Source: Mytilus californianus (taxonomy: Eukaryota). From it: 64,000 nt of DNA. Below are positions 1 to 64,000 of the stretch, piece by piece (positions within the stretch are counted from its first letter, which is position 1; every line of letters begins with the position of its first letter). The notes beneath the pieces are model-generated. The model saw only the letters and a list, made by a program, of their open reading frames with translations. It was not told where the DNA came from and did not search any database. Location of the stretch: positions 14,012,001 through 14,076,000 of the forward strand of contig NW_026262723.1 of NCBI RefSeq assembly GCF_021869535.1, given 5' to 3'. The translations under genes and the position numbers were made by a program.

Positions 1-109
1 TTAGTGCCAACTGCATTATACCTAGACCGATGTTACAAAAGACAACACTTTTGATAGGAAATGGTATCGATCAAAAATAAGGAAACCTATATGCACTTTT
101 GAAAGGGTA

Positions 110-905
110 TGATACAGATCAATATCAATGTGACCTCTTGCACTTTTCATATGATATAGTATAGATCAATACAAGGGCAACCTATGGGCACATTTGAAAT
201 GATATGGTACAGATCAATATTAGGATGGCCTACAGGCACCGCAGATGATTATGGTACAGATCAACAACAGGGTGAACTACATGCACCTCATATAATTATA
301 GTACAAATCAATAGCAAGGTGACCTACAGAAAACTCAGATAATTATAATACTGATCAATAGCAGGGTGACCTACAGGCACCGCAGATGATTATGATACAG
401 ATCAATAGCAGGGTGGCCTACAGGCACCGCAGATGATTATGATACAGATCAATAGCAGGGTGACCTACAGGCACCGCAGATTATAATGGTACAGATCAAT
501 AGAAGGGTGACCTACAGGCACCGCAGATTATAATGGTACATATCAATAGCAGGGTGACCTACAGGCACCGCAGATTATAATGGTACATATCAATAGCAGG
601 GTGACCTACAGGCACCGCAGATTATAATGGTACAGATCAATAGAAGGGTGACCTACAGGCACCGCAGATTATAATGGTACATATCAATAGCAGAGTGACC
701 TACAGGCACCGCAGATTATAATGGTACAGATCAATAGCAGGGTGACCTACAGTCACCGCAGATAATTATGTTACAGATCAATAACAGGGTGACCTACAGG
801 CACCGCAGATAATCATGGTACAGATCTATAACAGGGCTACCTACATGCACCTCAGAATTATGGTACATATCAATAGCAAGGTGACCTACAGGCCCTTCAG
901 AAATG
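110..905. repeat. 47-bp minisatellite (consensus ~GCAGGGTGACCTACAGGCACCGCAGATTATAATGGTACAGATCAATA), roughly 16-17 copies, degenerate at both edges
   Basis: GCAGGGTG recurs at 361 and 408 and onward with a 47-bp period; head-to-tail units with no unique spacers. Confidence 0.93.
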
Positions 906-1407
906 GTACAGAACGATAATCAGTAAACTGTCATTTGACGAGCAGAAAGACATCTACATTTTATGCAATGAAGAAAGTTTTATAGTATTTAGTGTCAACT
1001 GCATTATACCTGGACCGATGTTACAAAAGTAAACATGTTCCACATTTATGAAGATGTTGGTACTGTGATGCTGTTATCTGGTTGCTTCATCAATGTGCCT
1101 GGAAGTAACTCCGGTGGTACATGTTAACCCGACATGTTTACCATTATACAGCTCAGAACAGAACAGTTGTTTGAATCGGGCTATACAAGAGCCTTGATAT
1201 AATGTAATTATACAAATGCAAATGTAGTTAAAAACATATTGATGTAAAATTATAGAAAATTAGATTGGCAGAAAAACAAAACCTAATTATAATTATTAAT
1301 TAAAAATATAAAATATCTGACACCTAACCATACTAGTCATGACACGAACAGTTCAATCTTCCGACCGTGGGAGAGCTGTATAGCCAGTCAAGGTCGTTTA
1401 AAACTTC

Positions 1408-1432
1408 CATCATCATCATCATCATCATCATC
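1408..1432. repeat. (CAT)n microsatellite
   Basis: About eight consecutive CAT units. Confidence 0.95.
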
Positions 1433-2099
1433 AGTTCAATCAAAACCTTCGTGGACCTCCTATGACACCCATTAGTAGTTAGATATTTAACAAATTAATG
1501 TATGATTTGCATGTACGTGTCGCTAAGACCCCTGCCATGTACGCAAAAGAAAAATAGCAAAAGTCCGGGGAAAATTCTAAACGGAAGGCCCTAAGCAGAT
1601 GTCAAAATCAAAAGTTCGAACACATCAAACGAACAAAAAACAACTATCATATTCCTGTCAGACTTGATACAGGCATTTCTTATATAGAAAACGCTGGATT
1701 AAACCTGGTTCTATAGCTAGCTAAACCTCTCACGTGTATGACAGTCGCATAAAATTGTATTATATTGAAAACGATGTATGAACAAAACAAACAGACAAAA
1801 TAGTTACAAATGTCACAAATAGGAGTACAGCAGTCAACATTGTGTTATAACCTTAATCAAATTTCAAACATAATTTATATGTCAACAAAGAAAAACAAAA
1901 AGGCATATTGACAAAGCACATAAGCAAAAACGGAAGACAAGAATACAAAAAGTTACCATAGCACAATAACACAATGACGGGATGTATAAGTACTGAGTCA
2001 CGTCAAATGGATATTACCAAAAATAGATTAAAATGCAAAAGTACTAATTTACAAAGACAAATAAAAGAATACTATTACACGTTATTATATATAAGATGA

Positions 2100-2390
2100 T
2101 AAACAACGCCAGTACCTAGAATCTATATTTCAAAACCATCGTGTATTATTTGTGAAGTTGATACGGAATATTTATTAACAATGTCTTGGTATCTTCCGAT
2201 GAACATTTTTAGAAAAAGGACGAGACGTTCTTTGACATACCCCCAGTGCGTTCATCAACTTTCTGCTCACACTCTGGTGACTTTTAACAAAGTCTGAGTA
2301 GCATCTGTGTAATTTGCTCCATGGGATGTTTTCAAAATTGCAACGAAAGAAACTTCTTGTCATGAATAATTATCTACCTGAAACATGTGA
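2100..2390 (-). pseudogene. Decayed C-terminal RT fragment of a Penelope-like retroelement
   Basis: Minus strand reads YSDFVKSHQSVSRKLMN, then after a frameshift GYVKERLVLFLKMFIGRYQDIVNKYSVSTSQIIHDG. This matches the C-terminal pattern of invertebrate Penelope-like ORFs; a similar motif is seen at ~62900 on +. Confidence 0.6.
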
Positions 2391-3803
2391 AAGAATAATG
2401 ACGCCACCAATGACTTTCACACCTGAAAACATACGTGTCCCCCTTTTCAATGAAACTACTACGGGTTAGAAAAAGATCTGTAATGTGGAGTAAAACGGTC
2501 AGAAGTTACATCGAATTCAATTTAAAAGTCCTTTTACACGACGCCACTCTTTGACATCATGGATTACCCTAAAAAAAGGGGAAAAACACTGCAACTTTCA
2601 AGGAAGGAAAAAGAAACTAAAAAAAACCTTTGAACTCAGTTCACCTGTTGATTTAGTTAACTTAAAAATATGCCCCTGTAGATTTTTTCTGGATTCCAAA
2701 TTCGGTTGCTGTACAGTAAACAAATACCTATTTTCCCGAAATAAATAAGTACACACATTTGATTTTGTTGATTTTTTTTAACAGTCCACGAGCTTGATTT
2801 CGATTTGTCTTGAGGTAAATTTTATGACCATCTTATGACTATCATATGATATGTCATAGAATGTAAATCATAGCTGTCAGAAGATAGTCATACCTATGAT
2901 GCTTTAATGATAGTCAAAAGTGAAAATATGTTACTATGAAAATTATAACTAATACTATTCTTATCTTATACGAATATTTCATATTTTTTCCAGTATAATG
3001 AACGCGATGAACATAAAAATTATATATGAATAGGAGTTAAAATCTGAGTTGATAATTTGTTTAAATTTAATGGTTAGAACTTCGTGTTCATGTATTATTA
3101 TAATGAAGTGTTATCTAATTAGGAATGCTTTTAATATTTGGTATACATAGAATGCCTGTGCAAATACGTCAATGAACTACTATACAAAGAAAAAATATCA
3201 TAAATATTTATTAAAAATAATCATTACAAAGAAAAGGATTCCAAATTGTACGTCGCAGGACATTCAAATTTTAAATGACGAAGTGAAGAAGAAATAATTT
3301 TTTACTATTTAGTAGATTAAGCGACAGAATAAACAGTGCCAAAAAGAGAGCAAGAGAGGCTGCATGCAGAAACGGATGTTAAAAGAGAGGTCAGGGCCTC
3401 GCCCCCTATGAAGCTACACATATAGTTTATGTATAGACTTTTAGCATATATCATTCCAAACGATGCCTAGCTTGGGCCCCCTTTTTTCACAATCCTAGAT
3501 CTCATTCTGCATGTTGCATGAGCAAATAAGAAAATGTGTGATGTCGTAACATTTATGACAATCATAAGACAATCATAAGTAATGTCCCGAGGTGTCTTAA
3601 GTGTACGATCAAAGTTATGAATATCATGACTTGAGACGCCTACAAATACATATCTTATGACATGTCCTTAAACCATTGTAAGACATGTCTTAATCATAAG
3701 ATACTTTTGAAAACCATGCTTCATGGCTTGTTTTTCAATTTCCTCCGTGTCCCTCATATAAATAATTGCAAATTCATGATACCCTACGTGAACAGATCTA
3801 CAA

Positions 3804-6038
3804 CTGTCCAACGATTTGCAGAAAAGAGCGACGATTTACAGAAAAGAACAGAAAAGGACCAAAAAGAACAGAAAAGAACCGAAAAGGAACCAAAAAGAGC
3901 ATACATATATTTATTTCATATTTATATACACACGAAATTTTGATATTGTTAACAATTCCTCGTAATAAATGAACGCATAACTGTAACTTAGATTGTACAT
4001 TTTATAGGGATATGTGGACACACAAAAAAAAGACAGTATTATAACTTGGTTTTCAGTAAAAAAAAAATTTATATATGTACAAGTAATCATTTGCACACTG
4101 TACAATATAAATCACTCCTGTTATACACCATAAAACAAAATGTGCCTTTTTGATGAACACATCAAAGACTTTTATTCGCATAGTATCGAAATACAATAAG
4201 CATTTTAATAAAATAGTGTTGTTGTTTTTAAATAAAACTAGCAATTAGTCTTTGAATTTTAAAAAAAATGAAGGAATTAACAACCTGTGACCAAGAGACT
4301 GTATTATTCATGTAAGTCCCAGATGCGACTAATTGTCATTAAATAAATAAACTGTAAACTTGATTTTTGACTATTAAATAAACTGTAAACTTGATTTTTG
4401 ACTATTGAAAAGTATTATAGATTTGAAGAAAATGTTTGCGGAAATAGATCAGCCATATACGACCAACAAATATGTTAAGATAACTTAATTGGAAATCAAC
4501 TCCTTAATATTAATTGTCCTTAAATATTGATTTTTCTCCCTTTCTGCGTTTTTCGTTTTATTTTAAAACTATAAAAGTGTGGACACAGATCAGTGTGGAT
4601 AGTATATTTGGATGTTTGACAGTGTTTTCTGACAAAAATAGTTCTCTGTTTTTCCCATAGGGTTCAATGTTAAACCATGGAAGTATAATATTGACATATA
4701 ATACTTCCATGGTTAAACTGTGTTGTACAGTGATAGCCAACCTGTACCAAACACTAAAAATTAGCTGTGTCGTTTATTTAATATTTAGTTTTAATGTTCA
4801 AGACGCTCATGGAGGAGACACTAATTGCATGGATTACCAATAAAATATGTTCCACAACTTTGATTTTGGATATTGCAGCAAAACTCATAATTAGGAGAGG
4901 AACACATTAGGTCATTTCTGCATGATGTGATTTTAATATACGAGATGGTATCTGACAACCTACATGCATGTACTATGTGTATGGTTCTATTTATTTTCCT
5001 TTGTGGTGGTCATTTCTTACTTGGGTTTGACCACAAAAACTGTAAATTAGTTATGGATCTTCCCAGTATCATTAGTAAAAGATTTCGTTTAAATGTCGAA
5101 ATTGTTTCTTAGAAGACTTCTAATGGTTTTTTGATATCCAATGGTTTTAAGTAATGACAATACTTGGCATGACGCTTAAAGCTAGATGAGCTAGAAAGTA
5201 CACTTCTGTGTTATTTTAGTTCTTTCTTCGAAAATGTCTTCTCCAAGGCCTGGTCGAAGTTAAAAAATTAAAATTGGACCAGTATGATAAATTATCATTT
5301 ATATTTTTTATCAAGGATTTTAATCTTATTTTTAAAATATTTGTTCATATGCATATTATATTTTTTAAATAGCAATAACTTGTGCATGGAGATTATTAAC
5401 AAATAAAAAATCCTGTGCGCAATTTAATGTAATTATATGTATATATATGTAAATAGTTCGTCTATATATTTATAAGTTAAATGAGAAAGGGTGCCAGAGA
5501 GATAGTAAGACGCATGAAGTAGAAAGAGAAATTAAACAAGAGATCTAAGGATAATGAAAAAAGTGAGGAAATGCACATGGAGATAGAAAATTGATTAAGT
5601 CTATACAGATTGGAGAGGCAAAATATCTACCAGATTGGGAAAGGGAAGAGAAAGCGGATGAAAGATGCAGTCGATATTGTTAAATACTGAAATAGATATA
5701 ACATATAAATTAATGTATGAGCTTTTTCAAAACTCATTTGAATAGCCCCTATTTGTAATTTGTAGTATATAAGATAGGCATCCGACCCTACCTTTAATAA
5801 TAAGAGGGTAATTTTTCAATTGTAAGTTAGTCCTGTCGCAATATAAGGTTTCAAAACCTAATAAGAAAGTTTTTTTGGAAACTATCTTTTCATTTATAGA
5901 CTTTAATGATTTTGCGATTTGCTAGTCTCCTTCGATTGCAAAAAAAATAGATTTCCTTTTCGGTTCTTTTCTATTCTTTTCGGTCCTTTTCTGTTCTTTT
6001 CTGTAAATCGTCGCTCTTTTCTGTAAGTCATCGGACCC
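3804..6038. mobile_element. Non-autonomous DNA transposon, Mutator (MULE)-like, 2235 bp
   Basis: ~86-bp imperfect TIRs (3804-3889 vs reverse complement of ~5952-6038; core CAGAAAAGAGCGACGATTTACAGAAAAGAACAGAAAAGGACC). Identical 9-bp flanks GATCTACAA at 3795-3803 and 6039-6047. No transposase ORF inside. Confidence 0.8.
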
Positions 6039-6219
6039 GATCTACAACATTTTAAAAGTTGCAATTGGTGCTATGTAAATGTGACCTACAGTCACCTATC
6101 ATTTTGTCTGCTACGACTGTAAATGGTATTTAAATATTTCCAATAAACAGTAATTTTCAACGTATTACAAAGAGGATAATAAAAAAAAACATAGCACTTT
6201 TTTATTTTACCGCACATAT

Positions 6220-7678
6220 TGTAATGCCGGCCTTCCCCTCTTTTTATAGTAAATCTATGTCTGTATAGTTTCTGGAAATTATTGAGGATAAATAATAGAT
6301 GTTAGTGAGATGTCTAATGTTGCAAGTAATGTCAGACTTATAATTTGTTATTTTGGCTGTTGTTTCAATGATACGACAGATTTGTGTATGTTAGTTTGTT
6401 AAGAAGTTTTATTTCACGTACTGATTCAATATTTTCGCGGTAGTTACCTTATTAGAATATAAACTCAAATAAAACTCTTCTAATGATCTACTTATGTATT
6501 TAAAGTCAAAACCCATCTTTATTGATGAAGATCACTCCATGTTTACAAATAATATCAACATTACGGGAATTTCCCTTGTGTGATCCATGGTTGCCGATTG
6601 GTAAACAATATGTAACAAGCTCTGCCATTGGTCAGTCGGAAGTATAAAAGCAAAAGCAACAACAGAACCGACGGATTGTTGGGTTGGCAAAGTTGGAAAG
6701 TATCAAATTTGAATAGAAGCTAAAATGTGTCTGATAATCACAACCAACCGTTGACAAAGTTAACTTTGTTTTTATTGAAGGTTGTGGGTGCCGGTGCTAA
6801 ATCGGGTTGCCGGTGACGGTGCTAAATACGGTTGCCGGTGACGGTGCTAATTATAATGTAGTTATATAGACGGTGCAAATTAAGGTTGTCGGTGACGGTG
6901 CTAAGGTTGTGGGTGACGGTGCTAAATCAGGTTGCCGGTGACGGTGCTAAAGTTGTGGGTTACGGTGATAAGGTTGTGGGTGGTGGTGTTAATTGATATT
7001 GCCATTGACAGTGATTAAGTTTGTTAGCGATAGGAATTGTTTTATGAATGACGAGACTAAATAATATCGCCGATGAGGTTGCTAATGTTGTTAGTGATAG
7101 TAATAAATAAAGTTGTGGAGGACGGTGCTAAGGTGGTTTATGACAGTCCTAAGTAAGGTTGTTAGTGACGGGGGTAAAATTGTTGCTTTCTATATTTAAT
7201 ATTTGTTTTAGATGTTTTATGATGATAAGTCGATGTTGAAAACTGTGAAATGGTGATAATATCCTTAGATTGGGATTATCGAAAGAGTCCAAATAAGGGA
7301 CCACCGGGTTACTTAACTGTTGAATTATATATTATTAGCTGGTTATTATCAAAAGTTTGTTTGTATACTGTCAGACCAACCATTACCGGGGACCCGAACA
7401 GACCAGTGACAGAGCCTGCCAGACCCATTCTCTCCGTCGTGGATTATTTTTGATATTAATAAAATATGAAACTTTATCTTATTCAGATATTTTATTTAAC
7501 AACTGAGAATATATATATATAACTACAAATATACGATTTCCCTTTCTGTAACGTGTTTTGGTCCGACGGTAAACAGTTGACGTCGAACCTTATACTTTAT
7601 AGAACCTTTTACTCTCTTTTTCTTTGTGACCCTGTGTTCTCTGGTGGCCGACTCTAGCACCAGGGAGGCAGCGTTTCA
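6220..7678 (+). repeat. 5' LTR (1459 bp)
   Basis: Starts TGTAATGCCGGCC, ends GGCAGCGTTTCA; direct repeat of 10607-12085. Confidence 0.95.
6597..6650 (+). promoter_or_regulatory. Candidate LTR Pol II promoter (two inverted CCAAT boxes and TATAAAAG)
   Basis: ATTGG at 6597 and 6627, TATAAAAG at 6643-6650, all conserved in the 3' LTR; AATAAA at 7458-7463. Motif match only. Confidence 0.4.
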
Positions 7679-7681
7679 ATT

Positions 7682-7699
7682 TGGTGGCAGTGGTGGGAT
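7682..7699 (+). promoter_or_regulatory. Primer-binding site complementary to the tRNA-Leu 3' end
   Basis: TGGTGGCAGTGGTGGGAT, 3 nt after the LTR end; reverse complement of ...ATCCCACCACTGCCA-CCA, the 3' end of eukaryotic tRNA-Leu(UAG/AAG). Confidence 0.85.
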
Positions 7700-7770
7700 T
7701 TAATACTAGAGTCGTGTTGAAAGTTGGAATTGATACAGCTTGTTTATATCAGGCTGTTATTTTGTAAAAT

Positions 7771-8877
7771 ATGGACGATTCGGATGTTATTTCGTTCAAG
7801 CCCCATCTAGACAATAGGGAAGACGATGAAGAAACGCTACATGAAAATAATTTTGAAAGTTCCCCTGTTAGAATTTCTAGAAGTGAAGGAGCAACGGAGA
7901 GAATGGTGGCAGAGACTAGACTGGAAATGAGAAGGTTTTTCGACCAATGTATGTCAGATTTCACTAAAAGAATGCAAGAAATGTTATCAAATTTTGAAAC
8001 GAGACTTGTCTCTACAATCTCATGTAAACCTTCCGAAAATAGTAGTAGGGACGTAGTAAGTTCCCTAACACTTTCTAGAGAAAGGGATGATATAAGTAAT
8101 AACAGTAATTTAGTTGATAGCGATAGGTCAAATGGCAAATATGAATTGAGTTGTAAAATAAAACCCCACGTTTATGACGGTAATGATGATTTAGAAGAGT
8201 ATTTAACTCAATTTAATTTGTTAGCAGAATTGCACAATTGGAACTCAAAAACAAAAGCTTTGTTATTGGCTAGTAGTTTGTCTGGCGGAGCACGGGCAAT
8301 TCTTAATGAAATCACGGAAGTCAATCGTCACGATTTTGACAGTTTGGTCACGTCTCTTAAGAATCGGTTTGGTTCAGTCAATAGAGCTGAAGTGTTTAGA
8401 GCAGAGTTGCAAACACGAGTACGATTTAAAAACGAAAGTCTGCCTGAATTAGCTCAGGCTATTAAGAAACTGACACGCAGGGCTTATCCTGGTACCTCTC
8501 CATTGGTTAGGGACACATTAGCTCTAGATTATTTTATTGATGCAATACCCGAGACAGAAGTACGTCTCCGATTGAGGGGGGTTGGACCAAAATCAATTAA
8601 CGAGGCCGAGAATATTGCCGTTAGACTTGAGGCCTTACGAGTTGCTGATAGACAGAAAGGTCGTAACGTTCGTACGGCCGATACTGAAACCGTTCAAGAT
8701 CATAGTCTGAAACGGGAAATTAATGAAATTAAACAAGGCATTAAATCTTTGACAAGTGAAGTAGTTAATATCAAAAATCAAAATGGTCAGCGATTAAGAG
8801 GAGAAAATAATTATAGAAGAAATCAGAATAATTTCAATAGAAATTTTAACAATAAAAGAGGGGCATTCCGTAGTTAG
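7771..8877 (+). CDS. gag: Gag protein (368 aa) of the LTR retrotransposon
   Basis: Uninterrupted ORF just after the PBS. Capsid-domain pattern KPHVYDG...EEYLTQF...NW...LASSLSGGA...LKNRFG...RFKNESLPELAQAIKKLTRRAYP...DYFIDAI is typical of Gypsy Gag. Confidence 0.9.
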   Translation: MDDSDVISFKPHLDNREDDEETLHENNFESSPVRISRSEGATERMVAETRLEMRRFFDQCMSDFTKRMQEMLSNFETRLVSTISCKPSENSSRDVVSSLTLSRERDDISNNSNLVDSDRSNGKYELSCKIKPHVYDGNDDLEEYLTQFNLLAELHNWNSKTKALLLASSLSGGARAILNEITEVNRHDFDSLVTSLKNRFGSVNRAEVFRAELQTRVRFKNESLPELAQAIKKLTRRAYPGTSPLVRDTLALDYFIDAIPETEVRLRLRGVGPKSINEAENIAVRLEALRVADRQKGRNVRTADTETVQDHSLKREINEIKQGIKSLTSEVVNIKNQNGQRLRGENNYRRNQNNFNRNFNNKRGAFRS

Positions 8878-9393
8878 GAAAAGTGACAAATGTCCATGAT
8901 GTCGGGAGCGAGTATGAATTCTCGACACTATAAAAAAAAAACAACTATCATTTATTTTGATATTATGTCGTGCCAGCAAAACGGTTGTTTTGTTTTGGCT
9001 ACTATATATTTGTATATCATATGTAATTAAAAGTTCCTACACTCGTTTTAGTTGGGGCTAGTGTTTATTTTGAAGACAAATTTGTTTTGGACAATTATTA
9101 TACCGAAACAGATCTTATATGTATAAATGTCATGTTGATTTCCTTTCACTAAGGATGGTTTAATAATTAAAGATGAGGTTATTCCTTGTCTCATAATCAG
9201 AGGTAATGCCTCTTGCTGTAAAATATCTGTAGCAGAGATTGTAGAAGTTCCACTCTGGATATAAATTATTAATAAAGGCAAGGCCTGCAGTGGCGCTAAA
9301 TACTATTTTGTTGCAATTTGTTTAAAACTTATGAACACTTTTGGTGAATATACTGATCTGTATTGGTCACTTCTGGTTTAGAAATTAAAATAA

Positions 9394-9522
9394 AATATAG
9401 AAGGTCAACTGATAATATGGTTAGAAACTCTGGTTATAGGTAGTGCAATTGTTCAGCACACTAGCAGGATGGTAATAGATATTTACGCTCTTAGTCGGAG
9501 GCCCTATCAAGAGAATTGTTCT
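9394..9522 (+). pseudogene. pol: Decayed pol remnant (end of RNase H domain)
   Basis: In-frame NIEGQLIIWLETL...YALSRRPYQENC matches the Gypsy RNase H end (N-x-EGQLARWLE-x-L...ADALSRRP). Flanked by stops; no RT or integrase core detectable. Confidence 0.7.
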
Positions 9523-10592
9523 TAAAACTCGTAAATAGAGTAAAATATAAAAAAATGATAATAGAAGAGTATATGATGTAGAGTTGAGCTAGATGATGAA
9601 AGCTCAATAAATGACAAGAATGTCTCAGTTTAATACTGAAATGTAGATATTTTGGCCTGGCCAGTCAAAATATATACCTTGAAGGTATGATTCTTGAGAG
9701 TTGATCAGTAAGAATATAGTAGATATTGATCAGTAAGTAACGAGAGGTACACAACGAGGCACCTTCCGAAAAAGGCTGCGTGTACATGAAATATTCCCCA
9801 GATCGGATAGTAACTGAATGTTGTTGATTGCTCAAAAGAGATAGACACATGTTTGACCAAATTTCTGGTCAGTGTTTATGGAGCAAAGCCATGACAGAAC
9901 GGATTTGCTAGAGAAACGTTTCACAATGTTTGCAAGCCCGGATATGAGTATAAAAGTGGGAATAATTCTAAGCAATGTCAAATAATGTTGTCAAAACTGG
10001 AAGAATAAATAATAAAGAGTAATAAGTTGATAGAAAGAGAAAATTGCTCAATAGAGATAAACACGAGAGTGACCAGACCATTGGTCGATGTTTATGGAGT
10101 AAAGCTTAGTAAAAGCGGGGTTGCTTAAGAAATATTTCACAATATTTGCAAGCCAGGATATGAATATATTGAGTGAAATAGTATATGTAATACACAATAG
10201 GACGAAGAAAAAAAAAAAAAAACTAAGAGCAGAAAATAAAAAATAATAATTATTTAAGAATAGAAAGGAACGACAAATTTGCTCAATAGAGATAGACACA
10301 TGAGTGACCTAACTACTGGTCAGTGTTTATGGAGCAAAGTATGATAAAACGAGTTTGCTAGAGAAGCATTTCAAAATGTTTGCAAGCCTGAATATCAGAA
10401 TGAAAGGAAAAACCTGAAACCAGAGTTGACAAAAATCATAGTACAAAAGTTCTGTAAGTGTAGGTGGTTAACATGAATGAACTTATTCGTGTATTTCTTT
10501 TTGTATGTTCGTCAGCTTAAAAAAAAATAATAATGCATTGGTTCTAGTTGAATTAAACCTTACAGACGAATGTATTTGGGGACCAAATCCTT

Positions 10593-10606
10593 AAAGGTGG
10601 GGGCAA
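10593..10606 (+). promoter_or_regulatory. Polypurine tract
   Basis: AAAGGTGGGGGCAA immediately before the 3' LTR TG. Confidence 0.8.
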
Positions 10607-12085
10607 TGTAATGCCGGCCTTCCCCTCTTTTTATAGTAAATCTATGTCTGCATAGTTTCTGGAAATTATTGAGGATAAATGATAGATGTTAGTGAGATGT
10701 CTAATGTTGCAAGTAATGTCAGACTTATAATTTGTTATTTTGGCTGTTGTTTCAATGATACGACAGATTTGTGTATGTTAGTTTGTTAAGAAGTTTTATT
10801 TCACGTACTGATTCCATATTTTCGCGGTAGTTACCTTATTAGAATATAAACTCAAATAAAACTCTTCTAATGATCTACTAATGTATTTAAAGTCAAAACC
10901 CATCTTTATTGATGAAGATCACTCCATGTTTACAAATAATATCAACATTACGGGAATTTCCCTTGTGTGATCCATGGTTGCCGATTGGTAAACAATATGT
11001 AACAAGCTCTGCCATTGGTCAGTCGGAAGTATAAAAGCAAAAGCAACAACAGAACCGACGGATTGTTGGGTTGGCAAAGTTGGAAAGTATCAAATTTGAA
11101 TAGAAGCTAAAATGTGTCTGATAATCACAACCAACCGTTGAAAGTTAACTTTGTTTTTATTGAAGGTTGTGGGTGCCGGTGCTAAATCGGGTTGCCGGTG
11201 ACGGTGCTAAATACGGTTGCCGGTGACGGTGCTAATTATAATGTAGTTATATAGACGGTGCAAATTAAGGTTGTCGGTGACGGTGCTAAGGTTGTGGGTG
11301 ACGGTGCTAAATCAGGTTGCCGGTGACGGTGCTAAATCAGGTTGCCGGTGACGGTGCTAAAGTTGTGGGTTACGGTACTAAGGTTGTGGGTGGTGGTGTT
11401 AATTAATATTGCCATTGACAGTGATTAAGTTTGTTAGCGATAGGAATTGTTTTATGAATGACGAGACTAAATAATATTGCCGGTGAGGTTGCTAATGTTG
11501 TTAGTGATAGTAATAAATAAAGTTGTGGAGGACGGTGCTAAGGTGGTTTATGACAGTCCTAAGTAAGGTTGTTAGTGACGGGGGTAAAATTGTTGCTTTC
11601 TATATTTAATATTTGTTTTAGATGTTTTATGATGATAAGTCGATGTTGAAAACTGTGAAATGGTGATAATATCCTTAAATTGGGATTATTGAAAGAGTCC
11701 AAATAAGGGACCACCGGGTTACTTAACTGTTGAATTATATATTATTAGCTGGTTACAAAAGTTTGTTTGTATACTGTAAGACCAACCATTACCGGGCACC
11801 CGAACAGACCAGTGACAGAGCCTGCCAGACCCATTCTCTCCGTCGTGGATTATTTTTGATATTAATAAAATATGAAACTTTATTTTATTCAGATATTTTA
11901 TTTAACAACTGAGAATATATATATATAACTACAAATATACGATTTCCCTTTCTGTAACGTGTTTTTGGTCCGACGGTAAACAGTGGACGTCGAACCTTAC
12001 ACTTTATAGAACCTTTTACTCTCTTTTTCTTTGTGACCCTGTGTTCTCTGGTGGCCGACTCTAGCACCAGGGAGGCAGCGTTTCA
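10607..12085 (+). repeat. 3' LTR (1479 bp)
   Basis: Copy of 6220-7678; by eye about 16 substitutions and 4 indels (+25, -4, -2, +1 bp). Confidence 0.95.
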
Positions 12086-15015
12086 ATATATCCACAAATA
12101 GTTTTCCTTTTAGATATCTAGATCTATCATTTTTGTTGGGACTACATTAACTTGCGTATACACTTTTCGTAGTGCAACGGTTTTGACGTTGGGTGACTGG
12201 CAGTAACCCTTCACATAAGCTTTTATCCTCGTGCATATATGCATCTAACACCTAGCTGAGGTTTGAACAAGTGATAGTGTAATATCTAAACTTCTTATTT
12301 AGCCCGGTCGTAAGAAAATAGTACGGTGCAATTTAAAAAAAAACGGAATTTAAGTCAAGAAATAATTTCAAATAGAATAATTACCACCTGCGTTTCTATG
12401 TGAATAGTTTACAAATAGCGTTATTCCCATAATTGCAATGTATTCGTTTTGTGCATATAACACATTTAAGTATAAAATTAATTTTCAGCAATAAAATTTG
12501 TCGGTTTGACGGAGTTCAAATAATATTTGTGCGTTTATGTCATAATTTCAATAAATGGTCCTTTCAATTCGATTTCCTATTCATGGTTTTTGCATATTTT
12601 CTTTTTATCTCAAACCAAAATCATGTATACTAATTACTTTTCATCACACATTTAAAACAGTGTTCAAGCCCGCACTAAACCGTTAACCGTTATTAGTACG
12701 TTTTGTGTCCAATCCACCTGGGTCCTTTAATCAGTGATACGTTACAGCATTAGATAAATTAACAACAGTGAACAGGAATAGGGAGGATCTGCAGTATATC
12801 TTCTGACAATTCCAGTCACACTTTGGCCGTGACAGTAACTAAAGAAGACAGGAAAGCCATTCATTTATACGTATCGGTAATGTCCATTCTGTATTTTTAC
12901 CTAGCTATAAACAGTAGGTTTAGGAAAATGTCTGTACCAATTCAGGAATATGGCAGTTGTTTTTCACTTGTTCCGTTGATTGATAGCGTTTGTTATGCTT
13001 TTTTTAGCTTGCTAAATTGTTTGTAGTTTCAACCTCTTTTTCCATTTCAGTAAAGGTACCTGGTAAGTGTGATCTATACTAAGATTCCAGTTTCTGCAAG
13101 CACATGTATATAGATGTGACCTGATTTATCGGAGTCAAAATGACTATCGTTGCAATCATAGAAATTTCTAATAATCAACAATGTGAGAAAATAAACAATT
13201 TTTCAGTTCAGATTCGTGCTTAACATTTATTTCAAAGGAACATTTTAGTTTATATTTACTTGATGGTTATAATTAAATTACTGTCAATGAATGTTTTGAA
13301 AAACGACTGCGTAATAGAATGAATAAGTCAATATGCAATACAATTAACACTATTGTTTTAAGCTTCTTTGTAAATTTATGAACTGTAACCACTATGGTAT
13401 ACGTATAACAAATTTTGAAAATCATTTCTGAAAATTTAAAAAGGTAAATGGTTTAGGGAACGACCATTTAACGTCCGGGGGGGGGGAGGGGGGGGGGGGG
13501 GGGGTAAACACGTGTTGTGTATAAATGAAACGGTCAAAACCGTATAATGACTAGTTTTAATAAAAATTTACTCACCTGAACTTTATTTTTCTCAAAGTTG
13601 GAATAAAAGTATTATTAAATTTATGGCATCTTTTTTCCTCTCCCCATGCCTTTCATTTACCCTCACTAGCGTTTTACTCCAAGCAGAAGGTTGGTATTAA
13701 CGTGACAACTCAACACATAAACCATTCAAGTTAAAATAAAGAATATGAACTTAGGATACATCAAACCAGGTACTTCATATCTGATAAACGGGCAATATAT
13801 GCCCTCAATTTAAGATTTCAACCATACGTTTTTGTATTATTCAAAATTATCGGTCAATATGTGTTCCACAAGGATCACCAGTCCTTCATCTTTCATTTGA
13901 TAACTTAATTACTAAAATATATACTACATAGTTTGATATTTACACCTATGCGTAGGAACTATTTTGTTTTAAATATGTACTACTATCCAGTATGTTCTTT
14001 TTTGACCGGGCCCAATTTGGTGGTGATTCAGGCAAAGAACTAGACCGATTGTGTACTGCTATTGTACAATCCAAGATGGCGGTATGCAAGGAATCTACAT
14101 TTAGAGACAAAACTAGAGGCAAAAGTAGTTAACGGTGTTCAAATCTCATAAATCTATTTAGAATATATATATATTTTGACCTATAATTGTTTACTTTTTA
14201 CACATTATGACTTGGATGGAGAGTTGTCTCATTGGCACTCTTATCACATCTTCTTATTTCTAAATAATGATTAAAAAATAACCCTGAAAGAATCACATCA
14301 ACTTCAAACAGAGTAAATCTAGACGCGTCGACAAGACAATCATCTCCTGTTATGCATGCATCACCTTTCAGCGCATGCGGACTCAGTTAAAATATTACAA
14401 TTCGGAATAGGACACACTCATTTTCAGATCGAACGTTTTTTCTTGTGTCTGAGGATCTAAAGACCGTCTACAAATATCTTTCGTGAGTTGAGACATAAAC
14501 ACAATATCGAAACACGTGATTGTAACAAAAGACCTGCAAGTGTCGATTTCAGTTAATCTTCTTGGTTACCTTCCTTGAATAGTTTATCTGTTCGGAACAC
14601 TCCCCTATTGATTCGGTCCGTATAGTATTAATGAAAGTGTGCAATGTTTCAATTCAGATATATATTAACTCCATACGCATGACACGATGTGACAGAGGAT
14701 ATGTTTCTACTGAAAAATTGGAAGTTGACAAACTAATATAGTCATGGTCTTAGTTCCCAGTTTGAACCCGTTAGTGTCAATTTCAAAATAGAGATTCAAA
14801 TATGATGTGTTTACGACTTGGCCGAAATAGGTTTAATGTATTCTAAAAAATGGCAACAGTTGCTGTAACATGAACATACATTTTTTTTCTGGATTGGGAA
14901 CTTTTGTTTATATTGATAGCCATTAAATCCTAAGTGAATTCTACTTTTGAGACAACGTGTTGTATCCTCTTTTGTTTGCGTCTTTGTCAAATTTGCTATC
15001 AACTACAAAAACATT

Positions 15016-15259
15016 ATGTGTTTTCGGTCTGTGCGTCCGTTCGTTCGTCCGTCCGTCTGTCCCGCTTCAGGTGAAAGTTTTTGGTCAAGGTAGTTTTTGA
15101 TGAAGTTGAAGTCCAACCAACTTGAAACTTTGTACACATGTTCCCTATGATATGATCTTTCTAATTTAATGCCAGATTAGAGTTGTGACCCCAATTTCAC
15201 GGTCCACTAAACACAGAAAGGATAGTGCGAGTGGGGTATCCTATGGACACATTCTTGTT
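15016..15259 (+). mobile_element. pearl/HINE-like short non-autonomous element fragment with (GTCC/GTTC)n core
   Basis: GTGCGTCCGTTCGTTCGTCCGTCCGTCTGTCC microsatellite followed by a body ending GGACACATTCTTGTT. This is the organisation known for bivalve Helentron-associated short elements (family call from recall). Confidence 0.55.
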
Positions 15260-15775
15260 GTTATATTGTTATATTGTTTTGATGTAGTTTGAATAGGCTG
15301 TTCTTAACAATATCCCTTATATTGCATAAGGTCGGCACTTTGTGTATTAATGTTCATAACGAAAGATGGTTTTTGTGACATAGAGATATTTTTGGCTTGT
15401 ATGCTGGTTTGGAAAACCGTATAAAACGAAATGTTAGGACATCCCATGGATTTTTGAAAAGAGGATACCATACCTTCTATATACTCAGCATGGTTAACAG
15501 GTGGTGAGTGTTTACGATTGTTTCCTCTCTATACGGTATGGTGTACTTAATAGGGTATCATTTGGTGAATGATATATTTTATTTATAATTAATGTGTACA
15601 GTTTCTTTAATTCAAGGTATAGGTCGGGTGCGTTGAAATAATGACAGAGAAATTCATTGCTGTTTGGATCAATACACCGGTGGTCATTCCAGATCTTCTT
15701 TTATTTAGCCTTTGTCGTTTTTTCGCAACATACATCAGTCTACATGTACAAAGAGTACCGTACATTATATTGAAT

Positions 15776-16029
15776 TGATTGATTGGTTGATTTGTGTTTC
15801 GTCCCTTTCAGCACTATTGCGCTATTTCGTGGCGGTCAGTTTTTATTGGTGGAGAAAGCCGGAGAGACCCACCGACCTTCGGTAGGAAAGCTAACAATCC
15901 TATTCAATTAAGATTGGAGTCGAATGCACCTACCACGTATGGGATTCGAACTCACAACCTCATGACTGCATTGTTGACAGACTAACGATACAGTAGTTTG
16001 AACTACTTAAACCACCCGGGCACCGAGGC
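15776..16029 (-). mobile_element. tRNA-derived SINE (V-domain-like core)
   Basis: Minus strand: A-box-like 5' end, B box GGTTGTGAGTTCGAATCCC (plus 15941-15959), core GGTCGGTGGGTCTCTCCGGCTTTCTCCACCAATAAAAACTGACCGCCACG, and an (AATC)n tail. Confidence 0.75.
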
Positions 16030-18037
16030 GTACATAATATTGGAGCAGTAAAAACAATCATCGTTAGTAAAATATCACAGGTTGAACAGTTCTTACGTTT
16101 ACAATGTCGTCGTTGATAATTATCGGTCTTCTTCGTGTTATCTATGTTTGTGCATATATCACCCGAAGTCATAATATTTAACATTCTCTTCCGGTTTGCT
16201 TGTTAAACAGAGAAAGTTATTGTTTCTTTCTTTAAAGGACATATTTCATGTATTTACAATTACAATCCACTATATCGAATTACAGATCGCAATATGCATA
16301 TTACCGTCATATTGATATTGTAAAATATCCGCTTCTCCACACAATATGAAGCGTTATAATGATATATATGATGAGTTTTTATAACCACTGGGTCGATCAA
16401 TTGTTGTAGTAAGACTTGTGATAATTGTGCATTTATTGCATGCGTTCGATTTTCAAATAAGCAGAATCGTTCAGACGTTGCGCACGATGTTGGTACCAAT
16501 TCCATTTTGCTATAGATTAGCATGAAAATAAATACGTAGACTGGTCAGTTCGATAAAAATATAGTGATTTCTGGTTGAATTTATTACATTAGACTTGAAA
16601 ATATAGAAACAAAGGAACCGAAATTTAAAACATCAAGAATTATAACACTTAATTATCCCATTTTTACGCAAAAACGTAATGTCCAACGTTACATTTTGTG
16701 TGCAAAAGATCGGAGTTCCGTTTCTTTCCTACGGTATTTTTTTTCTGATAATCGTAAATTTTCACAAGAGTATTGCTATTGTTATTGTTATTCGCGTGTT
16801 AAAGCAAAATCAATATCACTGAAAGCGTAAACCGGAAAATGTTATTTTTGAAACCGGTCTGAAAAATGTCCAAGCATATGCAAGGTAAGCATATATCGGG
16901 TTTGCGCATTTATACCGTGAAATTGGAAAAGCTGAGAGGGAAAATATTTATGATATTTTGAAAGTTTTTTTACTTTTCTCCTGGTTCATGATATTTTTTT
17001 GCCGGAAACCATGCGTATAGTTTCTATTGCAATGATTCAAAAAGTATAGCCGTCTTGTCCCAACGAAAAAAACGCTGTATTGTCCCAACGTTCGCAAAAC
17101 GTAATTGATGTCATGCTCGGGTTTTTAATTTTATATCATAATTATTTGTTTCCAGTTTAATTCGAATGAAAATAAAAATATAAGTTATAATATAACCAAT
17201 GTATGATAAAGGAAAAGTTTAAGTTTAACATCAAATGTTGACCACATGAGATTGATATAAAAAATATCGGGATCTTAGTTTTTTTTCAGCACATTCATGA
17301 CATTTGTTTTATTCAAGGAACGTTGTCTATCTGCAAGTTTTAAATCATCAAAAGCAACATGCATATTTTTTTTGTTAATAAAATAAAATAGAGAAAAACT
17401 AGTGCTGGCAATTATAACAAAACAAAGGATATGCATATGCCACAAAAATACGGAAATGAGAAAAACATGAATCCAAAATGTTTAACTACCTAGAATTTTT
17501 GCGACAAAGAAAGCATCGGGAAATGATAAAATATAGAAAGGAAACGGAAACGGAAAGAAATGCAACAAAAGGAGTATGTATAAACATGCAATAAAAAGGG
17601 GAAATAGATTCAAAATCTAATTTATATTAAAAACAAATCTGTATGAATTTGGAAATTAATGTATGATTCTTTAATGCAAACTGCTGCCAAAAGTAAAATT
17701 ATCAATTATGGCCTGGAAAGACTGACAACTATAAATGAATATTCATTAACAAAAATATGTGTACGACCACTTTGAGTTTTATTTGTTAAACTATGCATTT
17801 TCAGAAATCGGTTACCAAATTCACAACAGTAAATTGACCTCATCAATTATAAGCTTAAACGCTTGAAACGTTCTTTGAAGTCGTCGAAATCGCTTCATTA
17901 TGAGGAACGTCGTGTAACGCTAAGTAGTACCAACATCGTGCGTAACGTCTCAGTCATCTGGAAGAGCATGCTAAAGCTTTATTCATATAACAAGAACACT
18001 TCGGATAGGATTTGTATATGAACATTTAAATAGATAT

Positions 18038-18340
18038 AAGAAGATGTGGTATGAGTGCCAATGAGACAACTCTCTCCATCCAAGTCACAATTTGTAAAAG
18101 TAAACCATTATAGGTCAAAGTACGGCCTTCAAAACGGAGCCTTGGCTCACACCGAACAGCAAGCTATAAAGGGTCCCAAAAATTACACTTAAGAACCACA
18201 TCAAAAAACGACAACCACTGAACATCAGGTTCCTGACTTAGGACAGATGCAAACAAATGCAGCGGGTTCAAACGTTTCAATAGGCGCCAACCTTCACCCT
18301 ACCTGAAACAATAGTGTAACATAACAACATAGAAAGACAA
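18038..18340 (+). repeat. Abundant interspersed repeat family A (AAGAAGATGTGGTATGAGTGCCAATGAGACAACTCTCCATCCAAG...)
   Basis: Further copies at ~14205-14255 (-), 30295-30400 (-), 34955-35032 (+), 35345-35505 (-), 38510-38860 (+) and 61420-61610 (+). Confidence 0.85.
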
Positions 18341-21300
18341 AAACTAAATCTCATATTCAGGAGTAATGGTAACATATGTATAATTAAATACTATGATTTG
18401 GTATATTATTAACCTTGTCAAGGATTAGATATTAACAAAATATTTGCCATTTGTCAACAGTTTTCCAGGCTCCGTTATGATGTGCTTGATTGCATGAAAT
18501 GGAAACAAATTGTCTATAAAAATGAAGGTCATTTGGTTAAGGTGTCGTTAATGCGAAAATTAATAAAGATATGTATAATTTGCAATCGTTTTCAACAGCA
18601 GTATGTACCGCTGAATACCATTTGTATCTTCGGAAACAAATTTTGAGACATATTTGAAGTAAATTATATACACTTTTTAATATTCGATTTCCAATAGGTT
18701 TTTAACAACTTTCTTGTTATGTAACTTTAAGTTAAACAAATTCAGTGAAAATTGATCCTACCTATTTTCAATTTTCAGAATTTCTTTAAAATTTATACAC
18801 CTTAAACATAAAAAATATATATTAAAGAAAATTTATATATGACAAATATTTAATATTTCTATATGACCTTGATTTGAATGTGAAAAACAAACAAATTTAA
18901 GCAGCCTTCTATGCAACTACAAAATACAATAAAAAAAATAGAAGACTTATTATAGGACAGGGAATGGGTAAATATTACCACTGAAAAAAACGACAAACAA
19001 CAGTTTAAATAACCCAACCTATTATACTTCTAAAGATTGATCGTCACAACTTAATGATGTTCTCTACTTTTTAGTTGTTTACATGTATGCCAATACAAAT
19101 TTTGCCCGCTAACTCCTACTTTTCTTTTCTTAATTTTATTACATAAAGTTTTAAAAACCATTTTTAAAAATCTTATAAAATCCTTGTTATTTTTTGCAGA
19201 GTTTTTTAAAAGAAAAAAGATGCCAATGTTATATATGAAGAATCTAGAGAGAATCATTTCCCGCCAAATTTTCATTTGATTATATCTCCAAAAACAAGTA
19301 CAAGGACCTTTCATAATTTTTTTCTATTTAAGTTCCGATATTTGCATACCATCAATTTATAACAGTCTTTTCTAAAAGTTTGGTATTTTGAAACAGAGAA
19401 GCGAACATTCTTACATTCAAATTAATGGCTCCGGAGGGGTAAACAGTTAATCTTCCATTTGTGGCACCTGTCTTGTTGCTGATGACGACCAATAGTTAGG
19501 TGATAAGTCACAAAGACAAGATACACATATGATCTAAACACAAATAGGGCGTCTATTAATGCCAGTCGCAGAGAACAATTTAGATGTATCAGAGTATTTT
19601 TTGCGTATCATTTATGCCTTTCTAAAACAAATTATTTGTATTTTCGTTGGTCATTTTTTATTAAACAAAGTTGAGCAAATTCCTCAATCTGTCTTTTTGC
19701 ATGTGATTTGTATTTTTTATTTTATTTTACGGGACAACGGGTTGGCATTTTACAAAAAAGTTCCTAAGTGAATAAAAGGATATGTTTGATAAACACCAAT
19801 AGGACCATAATCCACGTGTTCCCTTTCAGTATACATCAAGTGGTCACTTTACCGCCTTAAGCAAATCAAAAGTGAAATATTACTGTTTACGGAGCTACAG
19901 TGTACAAATAAATTTACTTGGTCTCCTTATTTTTAAATCTATGATCACATACACATAATGCAAAAATTGTATTTTTGGTGGAAAAAATGGGTTTTTTTTT
20001 TTTCGATAACGTGACTGTTTCTTATTCAATCTTATGTATACATTAATTCTTTATTGCAAAACAAACAAAAACCAATTTTGGTCATAGCAATACAGACACA
20101 AAGCAAACATTTTTACCTCATACATTTTTTTTATTTGGAACTTACTTAAAGATATTTGGAAAAAACACAGGACACCCAAGAGCTGACTGGGATATGGTCA
20201 TATTTTGACTTATCTCGTATTCGGAAAAAACACTGCTAAAGAAGGGTGTCCGTTTGCCTGTGCGGGATGTGTAAATACGCAGCCTTGTCTGCATTGGGAC
20301 ATTAAACACAGTGCCTTGTTTAGGGACAGTATACAACAATGCTCATTTTTAAATCCCTCTCAGAAGACAAAAAGAAGACTACTTGATTTGGGAAGTGGAA
20401 ACTGCACCACCTTATGGTTGCAATGTGCAGAATGTTACGATTGTTTGTCTCTTCGTTGTCTTCGAGTAGTTGTGACTGAGAAGCATTAGTTTTTAATTCA
20501 TGATTTGGAGTGTTTTCAACTTTAAGGAAAACTGCAATCAAAGTGCATAAAATACATGTTTGTATACAAATAACTTTAAATAACAACTGGTGTACGTACT
20601 ACAACCACATTATCTTCAGAATATATCGCACATGTCTATTTCATTGTAACTGTTATGATTTTTTTCAAACATGGTCTTCCTTATAAACTTGTTCAATCTA
20701 CCGGTCGTCCCTTTTTATCTGACTCTTAGTTGTACAATTTAGGCATGATTGATAGGAACACATGAAGTATGTTTTGAAATACCCATCTTATATTGTTTAC
20801 CTTGCCTTTTCGAACGATTTAACTGTTTGTTTACATGTTTAACAGAAAATGTCTCACTGCGAAGATAAAACAGTACAGACTTCTGTTTTATATAACGTGA
20901 AAAGAAGCTTACTATAGCAAGAATAGCTCAATCATAATAAGGTTATCTGGTGATAACATTTACCCCCGACCTAGCTTATCACTTGGATGATAAACTTCCA
21001 CTGTCAAAATTAACTCAAACTGTATATTATGAATTATATAAAACTATGTTTAAATTTGAAAATAATCAATTTTAAGAGGCATTTTGAATGTAAATGTGAA
21101 TCCGTCAAAATCACTTCGGTTATTTTCGAGAAAAAGAACTATTTTAAGATCTGTAAGGAGCATTGCTCTTTGGCGGTAAATAAAAAAAAAACATTTTTTT
21201 GTATGGTTCACGATCTGGTATTAATTATTAAAAGAGTATAACAAGTTATCTTCAGGCTAACACAAAAATCCTATTTTTTATGATATTTAAGGGTCATAGC

Positions 21301-22336
21301 TATTGAACCGTAAAGTAATTGGCCATTATTATAATTATGGTTCATGACAAAGTGTTTTAATCTAAAATGATTTTGTCAAGTTGTACTATAATTGTCATTC
21401 GGAAACCATTTTTAAGATAATTATTGCAGCATAACCCTTGAACTGTAAATTTCAAAAATATCAAATCGAAATCTCACCTGTATTTGTTCAAGCGATTCTT
21501 TAATTATCATCGGGATACCAAAAGTATGACGGACGAATGGATGGACATGTGCATCATTATAAACCTTCGCGTCGTTGAGGCTTAGTGGTTAAGTGAAACA
21601 AAAATGTAATCATAAAAGTACATGCCGTATAACTGTTAATTGCACAGCAATATGATATTTTCTGTAGAAAATTTCCGAAAGATAGCGTTCTATTTTAACC
21701 GATATTTCCATTTAACATTTGATTTTTAAACAATACATCACCGCAGAGGAAATTTAATATAGATTGAAACGGATTCCTTGCAGCAAGACGTTCATAGGGG
21801 AAATCACTTTCTAAAAATAATATTTGTCTTTACTTTTAAATGATCTGTTTTTTACATATGTTATTCAAAATTAAACTGATGTTTCTGTGTGAAAGCTACT
21901 ATAAAGTACATCCACCGATCGATATAACAGTGTAAATCAGCAGGTTAAGAAGATTGAGCTTTGCTTCATTCTATGACACTTTATTTTGTAAATCATCTAT
22001 TTCTTGAACTGTGTTTTTTATTTCTGTTCTACCGCTTGGACTATGTTATTTATTGAATTGTTATGAATAGTTTGTTATTCCACTGATCGATACCACAAGG
22101 GAGAGTTTAGATCTCTAAAAGCTAGTTGGATCCCGTCACATATTAATGTGTCTGTGTCTTAATCAAGTCAAGGCCCTCGTCAAAAATATCTTTAAAATAA
22201 AATCATATTTACTAAGTATATTTGATTGTTGGTCTATGATAGTATCGACTTGTTAAATTGTTTATTCAAATGTGGTCTGGTCTCCCGGCGATTTAGATTG
22301 TGCATGCTGTGACACTTGCATATTGTTTTAAACTGT

Positions 22337-23224
22337 TTGTTGACATCTACAATTAGTTAATTTATGGTCGTTTTGTTGACATCTACAATTGGTTAATTAT
22401 GGTCGTTTTGTTGACATCTACTATTGGTTAATTATGGTCGTTTTGTTGACATCTACTATTGGTTAATTATGGTCGTTTTGTTGACATCTACTATTAGTTA
22501 ATTATGGTCGTTTTGTTTGACATCTACAATTGGTTAATTATGGTTGTTTTGTTGACATCTACTATTGGTTAATTATGGTCGTTTTGTTGACATCTACTAT
22601 TAGTTAATTATGGTCGTTTTGTTTGACATCTACAATTGGTTAATTATGGTCGTTTTGTTGACATTTACAATTGGTTAATTATGGTCGTTTTGTTGACATC
22701 TACTATTAGTTAATTATGGTCGTTTTGTTTGATATCTACAATTGGTTAATTATGGTCGTTTTGTTTGACTTCTACTATTGGTTAATAATGGTCGTTTTGT
22801 TTGACATCTACAATTGGTTAATTATGGTCGTGTTGTTGACATCTACAATTGGTTCATTATGGTCATTTTGTTGACATCTACAATTGGTTAATTATGGTCG
22901 TTTTGTTGACATCTACAATTGGTTAATTATGGTCGTTTTGTTGACATCTACAATTGGTTAATTATGGTCGTTTTGTTGACATCTACTATTAGTTAATTAT
23001 GGTCGTTTTGTTGACATCTACAATTGGTTAATTATGGTCGTTTTGTTGACATCTACTATTGGTTAATTATGGTCGTTTTGTTTGACATCTACAATTGGTT
23101 AATTATGGTCGTTTTGTTGACATCTACAATTGGTTAATTATGGTCGTTTTGTTGACATCTACAATTGGTTAATTATGGTCGTTTTGTTGACATCTACAAT
23201 TGGTTGATTATGGTCGTTTTGTTG
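22337..23224. repeat. 35-bp minisatellite (TTGTTGACATCTACAATTGGTTAATTATGGTCGTT), ~25 copies
   Basis: ATCTA at 22381 and 22416, etc.; occasional 36-bp variants; no spacers. Confidence 0.97.
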
Positions 23225-26200
23225 CGTTCGGAAGAAAGTGTGTTCATGCAGCGTCAATTTTTCTTTTCTATAACATAAGATTTTTCACATCAAAATATTA
23301 AAAAGCACATTCTGTTTTTATCATTTAACTCATTCAGCGATATTGGAGTTACAACAATATAAGAAATTCAAACACAATTTAATAGTTCTTTTTTTTTTCA
23401 AAATGGTAAATATTTGATATAAAATAGTGAAACCACGGTTCGATCCTAATCCAATATTTATTTAAAAAGGTAAACGAAGAAGAAAAAATATAATTTATCG
23501 CATAATTGAATGGTAGCGCCAAATATTTATAAAAATACAATGCTATTAGCCTTGAATATCTGACAATTTTTATTTGTAGAAATTATAATCGTTAATCAAT
23601 CAATATCAAGGAAATGTATGTATAAATACATCAGTTCAAGTAATGCCTGAAATTCTACATGTACCAGTTAATGGCATTGATACATCAAGGACCGTCCGTG
23701 AATACGATGGTACATGATTTATCCCATAATGCATTTAAACAGTTACTGATATCTCCATATTTTTATATGGAATAACAATGATTGCTTGCGATGATGTGAA
23801 TTAAACATTCGTTAATCAAATACGTGTTAGCTTATATCTTACATAGCGGCTGGAAAATAGAAAATTCAGATTCAATATTTTATTAAAGTCTCACCACTTT
23901 TAATACATACAATAATTTCATTATAATATATACATTGCATAAAACAGAAAAAAGTTAAAATACAAGTGGCATTCTAAAGAATTATAAGAGACTATAGAAA
24001 TTTCAATAAATTTAACTATATATTTATCATGTCTATAAAACATTTCAGTTCTGTAAAAACATATATGTATAATTATATATATATTTATCATGTTGTTAAA
24101 ATTTTCAGTTTTGTAAAAACATTATGTCATAACTATCAATCAAGCATATAAATAACTATTTCTTCTACTGAAAATATAAAAGAAGGTCTGGGCAACAATA
24201 TCATAACAATCAGTACTTTTAAACAGATATATAAACTTATCAGATAAAATATTAAAATCAACATTACTTCTTTTAACTTCATAAAATGAATTTTAACACT
24301 AATCTACATATAAAGGACAATTTAATCAAACATGTTTCTCCGATCTACCAACTGAATTTACATAAAAAGTAAACTCTTTCATTCAAAATTGTGTTTTCAA
24401 AGCGACCTGTTTCTATTCGCAAAGGGACGACACTACACCTAAATTTAGCAAATGCACTTAGGGATCGACTTGTAATGTTCTTACTCAAATACATCTCTGT
24501 TTCAAAAATATCTTTAGACAATTTTTACATGTAATTAGAACGATTTTTGCTTGTATTTATTGAAAAAATATGAATTCACTTTTAACAAGAGCCTGTCATT
24601 TTTTAGTATAAAAACGAAACAAAAATAGCATTTAACAGCTACACCTGTTCATTTAGTCTCAAAATGTAAAACAGAAACCCGCTCAATTCAAGGTTTTTTT
24701 AATAAGAAGAAAATAAAATGAAATATATTTTGACATTCTGGCACGCTCTTTAAGAACACAACAGTGAATGATTGTATCCGTCGGGTTTCAAACAAAATGA
24801 TAAGTGTCATTTAGCTCCTTACATTTCTACGTATTTATATTTCATTGGCTTTCAAATATTTGGATTTGAGCGTTCCTGGTGAAGTTTTAAAAAATCAAGA
24901 AAAGCCAATCTTATTAAAATATAGTTCTCTGATTTCGTTATACTCTTATATGTACGAGCCAGCGAGTTAATATAGGTCTGAATTTTAATCAGATTGCAAG
25001 AAAAGTGTTTGGACGTACGGATTCAAAATATCGGAATAATGTTGCAAAGAAAACTATGACATCCAAAGTTGTTGGAATTCAATTGAAACAAGGATTATAA
25101 AACATGGTTTGTAACTAGGGCGGAATTAAAATTAATAAAGAACAGTTATAACATCAAGTTAGTTTCCTTATTGTATAACGTATATTTACTTATGCACATC
25201 GATAACTAAATCATATTTTCCGTCTAAATAAATATGGTCGTTTCCATACAAATTCTCTAATTGGACGTTGGAAACCGTACGATTATTAGTACGTGCGTTT
25301 AAAGTTCTTTTTTTTTCGTTGCTAAAAGGCTTTCAATTTACATTTCTATAACATATACAAATATTTGTTTATTCACCTCCCATCTTCAAATTAGAAGACA
25401 AAGCGTCCAAGACGGAATCTATTCGATATTTCCGTAACGGTAACTTCAAAAGCATATATAAAAAAAAACGCAATCATAAATATTCCTTTTACTAAAATTA
25501 TGAGAAGTCCTACAGCGACAAAGAATTAAATTTAAGAGAAGTATTGCGAAGGTATGGTTAAGTTTGCTTTTTATAGCATTATACCGAAGTAAACTATTGG
25601 AGATCGAATTACGGGATCGGTATGTAATCTTTCTGCCTTTACGTGTGTTTTCTACTTATTTATCAGTTGATTCCCTGTAATACATTAACATACTCACGGT
25701 GGGTAAGGTTGTCCTGCGAGAGAACGTTCTGTGCTGGTGATTTGGTCCTAACTGGTGCTGGTGATCATTGAAAATATGTAAACAAAGATGAAAATGATGA
25801 TTTTTGATGTTTTATCGCATAAAAAAATGGAAGGAAACTATTGAGATATTTTAAATTTGTTTCTTATGTGTTCATAGGGAAACAATTAAAAAAGTGACCT
25901 TCTAAACTGTTTCAGTAAGCGTAACACAAAAGTGCTCATTTTCAGAAAATCTAGAACTGCAAAAATAAAACAAAACTGCCCCTGGAGTCCGCTTTCTATA
26001 CCCAAAACCACACGACAAAATTATTTTGTGAAAAACCTTTGCAATTTATTAAAATTGTGCATTTTCTCAGTTTAGACATGTCCTGATTCTGTGCTGGCGG
26101 GTCCTGTCATAGTGCTGGTGGGTCCTGATACGGTGCTGGTGATTTTTGATAAAAAGTTGGTCCTATTTAAAACAAACGTTACAGAATCAATAAAATTGAG

Positions 26201-27241
26201 CAGATGATTGTATTTAATCGGATTTGTGACTCCTAGTTTTACTTTTGTGCATCCATTTGGCTGTTTAATAAGTGTTTTCAGATATTCGTAACTTATATTA
26301 CATAAAAGGGCAACATTTTCCGTCCAATATCAGATGAAAATATATCTACGTAATATGCTAACTAACACGGTTTTAAAATGTGCTTAAAGTAAAGCGACAT
26401 TTATAATGACAATAAACGTTTGACTGGTTTATTTCAGTTAAATATACGAGGTTGGATGATCTAACTACTGGTGCCTCTAATTTCTTCCTTAATATATACA
26501 CTGTCTTCAATACATTTCGACTGGATAAAAAAAAACGACCCAGACTTATTTTTCATACATGACTGATAAAAACTTACTAGAATGGAACAAGATGTGAACA
26601 ATTGCAAGTCAAAGTATGACCTTCAACAACGAGCAAAAACAATAACAAATAGTAGCTATAAAAATGTAAACGATTACAAAATGAAGACGTTCGGCCTGAT
26701 TTAAAATACAACTTTGAAAAAAAACCCAAATATGACAGATAGCAACCATCGACAACCACTGGTTTTGGGCACTCGTGACAGGGCTTAACATGTTTGTTTG
26801 CGCTCCACACTCCCCTCCCTACCTCCACCCACCCAACCCCTCCTCCTTTCCTCTAGTTCATTTGTACAGTGGTGTAACAACACAACACTTAGCACATAAA
26901 ATAATAACATAAAGACACAAATTATTGAACCACGAGTACTCGCAGCTACTGAAAGCTAGTTCAAAGCCGCATTTTCAACTAGTATATAAACCATGTTCTC
27001 TTAGATTAAAATCTCAATCGGTACTCATCAAACAAATTTCGCAAAACTTAAGTTCACATTTTAACTTTTGGTTTAGCAGAACTTTAAAACTGTGCAGTGA
27101 ATCTTGTGCTCACAACAGTTATTGTCATAAATATGTATACATCAGACAAGGTAGATAGACATTGGCATGTTGAATATTTTTACTCGGTAAGTTTTGCTCT
27201 AACTGCATGAACTTTTGCGATATAAACTAACATCTGCAGTT

Positions 27242-27560
27242 CTACAACTCGAATATATTTTAACAAACAGTGGTCATGTTTGTTGATAAATATTGTTTTT
27301 CCTAGATTCACTCAGGAAAATTCATTTGGTAACATTTTGTCAAGTAATTTCAAAGAAGTTTTATCTTTAATTACGGACGCCAAGTCTATAGCTCACATGG
27401 CTCCTACAACTCGAATATATTTTAACAAACAGTGGTCATGTTTGTTGATAAATATGGTTTTTCCTAGATTCACTCAGGAAAATTCATTTGGTAACATTTG
27501 GTCAAGTAATTTCAAAGAAATTTTATTTTTAATAACGGACGCCAAGTCAACAGCTCACAC
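27242..27560. repeat. 162-bp tandem duplication (2 copies)
   Basis: CTACAACTCGAATATATTTTAACAAACAGTGG starts at 27242 and again at 27404. Confidence 0.93.
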
Positions 27561-29016
27561 GGCCCATCGATACAGGTGACCTCAGAGCGAAACAGGTTGA
27601 TAACCAGTTGAAATTAAACCAAGGTTTGTAAAGTTTGTATATTTGGATTGTTTAAAAGAGGGGCGAAAGATACTAGCGGGACATTCAAACTCATAGATCG
27701 AAAATAAACTGACAACGTCATGGCTAAAAAAGAAAAAGACAAACAGACACATAATAGTACACAAGACACAACATAGAAAAACTAAGCAACACGAACCCCA
27801 CCAAAAACTGGGGGTGATCTCAGGTGCTCCGGAAGGGTAAGCAGATCAAACTGTTTTTATTGCCTTTACAAGTTAAAATGTAGGTGTATAATTTAAGGTG
27901 TAGGTGCAAATACTTCTGGATCTTTAAGATCCATAAGCATAAATTCAACTGAAAAAAAAACATACACGAAAAGATCAAATATTGATCTTAAAAAGCATTA
28001 ATTTGCATCTCTGCCCCCCGGTAACAGTATTTTCTTCTATTTTATTAATTTTTTTTTGGGGGGGGGGGGGGGGGGGTCGTAAAGAGACAGTCGAGTACAC
28101 ATTTTACGTTCAAGGCGTGTTTGAGTTGATTGTTTTGTCCTGAAAACGTATAAAATTTAAAAAAAAATGTTTGATATATCTCATTATCGCTATTTTACGA
28201 ATTTTTCCTTTGATCTTGTTGACTGATAATTTCCGTTCTCAGCGGCGTCGAGTGATATGAAAACGGAGTCGAGTGATATGAAAATTATCGCTAGAAACTA
28301 AGGGAACACGTGCCGTAAACTTGATTATATTTTCAAAATTTTAAGCCATCAATGAAGAAAATCTGACGAGAAACAGCTTGCGGAATGAATTTCAAAATCA
28401 GTAGTACCTTTGACACATAGTTTTTCCGGCGGCTATTTTTTTCAAAACATCTCAACTTCAAACGATTTTTTTATCGTACCAAATCACTGCAATACCCATA
28501 AAACTTATATATTTAGAAAGATAAATGTCTGAACTTTAATTACATATCAATTTTTTGGTCACACAATATATTTTTCACCTTTTTCGAAGCAATTGCAGTT
28601 GGGTAAAATCCGATATTTTTGCCGTCGCAAGGAAATCATTAACGTTACGATAACCGCATTGGCGACCTCCCTACTTATGATAAGCCCGTACAATTCATGG
28701 TTCATGGATATGCATTATGGAGTGATAAAAACAATCGACAATCTATTTTTCCCCCTGTTATTAACCCAAGAATCAATGAGTTTGGTATATTTATGTTTGC
28801 ATCAAGATCCGACTTCAGTCTGACGTTTAACGCCATTTTCAACTGGTACCGTATGTGGACGTTCGACAAACCGGGAACCGAAACGTTCAAGTTCAAGGCC
28901 ATCATTAGCTCATACCGACCGTTGATATTTGTATATTCCGAAGGCATACTGAATATTTTACGGAGGGAACCAACCTAATTAACAACGTCTTCATACTAGG
29001 TAAAATAGCGATAAAC

Positions 29017-29115
29017 AGATTATCAATGGTCATCTCAACTCGATTTCTTTTCTCGCTTTCGCCGTACCGGCTCAAGCGAGAAAATCAATCTCGTTGAGAT
29101 AACCAACGATAATCT
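29017..29115. repeat. ~100-bp imperfect palindrome
   Basis: AGATTATCAATGGTCATCTCAACTCGATTTCTTTTCTCGCTT pairs with the reverse complement of AAGCGAGAAAATCAATCTCGTTGAGATAACCAACGATAATCT. Confidence 0.85.
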
Positions 29116-32100
29116 ATAATTATCTGGCTTTAGATTGGATTTTTTAAATATTTATTAAGGCTACATGTTGATATGATAATACTGAGAATTCACAGTATAC
29201 AAAAATGAAATAAATGGGTGAAGTGAAATACCTTTATAACGAGTCATTACTACAGAGAAGGTGTGTTTGAAACACAAAAAATTAAAAGCGTCGTGCTAAT
29301 ATTACAAATATTTAACTAAAGGTGTATTTCTTACTGGTATTTTCTTTTCGTTCACTCATTTTTCACTCATTTTCAATTAAAATTTAGGCATATTTTATTT
29401 TTATTCATGAACTATATATTTAAAAATAGAAAAGTAGGACACATCGTTCGCTTAATACTCCCACTTAATTCTTTATAAAAAAAATCCTTGACAACAGACT
29501 TTACTTTTGGATCTTTAAAATGCATAACTTAAAAAATCTTTTTTTTGTGTGTGTTATCTAGGTGATCTAGTCTTCATTCTCTGATAAATTCTCTGCCCTT
29601 CCATGAAATTTAACTTTTAAATCTAACGGGACCCCCCCCCCCCCCCCCCTTTCCCCCCTTTCCCCTCTTGGAAAATGTTTGCATGGTAAAATTATCATCT
29701 GCAGTAATAAAATCGTTCTTGGTCATCTGCATCAAATTATTTTTTATCAACAATTTTAGAATTTCACAACTATTCCCAGCTTAACAACTTTCACCGTGAC
29801 CTCCCTATCTCTTATTGCAAAAATAAACGCCATATTATTGTCATCCTTTTAATAAATACTAAATTGTTACAAAGAAATTTGATTTAAGCTGCTGAGGATA
29901 CGTGATTCTTACGCGCAGAAACAAGGCTGAGATTCATTTGGTTGAATAAAAAGAAAAGTATCTACAGTATCGGACAAATTTGTCAGAGAAACAATATCCA
30001 GAATACTTAGGCTACGCTGATTTTATTATCTGAACTCACATGATAGTTTGCCGTGATCAACTTAGGTTGTGCTTGATTTTCATATGATGAAGACATAATC
30101 TTTCAATCAGTTTAATTGAGCTCTGGAGCTGGCGTGGGAGTAACTGCCGTCAGGTGTTTTCTACTCTTTGGTCGGGTTGTTATCTCTTTGACACATTTCC
30201 CATTTAAATTCTAAATTTTATTAGAAAAAAAAGTCCTTTATTCTATATTTATGCTCTCCATTTATCTGCAAAACCTTTTACATTTTGATTTTTAGGGTCA
30301 TTGTTGAAGGTCGTACGTTGACGTATAGTTGTTAACACCCACTTCATTTGATTTCTGATGGAAATTTGTCCATTGGCAAACATACCACATAATCTTTTTT
30401 ATATACAATGTAAGTATTGGATATTTTACACCGTATTTTGATGGTCATTCAATAGGATCGTAATCCCGCAAATCATATGCATATTGTCTTATCTCAAAAG
30501 AGGGGTTCTATTAACAGGTCAATATTTTTTTTATTTTGCTCATATCAGATTACAGTAAAATATTGATAACCGATAACAGCATTTTGAATTATCTTAAATG
30601 CGAAAACAGAAAACAGTGAATTCAAAAATATAAAAAAAAACAGTAAACAGGGGAATTTTTTTTTCCATAATAACAGTTCACAACAATGCCAATTTAAAGA
30701 AAACAGATAACAGCTAAATTGGTCAATAACAGTTAACAGCACATATATCTTTAAAATAAAAGTTAACAAAAGTTTAAAAATGCCTAAAACACGTCAAAAG
30801 AAAAAAATCTTGCCCCCTCTCAAAAATCAAATTAAAACAAAATAGACTCAACTTTGCTCATATGAAATGTCTACCAAATATATGCTAGGTATATTTTCTA
30901 TCAATTACACAAATTTTCTGCATCAAAGAACATGAACATTTGCCTATATTAAGTAAAATATAAAGGCACAGAACCAGGACATAGGTGCACAGAACCAGGA
31001 CCGTTTTTCTAATCACCAGCACGTCGTCAGGACAATTTCGTTTGGCGAATTGGCACGACTTTTGCAATAAAAAAATCGTTGTAGTAATCCTCGCATGGTA
31101 CTTAGGACGTTTCAGAGAAAAATTAAGCAACAGAACGGTTGTTTTATTGCCGTTCTGATACAATGTAAACAAACGCACCAGCACAGAATCAGGACCCACC
31201 AGCACCAGTCAGGACCGAATCACTAGCACAGAACGTTCTCTCGCAGGACAACCTTACCCACCGTGATACTACTTAGATGGAGTATGATTGTCAAGAAAAC
31301 CAGTGTCGGATTTACTCCCCCCCCCCCCCAGTCCAGGTCACCAAAAAAATTTCGAACATAATTTTATTGCGACTGAATCTGCTTATCTAGAGCGGAAATT
31401 AATCACAGCTTGGTTTGACTCCTTAAACTGGCCATTAATTAGCCCCATCTTCAACATGCGTGATTTATGACAACTTATCGGTGGGTGTGTAAGTATTGAC
31501 AACTGTGTGTAATGTCTCTTTTTTTTTTGAAAAATTTTATGTATAAAACTACATGTACATGTTGATTTTTATTGGTTTTAATATAATATTACAGATTAAG
31601 ATTGATTAACAGGTTAAATCTTCTGATCAGGAAAGAAATTAACAACTTAAATCTGTGTTTTAAAGAATATAGGTACAAATAGATGTTTAGTGTCAAGAAT
31701 GTTGGTAACAATATGGGATATGTCTTCACAACAAAATACTCAGATTACCATTTCTTGTGAATGTTTTTTTTTTCTCTAAATTGTCTTTTATGTGACTTTA
31801 TTAAACAACAACAAAAAATTTTTTCAATATCATTCAAAATTTGTTAACTGAATGTCGTATTTCTTTTCTTTCTTATTTTCAAAGGAAACCAACAATTTGA
31901 TTTAAAAAACGCCTTTCCTCCCCCTTTTCCACAAAACATGAATTGGCGCTGTCTAATATAAATAATTATCAATAACATCCTATTGTATTTTTATAAGACC
32001 TACTTTATAACATAATCTGGGACTAATATATTTATCTCTTAGTCCAAGCATACATTAAAATAATATATGAATATTTTTCTTGTTTCAATTACCATGTAGG

Positions 32101-33012
32101 AGGCTATGAATGGGTCACCATTTATGAGGATATGAATGGGGTTTACAGATAAGAGAATAATGGGCAAAACGTTAGATTAGGAGCGGGACCAAAAACCACA
32201 GATAACAGAATAAAGAGATGATGAAATATAAAGAAAAGATTCTCCACCACACACACACACACCACAACCATTACCACCCACACTAGCATATATACATCTC
32301 TAAACAAATATGTAATTTTGGTTTCATGGTGCCCCCAGACATCGAGGTTCTGGATCCGCCCCTGTAGTTTTTATCCATTAAAGGATGTAAACAACTGTAG
32401 GTCGCAGTAAGGCCTTTGATATAACTATAGTACGATATAAAAACAACCAGAGGTATCAAAATGTGATGAAAAAACAATTATAAGAGAAAAGTGTCTGTTT
32501 CAATTTTGTTAAATATTGTGAGCACTAATTTCAATGGTAAAATATAATTATGTCGGATGATCCACCATGCACCTATTACAATGTATTACTGTTTACGCGT
32601 TATGCAATAACGGAAGTAATAAAAGTAATTCAACTTGATAAATAATAGTTAACTGTTACAAATCGTCCAAACTCTTCCTCACAACTTTAACGGTAGTCGG
32701 GATTTGTCATATTTTCATGAGCTAATTGTCACAGACTGCATATCATTTACTTCCAGTCCCCAAGGATGACTGTGAAAAAGAAATATGGTCACTTTGGTCT
32801 TCTTCCGACCGGTAGTAAAACCCTTGCCAAAATTTGGCGTCCGTTTGGCTGTGTGGGATGTATAAGTAAGCAACCACGTCCGGTCAGAACGGGGACATAA
32901 GAACAGATGTCTTATGTAGAGAAAGTACCACGCTCTCTGCACGTTAAGAACCCTTGCAAAAACTCTTTGATGGTTCCGGAATTGGCCTGTTGAAAGGCAA
33001 AAGTCCCTATCC

Positions 33013-33320
33013 AAGATACCCTTATTTTGCAGTTATCTAAGATAACCTCAGGTTGCAGTTATCTAAGATACCCTCAGGTTGCAGTTATCTAAGACACCCT
33101 CATTTTGCAGTTATCTAAGATACCCTCAGTTTGCAGTTATCTTAGATACTCTCATTTTGCAGTTATCTAAGATACCCTCATTTTGCAGTTATCTAAGATA
33201 CCCTCATTTTGCAGTTATCTAAGATACCCTCATTTTGCAGTTATCTAAGATACTCTTATTTTGCAGTTATCTAAAATACCCTCATTTTGCAGTTATCTAA
33301 GATACCATCATTTTTGCAGT
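33013..33320. repeat. 26-bp minisatellite (TTGCAGTTATCTAAGATACCCTCATT), ~12 copies
   Basis: GCAG at 33185, 33211 and 33237; each unit contains the palindrome TATCT-A-AGATA. Confidence 0.95.
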
Positions 33321-34789
33321 AGTAGTCCACATTTCCCCGACCTACACCCCAGACGGCCTATTACATTACCTGTCCATTGTATTTGTTGTAAATTTTCTGT
33401 CGGCCTAAAGATGTGCGAAGCTAAGCAAACATCAATCAATATAAATCCAACTAACATTTATGTACCCAATTCATTTGATAAGCATTAAAATATATTACTA
33501 CAAGTTAACCGACATTGTAAAAATTTAAAAGATAAGCTTATTCTTATTTTTGTCGTTTTAGAATGCGAATTGTCCGAGTGTTTAGACAAACATACATGTT
33601 TTGCATTTTGACCCTTCCCCCAAAAAAACAAAATTATTGTAAATTGGATAATGCCTATCATTAATGTTTCCTACGTAAGGAAAACATTTTAAATATGTTA
33701 GTGGAACAATCGACAAAAAATAAGTTGTATATTTAAATTATAGACAGACACATAAATAATAATTTTTATAGATCGGTTGAAATCCCAAAACTAATTTGCA
33801 TAATGGGAATTTAGGCGATAGCAATACATCGGAATGACCTGAAGGTCATCCTCTGTAAAAATAGGGAGATGGGTATGATAGACAATAAGACAACACCAGA
33901 GTGTAATGTGATGCTAAACTTAAGAAATGTTCTTTTCCACAATTTTATTTGTTCATAAGTTGTTGTTCTCCTCAAGTCCAGTTGCAAATATTTCATGCAC
34001 ATGCATTGTCAGTTTGTTTTCGACTTTGAATATCCCTTAAATATATTTTGCCTCTCTTCAGGACAAGATAAATATTAATAATAAATCCATCATGTAAATT
34101 CTGAGAAAAAAAAATGCTCGACCGGGATGAAAGGCGGGAAATTAAGAATGCAACTTGGAAATTATGACATGTTCGATAAGGATGAAAATTATTCCATTGC
34201 TGACATTTATTTTAGACTTAACTGAAGTCATGTGAAAAGAGTGAAATCCAATAAAAAAAAAAAAAATAATAGACGTTTCCTAATTATTATATGTAACATA
34301 TTGTTATAATATTACGCTATTTACATATGGAATAACAGATATTTTTTTATTAATTATACAACAGTACGTTTACATAGATATGTTAGTGGTAGTTACGAAA
34401 TCAATACATGATGTAGAAATCATTTAACTTTTTGATACACGCGTTCTGAAGTCTTCACCATGGTTTTGAGATTGATTTTGTTTCCTTATAGTCCAGTGGC
34501 AAATGATATTTCATGATTCCATGCATATTCAGGTCAAGAAAAGATAAACAATAATTACAATAGATAGGTAATGCAAGGCGGGTCGACCGGGATTGTGTAC
34601 TTAACATAGGCTTACAATTACCAATACAAATGTTAGACAAAAACAAATATTGTTTGTTAATTCTCCTCCCTCTTGTAAGACAAAATTTAATTGATAAAGG
34701 AGACTGAAAAGAATATAAATACTTCTAAGGCAAACATAAATGGTCTTTTTAACCATATATTGAGGCTGCCCACATCGATAGAAAAAAAC

Positions 34790-34820
34790 ATGAAGTGGCA
34801 AAGAGTACTGCTTTTTTGTG
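34790..34820 (+). CDS. Duplicate of the first coding exon of the host gene (MKWQRVLLFC, phase-1 donor)
   Basis: ATG...TGT G then GTTAGT donor; paralogous to 35927-35957 and splice-compatible with exon 37902. Confidence 0.5.
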
Positions 34821-35926
34821 GTTAGTTTTGTTTCTAATAATATACTTATGAAAATTAAGTGTTGACTAGAAGTAAATATTGTTATTTTTCTAATTATCGG
34901 TATATGATATAGCTCCACGTCGCGTTGATGCATAATTTTTATCAAAAAGATATAAGAAGATGTGGTATGAGTGCCAATGAGACAACTCTCCATCCAAGTC
35001 ACAATTTATAAAAGTAAACCATTATAGGTCAAAAGCTTATTTTGTAATATTTGAGATGAAATTACATGTACTTCCTAACCCAAGTTTCACTGGATAGATA
35101 TAATCAATGCTACTTGATCAAATTCAAGGTATGTAACATTTGTTATTTATTATTGTCTCTTCAATTCTTTTATATCAGATTAAAGATACCTATCATTTTT
35201 TAGGATTGTGTCAGCAAATTAAATATGGCATTTTTTTAATCTTTGAACAGTATTTCAAACACTGCACATGTTTCACGGCAGTTGCGATATCGGTCTTCCA
35301 TTCTTTTTTATACATGCTTACCAATATATGTGATTCTTTTTTTTTTTCATGTCGGGGCCTTTTATAGCCGTCTATACGGTTTGGATTTTTCTCATTGTTG
35401 AAGGCCGTACGGTTGCCCATAATTGCTGACAGCCACTTCGTTTGAACTTTGGTGGATAGTTTTCTCATAGTTTTCTCATTGGAAATCATACCACATCCTT
35501 ATTTTTATATTAATAAAGTCTTCACCACGGTTTCAAGATTGATTTTCAATCCGTTAACGTCCAGTGGCAAACTTTATCTCATGCATATCTAATAGCTAGG
35601 TTATGCAAGGTGGGTCAACCGTGAATGTGTACTAGAAATAGGCCTTCAATTACAAAAAATGTACCAATAAAAGGCTAGACAAAAACAAATATTGTATGTT
35701 CTGTTCCTTCTCAGAAAAATAAATTTAATTTATATATATATTCTTTATAAGAGATTGTAAAGAATACAAATACTTGTAAATAAAATTGAGAATGGAAATG
35801 GGGAATATGTCAAAGAGACAACAACCCGACCAAAGAGCAGACAACAGCATACACAATATTGGCCTTTTTAAATGTATGTTGAGGCTGCTAACAGCGAAAA
35901 GAAAAGTTGAGAAATTCTTAAGAAAA

Positions 35927-35957
35927 ATGAAGTGGCAAAGAGTACTGCTTTTATGTG
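35927..35957 (+). CDS. Host gene exon 1 (signal peptide start, MKWQRVLLLC)
   Basis: ATG, GTTAGT donor in phase 1; splicing to 37902 gives MKWQRVLLLCGFLIGLS, a typical signal peptide. Confidence 0.65.
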
Positions 35958-37901
35958 GTTAGTTTTGTTTCTAATAATATACTTCATGAAATTAAGTTTT
36001 GACTAAAGGTATTGTTAGTTTTCTAAAAGTCGTCGATCGGTGTATGATATAGATCCTCATCGCGTTGATGCATAATTTTTTTCAAAAGCTTTTATTTGGT
36101 AGTATTTTAGATGGATTGATCATGGGTTTCAAATTACATGAAATTATAAACGCAAGGGCCAGTGGGTGGTTATAAGCAATGCTACATTATCCAAATCGAG
36201 GTATGAACCACTTTTTTTTTTATTTATTATTGTCTTTTCAATTCTTCTTTATCAGGTGAAGTCCGTCAAGGAAACTAATCAGTTTTAGGATTGTGTTGGA
36301 ATATTTTTTTTAATCTTTGATGAGTAGTTCAAACACTGCACTTGTTTCACGACAGTTACGATATCGGTAACAGACTCTTCTCATATGAGCCATGTTTCAA
36401 ACGGCAACATATCATAAAATGAAACGCTTAAATTTTTTGTCGCTCATTCATTATTAAATGCAAATAAAAAAACATCTTTTTGAATAGAAATATCATCTAA
36501 AATGCAGCTTAATTAATGAAAGAAATTATGTTGTTAATTTATGATATTATCAGTTGTAACTTTTAGATACGCGGAAATGTAAAAATGACATATGTTCAGT
36601 CATTTCGCATGAACGACTTAACCTAAGTTAAAAAATGAAACGAATTTCAAAAGCTATAAAGTAATATGCATCTTGAGTATTGTTATTATTTTGAAATGCA
36701 ATTACACCGAAAAGTTGGGCAGAAACCTCGTTATACGACGATGTATAGTCAGATTTTGCCACTTTCAACTGAAACGCACCCAAAATATATAACCCGGTCA
36801 AAAAACTTAATATGATAAAGTGGATTTATTAACAAATAATATGGTATATGTTGAATTAGCAACAAATCATGTAAAGGCAAAATGGTGGTCGGAAGCCTCT
36901 CTTTCATAGAAATGCCGACGTCAAATTTATAGCGTTGCCATATGCGCAAACTATGTGTGCCAAAAAGACATATGCATATGTATCGTACATACTCGCCAAA
37001 TGTTGCCACACCAATCGAGATATTTGTTTCACAGCAGGAACATTTTCAAAAATGTTAAATTCACAGTAACATATCTCCATATGTGTAATTTGAGGTTCTA
37101 TATTTAGTATGGCTTATGTCTAAACACAATGACACAGTTGACCAATTTATAAACGTCCGAAGATATCCTAAAATGATATTTTTTACAGATTTTGCATAAT
37201 TTTTAGTATCTATCCACAAAAATGGGCAGAAAAAAAGACTTTCTACATCAAAATCAAAATATATTGGAATCGAACCCACATATTTTTTTCGGATACAAAT
37301 TAATTCGTTTTCGTTAAAGACGCAATTTTTTTAATATAAAAAAAATGTATAGAAAATGCATCAACGGCAACGTTTAGCGTTGATTAACATTTTGCTGTTA
37401 AGGAAATCTGTACTTCAAAATCGCACTGTAGTGAAATTCTTGGAAATTAGGATGAAGCCCTGCCTTTGTTGTACTAGTAATTGAAAATATGAGAATATAA
37501 ACGTTCAGAATTATGTCCACAATTTGCCAAAATCTGTTTCTGAATACAATTTTGTCATGAAAATGATTTTGGAAAGCATGCACGAAATAATGTGAAATAA
37601 AAACAAAAGAAGACATACAATCAACTTCATTGAATTTAAAATCAGAAATCATATAATTAAGATGATAATATATTAATAAGGTAAACTATAAACACCACAT
37701 ACTATATCACTTAAAAAAACACACACATTTACAGCTTCTGCACCGAGACTAGTCTAAAGGGCTAAAACAAAACATGACATTTTGCCTATATTGATCTTTA
37801 GTGTTTCAAATATATTCATAAGAATATGTAATCCCTGAAAAATATAATTCGTTTTTGAAGATACTTGTTGTAATTTTACAATGAACGTCTTCTTTTAACA
37901 G

Positions 37902-38034
37902 GTTTTCTAATCGGATTATCGGAGGAGAGACGGTCACCAAACGATCTGAATGTTTCGTTAGAGCCGCCTAGCCCTTTATACTTTTGGCAGCTTAGATCAT
38001 CGAAACACGATCAGTCTTACCTCAGTCAACACAG
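37902..38034 (+). CDS. Host gene exon 2
   Basis: Acceptor TCTTTTAACAG; reads GFLIGLSEERRSPNDLNVSLEPPSPLYFWQLRSSKHDQSYLSQH(R); GTCGGT donor in phase 2, matching exon 3. Confidence 0.7.
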
Positions 38035-40340
38035 GTCGGTATTATACATAAGGAAATGCCTGTACCAAGTCAGGAATATGACAGTTGTTTTCCATTCGTT
38101 TGATGTGTATGAGTTTTGATTTTGTCATTTTCCGTTTTTAATTTTCCTTGAGTTCGGTATTTTTGTTATTTTTATTTTTTATAACCGCGTTTATACATTG
38201 TACATATGCTTTTCGTTACAATGGTATTACTGTTTTTAGATCTGAAGACGATCTAAGTTGGACTTACTTGTGTCTGATCCTTTTTGTGATTTTTTGCAAA
38301 AAATATGTTCAAACTGTTTTTCTTGAATACAACATACTATATAAGAATAGTAGTATGCTTTTTTTGGGGTGTATCTAATAAACAAAACTGATATCCTAAG
38401 AAAAGTTAAACTTTCGAAGAGTTTTGTTATTATAGCGTACTTTCAATATTCAAGAGTAAAGACATATAACAGTGTAGTATCATTTTTTGTCTTCTTTAAT
38501 ATAAAAATAAGAAGACGTGGTATGATTGCCAATGAGACAACTCTCCTCAGGAGACCAAATGACACAAAAATTAACAACTATAGGCCACCGTACGGCCTTC
38601 AATAATAAGTAAAAACCCATACCGCATATAGTCAGCTATAAGAGGCCCCGATATGACAAAGTGTAAAATAATTCAAACGAGAAAACTGACGACCTGATTT
38701 ATGTACAAAATAATGAACGAAAAACAAAAATAATATACAGAAACAAACGACAGCCACTGAATTACAGGCTCCAGACTTGTAACAGGCACATACAGAATGT
38801 GGCGGGGCAAAACTAGTTAGATGGTGCCAAACCCTCCCCCTAACCTGGGACAGAGGTAAACCTGCCACTATACTACCAAAAATCTATATCATGACTCAGA
38901 CAGAGGCTTTATGGACTTTATCATCGAAAAAACACTTTATATTGGAGATATTTGTATTTATTAATTTAATGCGACATAACTAATAGCTATTCCAGGTCCT
39001 TTGTTTTTGTTTCTAATAACATTCAAATGTATTATCCACGTTGCTTTATCCTCTTCTACTCACCTTAAAGACCTACCAATTTGTTTATTTTTTATTTTTT
39101 TTTTGTCCCAAAATCTCATTAAAGATACCAGGCTTATAATTTTGTACGCCTTACGCGCGTTTCGTCTACATAAGACTCGTCAGTTAGTATTTGAACCGTT
39201 TTGATCTACATCCAGATAGCTTTCAGGAGCATTTTATGTTTTGGTGGGATTTCGTACAACCTGCTATCTATTTTATGCTCACTGTTCTAATGAATGACGT
39301 AGAGGATTGTTACAATGTACCCAAAGGCCCAAAAATAAATATAACGCTTTATAAATTTCGTGTGTCCGAAGCGCTTTCTGGATTTATCTTCAAAGCCAAA
39401 CATTTGAAAGCCATACAGGGATCAATAAATTCGTAGTAATTTTAGGAGCTTTATAACCAAAAGGGACCTAAAAATCATAGTCAAATTTAGCTATGTCAAC
39501 TTTTTCCGGGGGGGGGGGGGGGGGGAGGAAGGGGTTGAACATTAGGTTCTTAGTAATTTCTTAATTTATCAACGGGAATTTCATAAAAAATATCTTACAA
39601 AGCACTTACTACTGAGAAGATGATACCCTATCAGTTTACCAGTAGTGCTAGTAAATAAAAATAACTGCGCATGTCCGAAGCTTTTCTTGATTCACCTTCA
39701 TCTGGAACGTTCTAATATAAACAAGAATATTGTATCCATCCTATCACTAGGAAAAGCAGTTACATTTAACTGATCAATGCAGTTGATGACTATTACGACA
39801 GTAGTCAACCGATGTTCAAATCTCGTAAATCGATTAGGAAGGGACAACTGAAGGTTACAAATACAAAATGAGAAAATCGTGCATGTTCACATTTTATGTT
39901 CCTAACACAAACACTCTTCCAATGGGGTTAAGAGGGAAAACGACTGTTAACTTGTTAACGACACTGTACAGTCTTATGATCACCACCACAAATTGGTTGT
40001 CAGATTCGACGTAACTATATCTAAACTCACTAGTGACATGTTTTCCTGGTCTTAGATCTTAAAATATCAGAATAGTCGTCTGATCCGCGAATTTACTGTT
40101 TATTTCCAATTCCGTATCGTAATATTTTAATGGAATAACGAGTGGTACATGCAAAAAGGAGAGACACTGATCCTGTTGTAGCTTCTGGTCTGGTTCCTGT
40201 CCAAATTCATGGTTTTCTCTCAGTTTTTTTTTATCTTGATTTGCATATTAAAAATGTTTTTACGAGTTTTGAACATCGGAATACTATACTTACTTCTTAA
40301 TTATTGAGACTTCAACTGTATTGTTTATCTTTCATTGTAG

Positions 40341-40951
40341 ATATGCTGTGTTATACAACGTGAGCGCTCCTCAACTCTCATCGATTACAGCTGGAACCGA
40401 GGTGCTGGATTTTTCGCCCACTGTTAGTCAGTATGTCAAGATATCTTCTATTCAAGATTATGCTGCTGCAGGCTTCGTAAATGCAATGACTATTGGGGTT
40501 AATATATATTTTACCAGTATAACACAAAACACGCCGTTAATACAGTTTTTTGACGCTGTTGGACAATTGACCATAAATATAAGACTTCAAGGCATTGATC
40601 TATTTGCTGATTGGGTAGATAGTAATGGTATTTGGTACAGCGGACAACTTAAAAAACTAAAGACTGAAAAGTGGCTTCTGGTCGGATTTACGTTTAATAT
40701 GAAATGGATTAATGACGACCAGGTTGACTTATTCTTTGTCGACAGTAAAGGTACAACTGCTGCTGAGATGGCGATGGGTAAAGGGACCTTTACATTACCG
40801 GCATTTGATTCGATTGTTATCGGTGGTGACGGAAATACGAAGTTCCAGGGTGAAATGAACTGTGTACAGTTTTATCCACATTCAATCATAGGAGGAACCA
40901 GATCCGATAGTCAAGAACTATGTGACCAGAATGCAGAATCCCCAGACTATG
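40341..40951 (+). CDS. Host gene exon 3: LamG/pentraxin (concanavalin A-like beta-sandwich) domain
   Basis: Acceptor CTTTCATTGTAG, donor GTATGT, open frame (ORF 40321-40977). Motifs KWLLVGFTFN and IVIGG...FQGEMNCVQFY fit the LamG/ConA-like fold. Confidence 0.8.
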
Positions 40952-41228
40952 GTATGTATGTTAGTATAAGATTTTAAAAAGGAGGCGGAAGATACCAATA
41001 CGGCAATAATTTTAGAGAAACCGATAAAACCGTGGCAAACAATGGAAACTGATGAAAAGACAAACTATTATCTACAAAACACTACGTCGAAAACTATAGA
41101 CAGAGCAACACGAATCCCTCCAAAATCAGGGATTTCATCTACGAAAAAGTGTGCAGACATTATATGATTGATATCAGTGTCACAACGACTCATCATTTGT
41201 AATAAGAATAATATAAAAACAAATGATT

Positions 41229-42101
41229 TTATTGAACATCCTTCTCTGTTCCTTTTCTTGTACATCCTTTTCTGTTCCTTTTATTATTGTACACCCTTCT
41301 CTGTTCCTTTTATTATTGTACATCCTTCTCTGTTCCTTTTATTGTACATCCTTCTCTGTTCCTTTAATTGTACATCCTTCTCTGTTCCTTTTATTATTGT
41401 AAATCCTTTTCTGTTCCTTTTATTATTGTACATCCTTCTCTGTTCCTTTAAATATTGGAAATCCTTCTCTGTTCCTTTTATTATTGCACATCCTTCTCTG
41501 TTCTTTTTATTGTACATCCTTCTCTGTTCCTTTTATTATTGTACATCCTTCTTTGTTCCTTTTATTGTACATCCTTCTCTGTTCCTTTTTATATTGGACA
41601 TCCTTCTCTGTTCCTTTTATTATTGAACATCCTTCTCTGTTCTTTTTATTGTACATCCTTCTCTGTTCCTTTTATTATTGTACATCCTTCTCTGTTCCTT
41701 TTATTGTACATCCTTCTCTGTTCCTTTTATTATTGTACATCAATTTCCTTTTTTTGTACATCCTTCTCTGTTCCTTTTATTAATGTACATCCTTTTAGGG
41801 GCCAGCTGAAGGACGCCTCCGGGTGCGGGAGTTTCTCGCTGCATTGAAGACCCATTGGTGGCCTTCGGCTGTTGTCTTCTCTATGGTCGGGTTGTTGTCT
41901 CTTTGACACATTCCCCATTTCCATTCTCATTTTTATCCTTCTCTGTTCCTGTTATTATTGTACATCTTTCTCTGTTCCTTTTATTATTGTACATCCTTCT
42001 CTTTTCCTTTTATTATTGTACATCCTTCTCTGTTCCTTTTATTATTGAACATCCTTCTCTGTTCCTTTTATCATTGTACATCCTTCTCTGTTCCTTTTAT
42101 T
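41229..42101. repeat. 26-29-bp minisatellite (GTACATCCTTCTCTGTTCCTTTTATT[ATT]) interrupted by an interspersed repeat at ~41795-41925
   Basis: Many tandem units; the track ORFs at 41168-42103 are translations of this repeat. Confidence 0.95.
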
Positions 42102-42354
42102 AGTATATTCAATTCATTGACAACTTGACTCGAAGCATAAAATTTATATACTGTTTTGTCATAAATATTATGGTTAAGAGCATGTCGTACCGGTATTGCA
42201 TTACCACTCTGGTCTATTTTAATTGTTAGATATCTGTCTCACTGAAGAATCACGCATATTTCTTTTTATTTATATGTAAGGGATTATGTTACCCGCCGAC
42301 TTGCAAATGTTTCAATTCACCATGACGTACAAAGCGTAATAAGTATGGAATAGA

Positions 42355-42525
42355 ATTGAAAATGGAAATGGGGAATGTGACAAAGAGACAACAACCCGAC
42401 CAAAGAGCAAAAAACAGCCTATACGTCGGTCTTCAGCACAGCACAGAAAATCCCGCACCCGCAGGTGGGCTTCAGCTGGCCCCTAAACAAAAATGTGGAC
42501 TAGTTCAGTGAAAATGGATGTCACA
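42355..42525 (+). repeat. Abundant interspersed repeat family B (GAGAATGGAAATGGGGAATGTGTCAAAGAGACAACAACCCGACC...)
   Basis: Further copies at ~30165-30225 (-), 35781-35850 (+), 41795-41925 (-), 44575-44730 (+) and 45255-45310 (-). Confidence 0.85.
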
Positions 42526-42760
42526 CTTCATGTAATTTGAGGTTTGACATAAGCTCACTACCGACATTACCCAGAAAGACATCCGTAGCCTTAACTCGAG
42601 ATGTTATATTGAAATATAACACGTCAAAGAACGATAATCTTTAGCAAAAAGATAAACACATGTGCACATTAAATTAAACAGAATTTTTATTTTAAGCCAT
42701 GTTGTTATGTGTTTTTATTTGACTTATGATTTCCTATTGCCCCTTGGTACCTTCTCTCTG

Positions 42761-44201
42761 CTTTTACACTCATCACTTACTGCCGTAACTTTTTAGTACC
42801 CTCTTTTACACTCTTTTACACTCATCACTTACTGTCGTAGCTTTTTAGTACCCTCTTTTACACTCATCACTTACTGCCGTAGCTTTTTAGTACCCTCTTT
42901 TACACTCATCACTTACTACCGTAGCTTTTTAGTACCCTCTTTTACTCTCATCACTTACTGCCGTAGCTTTTTAGTACCCTCTTTTACACTCATCACTTAC
43001 TGCCGTAGCTTTTAAATACCCTCTTTTACACTCATCACTTACTGTCGTAGCTTTTTAGTACCCTCTTTTACACTCATCACTAACTGTCGTAGCTTTTTAG
43101 TACCCTCTTTTACACTCATCACTTACTGTCGTAGCTTTTTAGTACCCTCTTTTACACTCATCACTTACTGTCGTAGCTTTTTAGTACCCTCTTTTACACT
43201 CATCACTTACTGCCGTAGCTTTGTAGTACCCTCTTTTACACTCATCACTTACTGCCGTAGCTTTTTAGTACCTCTTTTACACTCATCACTTACTGTCGTA
43301 GCTTTTTAGTACCCTCTCTTACACTCATCACTTACTGTCGTAGCTTTAAGTACCCTCTTTTACACTCATCACTTACTGCCGTAGCTTTTTAGTACCCTCT
43401 TTTACACTCATCACTTACTGCCGTAGCTTTTTAGTACCCTCTTTTACACTCATCACTTACTGCCGTAGCTTTTTAGTACCGTACCCTCTTTTACACTCAT
43501 CACTTACTGCCGTAGCTTTTTAGTACCCTCTTTTACACTCATCACTTACTGCCGTAGCTTTTTAGTACCCTCTTTTACACTCATCACTTACTGCCGTAGC
43601 TTTAAGTACCCTCTTTTACACTCATCACTTACTGCCGTAGCTTTTTAGTACCCTCTTTTACACTCATCACTTACTGCCATAGCTTTAAGTACCCTCTTTT
43701 ACACTCATCACTTACTGCCGTAGCTTTTTAGTACCCTCTTTTACACTCATCACTTACTGCCGTAGCTTTTTAGTACCCTCTTTTACACTCATCAATTACT
43801 GCCGTAGCTTTTTAGTACCCTCTTTTACACTCATCACTTACTGCCGTAGCTTTTTAGTACCATCTTTTACCCTCATCACTTACTGTCGTAGCTTTTTAGT
43901 ACCCTCTTTTACACTCATCACTTACTGCCGTAGCTTTTTAGTACCCTCTTTTACACTCATCACTTACTGTCGTAGCTTTTTAGTACCCTCTTTTACACTC
44001 ATCACTTACTGCCGTAGCTTTTTAGTACCCTCTCTTACACTCATCACTTACTGCCGTAGCTTTAAGTACCCTCTTTTACACTCATCACTTACTGCCGTAG
44101 CTTTTTAGTACCCTCTTTTACACTCATCACTTACTGCCGTAGCTTTAAGTACCCTCTTTTACACTCATCACTTACTGTCGTAGCTTTTTAGTACCCTCTT
44201 T
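42761..44201. repeat. 42-bp minisatellite (TTTACACTCATCACTTACTGCCGTAGCTTTTTAGTACCCTCT), ~34 copies
   Basis: CACTTACT at 43501 and 43543, etc.; highly homogeneous; no spacers. Confidence 0.97.
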
Positions 44202-45332
44202 GAATGCCTTTTTGTTCGAGATCATATCATACTATTTTTATACATATCTCTGCACTTGCATACAAAATACACCATTTTGAACATTATCATGCGTTCAAAT
44301 AGATTTTTGTTTTTCTTTCGAAACGGTAATATATACGCGTGACATTCTTTTTATTTATTTTTTCATTTATAAATATTTTATATTATGTATACTTCGCTTA
44401 ACAAATTATATTTATTATGATGAATCAAATGGAAGACAATTTATGACATGTATGAATTTGATTCGTCCTGTAACACCTCCACGAGTCTCTTCTCCAACAA
44501 GAAGATAGACCTCTTCGAAATATTTTATCACTATTAACATTATCAGCATTGAAAAAAATAGAAATCATAGAATAGAGAGTGGAAATTGGGAATGTGTCGA
44601 AGAGACAACAACCCGACCAAAGAGCAGCCCAGGGCCACCAATAGGTCTTCAATGCAAAGAGAAAATCCCGTACTCGGAGGCGGGCTTCAGCTGGCCCCTA
44701 AACAATAATGTATAATAATTCAGCGAAATGGACGCCACAAATCAGTATGGATATATCTATACAATATATGTTAAACGCATCCGTGTTTTGTTGTGCTTTT
44801 TCGTTCAAAGGTTGCATGTTGTAAACATTTCCAGCGACTTGATATTTTTATCAAATGCAAATTCAATAAACCCGTGTTGGTGTATGAGAAAAACAGGAAA
44901 CCTAGTGTAGATATTGAAAAAAAGGCAATTAATTCCAAGACGTCGGACTCGTTCAATATGTCATGTTGGTTCCGTCAGCACTAGATCATCTGTCTATTCC
45001 CGGATTTGTGTAGTTCCAATATTACCAACAAATGCGTTCGACCTGATTTCTATGTTATGCCCACTAAATAACATTGGTACTTTGACAATATGAAATTTAC
45101 GACGGCCGCCAGCTTTCATCGTAGAACCAAACCCTATGCGAAAATCATATAATAATTTTTCTTTATAATCGGTTCACAAATTGTATTATCAACAATACAT
45201 TATTTATAATGATAATAATGTAACATGACTTCCATATTCAATTTAATGTGCTTCTTGGTTGTTGATCGGGTTGTTGTCTCTTTGACACATCCCCCATTTC
45301 CATTCTCGATTTTATTCTTGTATTTTTTCCAG

Positions 45333-45732
45333 GTGATTTCTCAATAGATTCATTTAACTTACCAATTCTAACCACCGAAGACCAAACAACAACAGAAGCA
45401 GTAACTACATTAGAAATAACTACAGAAGCAGCAAGTACCATCGCAGGAACAACATCAGAAGTAAGTACAGATGCAGCAACTACAGATGCAGCAGTAAGTA
45501 AAGATGCAAAAACTACAAATGCAGCAACAATTGCAGCAGTAACTAACGGTGTAGCCATTACGGATACAGTAACAACTGCAGCAGCAAGTAAAGATGCAGC
45601 AATTACAGATACAGCAACAACTGCAGCAGTAAATATAGATGCAAGAACTACAGAAGTAGTTAGAACAATGGCAGTAACTGAAGACTTGGCAACTACAACT
45701 ATGGATTTAACACCAACAAGCCTCTCTCGTGC
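45333..45732 (+). CDS. Host gene exon 4: Thr/Ala-rich mucin-like linker
   Basis: Acceptor TTTTTTCCAG in phase 1; open frame GDFSIDSFNLPILTTEDQTTTEAVTT...TPTSLSR; donor GTAATT in phase 2, matching exon 5. Confidence 0.75.
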
Positions 45733-47192
45733 GTAATTAAGTATAATTCATATAGAAGTACGTTATTTGGTGTCATGAAATTACAATGATAATCTTGAGT
45801 TAAAAGCACGTGTTGGTGGTATTTATACCGCGCAGGTACTTTTCATTTAACGTTAAATACTTTGTTATGTTTATGTCATATTACAATTTTATACCATTTC
45901 GATCGTTCAATTGAAATGCAGTGGAACAGAATATAAACAAACCATTCATATGCCCGGATCGATTATGACTTAATTCGACTTCATACAGAATAAAATTTAA
46001 ATTTTGTTGTAGTATATGAGATGCTAAAAAGCAATGCACCGTTCATATGGTAATTTTGTTTTTAAATTCTGCAGCTATATCTTCCGATATGGAATTTGAT
46101 ATAATTGTTATAATCGACATTAGTCTATAGGATAGTCCATAAAAGTAAGTCCTTGGTTTCGAAATAGGTCTCAGTTTTTCCATCTGAGGAAATGACAGTG
46201 TCCGTTTGGCTGAATCGGGTGCATAATTATGCAGCCTCAACCAATCAAAATACAATGTTTCATGTAGGGAACTACGTACATATCATAGGGTTTTAACTCC
46301 CTGCGCAACTTTTGACATGAAAGTTTGTTTTTTTCTTTAGACGTAAATTATTGTTATATATAGTTTTTCATGCCTTTATGAATCTTTCAATTTCAAAATA
46401 TTTGGCTCTGGTCTTTACTGTTGAATGGTCAACCAGAAACGCAAATTGAATGCGGCCAAAACAGTATATTTTTTTAATTCACTATACTATTTGGTGTTAT
46501 AATAACTGACTTGTAGTACTTTGTAGTACTTGAGTGAAACATTTTGATATAATTTTGTAACAAAAACTACGGTTGCAAAATTTTCAAGATAAGTTGACGT
46601 TAGAACTTTTTTTTTAATTTTTTTTTTTAGACCTCTTGTTTATAAAAATCTTTTTCTGCATTTTTATATCATTAGTTGTACATCCCTGAAGAAGTTTAAT
46701 CCATGAGTGTTCACAGAATTCAGTACATCAAATGCTTGATTAAATGTTCAAATTATTGAGTGCATTTTTTTTTTTAATTTAAAATATGTTTTAAAAAAAA
46801 TGTAGTTAAAATGATCTTGTAAAAATTATTACATATTCATATTTTGTCAAAAAAAAACTACATAGATTTCTGTCATTCTTTCGGTGGTCTCTCCCGTGAG
46901 TACATAAAAGAACTATAACGTACCAGGCTTATAATTTAGTACACCAGTCGCGGTCCCTCTTCGTTGGACTCATCAGTGGCGCTCGAATCAAAAAAATTAG
47001 AAGGCCAAATCAATAACGAAGTAGAAAAGCATTTTTAAAAAACCAAAATTCTCAAAAGTTGTGTGTTAAATTTGGCTGAGACCATCTAGGCCTTTGGTAG
47101 TAAAACAGTAGTGGTTCACGTGATTTTAATGTTTTATGGAAACTAAATTTACAGAAAATGACCGTATTAATATTGAACTAATATTTTCATAG

Positions 47193-47475
47193 TAAAGTAG
47201 CTAAAGACGCTTATCTATTTTTAGACAGAGGACACACTCCAGTCACAGAAAGCTGTTCTTACTTAAGGAAACAAGGGACTGATGTCAGATTATTATATCC
47301 ACTCGAAACTATTATCGTGACGTCACTAGAAAGGTGTGTATCAGCTTGCATACGGGATGTTAGATGCAGTGTCGTCAGTACTACGACAAATTTGATTGGT
47401 GAAATCACGTGCAGAATTAGTGACATATCGGATACCACATTTATGCTTAATTCTGTTGTGTATCTGGTAGAGTGA
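47193..47475 (+). CDS. Host gene exon 5: PAN/apple-like domain and stop
   Basis: Acceptor ATATTTTCATAG; reads KVAKDAYLFLDRGHTPVTESCSYLRKQ...ERCVSACIRDVRCSVVS...ITCRISD...YLVE*. Cys spacing C-x3-C-x5-C...C is PAN/apple-like. The five exons total 1458 nt (485 aa plus stop). Confidence 0.72.
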
Positions 47476-48135
47476 AAGAACAATAAGAGTTTGATAATGT
47501 ATAGAAACTCGAACAATTCAAGTAAAAGTAGTTTCGTTTATTCAACTATCCAATCAAAGTGTGACATTTCTTAAAAAGACAGTTACTGTAATATTTATGT
47601 TTAATTTCACTTTCTTTTAATCGACAACATTTCTTTAAATTGAAAACGACAAATTTTCGGTTAATTCTACATAAGTTGGTACAAGTAAGAGAAACCCGCC
47701 AAGAGACAGATCATATAACATTATGAATCCCATATAAAGATATGATTTCCCTAGCTGTATGAAAAAACTAGAATTTCTTCTGTCTGGTTGTGATTTGTTG
47801 AGAAAAAGAAATCATCTAATGAAATTGAGTAAATAAAATCAGCATAGATACTATTATTAAAAGTTTGTACGTCACACGCTCGTTTCGTCTACAAAAGATT
47901 CATTAGTAACGATCGAATAAAAAAAGTTAAAAAGGCCAAATAAAGGACGAAGTTAAAAAGCATTGAGGACCAAAACTTCCAAAATATTTGCCAATTACAG
48001 CTAAGGTAATCTATTCCAGGGGTAGAAAATCCTTAGTATTTTGAAAAAATTAAAGTTTTATAAACAGTTAATTAAATTATTTATAGTTATGACCATATTA
48101 ATGATAATTCATGTCAACACAGAAGTGTTTTTTGT

Positions 48136-48213
48136 AGTCTAAGGGTAAAAACAAGAATGTCTTTCAGTTTAGCACAAAACCCAAACACCTTAGAAGGATG
48201 TAATCCTAGGGTA
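48136..48213. repeat. Left terminal inverted repeat (weaker similarity extends ~14 bp further)
   Basis: AGTCTAAGGGTAAAAACAAGAATGTCTTTCAGTTTAGCACAAAACCCAAACACCTTAGAAGGATGTAATCCTAGGGTA matches the reverse complement of 59162-59239 with one mismatch. Confidence 0.92.
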
Positions 48214-51200
48214 AATACAAATATGTCTTTTACACAAAACCCAAACACCTTAGAAGGATGTAATCCTAGGGTAAATACAAATATGTCTTTTACACAAAAT
48301 GTCAGAGATACCCCAGCCCCAAATACCTTAGAAGGAAGCATTCCCCAAATTGATATACATGAAGGGATGGCATCCAATAGTGTTGATATGAATATGGATC
48401 AGTTCAAAGAGAATGAAGAACTCAAAACTTGTGGTGCTCCACTAAAAAGAAAGAAGGGGCAGTTTTGTAAGAGTAAACCAGGGAAAGATGGGCTTTGCTG
48501 GAGACACAGTAAAGAACCACGCCAGCAGGAGGATACCCAAGTTGTAGGGAATATTGTGGTGAAACCCACCATGAAAGAACTTCGAAAAATCGCAAAGAAG
48601 GAGGGTCTTAAGGGATATAGTAGGAAACCCAAGGGGGAATTGGTTAAGTTAATTGAGACCAATACTGCCCACAAATTTACTCGCGAAGAGGTTTTTACCA
48701 AAAAGGAACTGAAGACCATTGCCAAAAGACGGGGAATTACCAACTATTCCCGACTAGGGAGAGCTGACCTGACCGAACTGGTGAAAAAGAACATTGAAAA
48801 TGCCCCCGTTGAAGAGGAAATCAAAATTGTTAACCGACGCGATGCATTGAAAGGTGTATTTGGCACAATCACCATTGAACCCTTGAAACAGCATGATATG
48901 CTAACGTTTTTTAATGTAAGTCAAAGCACTATCGCCAGCACAATTTCAGATGCACTCACCAAAAAGAAGGCCCTAAAAGTGCAATTAGTACTACAGGTGG
49001 AGATGATAAAAACAAACCCAGCGACCGGAGAAAATATCTACGTCATTCCCCACTTTAGATCAACCCTTACCACCATCACCGAATCCACAGACCTTGAGTT
49101 GGAAATAGCATTTATGGTCGAGAAGGTCAAAGAAAATATGGCTAAATACATGCGTGAAGGTAGTGGGTGGACATTTGGTCATATTGAAAAGCTAGAAATC
49201 CACTTAAACAAGTTTAAACCTCTCAAAGGCAGTTCCTACATAGCATTGCCAAAACCGCTCGCTCAAAAGAAAGCTATCATCAATGTGCAGAATACTGATC
49301 AGGAATGCTTACGCTGGGCCATTCTTTCAGCCCTACATCAAGTTGACAAAAACTGTACCAAACGGGTGGGTCAGTACAAAAAGTGGGCTGATGAGTTCAA
49401 TTTTGATGGCATCCAGTTTCCAGTCTCGCTAAAGGCCATTGACAAATTCGAGAGGCAGAACACCGACCTAAACATTAACGTCTTTGGCTTTGACGGTGTA
49501 AAGAAGGGTGAAGATGAAGAAGAGGACCTCCAAATATATCCCCTCAGAATATCTAAGAATACAGGTTCGAGACATGTAGATCTTCTGTTCCTGACCAATA
49601 AGAGCAAGCAGCACTATTGCTGGATTAAGAGCCTATCTCGACTTTTGAGCTGTCAAATCTCAGAGCATGGTCATGAACTGTTCTTTTGCCGCAGGTGTTT
49701 GTCTCACTTCTCAAGACAGGATATCCTAGATGAGCATATGGAGTATTGCAGTCAGAAGGATGCAGTAAAGATCGAGATGCCAGAGGAAGGAACCCACATA
49801 GCCTTCCATAACCATAAAAAGTTGATGAGGGTTCCATTCGTCATTTATGCGGATTTTGAGTGTTTTACGGAAAAGGTCGACACTTGCCAGCCAGATCCAT
49901 CTCAGGCCTACACAAAGGCATATCAACAACATCGACCATCAGGTTTTTGCTATAGGGTGAAATATGCTCACGGTGATTACAAAGACTCAGTCATCTACTG
50001 TGGAGAGGATGCAGCTAAAAAGTTTGTACAGTGCATGGAGCAGGAAGTTAGGGAGATTGCTAAGCTTTACAAGGAAAACAAACCTATAGAGATGACCGAC
50101 GCTGATAAGGAGATTTTTGAAGCAACCACAAACTGTCACATTTGCGGTGGTGAATTAGCTGGTGACAAGGTTCGCGACCACGATCACCTCACAGGTAAGT
50201 ATCGCGGCGCAGCACACAACCAGTGCAACTTGGACTTCCAACTTCCAAGACATGTACCCATTGTTTTCCACAACTTGAGTGGATACGACGCCCATCTTTT
50301 TGTGAGCGAATTAGGAGTTGGAGAAGGTAAGATAAACTGCATCCCTAACACCGATGAGAAATACATCAGCTTCTCGAAAGAAGTAGATGGAGCATTGGAG
50401 ATGAGATTCATAGATTCATACAGGTTTCTACCGAACTCCCTGGAAACCTTGGCAGGGAATCTTACAAAGGAACAATTCGGGGCAATAAAGAAGTGCTTTG
50501 GCGATCGATATGAACTGATGATCAGGAAGGGAGTATATCCCTATGATTACATGGATGGACCTGCCAAGCTAGAGGAAACACAACTACCACCCAAGGAGGA
50601 ATTCTTCAGCAAACTCTATGGCACACACATCAGCGACGAGGACTATGCACATGCTCAGCAGGTGTTTAAGGAATTTAGGTGTAAGACTTTGCGGGACTAC
50701 CACAATCTATACCTGGAAAGTGATGTAGCCATATTGGAGGATATTTTTGAGGACTTCAGGAATATATGTATGGCTAACTATAAACTCGACCCTGCACACT
50801 ATTTCACATCTCCAGGACTATCCTACGATGCAATGCTAAAATGTACAGGAGTGAGACTAGAACTCCTCTCGGACCCTGATATGCTGATGATGTTTGAGAA
50901 TGCAACCAGAGGAGGTGTCGCCACGATCTCTCATCGACATGGCAAGGCTAACAATCCCTACATGAAGAATTTTGATAGCTCCCAGCCAACTAAGTATTTG
51001 ACCTATCTTGACGCCAACAACCTCTACGGATGGGCGATGGTACAATCTCTGCCCACGGGAGACTTTGAGTGGGTAGAGCCAGAGGAGATTGAGGAGATCC
51101 TAGAGTACCCCGATGACCATGAATATGGTGCCATGGTAGAGTGTGATTTGGAGTACCCCGAAAAGCTTCATGATGCTCACAATGTCTATCCACTAGCTCC

Positions 51201-52221
51201 AGAGAATGTGGAGATAAATAAGGTGCGAAAGCTAGTGCCTCACCTAGGTAAGCGCGAAAAGTATACTCTCCACTACGGAAATCTCAAAATGTACCTGACG
51301 ATGGGCATGAAACTCACCAAAACACGTCGGATTATCAGGTTTAGACAATCCCCATGGCTCAAACACTACATCGATCTAAACACCACTCTCCGCACCAAAG
51401 CTAAGACCGATTCTGAGAAAGACTTTTTCAAACTTATGAATGTCTCAGTTTTCGGAAAGACCATGGAGAACATCCGCAAGAGGGTGGACGTCAAACTGGT
51501 CAATAGTGAAAAGCAGGCACTTAAGCTTGTGGCCAAACCCAACTTCGATCGTCGGGTCGTCTTTACCAACAACTTAGCAGCCGTCCACATGAAAAAGACC
51601 AAACTTAAGTTTGATAAGCCTGTGTATTTGGGAGCCTGCATTCTGGACATCTCAAAGACCCTGATGTATGACTTTCACTACGGTTTCATCAGGAAGATGT
51701 ACGGTGACAACGCCCAGCTGCTCTTTACCGACACTGACAGCTTGGCCTATGAGATTAAGACCGAGGACTTTTACAAGGACATTACACCACACGTCCAAGA
51801 AAAATTCGATACCTCCAGCTACCCTACCGAACATCCTTCAGGCATTCCCACCGGTGTAAACAAAAAGGTGGTTGGAATGTTTAAGGACGAGTGTGGTGGT
51901 AAAGTGATGACAGTGTTTGTAGGTCTCCGGGCAAAGTTATACTCCTACAAGATGAACGACCACACTACCACCAAGAGAGCAAAAGGAGTAACAAAGTCTG
52001 TCATCAAACAAAACATCACCTTTGATGAGTACAAACAATGCCTAGACACTCAGCTGGAAATATGTAAGCCGATGAACATCATCCGCAGCCGCCTTCACCA
52101 GATCTACACCGAGGAAATCAACAAAATAGCACTCTCGGCCAAGGATGACAAGCGACATATTCTGGAGGATGGAATCAGTACTCTTGCCCATGGACATTAC
52201 AAAATCGAAAAGGATATCTAA
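48157..52221 (+). CDS. polB: Protein-primed family B DNA polymerase (1354 aa from the first ATG; true start may be downstream)
   Basis: Exonuclease motifs FHNLSGYDAH, FIDSYRFL and KGVYPYDY; polymerase motifs YLDANNLYGWAM, KLMNVSVFGKT and FTDTDS. Endonuclease-VII-like CHIC...RDHDHLTGKYRGAAHNQCN, a C2H2 finger, and GSSYIALP..INVQNTDQECLRWAILSALH are typical of animal Polintons. Confidence 0.96.
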   Translation: MSFSLAQNPNTLEGCNPRVNTNMSFTQNPNTLEGCNPRVNTNMSFTQNVRDTPAPNTLEGSIPQIDIHEGMASNSVDMNMDQFKENEELKTCGAPLKRKKGQFCKSKPGKDGLCWRHSKEPRQQEDTQVVGNIVVKPTMKELRKIAKKEGLKGYSRKPKGELVKLIETNTAHKFTREEVFTKKELKTIAKRRGITNYSRLGRADLTELVKKNIENAPVEEEIKIVNRRDALKGVFGTITIEPLKQHDMLTFFNVSQSTIASTISDALTKKKALKVQLVLQVEMIKTNPATGENIYVIPHFRSTLTTITESTDLELEIAFMVEKVKENMAKYMREGSGWTFGHIEKLEIHLNKFKPLKGSSYIALPKPLAQKKAIINVQNTDQECLRWAILSALHQVDKNCTKRVGQYKKWADEFNFDGIQFPVSLKAIDKFERQNTDLNINVFGFDGVKKGEDEEEDLQIYPLRISKNTGSRHVDLLFLTNKSKQHYCWIKSLSRLLSCQISEHGHELFFCRRCLSHFSRQDILDEHMEYCSQKDAVKIEMPEEGTHIAFHNHKKLMRVPFVIYADFECFTEKVDTCQPDPSQAYTKAYQQHRPSGFCYRVKYAHGDYKDSVIYCGEDAAKKFVQCMEQEVREIAKLYKENKPIEMTDADKEIFEATTNCHICGGELAGDKVRDHDHLTGKYRGAAHNQCNLDFQLPRHVPIVFHNLSGYDAHLFVSELGVGEGKINCIPNTDEKYISFSKEVDGALEMRFIDSYRFLPNSLETLAGNLTKEQFGAIKKCFGDRYELMIRKGVYPYDYMDGPAKLEETQLPPKEEFFSKLYGTHISDEDYAHAQQVFKEFRCKTLRDYHNLYLESDVAILEDIFEDFRNICMANYKLDPAHYFTSPGLSYDAMLKCTGVRLELLSDPDMLMMFENATRGGVATISHRHGKANNPYMKNFDSSQPTKYLTYLDANNLYGWAMVQSLPTGDFEWVEPEEIEEILEYPDDHEYGAMVECDLEYPEKLHDAHNVYPLAPENVEINKVRKLVPHLGKREKYTLHYGNLKMYLTMGMKLTKTRRIIRFRQSPWLKHYIDLNTTLRTKAKTDSEKDFFKLMNVSVFGKTMENIRKRVDVKLVNSEKQALKLVAKPNFDRRVVFTNNLAAVHMKKTKLKFDKPVYLGACILDISKTLMYDFHYGFIRKMYGDNAQLLFTDTDSLAYEIKTEDFYKDITPHVQEKFDTSSYPTEHPSGIPTGVNKKVVGMFKDECGGKVMTVFVGLRAKLYSYKMNDHTTTKRAKGVTKSVIKQNITFDEYKQCLDTQLEICKPMNIIRSRLHQIYTEEINKIALSAKDDKRHILEDGISTLAHGHYKIEKDI

Positions 52222-52251
52222 AGGCCACTTTTGATTCATATAAATAAAGTA

Positions 52252-52503
52252 ATGGGTAAAAGTAAACGCAACAATTATACAAAATTCACCAGGTATGCTG
52301 GTTCGGGTCAAGAATGAATTAATGAATATCGTCAGAAGATGGAACTCTATGAAAAACAAGATAAACTCAGAGACCGTTTGGAGAAGAGAAAGGCTGAAGA
52401 GATTAAAGAACAAGAAGCTGAAAAGATCTTAGCGATGATGGAATTCACCAAAAATTATTACAGGATTTTACAACACCTCAGCAAGCTAGGATTAAATAAA
52501 TGA
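52252..52503 (+). pseudogene. Small basic/coiled-coil ORF with one premature TGA (52315-52317)
   Basis: MGKSKRNNYTKFTRYAGSGQE*INEYRQKMELYEKQDKLRDRLEKRKAEEIKEQEAEKILAMMEFTKNYYRILQHLSKLGLNK*; fills the gap between polB and the protease and is preceded by TATAAATAAAGTAATG. Confidence 0.6.
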
Positions 52504-52919
52504 GCAGCATACGTGTGCACAACATAACCCTTCCCAATAAACCTCTTTCGAATGTAGACCTTGTGAAAGCCACCAAGGACCTAGGAATCCCATGTTTCAG
52601 AGGGGTGTTCATGCGAGATACCCTACCACCCAGCCCGCGCCGCATCGAATGTGGAATCTTGAATCACGATAGCTGGGAAGGTCCTGGAACGCATTGGACC
52701 TGCTGGTATAAACGTGGGCCGGTAAAGTATTACTTTGACTCCTATGGATTGCCACCGCCTGACGAGATGGTGAACTACTTACAGCCTGAAATTCGATATA
52801 GCACGGATGAATTACAGCAGCGAGGCTCGGTGATGTGTGGTCACTTTTGTCTGTACGTGTTGAATATGCTGTCGGCGGGGAAGTCGCTAGAGGACGCGGT
52901 CTTCTCACTCTATAAATAA
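52500..52919 (+). CDS. Adenain-like cysteine protease (139 aa)
   Basis: Catalytic pattern GTHW...YFDSYG...QQRGSVMCGHFC (H/D/Q/C) as in adenoviral and Polinton maturation proteases. Confidence 0.92.
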   Translation: MSSIRVHNITLPNKPLSNVDLVKATKDLGIPCFRGVFMRDTLPPSPRRIECGILNHDSWEGPGTHWTCWYKRGPVKYYFDSYGLPPPDEMVNYLQPEIRYSTDELQQRGSVMCGHFCLYVLNMLSAGKSLEDAVFSLYK

Positions 52920-53396
52920 ATGGATAAGTTTGGATCTCATGCAAGAAAGCGCGCATCCCTTTGGCGAATGCTGCAGGATTTGGATATGAACGACAATCGC
53001 ATTACTAGCCTAGGACAACCCAAGGACAGCTCGGATGCTGTGACAAAACGGTGGGTGACCCAACAGTTAAAAGATGGTATGAAAGATCTTGACGAGCTAG
53101 AATCGGTGTGCAAACAGATTCAGATGACCATCAAGCGACTGGAAAGGGACTTTGAATCATCGAGCAAAGAACTCACCAAAAAGCTTATGGCCGTAGAAAA
53201 TGGTAAAGTCGACAAGTCAGAATGCGTCTCAACCAACGGTGGTAAGATGAAAATAGACTTGGACATGCAAAAGTTTCACGTGCTGAATCTCCCACTCCCA
53301 CGAACTGACAACGAACCCATCACCAAAGCCCTTTACGATCGTCTACAGTCGGATTTGGATGCATTGAGGGTTTTTGTCGAATTGAAGCATGCTTAG
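52920..53396 (+). CDS. Hypothetical protein with two fibre-like repeats (158 aa)
   Basis: LDMNDNRITSLGQPKDSSDAVTKRWV and LDMQKFHVLNLPLPRTDNEPITKALYD separated by a coiled-coil; resembles phage tail-fibre-type DM-x4-I-x-NL-x2-P-x4-DA-x-TK-x-YV repeats. Confidence 0.6.
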   Translation: MDKFGSHARKRASLWRMLQDLDMNDNRITSLGQPKDSSDAVTKRWVTQQLKDGMKDLDELESVCKQIQMTIKRLERDFESSSKELTKKLMAVENGKVDKSECVSTNGGKMKIDLDMQKFHVLNLPLPRTDNEPITKALYDRLQSDLDALRVFVELKHA

Positions 53397-53406
53397 TTTT
53401 CCAAAT

Positions 53407-53436
53407 CTTTCCAGTCTCAAGGTTGAGACCGGAAAG
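53407..53436. terminator. Hairpin between convergent genes (candidate 3'-end signal)
   Basis: CTTTCCAGTCTCAA-GG-TTGAGACCGGAAAG: 14-bp arms with one mismatch, between the stops at 53396 and 53448. Confidence 0.6.
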
Positions 53437-53447
53437 GTTGTTGAGGA

Positions 53448-54863
53448 TTATTGTAGATCTGATTGTGGGACCCACGAGTTAAAATTCTTAGGATAACCCT
53501 TCCACTTTACAAACACCTCATTAATCCCGTTCTTGGTTCGCCTGCGGAGGATCTTCTCTATGCGGTAGACGTCCTGATCAGTCTTTTGAAGTTCGGGCTC
53601 ATAGAAGGATCCCTGAATTTCCTCGCCACTAAAATCCTTGAGGCGATAGGTGGGCGGCTGAGTGTTCAACACTAGGGAAATGGTAAATACTTCCTCGGTC
53701 CATCGGGGTGTGTATCCCTTCTCGAATGTACCTTTCTTCTTGGTGATTCGGACTTTGTCGCCAGCATGAAATCGCGGTGGTTTTATGGGAGGTATGCTGC
53801 CGTAAAGGTTCCAATACACCTTGTTTTCATGCTCCTTATGACTTGCGGCGACAGGGGTCATTTTGATGGATCGGTGCTTGGTGGTATTGTACTGGCGAAC
53901 AAGATTATCCAAAACATTGATGTAGGTGCGTGTAGAGTTGGCCGAGAAATATTTGAACATTTTCTCTTTCATGGTGCGATTCCAGCGCTCAACCACACTC
54001 GACTTCTCCTCATTTTCGGTGGAGTAGAGCTCAATATCATGCTTTTGAAGCAGCTGATTTACATCCTTGTTGTAAAACTCAGTGCCTTTGTCTGTCCAAA
54101 GCTTCTTGGGCATACGCTCCTTGAACACCGCTTGAAAGGCATCCCGCACCGTCACCCCCTTCTTGTTTTTGAGTGGTATCAACCAGCCATATTTGGAGAA
54201 GACATCGATGATGCTCAGGATGAACTTATTTCCCTTGTTGTCCCTAGAAAAGGCACTCATATCAACAAGGTCGGCCGCCCAGGTCTCATCCACACCACCC
54301 ACTACCACACGGCGTTTCTGAAACTTACGTCGAACTGGTTTGTGCAACTCCTCAGCTAAATCATCGGTCCAGCGAACTTTTTTTTTAATACCCAGACCGA
54401 ATCGAGCTTTGGTACCGATGATGGGTCCGACGATGCTGCGGTCCATGCGTTCGCAAGTAGTAGGGTTGGGAATGGTGTTAAGCGAGGCTAGCATAGCTTT
54501 GTCACAGATGGAGTTGCGTGAAGCGGTATCCTTATGCTGGGCATAACAGAGATCGTGGTGATAGGCAGCCTGGTCCACTCGATTAATGGGTTTTGACCAA
54601 GCCTTCGGGGTGCCATCGGGGAGTAGTCGCTTGCTAAGTTTAGTCCCTGGCCCGGTGAAGTTGTGTCCGGGGAGATGCATTTCCATGGGTAATCGGTTGA
54701 TTAGTTTTTTCATAAACCCTGCACCGGTTGTAGCAACAAACTGAGACTTATTGGCACCGCACACCTTGCAGTTGCCAACCTTCCTCCGTCGCCCGTTGAT
54801 GGTATTTGTTTCACCAGGGTTAACTGTGTCCGTCTTCCTACGACATTTCACGCAGAAGATCAT
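53448..54863 (-). CDS. int: Zn-ribbon / parvovirus-type phospholipase A2 / retroviral-type DDE integrase / chromodomain fusion protein (~471 aa)
   Basis: N-terminal CVKC...CKVC; HNFTGPG and AAYHHDLCY (PLA2 Ca-loop and HD dyad); ADLVDM, WTDKGTEF and VERWNRTMK (D,D,E); C-terminal IEKILRRR...VFVKWKGY...NSWVP chromodomain. ATG at 54863 follows a minus-strand TAAATAAA. Confidence 0.92.
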   Translation of the reverse strand: MIFCVKCRRKTDTVNPGETNTINGRRRKVGNCKVCGANKSQFVATTGAGFMKKLINRLPMEMHLPGHNFTGPGTKLSKRLLPDGTPKAWSKPINRVDQAAYHHDLCYAQHKDTASRNSICDKAMLASLNTIPNPTTCERMDRSIVGPIIGTKARFGLGIKKKVRWTDDLAEELHKPVRRKFQKRRVVVGGVDETWAADLVDMSAFSRDNKGNKFILSIIDVFSKYGWLIPLKNKKGVTVRDAFQAVFKERMPKKLWTDKGTEFYNKDVNQLLQKHDIELYSTENEEKSSVVERWNRTMKEKMFKYFSANSTRTYINVLDNLVRQYNTTKHRSIKMTPVAASHKEHENKVYWNLYGSIPPIKPPRFHAGDKVRITKKKGTFEKGYTPRWTEEVFTISLVLNTQPPTYRLKDFSGEEIQGSFYEPELQKTDQDVYRIEKILRRRTKNGINEVFVKWKGYPKNFNSWVPQSDLQ

Positions 54864-54869
54864 CGTTAT

Positions 54870-54885
54870 TTTATTTAAATAAATG
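54870..54885. promoter_or_regulatory. Bidirectional TAAATAAA palindrome at the divergent integrase/ATPase junction; representative of the recurrent TAAATAAATG motif
   Basis: TTTATTTAAATAAA (54870-54883) is a perfect palindrome. Exact TAAATAAATG occurs at 52493, 52913, 54876, 56731, 57506 and 58089. Confidence 0.65.
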
Positions 54886-55431
54886 AACGTCGAAGACATT
54901 TCCTACAGTGTCAACGCTCCCAAGAGGAGCAATCACTACCTCCTACCGCAGCGGTCGATCAGAGGGTTGATCATTGGGAAGTCGGACTGTGGTAAAACAA
55001 CGCTGTTGAACAACCTACTCCTGCGCGATGGATGGCTCGACTACGATCGATTGTACGTCTTCGGAAAATCGCTTCACCAGCCCATCTACCAGCTGTTGCA
55101 GCAAGCGCTGGGAAAAGGCTTCCCTAAGGAAGATATCCGAGACCTCCTACAGTGTAAGAGCAATTCACCCTACTCGTTGATCGATGTGGTCGACGCCTTA
55201 CCACCACCACGACACCCGAGTGGTATCAACACTTATTTCTTCGAGCAAGGGAGCGATGTACCAGACCCCCAGGAACTTGATCCCAGCCGAAACAACCTCA
55301 TGGTGTTCGACGACTTGATGCTGAGCAAACAGAACACGTGTTCAACGCAAAAAGCCAGAGCAAGTTTGGTTAAACAATCTAATCTCCGGCTCTGGTATCA
55401 AAACCATCCACGACTTCGTCCAACGCTATAA
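54883..55431 (+). pseudogene. FtsK/A32-like packaging ATPase, C-terminally truncated
   Basis: Walker A GKSDCGKT and Walker B LMVFDD. Similarity stops after KQNTC (~55341); the expected RGRH motif and C-terminal half are missing. Confidence 0.85.
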
Positions 55432-55442
55432 ATAAATACATT

Positions 55443-56581
55443 ATGTCTAACATTCCGAAAGTTATCTCGTGGTAGAAGGTCGACTTCTCAAGAATGATGA
55501 CACAGCATATGCCGATGGCGATCTTGTGTCGCTCACCCATAATGGTATCATGTATCTCTTCAAGAGCATCAGTTACAGGCTTTCCGGTCAGCAGATCGAA
55601 CATATTAACGACCCCGGCATTGCCACCACTATGCTGGGAATGTTAACCTACCCCGACGACTTCTCCAAATCGCAGGGTCTCAACCAACTGTGGTATAAGG
55701 ATTCTTCCATCGATGCTGAGGCTGAGAACACTGGATTTGCAGCCCGCCATGGATACATTATCACCAAGCCCACCAACAAAGGATCGTTTTCGTTTGCCAT
55801 CCCCCTAAAACATATTTTTGGATTCGCAGATGATTACAACAAAATAGTGTACGGGTTCAGACACAAACTCTCACTCGTTCGCGATTCAAATGCTAATGCC
55901 ATTTTGAGAGCAGCTGCCGTCAACGATCCGGCAAAGATCGTCCTGAATAAACTATCGTGGTTCGTCCCTCACATCACCCCCTCAGACGAAAATAAGATGC
56001 AACTGTACAAAACCATCCAAAGTAAATCCAAGATCCACTGTGGATTTCGCATGAGACAGTGTGATTCCATAGCCGTTCCCCAAGCCTCACAGTTTAACTG
56101 GCGCCTAGCTGCCAAGAGTGGTCGCGAAAAGCCTAGATATATCATTGTTGCCTTCCAAACCGACAAAAGTGGTGACCAAACCCATAATGCTGCCGTGTTC
56201 GATCACTGTCGATTGCGAAATATCCATGTCACCCTCAACGCTGAACGTTATCCAGCAGTCGACTATAATGCAGCTTTCAACGAAAATAGGATCGCCAGAG
56301 TGTTCAAAGAGGCCTCCGACTTCAGAAAGAAATTCCATAACATGGACAGTCTCCTCAGTAATGGTGGGATTAATCCCTCTGATTTCATCGACTTGTACCC
56401 CTTGTTTGTGATTGATGTGAGTCATCAGTCTGAGCGTCTCAAAGAATCCACGGTGGATATTCAGATCAGAGCCGAATTCGCCCGTAATGTTCCAGCCAAC
56501 ACCGAGGCGTATGCACTTGTCATTTCCGACAGAATCCTACAGTTTGAATCCGATGGTCAAAAGATGAACGTTGTGTACTAA
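55443..56581 (+). pseudogene. Double jelly-roll major capsid protein with N-terminal deletion and frameshift
   Basis: ATG at 55443 (MSNI) is out of frame with SESYLVVEGRL...PGIATTMLG...IPLKHIFGFADDYNK...KPRYIIVAFQT...YPLFVIDVS (open frame 55469-56581), motifs typical of Polinton MCP. Confidence 0.88.
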
Positions 56582-56587
56582 AAGTAA

Positions 56588-56737
56588 ATGGATAAAATTC
56601 ACCTACAACTCCTCTTTGCCAGTCACCCCGCCGAAGTCTATGCGATCGTAGTGAAGGCTAGTAAACAACTCAAGGAGCAGTATGACGGTATCGAAGAGTG
56701 GAAGCAAAAATATGTGACAATGGTCTACCATAAATAA
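56588..56737 (+). CDS. Small hypothetical protein (49 aa)
   Basis: MDKIHLQLLFASHPAEVYAIVVKASKQLKEQYDGIEEWKQKYVTMVYHK*; starts in TAAATG and its stop abuts the penton ATG, exactly filling the gap. Confidence 0.6.
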   Translation: MDKIHLQLLFASHPAEVYAIVVKASKQLKEQYDGIEEWKQKYVTMVYHK

Positions 56738-57508
56738 ATGGATAACACATTGTTGCAGCAAATTGCTAATAACACCGACCCAAAGCATGGGTTTTCCTTC
56801 ATCGTCTCTGGAAACGATAACCAAATCCTTACCCGGTTCAACCCCCCACTACAACTCAAGGAATCTAAGACCTACGAAATGGCATTAGTAAACCTGGAAA
56901 CCTATAACTCCATCCCCAACATTCATACAGGTAACAATTCCTTCCGCTACTCCCCCGACGATGGTGCCAACTGGTTTCCCATCGCACTAAGCACAGGTTC
57001 CTATGACATCGAAGACATCAACAATGAGATCCAGCGGCGGCTGCGGCTCAACAAACACAAAACGAAGATCATCATCGATGCCAACCGGGCAACCCTAAGA
57101 GCAACGCTGACCCTCGCCAGACACTATCAAGTAGACTTCAACGTTGTCAATAGCATCAACACCGTCTTGGGATTCGAGCGGCAGATTTACACGTTCGATA
57201 TGATCACAAACGGCTATACGGAAGGGGAACACATTGTAAATATCATCAGCATCAACAGCATTCTGGTGAATAGTGATATCATCCATGGAAGTTATGTAAA
57301 TGGTACACAGCAGTCTACCATCTACAGCTTTTTTCCCGCAGACGGTCCTGGTATGAAGATCATTCAAACCCCAAAGAATCTAGTATACTTGCCGGTGACC
57401 TTGCGAACCATCAATCGCATGCAAACGTATCTCACCGATCAAGATGGTAGGCCCATCGATTTCAGGGGTGAACATCTCACCATCCGCTTTCATCTTCGTG
57501 AGGTATAA
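56738..57508 (+). CDS. Minor capsid protein (penton, single jelly-roll; 256 aa)
   Basis: FNPPLQL...YEMALVNLETYNSIPNI...GSYDIEDIN...LGF...INSILVNSDII..SYVNG...IYSFFP...YLPV...LTDQDGRPIDFRGE..TIRFHLR is typical of the Polinton minor capsid. Confidence 0.88.
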   Translation: MDNTLLQQIANNTDPKHGFSFIVSGNDNQILTRFNPPLQLKESKTYEMALVNLETYNSIPNIHTGNNSFRYSPDDGANWFPIALSTGSYDIEDINNEIQRRLRLNKHKTKIIIDANRATLRATLTLARHYQVDFNVVNSINTVLGFERQIYTFDMITNGYTEGEHIVNIISINSILVNSDIIHGSYVNGTQQSTIYSFFPADGPGMKIIQTPKNLVYLPVTLRTINRMQTYLTDQDGRPIDFRGEHLTIRFHLREV

Positions 57509-57512
57509 ATAA

Positions 57513-58091
57513 ATGACTTATCACGAACATGGTTTGAGTTTGACAAAAGGTCAAGCTGATAAACTACAACGGGCTGCCAAAAAAGGTTGTCCGGTCTCCA
57601 TTCGTTTGTCCCACGCAAACCTGCAAGGTGAACACAAGATGTTGCTCACCACCCGCCAGGTTCAAAAGATCGCCAAGCTCCTACAAAAGGGTACTGGTGG
57701 TATGGTCCTAGAGTTGAGTGCGACCTAATTGAAGGAAAACATGCAGAAGGTGGGTGGCTTCCTACCCATGTTGTCGGGGCTGGCAATGAGGGCACTCCCC
57801 ATGTTAGCAAAAACCATTCTACCCGCCTTGGGTGTTGGAGCCTTGAGTGGTCTTGGTGGTGTAGCCGTCAACAAGGCCTTAGGGTCTGGATTGTACCTGA
57901 AACGTGGTGGATGCGTTTGCACCGTGAAACCTAGTGGCAACGGTCTCTACCTCAAACCTTCAAACGCCCAGATCACCTATGGTGATGGACTCTACTTGAA
58001 GCGTGGTCAGCAATTCCACGACGGAGCTGGTCTAATCTTAGGTGCTAACAGCCCCTTCAAAAATATTCCCCTCCTCGGTATGCTCCTATAA
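57513..58091 (+). pseudogene. Putative protease-processed core/membrane-lytic protein with one premature TAA (57726-57728)
   Basis: Track ORFs 57513-57728 and 57729-58091 are in the same frame. Amphipathic segment GGFLPMLSGLAMRALPMLAKTILPALGVGALSGLGG and repeated G-x-G-L-Y-L-K motifs. Confidence 0.7.
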
Positions 58092-58095
58092 ATAA

Positions 58096-58605
58096 ATGGA
58101 TGATTTAGATTCTGGATACCGACAGACCAGAGTCGAATGTATGGAAGATCAACTCAACGCGGATATACATAAGTATCAACATACCTTGAAGATCTACAAA
58201 CGTCTGGACAAAGTTGCATCTGTAGCACTGGGTGCTTGTTCTGTGGGCAGTTTGGTGTTAACCAGCTGCACCATGGGTTCAGCTTTGACCGGTATAGGTA
58301 TTATAGCCTCCCTTCCCCTAGGATCCCTTGCGTGCTTGAGTGCCACTGGCGTGATGGTACTCACACTAATCTCAAGGCGTATCATGAAAAAGAAGAAAAA
58401 ACACCGCGACACCTTGCAATTGGCACAGTCCACAAAATTTTTGGTTGAACAATGTATTAGTACTGCTTTGGCTGATGATGAACAAATTGATGATGCTGAG
58501 TTTGGGAAAATCACCACCTGCCTCAAAAACTACTACGATGAAAAAGATAAGCTCCGACAACCTTCCACCACTTTTAGTGAGGACCTTAATGCGCATGCGC
58601 CGTAA
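58096..58605 (+). CDS. Putative membrane protein (169 aa)
   Basis: Long Gly/Ala/Ser-rich hydrophobic stretch (VASVALG...VMVLTLI), followed by KKKKKH..TLQLAQS and ISTALADDEQIDDAEF, similar to small membrane ORFs of animal Polintons. Confidence 0.7.
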   Translation: MDDLDSGYRQTRVECMEDQLNADIHKYQHTLKIYKRLDKVASVALGACSVGSLVLTSCTMGSALTGIGIIASLPLGSLACLSATGVMVLTLISRRIMKKKKKHRDTLQLAQSTKFLVEQCISTALADDEQIDDAEFGKITTCLKNYYDEKDKLRQPSTTFSEDLNAHAP

Positions 58606-58705
58606 AAAACGTCACACATCATTCCGTTACACTTCACTCCACACATCGTTTCACGATGTGCTCCATTCCGCTTCACTTCATGATGTGCGACGTTTCAAGC
58701 ATAAA

Positions 58706-58753
58706 AAAAAACTTTTCCAATCCGGCAGAAATGTCGGATCGGAAAAATTTTTT
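58706..58753. terminator. 22-bp-stem hairpin with GAAA loop between convergent genes
   Basis: AAAAAACTTTTCCAATCCGGCA-GAAA-TGTCGGATCGGAAAAATTTTTT; three non-Watson-Crick positions, each G.U-compatible on one strand or the other. Confidence 0.6.
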
Positions 58754-58788
58754 GTACCCCACCCGGCCCATTATTTTTTTTTTTGGAC

Positions 58789-59151
58789 TTAATTTCTCAC
58801 AAGGTCGTAAGAGAAGTACTCCTGCTTGGTCTTTTTGCTGACTTTAAAGCCTGTACTTCTCACGAAGGCTCCTACCATGGGTCCTGTCTCTCTGTTCAGT
58901 CCACTGCAGGCCCACACCCTATTCGTTTCTCCTTCTCTGTTTTTCAAGGTGAGGATCTTACTCTTTCCAAACTTACCATCTACTTCCACCACTTCCAGGA
59001 TTTTATAGATCACACCGGTTGAGAGTTCCTTCCATTTCAGGGTTTCCAGGCTCTGATCCTTTGCCTTTTCCTCGAAAACATTATCGTTCATAAAATCGTT
59101 GTCTACGATTTGTGGACTTCTGAGTTCCTCCATCTTTTGTACGAAAGCCAT
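58789..59151 (-). CDS. Hypothetical protein (120 aa), possible OB-fold ssDNA-binding protein
   Basis: Intact ORF starting at the inner edge of the right TIR; beta-rich pattern IYKILEVVEVDGKFGKSKILTL...VWA. Fold call is inference only. Confidence 0.6.
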   Translation of the reverse strand: MAFVQKMEELRSPQIVDNDFMNDNVFEEKAKDQSLETLKWKELSTGVIYKILEVVEVDGKFGKSKILTLKNREGETNRVWACSGLNRETGPMVGAFVRSTGFKVSKKTKQEYFSYDLVRN

Positions 59152-59161
59152 ATTTTGTTTC

Positions 59162-59239
59162 TACCCTAGGATTACATCCTTCTAAGGTGTTTGGGTTTTG
59201 TGCTAAACTGAAAGACATTCTTGTTTTTACCCTTAGGCT
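59162..59239. repeat. Right terminal inverted repeat
   Basis: Reverse complement of 48136-48213. Confidence 0.92.
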
Positions 59240-59369
59240 AATTGAAACGTATTGCGTTTGCATTTTATGTTTGGGGTTGGGGTTCCTATGCTGAATCTGT
59301 GCTTAAAATGGCAAGTGCCGCAGAATCGGCCTATTGACACTACTTGGATATAAGCAATTATACCCATTC

Positions 59370-59640
59370 TTCATTCACGTAAGAGGAGATTTTAGAGAAT
59401 CACAAATCCGTTCCTCACTTCTTTGGTATAAACAATTAAAAGAACGCCTTTAGTATGAGCATAAAAAGGGACGATGGAAATCTCTCATCTTATTTATACG
59501 GGATAACTAAACTTCACAAAAATCTTTATAAAGAACTATATATATATAGCCGGGTCGTTAATATATATATTCGACTAAACATCTCTCTTAAGTTATTACA
59601 TCCTGTCTACAGTAAAAGATGACTGTGGTGCGGTATATTC
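59370..59640 (+). pseudogene. Decayed Penelope-like retroelement fragment
   Basis: Broken frames give EEILENHKSV..FGI and a TKLHKN..K...IAGS...STK-like segment typical of the pre-RT region. Confidence 0.5.
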
Positions 59641-60399
59641 AACCAGTGGTCTCGATCAGATGTGTAATATCAGACTATCTGGTAAGATAAACTATATTAA
59701 GCTTCGCATGCGATAACCGTCATAAGCAGTGGAAGAAGTATATTAACAAACTCCTTTTTAAAATATGTTCGCGCTATATGGAAGAGGTTGAACTAACATG
59801 TCCATAACAATTAATCAGAGGATTTTTGCTTATTTCCATGTAACTGCCTCTGCTTCTTCAAAAACGAACCCGTAATTTCAAAATATAATGCATTCTGGGT
59901 AATATCTTCAAAAACTTACGCCAAAACGGTAGGATAGGGCATGTACTATATAAACAATTATTACCAACAAGTCTAAATTTAAAACAACGTTCAAACCTAC
60001 GATTGCGTTGGATAAAAACCGCAATTTTTATACGTGTGCATGCAAAACAAATTTCTTGGTAGAGGGGTCTAAATACAGCACAAACAACATTTTCCAAAAG
60101 ACCAAAAAAAGTGAAAAAGTATATTTTAACAAAACGCATTTAACTAGCAGGTCGAACAACGGATGTTCTTAAACCCTGCTGACTGCCATTGGCGATTGCC
60201 AAATAAACGGATCACCAGATGTAACAAAATGGATCTTAACCATTAATTTAATACCAAACAGAAAAAAATAAACTTGCGGAACAATTATTACTATATTATA
60301 ACCATTTTATTTGCAAATAACACCCATATGGTCTAACTAACAAAAAAACACAAAATATAACACAATATTAACACAGCAGTCAAACATTTAAACGTAAAA

Positions 60400-60650
60400 C
60401 AAACACATAGTAATGTTAATGTAACTTTTGCTGGACATGGAACTCATTTTCTCTAAAGATTGCTTTAAAAAGTCACCAACTGTTGTCAAAAGTACAGATT
60501 CAGGATTTAAAAGTTGTTCAATATTGAACAGTGGTTGAGAATTTGTAAAACCAGGTTTTATATTATCGCTTTTTTTAAATAACTGATCTCTTGAAGTTGA
60601 GTTCAGTTTACAATCTAGAAAAAATCCTATTCATCATCAGCATCTTGGGG
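60400..60650 (-). pseudogene. 3' end of a LINE ORF2 (CR1/L2-like C-terminal domain)
   Basis: Minus strand FFLDCKLNSTSRDQLFKKSDNIKPGF...IEQLLNP resembles the HFLLDC-x5-R C-terminal motif of non-LTR retrotransposons. Confidence 0.45.
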
Positions 60651-62879
60651 TTAAAAAAAATGAAGCCATCATCGAAAATTTGCGCAGTTCTGTTTCGGCT
60701 GATATATTACATGCAGTATTTATTATGAATTATTTCGTAGCAAAATTTATCTTCTAAAGACAAAGTATCCAAAAATGTTAAATTGTTCATATTGTTTACC
60801 TTTCAAGTAAAGGAAAGATAACTCTGAAAGATAAGTGAAAAAGTGCAAAAATGACCAGACCTGAGATATGGATATATACATGTGTTTGATTCAAAGGATA
60901 GAATTTCTCCATCACCTAAGCTTGTTTCAATTTTTGAATTTGTGTTGACTTTTAAAAAGAGTCATGGTAGCTATTATGAGTTTTCTTCAAACTACCCTCT
61001 TGAAGTTTCGTCCTTTTCATCTGACACAAGCGTGATTGCGAGAGGCTTTAGCTGTGTATAAATATATGAGTTTATTTTGTTTTAGATATTATATGATTTT
61101 TTTTAAATTTTAACCATGATAACTCAAATGTATTGTTAAAATAGCGCAAATGTCCTATAGAAACAGCGCAAATGTCTTTTGAAAGCATAAATGTCCTGAA
61201 AGTTAAAGCTCAAATGCCATTTAAAAGGCCCAAGTGTCCTATTATAAAGCACAAACGTCCAGCGACGAAACATTATTCATAAAAAATATTTCTTTTTCTG
61301 TTTTTAATATCGTAAAAATGTGTTCAAGATTTTCATGATGAGGACATAGATTCCGACTATTTGATGAATTATTGTAATTGATATCCTAAAAACTCACGAA
61401 ATCGCGTCAGACATAGATATAAGAAGATATGTGGTATGAGTGCCAATGAGACAACTCTCCATCCAAGTCACAATTTATAAAAGTAAACCATTATATGTCA
61501 AAGTACGGTCTTCAACAAGGAGCCTTGGCTCTGCTCAAATCGCACAGCAAGCTATAAAGGGCCCCAAAAATCACTAGTGTAAAACCATTCAAACTGGAAA
61601 ACCAACATGTTAAAGGGAATAAACGAACTTATCTGACTCGTAACCCAAATTCAATCTCCTCTTTGTTGAGCGAGGAACTAATATAACTTTATATATAATA
61701 ACGGAAAGGGTGTAAATTGTAACGTTTAAGTTATTATGTGCATATCAAAATGATATTTTTAAAAATAAATGAATTGTGTTAATCTGTTAAATGAATGAGC
61801 GCAAACATAATGAAAAGCTGCGCGCAAATGTAATGATTTTTACGCGCAAATGTAATGGTTATGTGCGCAAATGCAAATACAGTTGATTAATTCAAATGGG
61901 CCAAGCATATCATCAATAAACATACGATTATCAATTCATTTCACCAAGTACGTTTATGAGATAACATCGTAGATTTCAATCTATCATCCTAATTAATCAC
62001 GGGATTTTGTAAATACTTTAATTTTTAAGGCCAAATGAAGCCCGCACCGCACCTTCTCCTTTAGAAATTCAAATATTTATTTTGAGCCTTTAAGTTAGAC
62101 AAAAGCTTGATAATGGACTACCTATGTGTTAGCAAGGCTTAGCGGTGTTAACCGAATGTGAATTCTGAAAATTTTTAAAGATCTACTAAAATTCATCATT
62201 CACAATAATTAATGTTTTGCAACAATATCTTTAAATTTAACATCACCTCCCCTCCCCCCCCCCCCCCCAAAAAAAAAACAAAAAACTTTAAAAAAAAAAC
62301 AAAAAAAAAACAATACTATTCTTCAAGCTCAATTGAAAGATCCACTTCATCACAACAGTTAAAAGGTTCTGTGCCTACATGCATACATAAAAAAAGCATT
62401 CAGTATTCCAATTGGTAATATTTGTACACCTCAACTGGTCGAAGTGTATTTGTATTCTTCATGCAAAATCTCATCAAAGATAATATTCTTTAATGTCAAA
62501 CTATACACCTTAATATCGATGGCTGAACAATGCAATCAACGGTTCACAGAAAGACAATATATTGTGCTGTGTCCAGAACAAACTCTACAGAATACCAATG
62601 CAGAAAAAAAAATATATGTTGATCTTGTTTCAAATTATGAATAGACGAAGTAATGTAAATCCTTAAAAAATAGCAGACGCAGTGCTTGAACAACGACAGA
62701 ATGATGTAAACCTTTATCAATAAGTGTTTGAAACCATAGAGAAAAAATTGGGACATTTCTTATGCATGGATCATATACTTGTCAGCTTTGTAAATGATAT
62801 AACATAATAGAGAAAATGGACCCAAAAAAATATAGTCTATATATATAAGTAATAGAACTCATTTAAAGTTTTGACCTAT

Positions 62880-63260
62880 TTGTGATATCTATATCAAGTT
62901 TCAAGTGGTGGAGTTGAAATCATACCTTCAAAAATTTACGAACGCCATCACGATGGTCGTAACCACAATCCCGTCCTCTTTTTCTTGAATGTAACCTACT
63001 TTTCGCTGGGTTTTTATTTATACGACCAACACGACGGGTGCCACATGTGGAGCAGGGTCTGCTTACCCTTCTGGAGCACATGAGATCAATCCCGGTTTTT
63101 GCGGAGTTCGTGTTACTCATTCTTCTGTTTTCTGTGTTGTGTTTTGTAGACTGTTGTTTGACTTCCGGTCGTTTTCGTTTTTTGCCATGGCATTGTCAGT
63201 TCGTTTTTTGCCATGGCATTGTCAGTTCGTTTTTCGACTTATGAGTTTGACTATCAATTT
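62880..63260 (+). repeat. 3' end and tail of a Penelope-like element
   Basis: LKSYLQK..ERHHD-like remnant followed by the tail CACGACGGGTGCCACATGTGGAGCAGG..CTGCTTACCCTT; an inverted partial copy of the tail lies at ~27740-27848. Confidence 0.55.
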
Positions 63261-63269
63261 GGTATCTAT

Positions 63270-64000
63270 ATTCCTTCTGTAAAAGTTTCTAATAATGAAA
63301 ATACTACGTTCATTGAAATCTGCGGGACGTCAATATAAACACAAGCACATCGAACCAACTTAGATTGGTACACGTCATAAGAAAGAGCAAACGGAGAAAA
63401 ATCTATATTGCTTACTGGAAATATATTGTCTAAATATCTACAGACTGATATTATTAAAAAATGTATCAAGTGGTGTTTCATAGAGTCTTTGGGAAGTTTG
63501 GACATAAACTGTGATTTATAATAGTAATTGAATAAATCTGCGATTAGAGGGGCACAGTTAGTTCCTAGAAAGGAAATTGTATCGACTGCAGTATAATATA
63601 GCTATACAAAGATTTATCGAAAGACCATTTTATTAAATAAGAAAATTTGTCTTTGAAAAGATTGTGTTGCAGTGTAGCATATGGAGTAGAAATTCAAAAT
63701 TTTCAAAGACTTCCAATGAGTTTTTTCACACCCCAGAAATAGTTTTTTAACATATATCATGACTATCATGAAACATAACCTTCGTCAGAATATTTATTCA
63801 CGAGTACCTTAACGGTTATAAGAGCTTAGTGTTAAGAAACAGTTTTCATTTTAGTCGTTGTTGAAGTGTGTTTATCATGTTTTAAATTGAAGTTGAAGGA
63901 ATGAGCGTTTTCGAAATTGTGATCGCAGTTTTGAGTACTTCAATATAGTATTTACACGCCAAACAATGACAACGTCGTTGGCTGCTTTGTTAACAAGTAC
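63270..64000 (-). pseudogene. Decayed Penelope-like reverse transcriptase core
   Basis: Minus strand, several frameshifts: KAANDVVIVW, FSTPYATLQHNLFKDKFSYLIKWSF, GTNCAPLIADLF and RYLDNIF (degenerate YxDD). Confidence 0.75.

Follow-up and report, generated by a model that had tools for sequence, protein, structure and literature searches.

Animal Mavericks (Polintons) are usually treated as transcribed by their host, and chloroviruses lack a full transcription set of their own. In the available text of PMC11980589 and PMC5294985, vaccinia intermediate and late promoters carry TAAA(T)G across the start codon. Most transcription genes are missing from Medusavirus, whose starts are directly preceded by AATAAA-like and poly-A motifs (PMC8557863, in extract); signals of this kind may therefore be readable by a host polymerase. 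Transcription of a Beta adintovirus in fish tissues is described in the accessible part of PMC8502044. Entomopoxvirus-associated PLVs are an earlier case in which a poxvirus of an animal has a polinton-like hyperparasite; a term search of the text and supplement of PMC11296320, in the portions available, returned no promoter analysis. Regarding promoter or 3′-end signals of Mavericks and adintoviruses, the word "promoter" is absent from PMC8502044 and bioRxiv 10.64898/2026.06.19.733378. Here we describe a mussel Maverick whose signals resemble those of large cytoplasmic DNA viruses, not those of host genes.

An internally deleted Maverick copy and its genes

The window, i.e. the whole 64,000-nucleotide stretch of Mytilus californianus DNA that was analysed, contains at 48135-59344 a Maverick/Polinton that belongs to a multi-copy family and has undergone internal deletion, as comparison with its siblings shows. 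The siblings have AGTAGT ends, TIRs of 128-210 nt and 6-bp target duplications; the outer left end is missing from the window copy, which keeps an inner remnant of the left TIR containing the polB start (48135-48221, plus strand) and a right TIR ending in ACTACT (59135-59344). Compared to 10 of 10 siblings, about 2 kb are missing at 55341 and about 150 nt at 55455, and as a result the ATPase is shortened and the 5′ part of the capsid gene is broken. Membership in the Mavericks/Polintons is indicated by polB, an rve integrase, a double jelly-roll (DJR) capsid, an A32-like ATPase and an adenain protease, all of which are present. The nearest named capsid to that of the element is from Mytilus.

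The plus-strand polB ORF (48157-52221, 1354 aa) was labelled from recognised motifs and from its 45-59% identity to polymerases of relatives; Pfam matched only Rho_N and Endonuclease_7 in this ORF, with no PF03175 match. It is followed on the same strand by the adenain-like protease (52500-52919; 1avp, E 6.5e-05) and a 158-aa ORF from the ORF list (52920-53396). The minus strand at 53448-54863 encodes a PLA2-like domain, the rve integrase (Pfam, E 4.1e-09) and a chromodomain. Next on the plus strand come the truncated packaging ATPase (54883-55341; Pox_A32, E 3.3e-06 for a sibling's copy), the DJR major capsid gene (55443-56581; PF21738, E 1.9e-62), a 256-aa ORF (56738-57508) with no Pfam match, which we take to be the minor capsid protein, and a 169-aa ORF from the ORF list (58096-58605). 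A minus-strand ORF of 120 aa whose start lies at the right TIR (58789-59151) was assigned to a phi29 SSB cluster (0.86), which is a lead only towards a ssDNA-binding protein; its predicted fold had a pLDDT of 48 and no significant structural match. An atlas search gave no usable match for a 279-aa gene family. Pfam detected no RNA polymerase among the element ORFs scanned (the 279-aa gene being represented by a relative's homologue), one deleted ORF had a weak zinc-finger match (E 0.001), and Rfam found no match in 47500-60000.

A motif linked to gene starts

The preliminary description of this DNA reported an exact motif ahead of six genes. All six copies of this 10-mer, TAAATAAATG, were indeed found, all on the plus strand (52493, 52913, 54876, 56731, 57506 and 58089) and each with its last three letters forming the ATG of an ORF, compared to a mean of 0.90 (maximum 4) in whole-window shuffles and of 0.05 (maximum 2, n=500) in element-only dinucleotide shuffles. 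Five of them stand at the starts of the protease (52493-52502), the 158-aa ORF (52913-52922, overlapping the protease stop), the 256-aa ORF (56731-56740), a conserved ORF of 192 aa in siblings that is stopped early here (57506-57515) and the 169-aa ORF (58089-58098). The sixth lies in the divergent gap (54864-54885), where a plus-strand motif at 54876-54885 stands back to back with the minus-strand TAAATAAA at 54870-54877, which had correctly been placed ahead of the integrase. The integrase-side ATG is corrected to 54863, giving a gap of 19 nt; the gap measures 13-19 nt in mussel copies. Variants had also been claimed ahead of other genes. This held for TATAAATAAA before a small ORF (site 52241, 52239-52254, plus strand; 83-85 aa in siblings, cut short here by an early stop) and before the major capsid ATG at 55443 (site 55429, 55427-55445, plus strand). 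At 56585 the variant is weak and differs between siblings. Among the siblings, eight exact motifs were present in 9 of 10 and six in the other one, and in two full copies all 10 occurrences of TA[AG]ATAAA in each were 0-7 nt ahead of an ATG.

Conservation of the motif in homologous elements, which had been proposed as a check, was observed across five divergent subfamilies: motif positions differed at 7 of 242 compared to 1370 of 3374 four-fold sites, a contrast inflated by the overlap of several motif positions with upstream codons or stops and by local alignment, which favours matches. This sequence comparison supports a role for the motif as a start-linked signal under selection. The start directly after the motif is the true capsid start, since residues 4-85 show conservation and no further Met occurs before residue 86. 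An ordinary TATA box with a start 25-30 nt downstream would lose 85 conserved capsid residues and is ruled out. Adenovirus-like spliced leaders were also rejected, with no excess of the splice acceptor YAG in relatives (19/104 vs. 22.9).

Seven upstream ORFs stop inside or across the motif, as might be expected if it acted at the RNA level, marking a leader or a site of ribosome re-initiation within long polycistronic transcripts made by a host polymerase. Such read-through RNA would also suit element-sense reads free of antisense. However, the motif also occurs at the divergent junction, where no gene ends, its spacing to the ATG varies from 0 to 7 nt, and the intergenic A/T gaps of relatives are 20-40 nt long; we consider this reading improbable.

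The motif had been described as absent before polB, giving a clean early/late-like split. Its absence holds for the window copy, but copies C1 and C88_83, which have a common polB 5′ end and TIR different from those of the window copy, carry TAAATAAA 4 nt ahead of an in-frame polB ATG. The split is thus broken in one subfamily.

In distant relatives, the exact 10-mer is absent at 104 of 104 starts and the layout is an A/T block followed by TAAA-ATG. TAAA occurs within the last 10 nt before the start in 88/104 cases (vs. 42 shuffled) and an AAAAAT[AT] block in 40/104 (vs. 20). These relatives show the layout of a bipartite post-replicative nucleocytovirus promoter, in which a TAAA/TATA initiator is preceded by an A/T core some 15-25 nt upstream; the mussel family has the initiator-like half only. 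Of seven divergent junctions in relatives, the five with a positive gap measure 22-41 nt. AAA[AT]TGA was seen at 7/25 replication-side genes vs. 1/131 other genes, the pattern being chosen post hoc, with small n and one match inside an upstream coding end. The baculovirus late word TAAG is under-represented upstream of starts (10/104 vs. 18). This argues against a reading in which the motif is used by a baculo/nudi-like or mirusvirus-like polymerase, from a large DNA virus that is nuclear and falls outside Nucleocytoviricota; the element would still be helper-dependent under that reading. In its favour, adintovirus virions have been co-purified from insect cells infected with baculovirus (PMC8502044, in part); we assign it a low probability.

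Gene ends, expression and helper searches

Stem-loops are found at both convergent junctions of the mussel copies, without a poly(A) hexamer, and are putative 3′ ends. A 16-bp hairpin (53404-53439; z -4.2 and -3.6) separates the converging 158-aa ORF and integrase, and the integrase-end hairpin is kept in four different sequences. At the second junction, a 15-bp hairpin has an A-run ahead and a T-run behind (58713-58746), close to a folded region 3′ of the 169-aa ORF (58607-58695, plus strand, z -5.8). The two convergent junctions account for the sole two long plus-strand hairpins of copy C154. In relatives, convergent-end hairpins were seen in 2/5 (p=0.22) and are not general.

AATAAA or ATTAAA was found within 300 nt of 0 of 4 terminal genes. 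The motif itself contains an AATAAA that overlaps upstream stops, and one occurrence lies about 20 nt past the polB stop, as if stop codon, poly(A) signal and start codon had come to overlap through genome compaction. The lack of the hexamer at all four terminal genes, the presence of the motif where no gene ends and TAGATAAATG variants that disrupt the hexamer led us to reject this very improbable reading, in agreement with the earlier view that the motif is not merely a stop codon or poly(A) signal.

One raw RNA run contained 36 element reads in 1,554 Mb, too few for start mapping and with no start piles; they were element-sense, with none antisense. This near-silence fits host silencing equally well. 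Contig runs X1, X3 and X5 showed fairly even coverage of the element; these may be DNA and carry no information on starts.

Profiles for VLTF3 and NCLDV capsids (PF04947, PF04451) gave a blank against the genome, with no positive-control match either, and viral contigs scanned with a single capsid sequence yielded no match. When viral contigs were searched with a 14-mer, at least 80 loci matched, and among the 80 listed, 20 matches stand ahead of an ORF of at least 60 aa; no helper was singled out because the matches listed span mixed phage-like and giant-virus-like contigs. In contig L207, entomopoxvirus-like by reading of its ORFs only, the match is inside a coding region, and 2 of 6 starts end in TAAATG or TAAAATG. 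Nucleocytovirus-like reads in mussel haemolymph (PMC9723566, in the available part) are based on read classification and were not counted as support.

The mussel TIRs lack AAAATTGA. They hold words that we take to be octamer-like and C-box-like, host-type in look. These words would suit host RNA polymerase II in the nucleus recognising the motif as a compact initiator, possibly aided by a factor that the element itself encodes; the weak zinc-finger match fits here too. The virus-like look would then be inherited and the element autonomous. Medusavirus and chloroviruses, with their A-rich start-proximal motifs (PMC8557863 and PMC5294985, both in extract), point in the same direction, as do the fish transcripts of an adintovirus and the adintovirus virions found in cultured insect cells. 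However, these virions derive from baculovirus-infected cultures (PMC8502044, in part), and the missing hexamers at terminal genes, a divergent gap of just 13-19 nt and the near-silent run do not fit easily. We regard host transcription as rather unlikely.

Our preferred explanation is that the element depends on a helper and is transcribed by the nucleocytovirus-type machinery of a large DNA virus, to which we give an even chance. Every gene would have a separate, very short 5′ leader, and transcripts would read through tandem genes and terminate at the hairpins between opposing genes. Since it encodes no recognisable RNA polymerase, the element would be mostly silent in the host genome, with the capsid module expressed upon co-infection, as in virophages. 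The analysis shows where the motif sits, that it is under selection, that terminal genes lack poly(A) hexamers and that hairpins are present; initiator function, polymerase and helper are inferred. The start-linked motifs, their conservation, the tight divergent gap, the hexamer-free ends, the hairpins, the layout in relatives and the near-silent run all favour this evenly weighted explanation, whereas the blank helper searches, the missing vaccinia late core, the host-type TIR words and the hairpins not being general in relatives count against it.

More tentatively, and with somewhat less than even confidence, a whole lineage of canonical animal Mavericks may be endogenous virophages with a complete nucleocytovirus-type signal set (an early AAA[AT]TGA core, a post-replicative TAAA initiator and hairpin ends). 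Lineage-specific motifs would then be signatures of large DNA viruses of invertebrates still to be discovered, and the dozens of near-intact mussel copies could be an inducible antiviral reserve. The motif provides a sequence handle for tracing a putative large virus in a group of bivalves that is farmed.

Comparison with known systems

The element is like Mavericks/Polintons (Polintoviricetes) in its polB, rve integrase, DJR capsid, ATPase, adenain protease, TIRs and 6-bp duplication, and its PLA2-like domain recalls the adintovirus with a PLA2-type virion module in the available text of PMC8502044. Entomopoxvirus-associated PLVs differ in their divergent capsids and lack of an rve integrase (PMC11296320, in part). 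With Sputnik and the mavirus/EMALE type 4 virophages, as portrayed in extracts of PMC6723459 and PMC8547959, it has in common a start-proximal motif ahead of most genes, gene-end hairpins, the lack of its own RNA polymerase and integrated copies; unlike them, it has an animal host, a Polintoviricetes-type capsid and a motif that is not TCTA. A virophage in the functional sense shares its promoter with a known helper and is expressed and replicated only in its company; the mussel element is a candidate for this. The yeast linear virus-like elements pGKL1/2 (accessible text of PMC6211774) resemble it in their TAAAN initiator, in having hardly any intergenic DNA and a protein-primed-type polymerase, and in stem-loops at 3′ ends, which are putative in the mussel element; however, pGKL2 has its own RNA polymerase and capping enzyme, and there is no capsid.

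As in vaccinia late promoters, TAAAT(G) lies across the start codon at 8 of 10 sites of copy C154. Unlike in these promoters, T at -13 (the 10th base upstream) occurs at only 2 of 8 mussel sites, the upstream AT fraction is 0.40-0.70 vs. 0.54 for the element, with no T/AT-rich core, and a motif-ATG spacer of 0-7 nt and TAGATAAA are tolerated. The A-rich block, then T, then TAAA of the relatives resembles the vaccinia intermediate class, as far as its published description was available. The poxvirus label of the preliminary description is therefore not supported: the T-rich late core is missing, the 10-mer is absent from all 104 starts in relatives and the early/late split is unclean. Read from the DNA, the signals would fit nucleocytovirus-type transcription in general, not poxviruses specifically: start motifs, hairpin ends and bipartite layout all match nucleocytovirus features in the available text of PMC11980589, PMC5294985, PMC6723459 and PMC6211774.

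Copies, deletions and gene arrangement

The element at 48135-59344 is a Maverick/Polinton. Its genes include a polymerase ORF, an adenain-like protease, a PLA2-integrase-chromo ORF and a DJR capsid; an A32-like ATPase was found in a sibling copy. A 1-kb probe gave 40 scored matches (187 candidates) in the 1.65 Gb genome, and the capsid gave 99 from 98 scored of 604 candidates, many of them stop-free. The closest named capsid (97% identity) is labelled Mytilus trossulus. In full siblings the ends are AGTAGT, with TIRs of 128-210 nt and 6-bp duplications. The window copy is defective: its left TIR lacks the outer part, two deletions relative to 10/10 siblings remove about 2 kb (55341) and about 150 nt (55455), and two small ORFs carry early stops. 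In sibling C1, the 5′ half of polB and the TIR resemble those of sibling C88_83, while the capsid module is 97-99% like the window family; C1 is likely a product of recombination between subfamilies.

Several siblings hold about 1.1-1.3 kb of additional DNA near the right end (C110, at L112:8850-10000 and L114; C165; C1; C143), which in C110 comprises a ~36-nt tandem repeat and more coding-looking DNA. Short tandem repeats and hairpins lie just 5′ of the 279-aa gene (9360-9610 in sibling C154, 8249-8355 in sibling C68_76, and in relatives too). The host DNA of the window has tandem arrays of its own (110-973, 22221-23364, 32956-33366 and 41145-44193; units of 47, 35, 26, 29/26 and 42 nt) and dispersed SINE-like repeats.

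The PLA2-like and integrase parts share one frame in the window copy (around 54360-54400), show a mixed arrangement among mussel copies, and are separate ORFs in all eight relatives holding both (loci L032, L040, L041, L045, L060, L081, L255 and L031). The frame changes close to an A-rich run, where programmed frameshifting or slippage of the polymerase is likely.

A conserved signal at start codons

The preliminary description placed exact TAAATAAATG before six genes. All six are present and every one heads an ORF, where 0.05 would be expected by chance in the element; nine of ten siblings have eight and the tenth has six. The form TA[AG]ATAAA, counted on either strand, lies 0-7 nt 5′ of an ATG in 10/10 cases in each of two full copies from different subfamilies. 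Between C154 and five divergent copies (capsid identity 73-83%), 1370 of 3374 four-fold sites have changed vs. 7 of 242 aligned motif positions, a contrast that is an upper bound, since only aligned sites count, some positions fall within codons and the copies are related. In each of eight close copies, 0/70 motif positions differ from C154. The signal is real and selected, and is probably an initiator. Because the motif overprints their final codons, the last two residues of four unrelated ORFs are YK, HK or NK (52910-52919, 55422-55431 and 56728-56737 in the window).

The motif is not a poly(A) signal, in line with the earlier argument that at the divergent junction it cannot be only that or a stop codon: AATAAA/ATTAAA occurs within 300 nt of none of the four terminal genes, the divergent gap, 13-19 nt long and without any gene end, holds two motifs facing away from each other, and TAGATAAATG variants exist. 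Transcripts from an ordinary TATA box would start 25-30 nt downstream and miss the ATG; this reading is rejected because capsid residues 4-85 are conserved across 37 aligned proteins and the following Met is residue 86. A splice acceptor fares no better, with YAG at 19 of 104 starts in relatives vs. 22.9 in shuffled sequence.

These starts, homology-anchored and one per gene per cluster, come from 81 loci with capsid identity of 52-60% (best 80 of 512; 33 clusters). The exact 10-mer precedes 0/104, and TAAA falls within the last 10 nt of 88 (shuffle 42, max 56). Further 5′ come T-rich DNA (-19 to -13) and, before it, a block of A (about -26 to -20), and AAAAAT[AT] is present at 40/104 starts vs. 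20 shuffled. AAA[AT]TGA at -60 to -21 is found before 7/25 genes on the polB side and before 1/131 of the rest (p = 9e-6, for a pattern chosen after inspection). More distant elements (capsid 38-40%) have a similar start layout as judged by eye. Against this shared layout, the mussel 10-mer is thus a compact, lineage-specific version of one common to the whole lineage. A similar A-block with TATATA-ATG was seen by eye in three very AT-rich contigs, L260, L262 and L264, which are polinton-like/virophage-like and more distant.

The clean early/late split proposed from the window copy holds there, where polB and the 120-aa ORF start at a TIR edge without the motif, but not in C1 and C88_83, which have it before an in-frame polB ATG; the split is partial. 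The polB starts of relatives likewise end in TAAAA-type words. TIRs of two types (window 59135-59344 and sibling TIRs) carry ATGCAAA near position 82 and a CCCC-n-CCCC box near 62. Three of four TIRs looked at contain GGGGAAAT, which we take to be kB-like. Such words hint that the terminal genes could be under host or immune control.

Gene ends and transcripts

At both convergent junctions folding is stronger than in shuffled sequence (z -4.2/-3.6; -5.8; -1.9/-3.6). The integrase-end hairpin reaches -23 to -27 kcal/mol in six copies with four distinct sequences, and the right-end hairpin is flanked by an A run and a T run. On the + strand of C154 these two are the only long stems, in a scan whose thresholds let some hairpins of other copies slip through. 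Among 16 loci of relatives (at least 5 kb long, outside the large decayed cluster), z < -2 was found in 2/5 convergent vs. 13/120 tandem junctions (p = 0.22), and the hairpin rule is therefore established for mussel families only. In these the motif goes together with hairpin ends and without host poly(A) signals.

Four of 24 runs were mapped on a 9,951-nt stretch of C154. The single raw RNA run among them yielded 36 reads from 1,554 Mb (~6% of its data), of which 20 overlap the stretch only in part. Most follow the main direction of the element, provided the library keeps the usual strand rule, and they form no start or end piles. The other three, contig runs, also match and may be DNA. A genome search for VLTF3 and NCLDV capsid found neither, and no positive control gave a match.

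Comparison with known promoter systems

Judging by titles and abstract openings, none of the papers found deals with how promoters look in animal Mavericks; an earlier mention is possible, as subscription literature lay mostly outside this survey. The word 'promoter' has no occurrence in the searched text of PMC11296320 (including supplement), PMC8502044 and bioRxiv 10.64898/2026.06.19.733378; parts of PMC13359090 and PMC11788076 were also consulted.

According to PMC11980589, vaccinia late promoters combine TAAAT(G) at the start codon with an upstream T core; in the intermediate class an AT-rich block lies 15-19 nt 5′ of TAAA; early promoters are A-rich and broken by TG. The poxvirus-late-like label stands for the initiator half, but T at -13 is found in just 2/8, and because only that half matches we do not class the motif as a poxvirus late promoter. 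It would seem to work like a nucleocytovirus initiator nonetheless. Signals summarised in PMC5294985 are TATATA (ASFV, late), AAAAATANTT (chlorovirus) and AAAATTGA (mimivirus, early).

Reading by the host polymerase is unlikely, yet stays alive as a rival through Medusavirus, which, according to PMC8557863, has AATAAA-like and poly-A motifs before starts without most transcription genes. Adintoviruses cut both ways: they are transcribed in fish, and their virions came from insect cells infected with baculovirus (PMC8502044). Our best reading, with about an even chance of being right, is that a nucleocytovirus-type polymerase of a putative helper reads the motif; widened to a helper of that type or another large virus, the proposal becomes somewhat probable. 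Three sources describe comparable systems: promoter and hairpin signals common to Sputnik and mimivirus (PMC6723459), EMALE motifs interpreted as helper fingerprints (PMC8547959), and yeast pGKL elements with TAAAN and stem-loop ends (PMC6211774).
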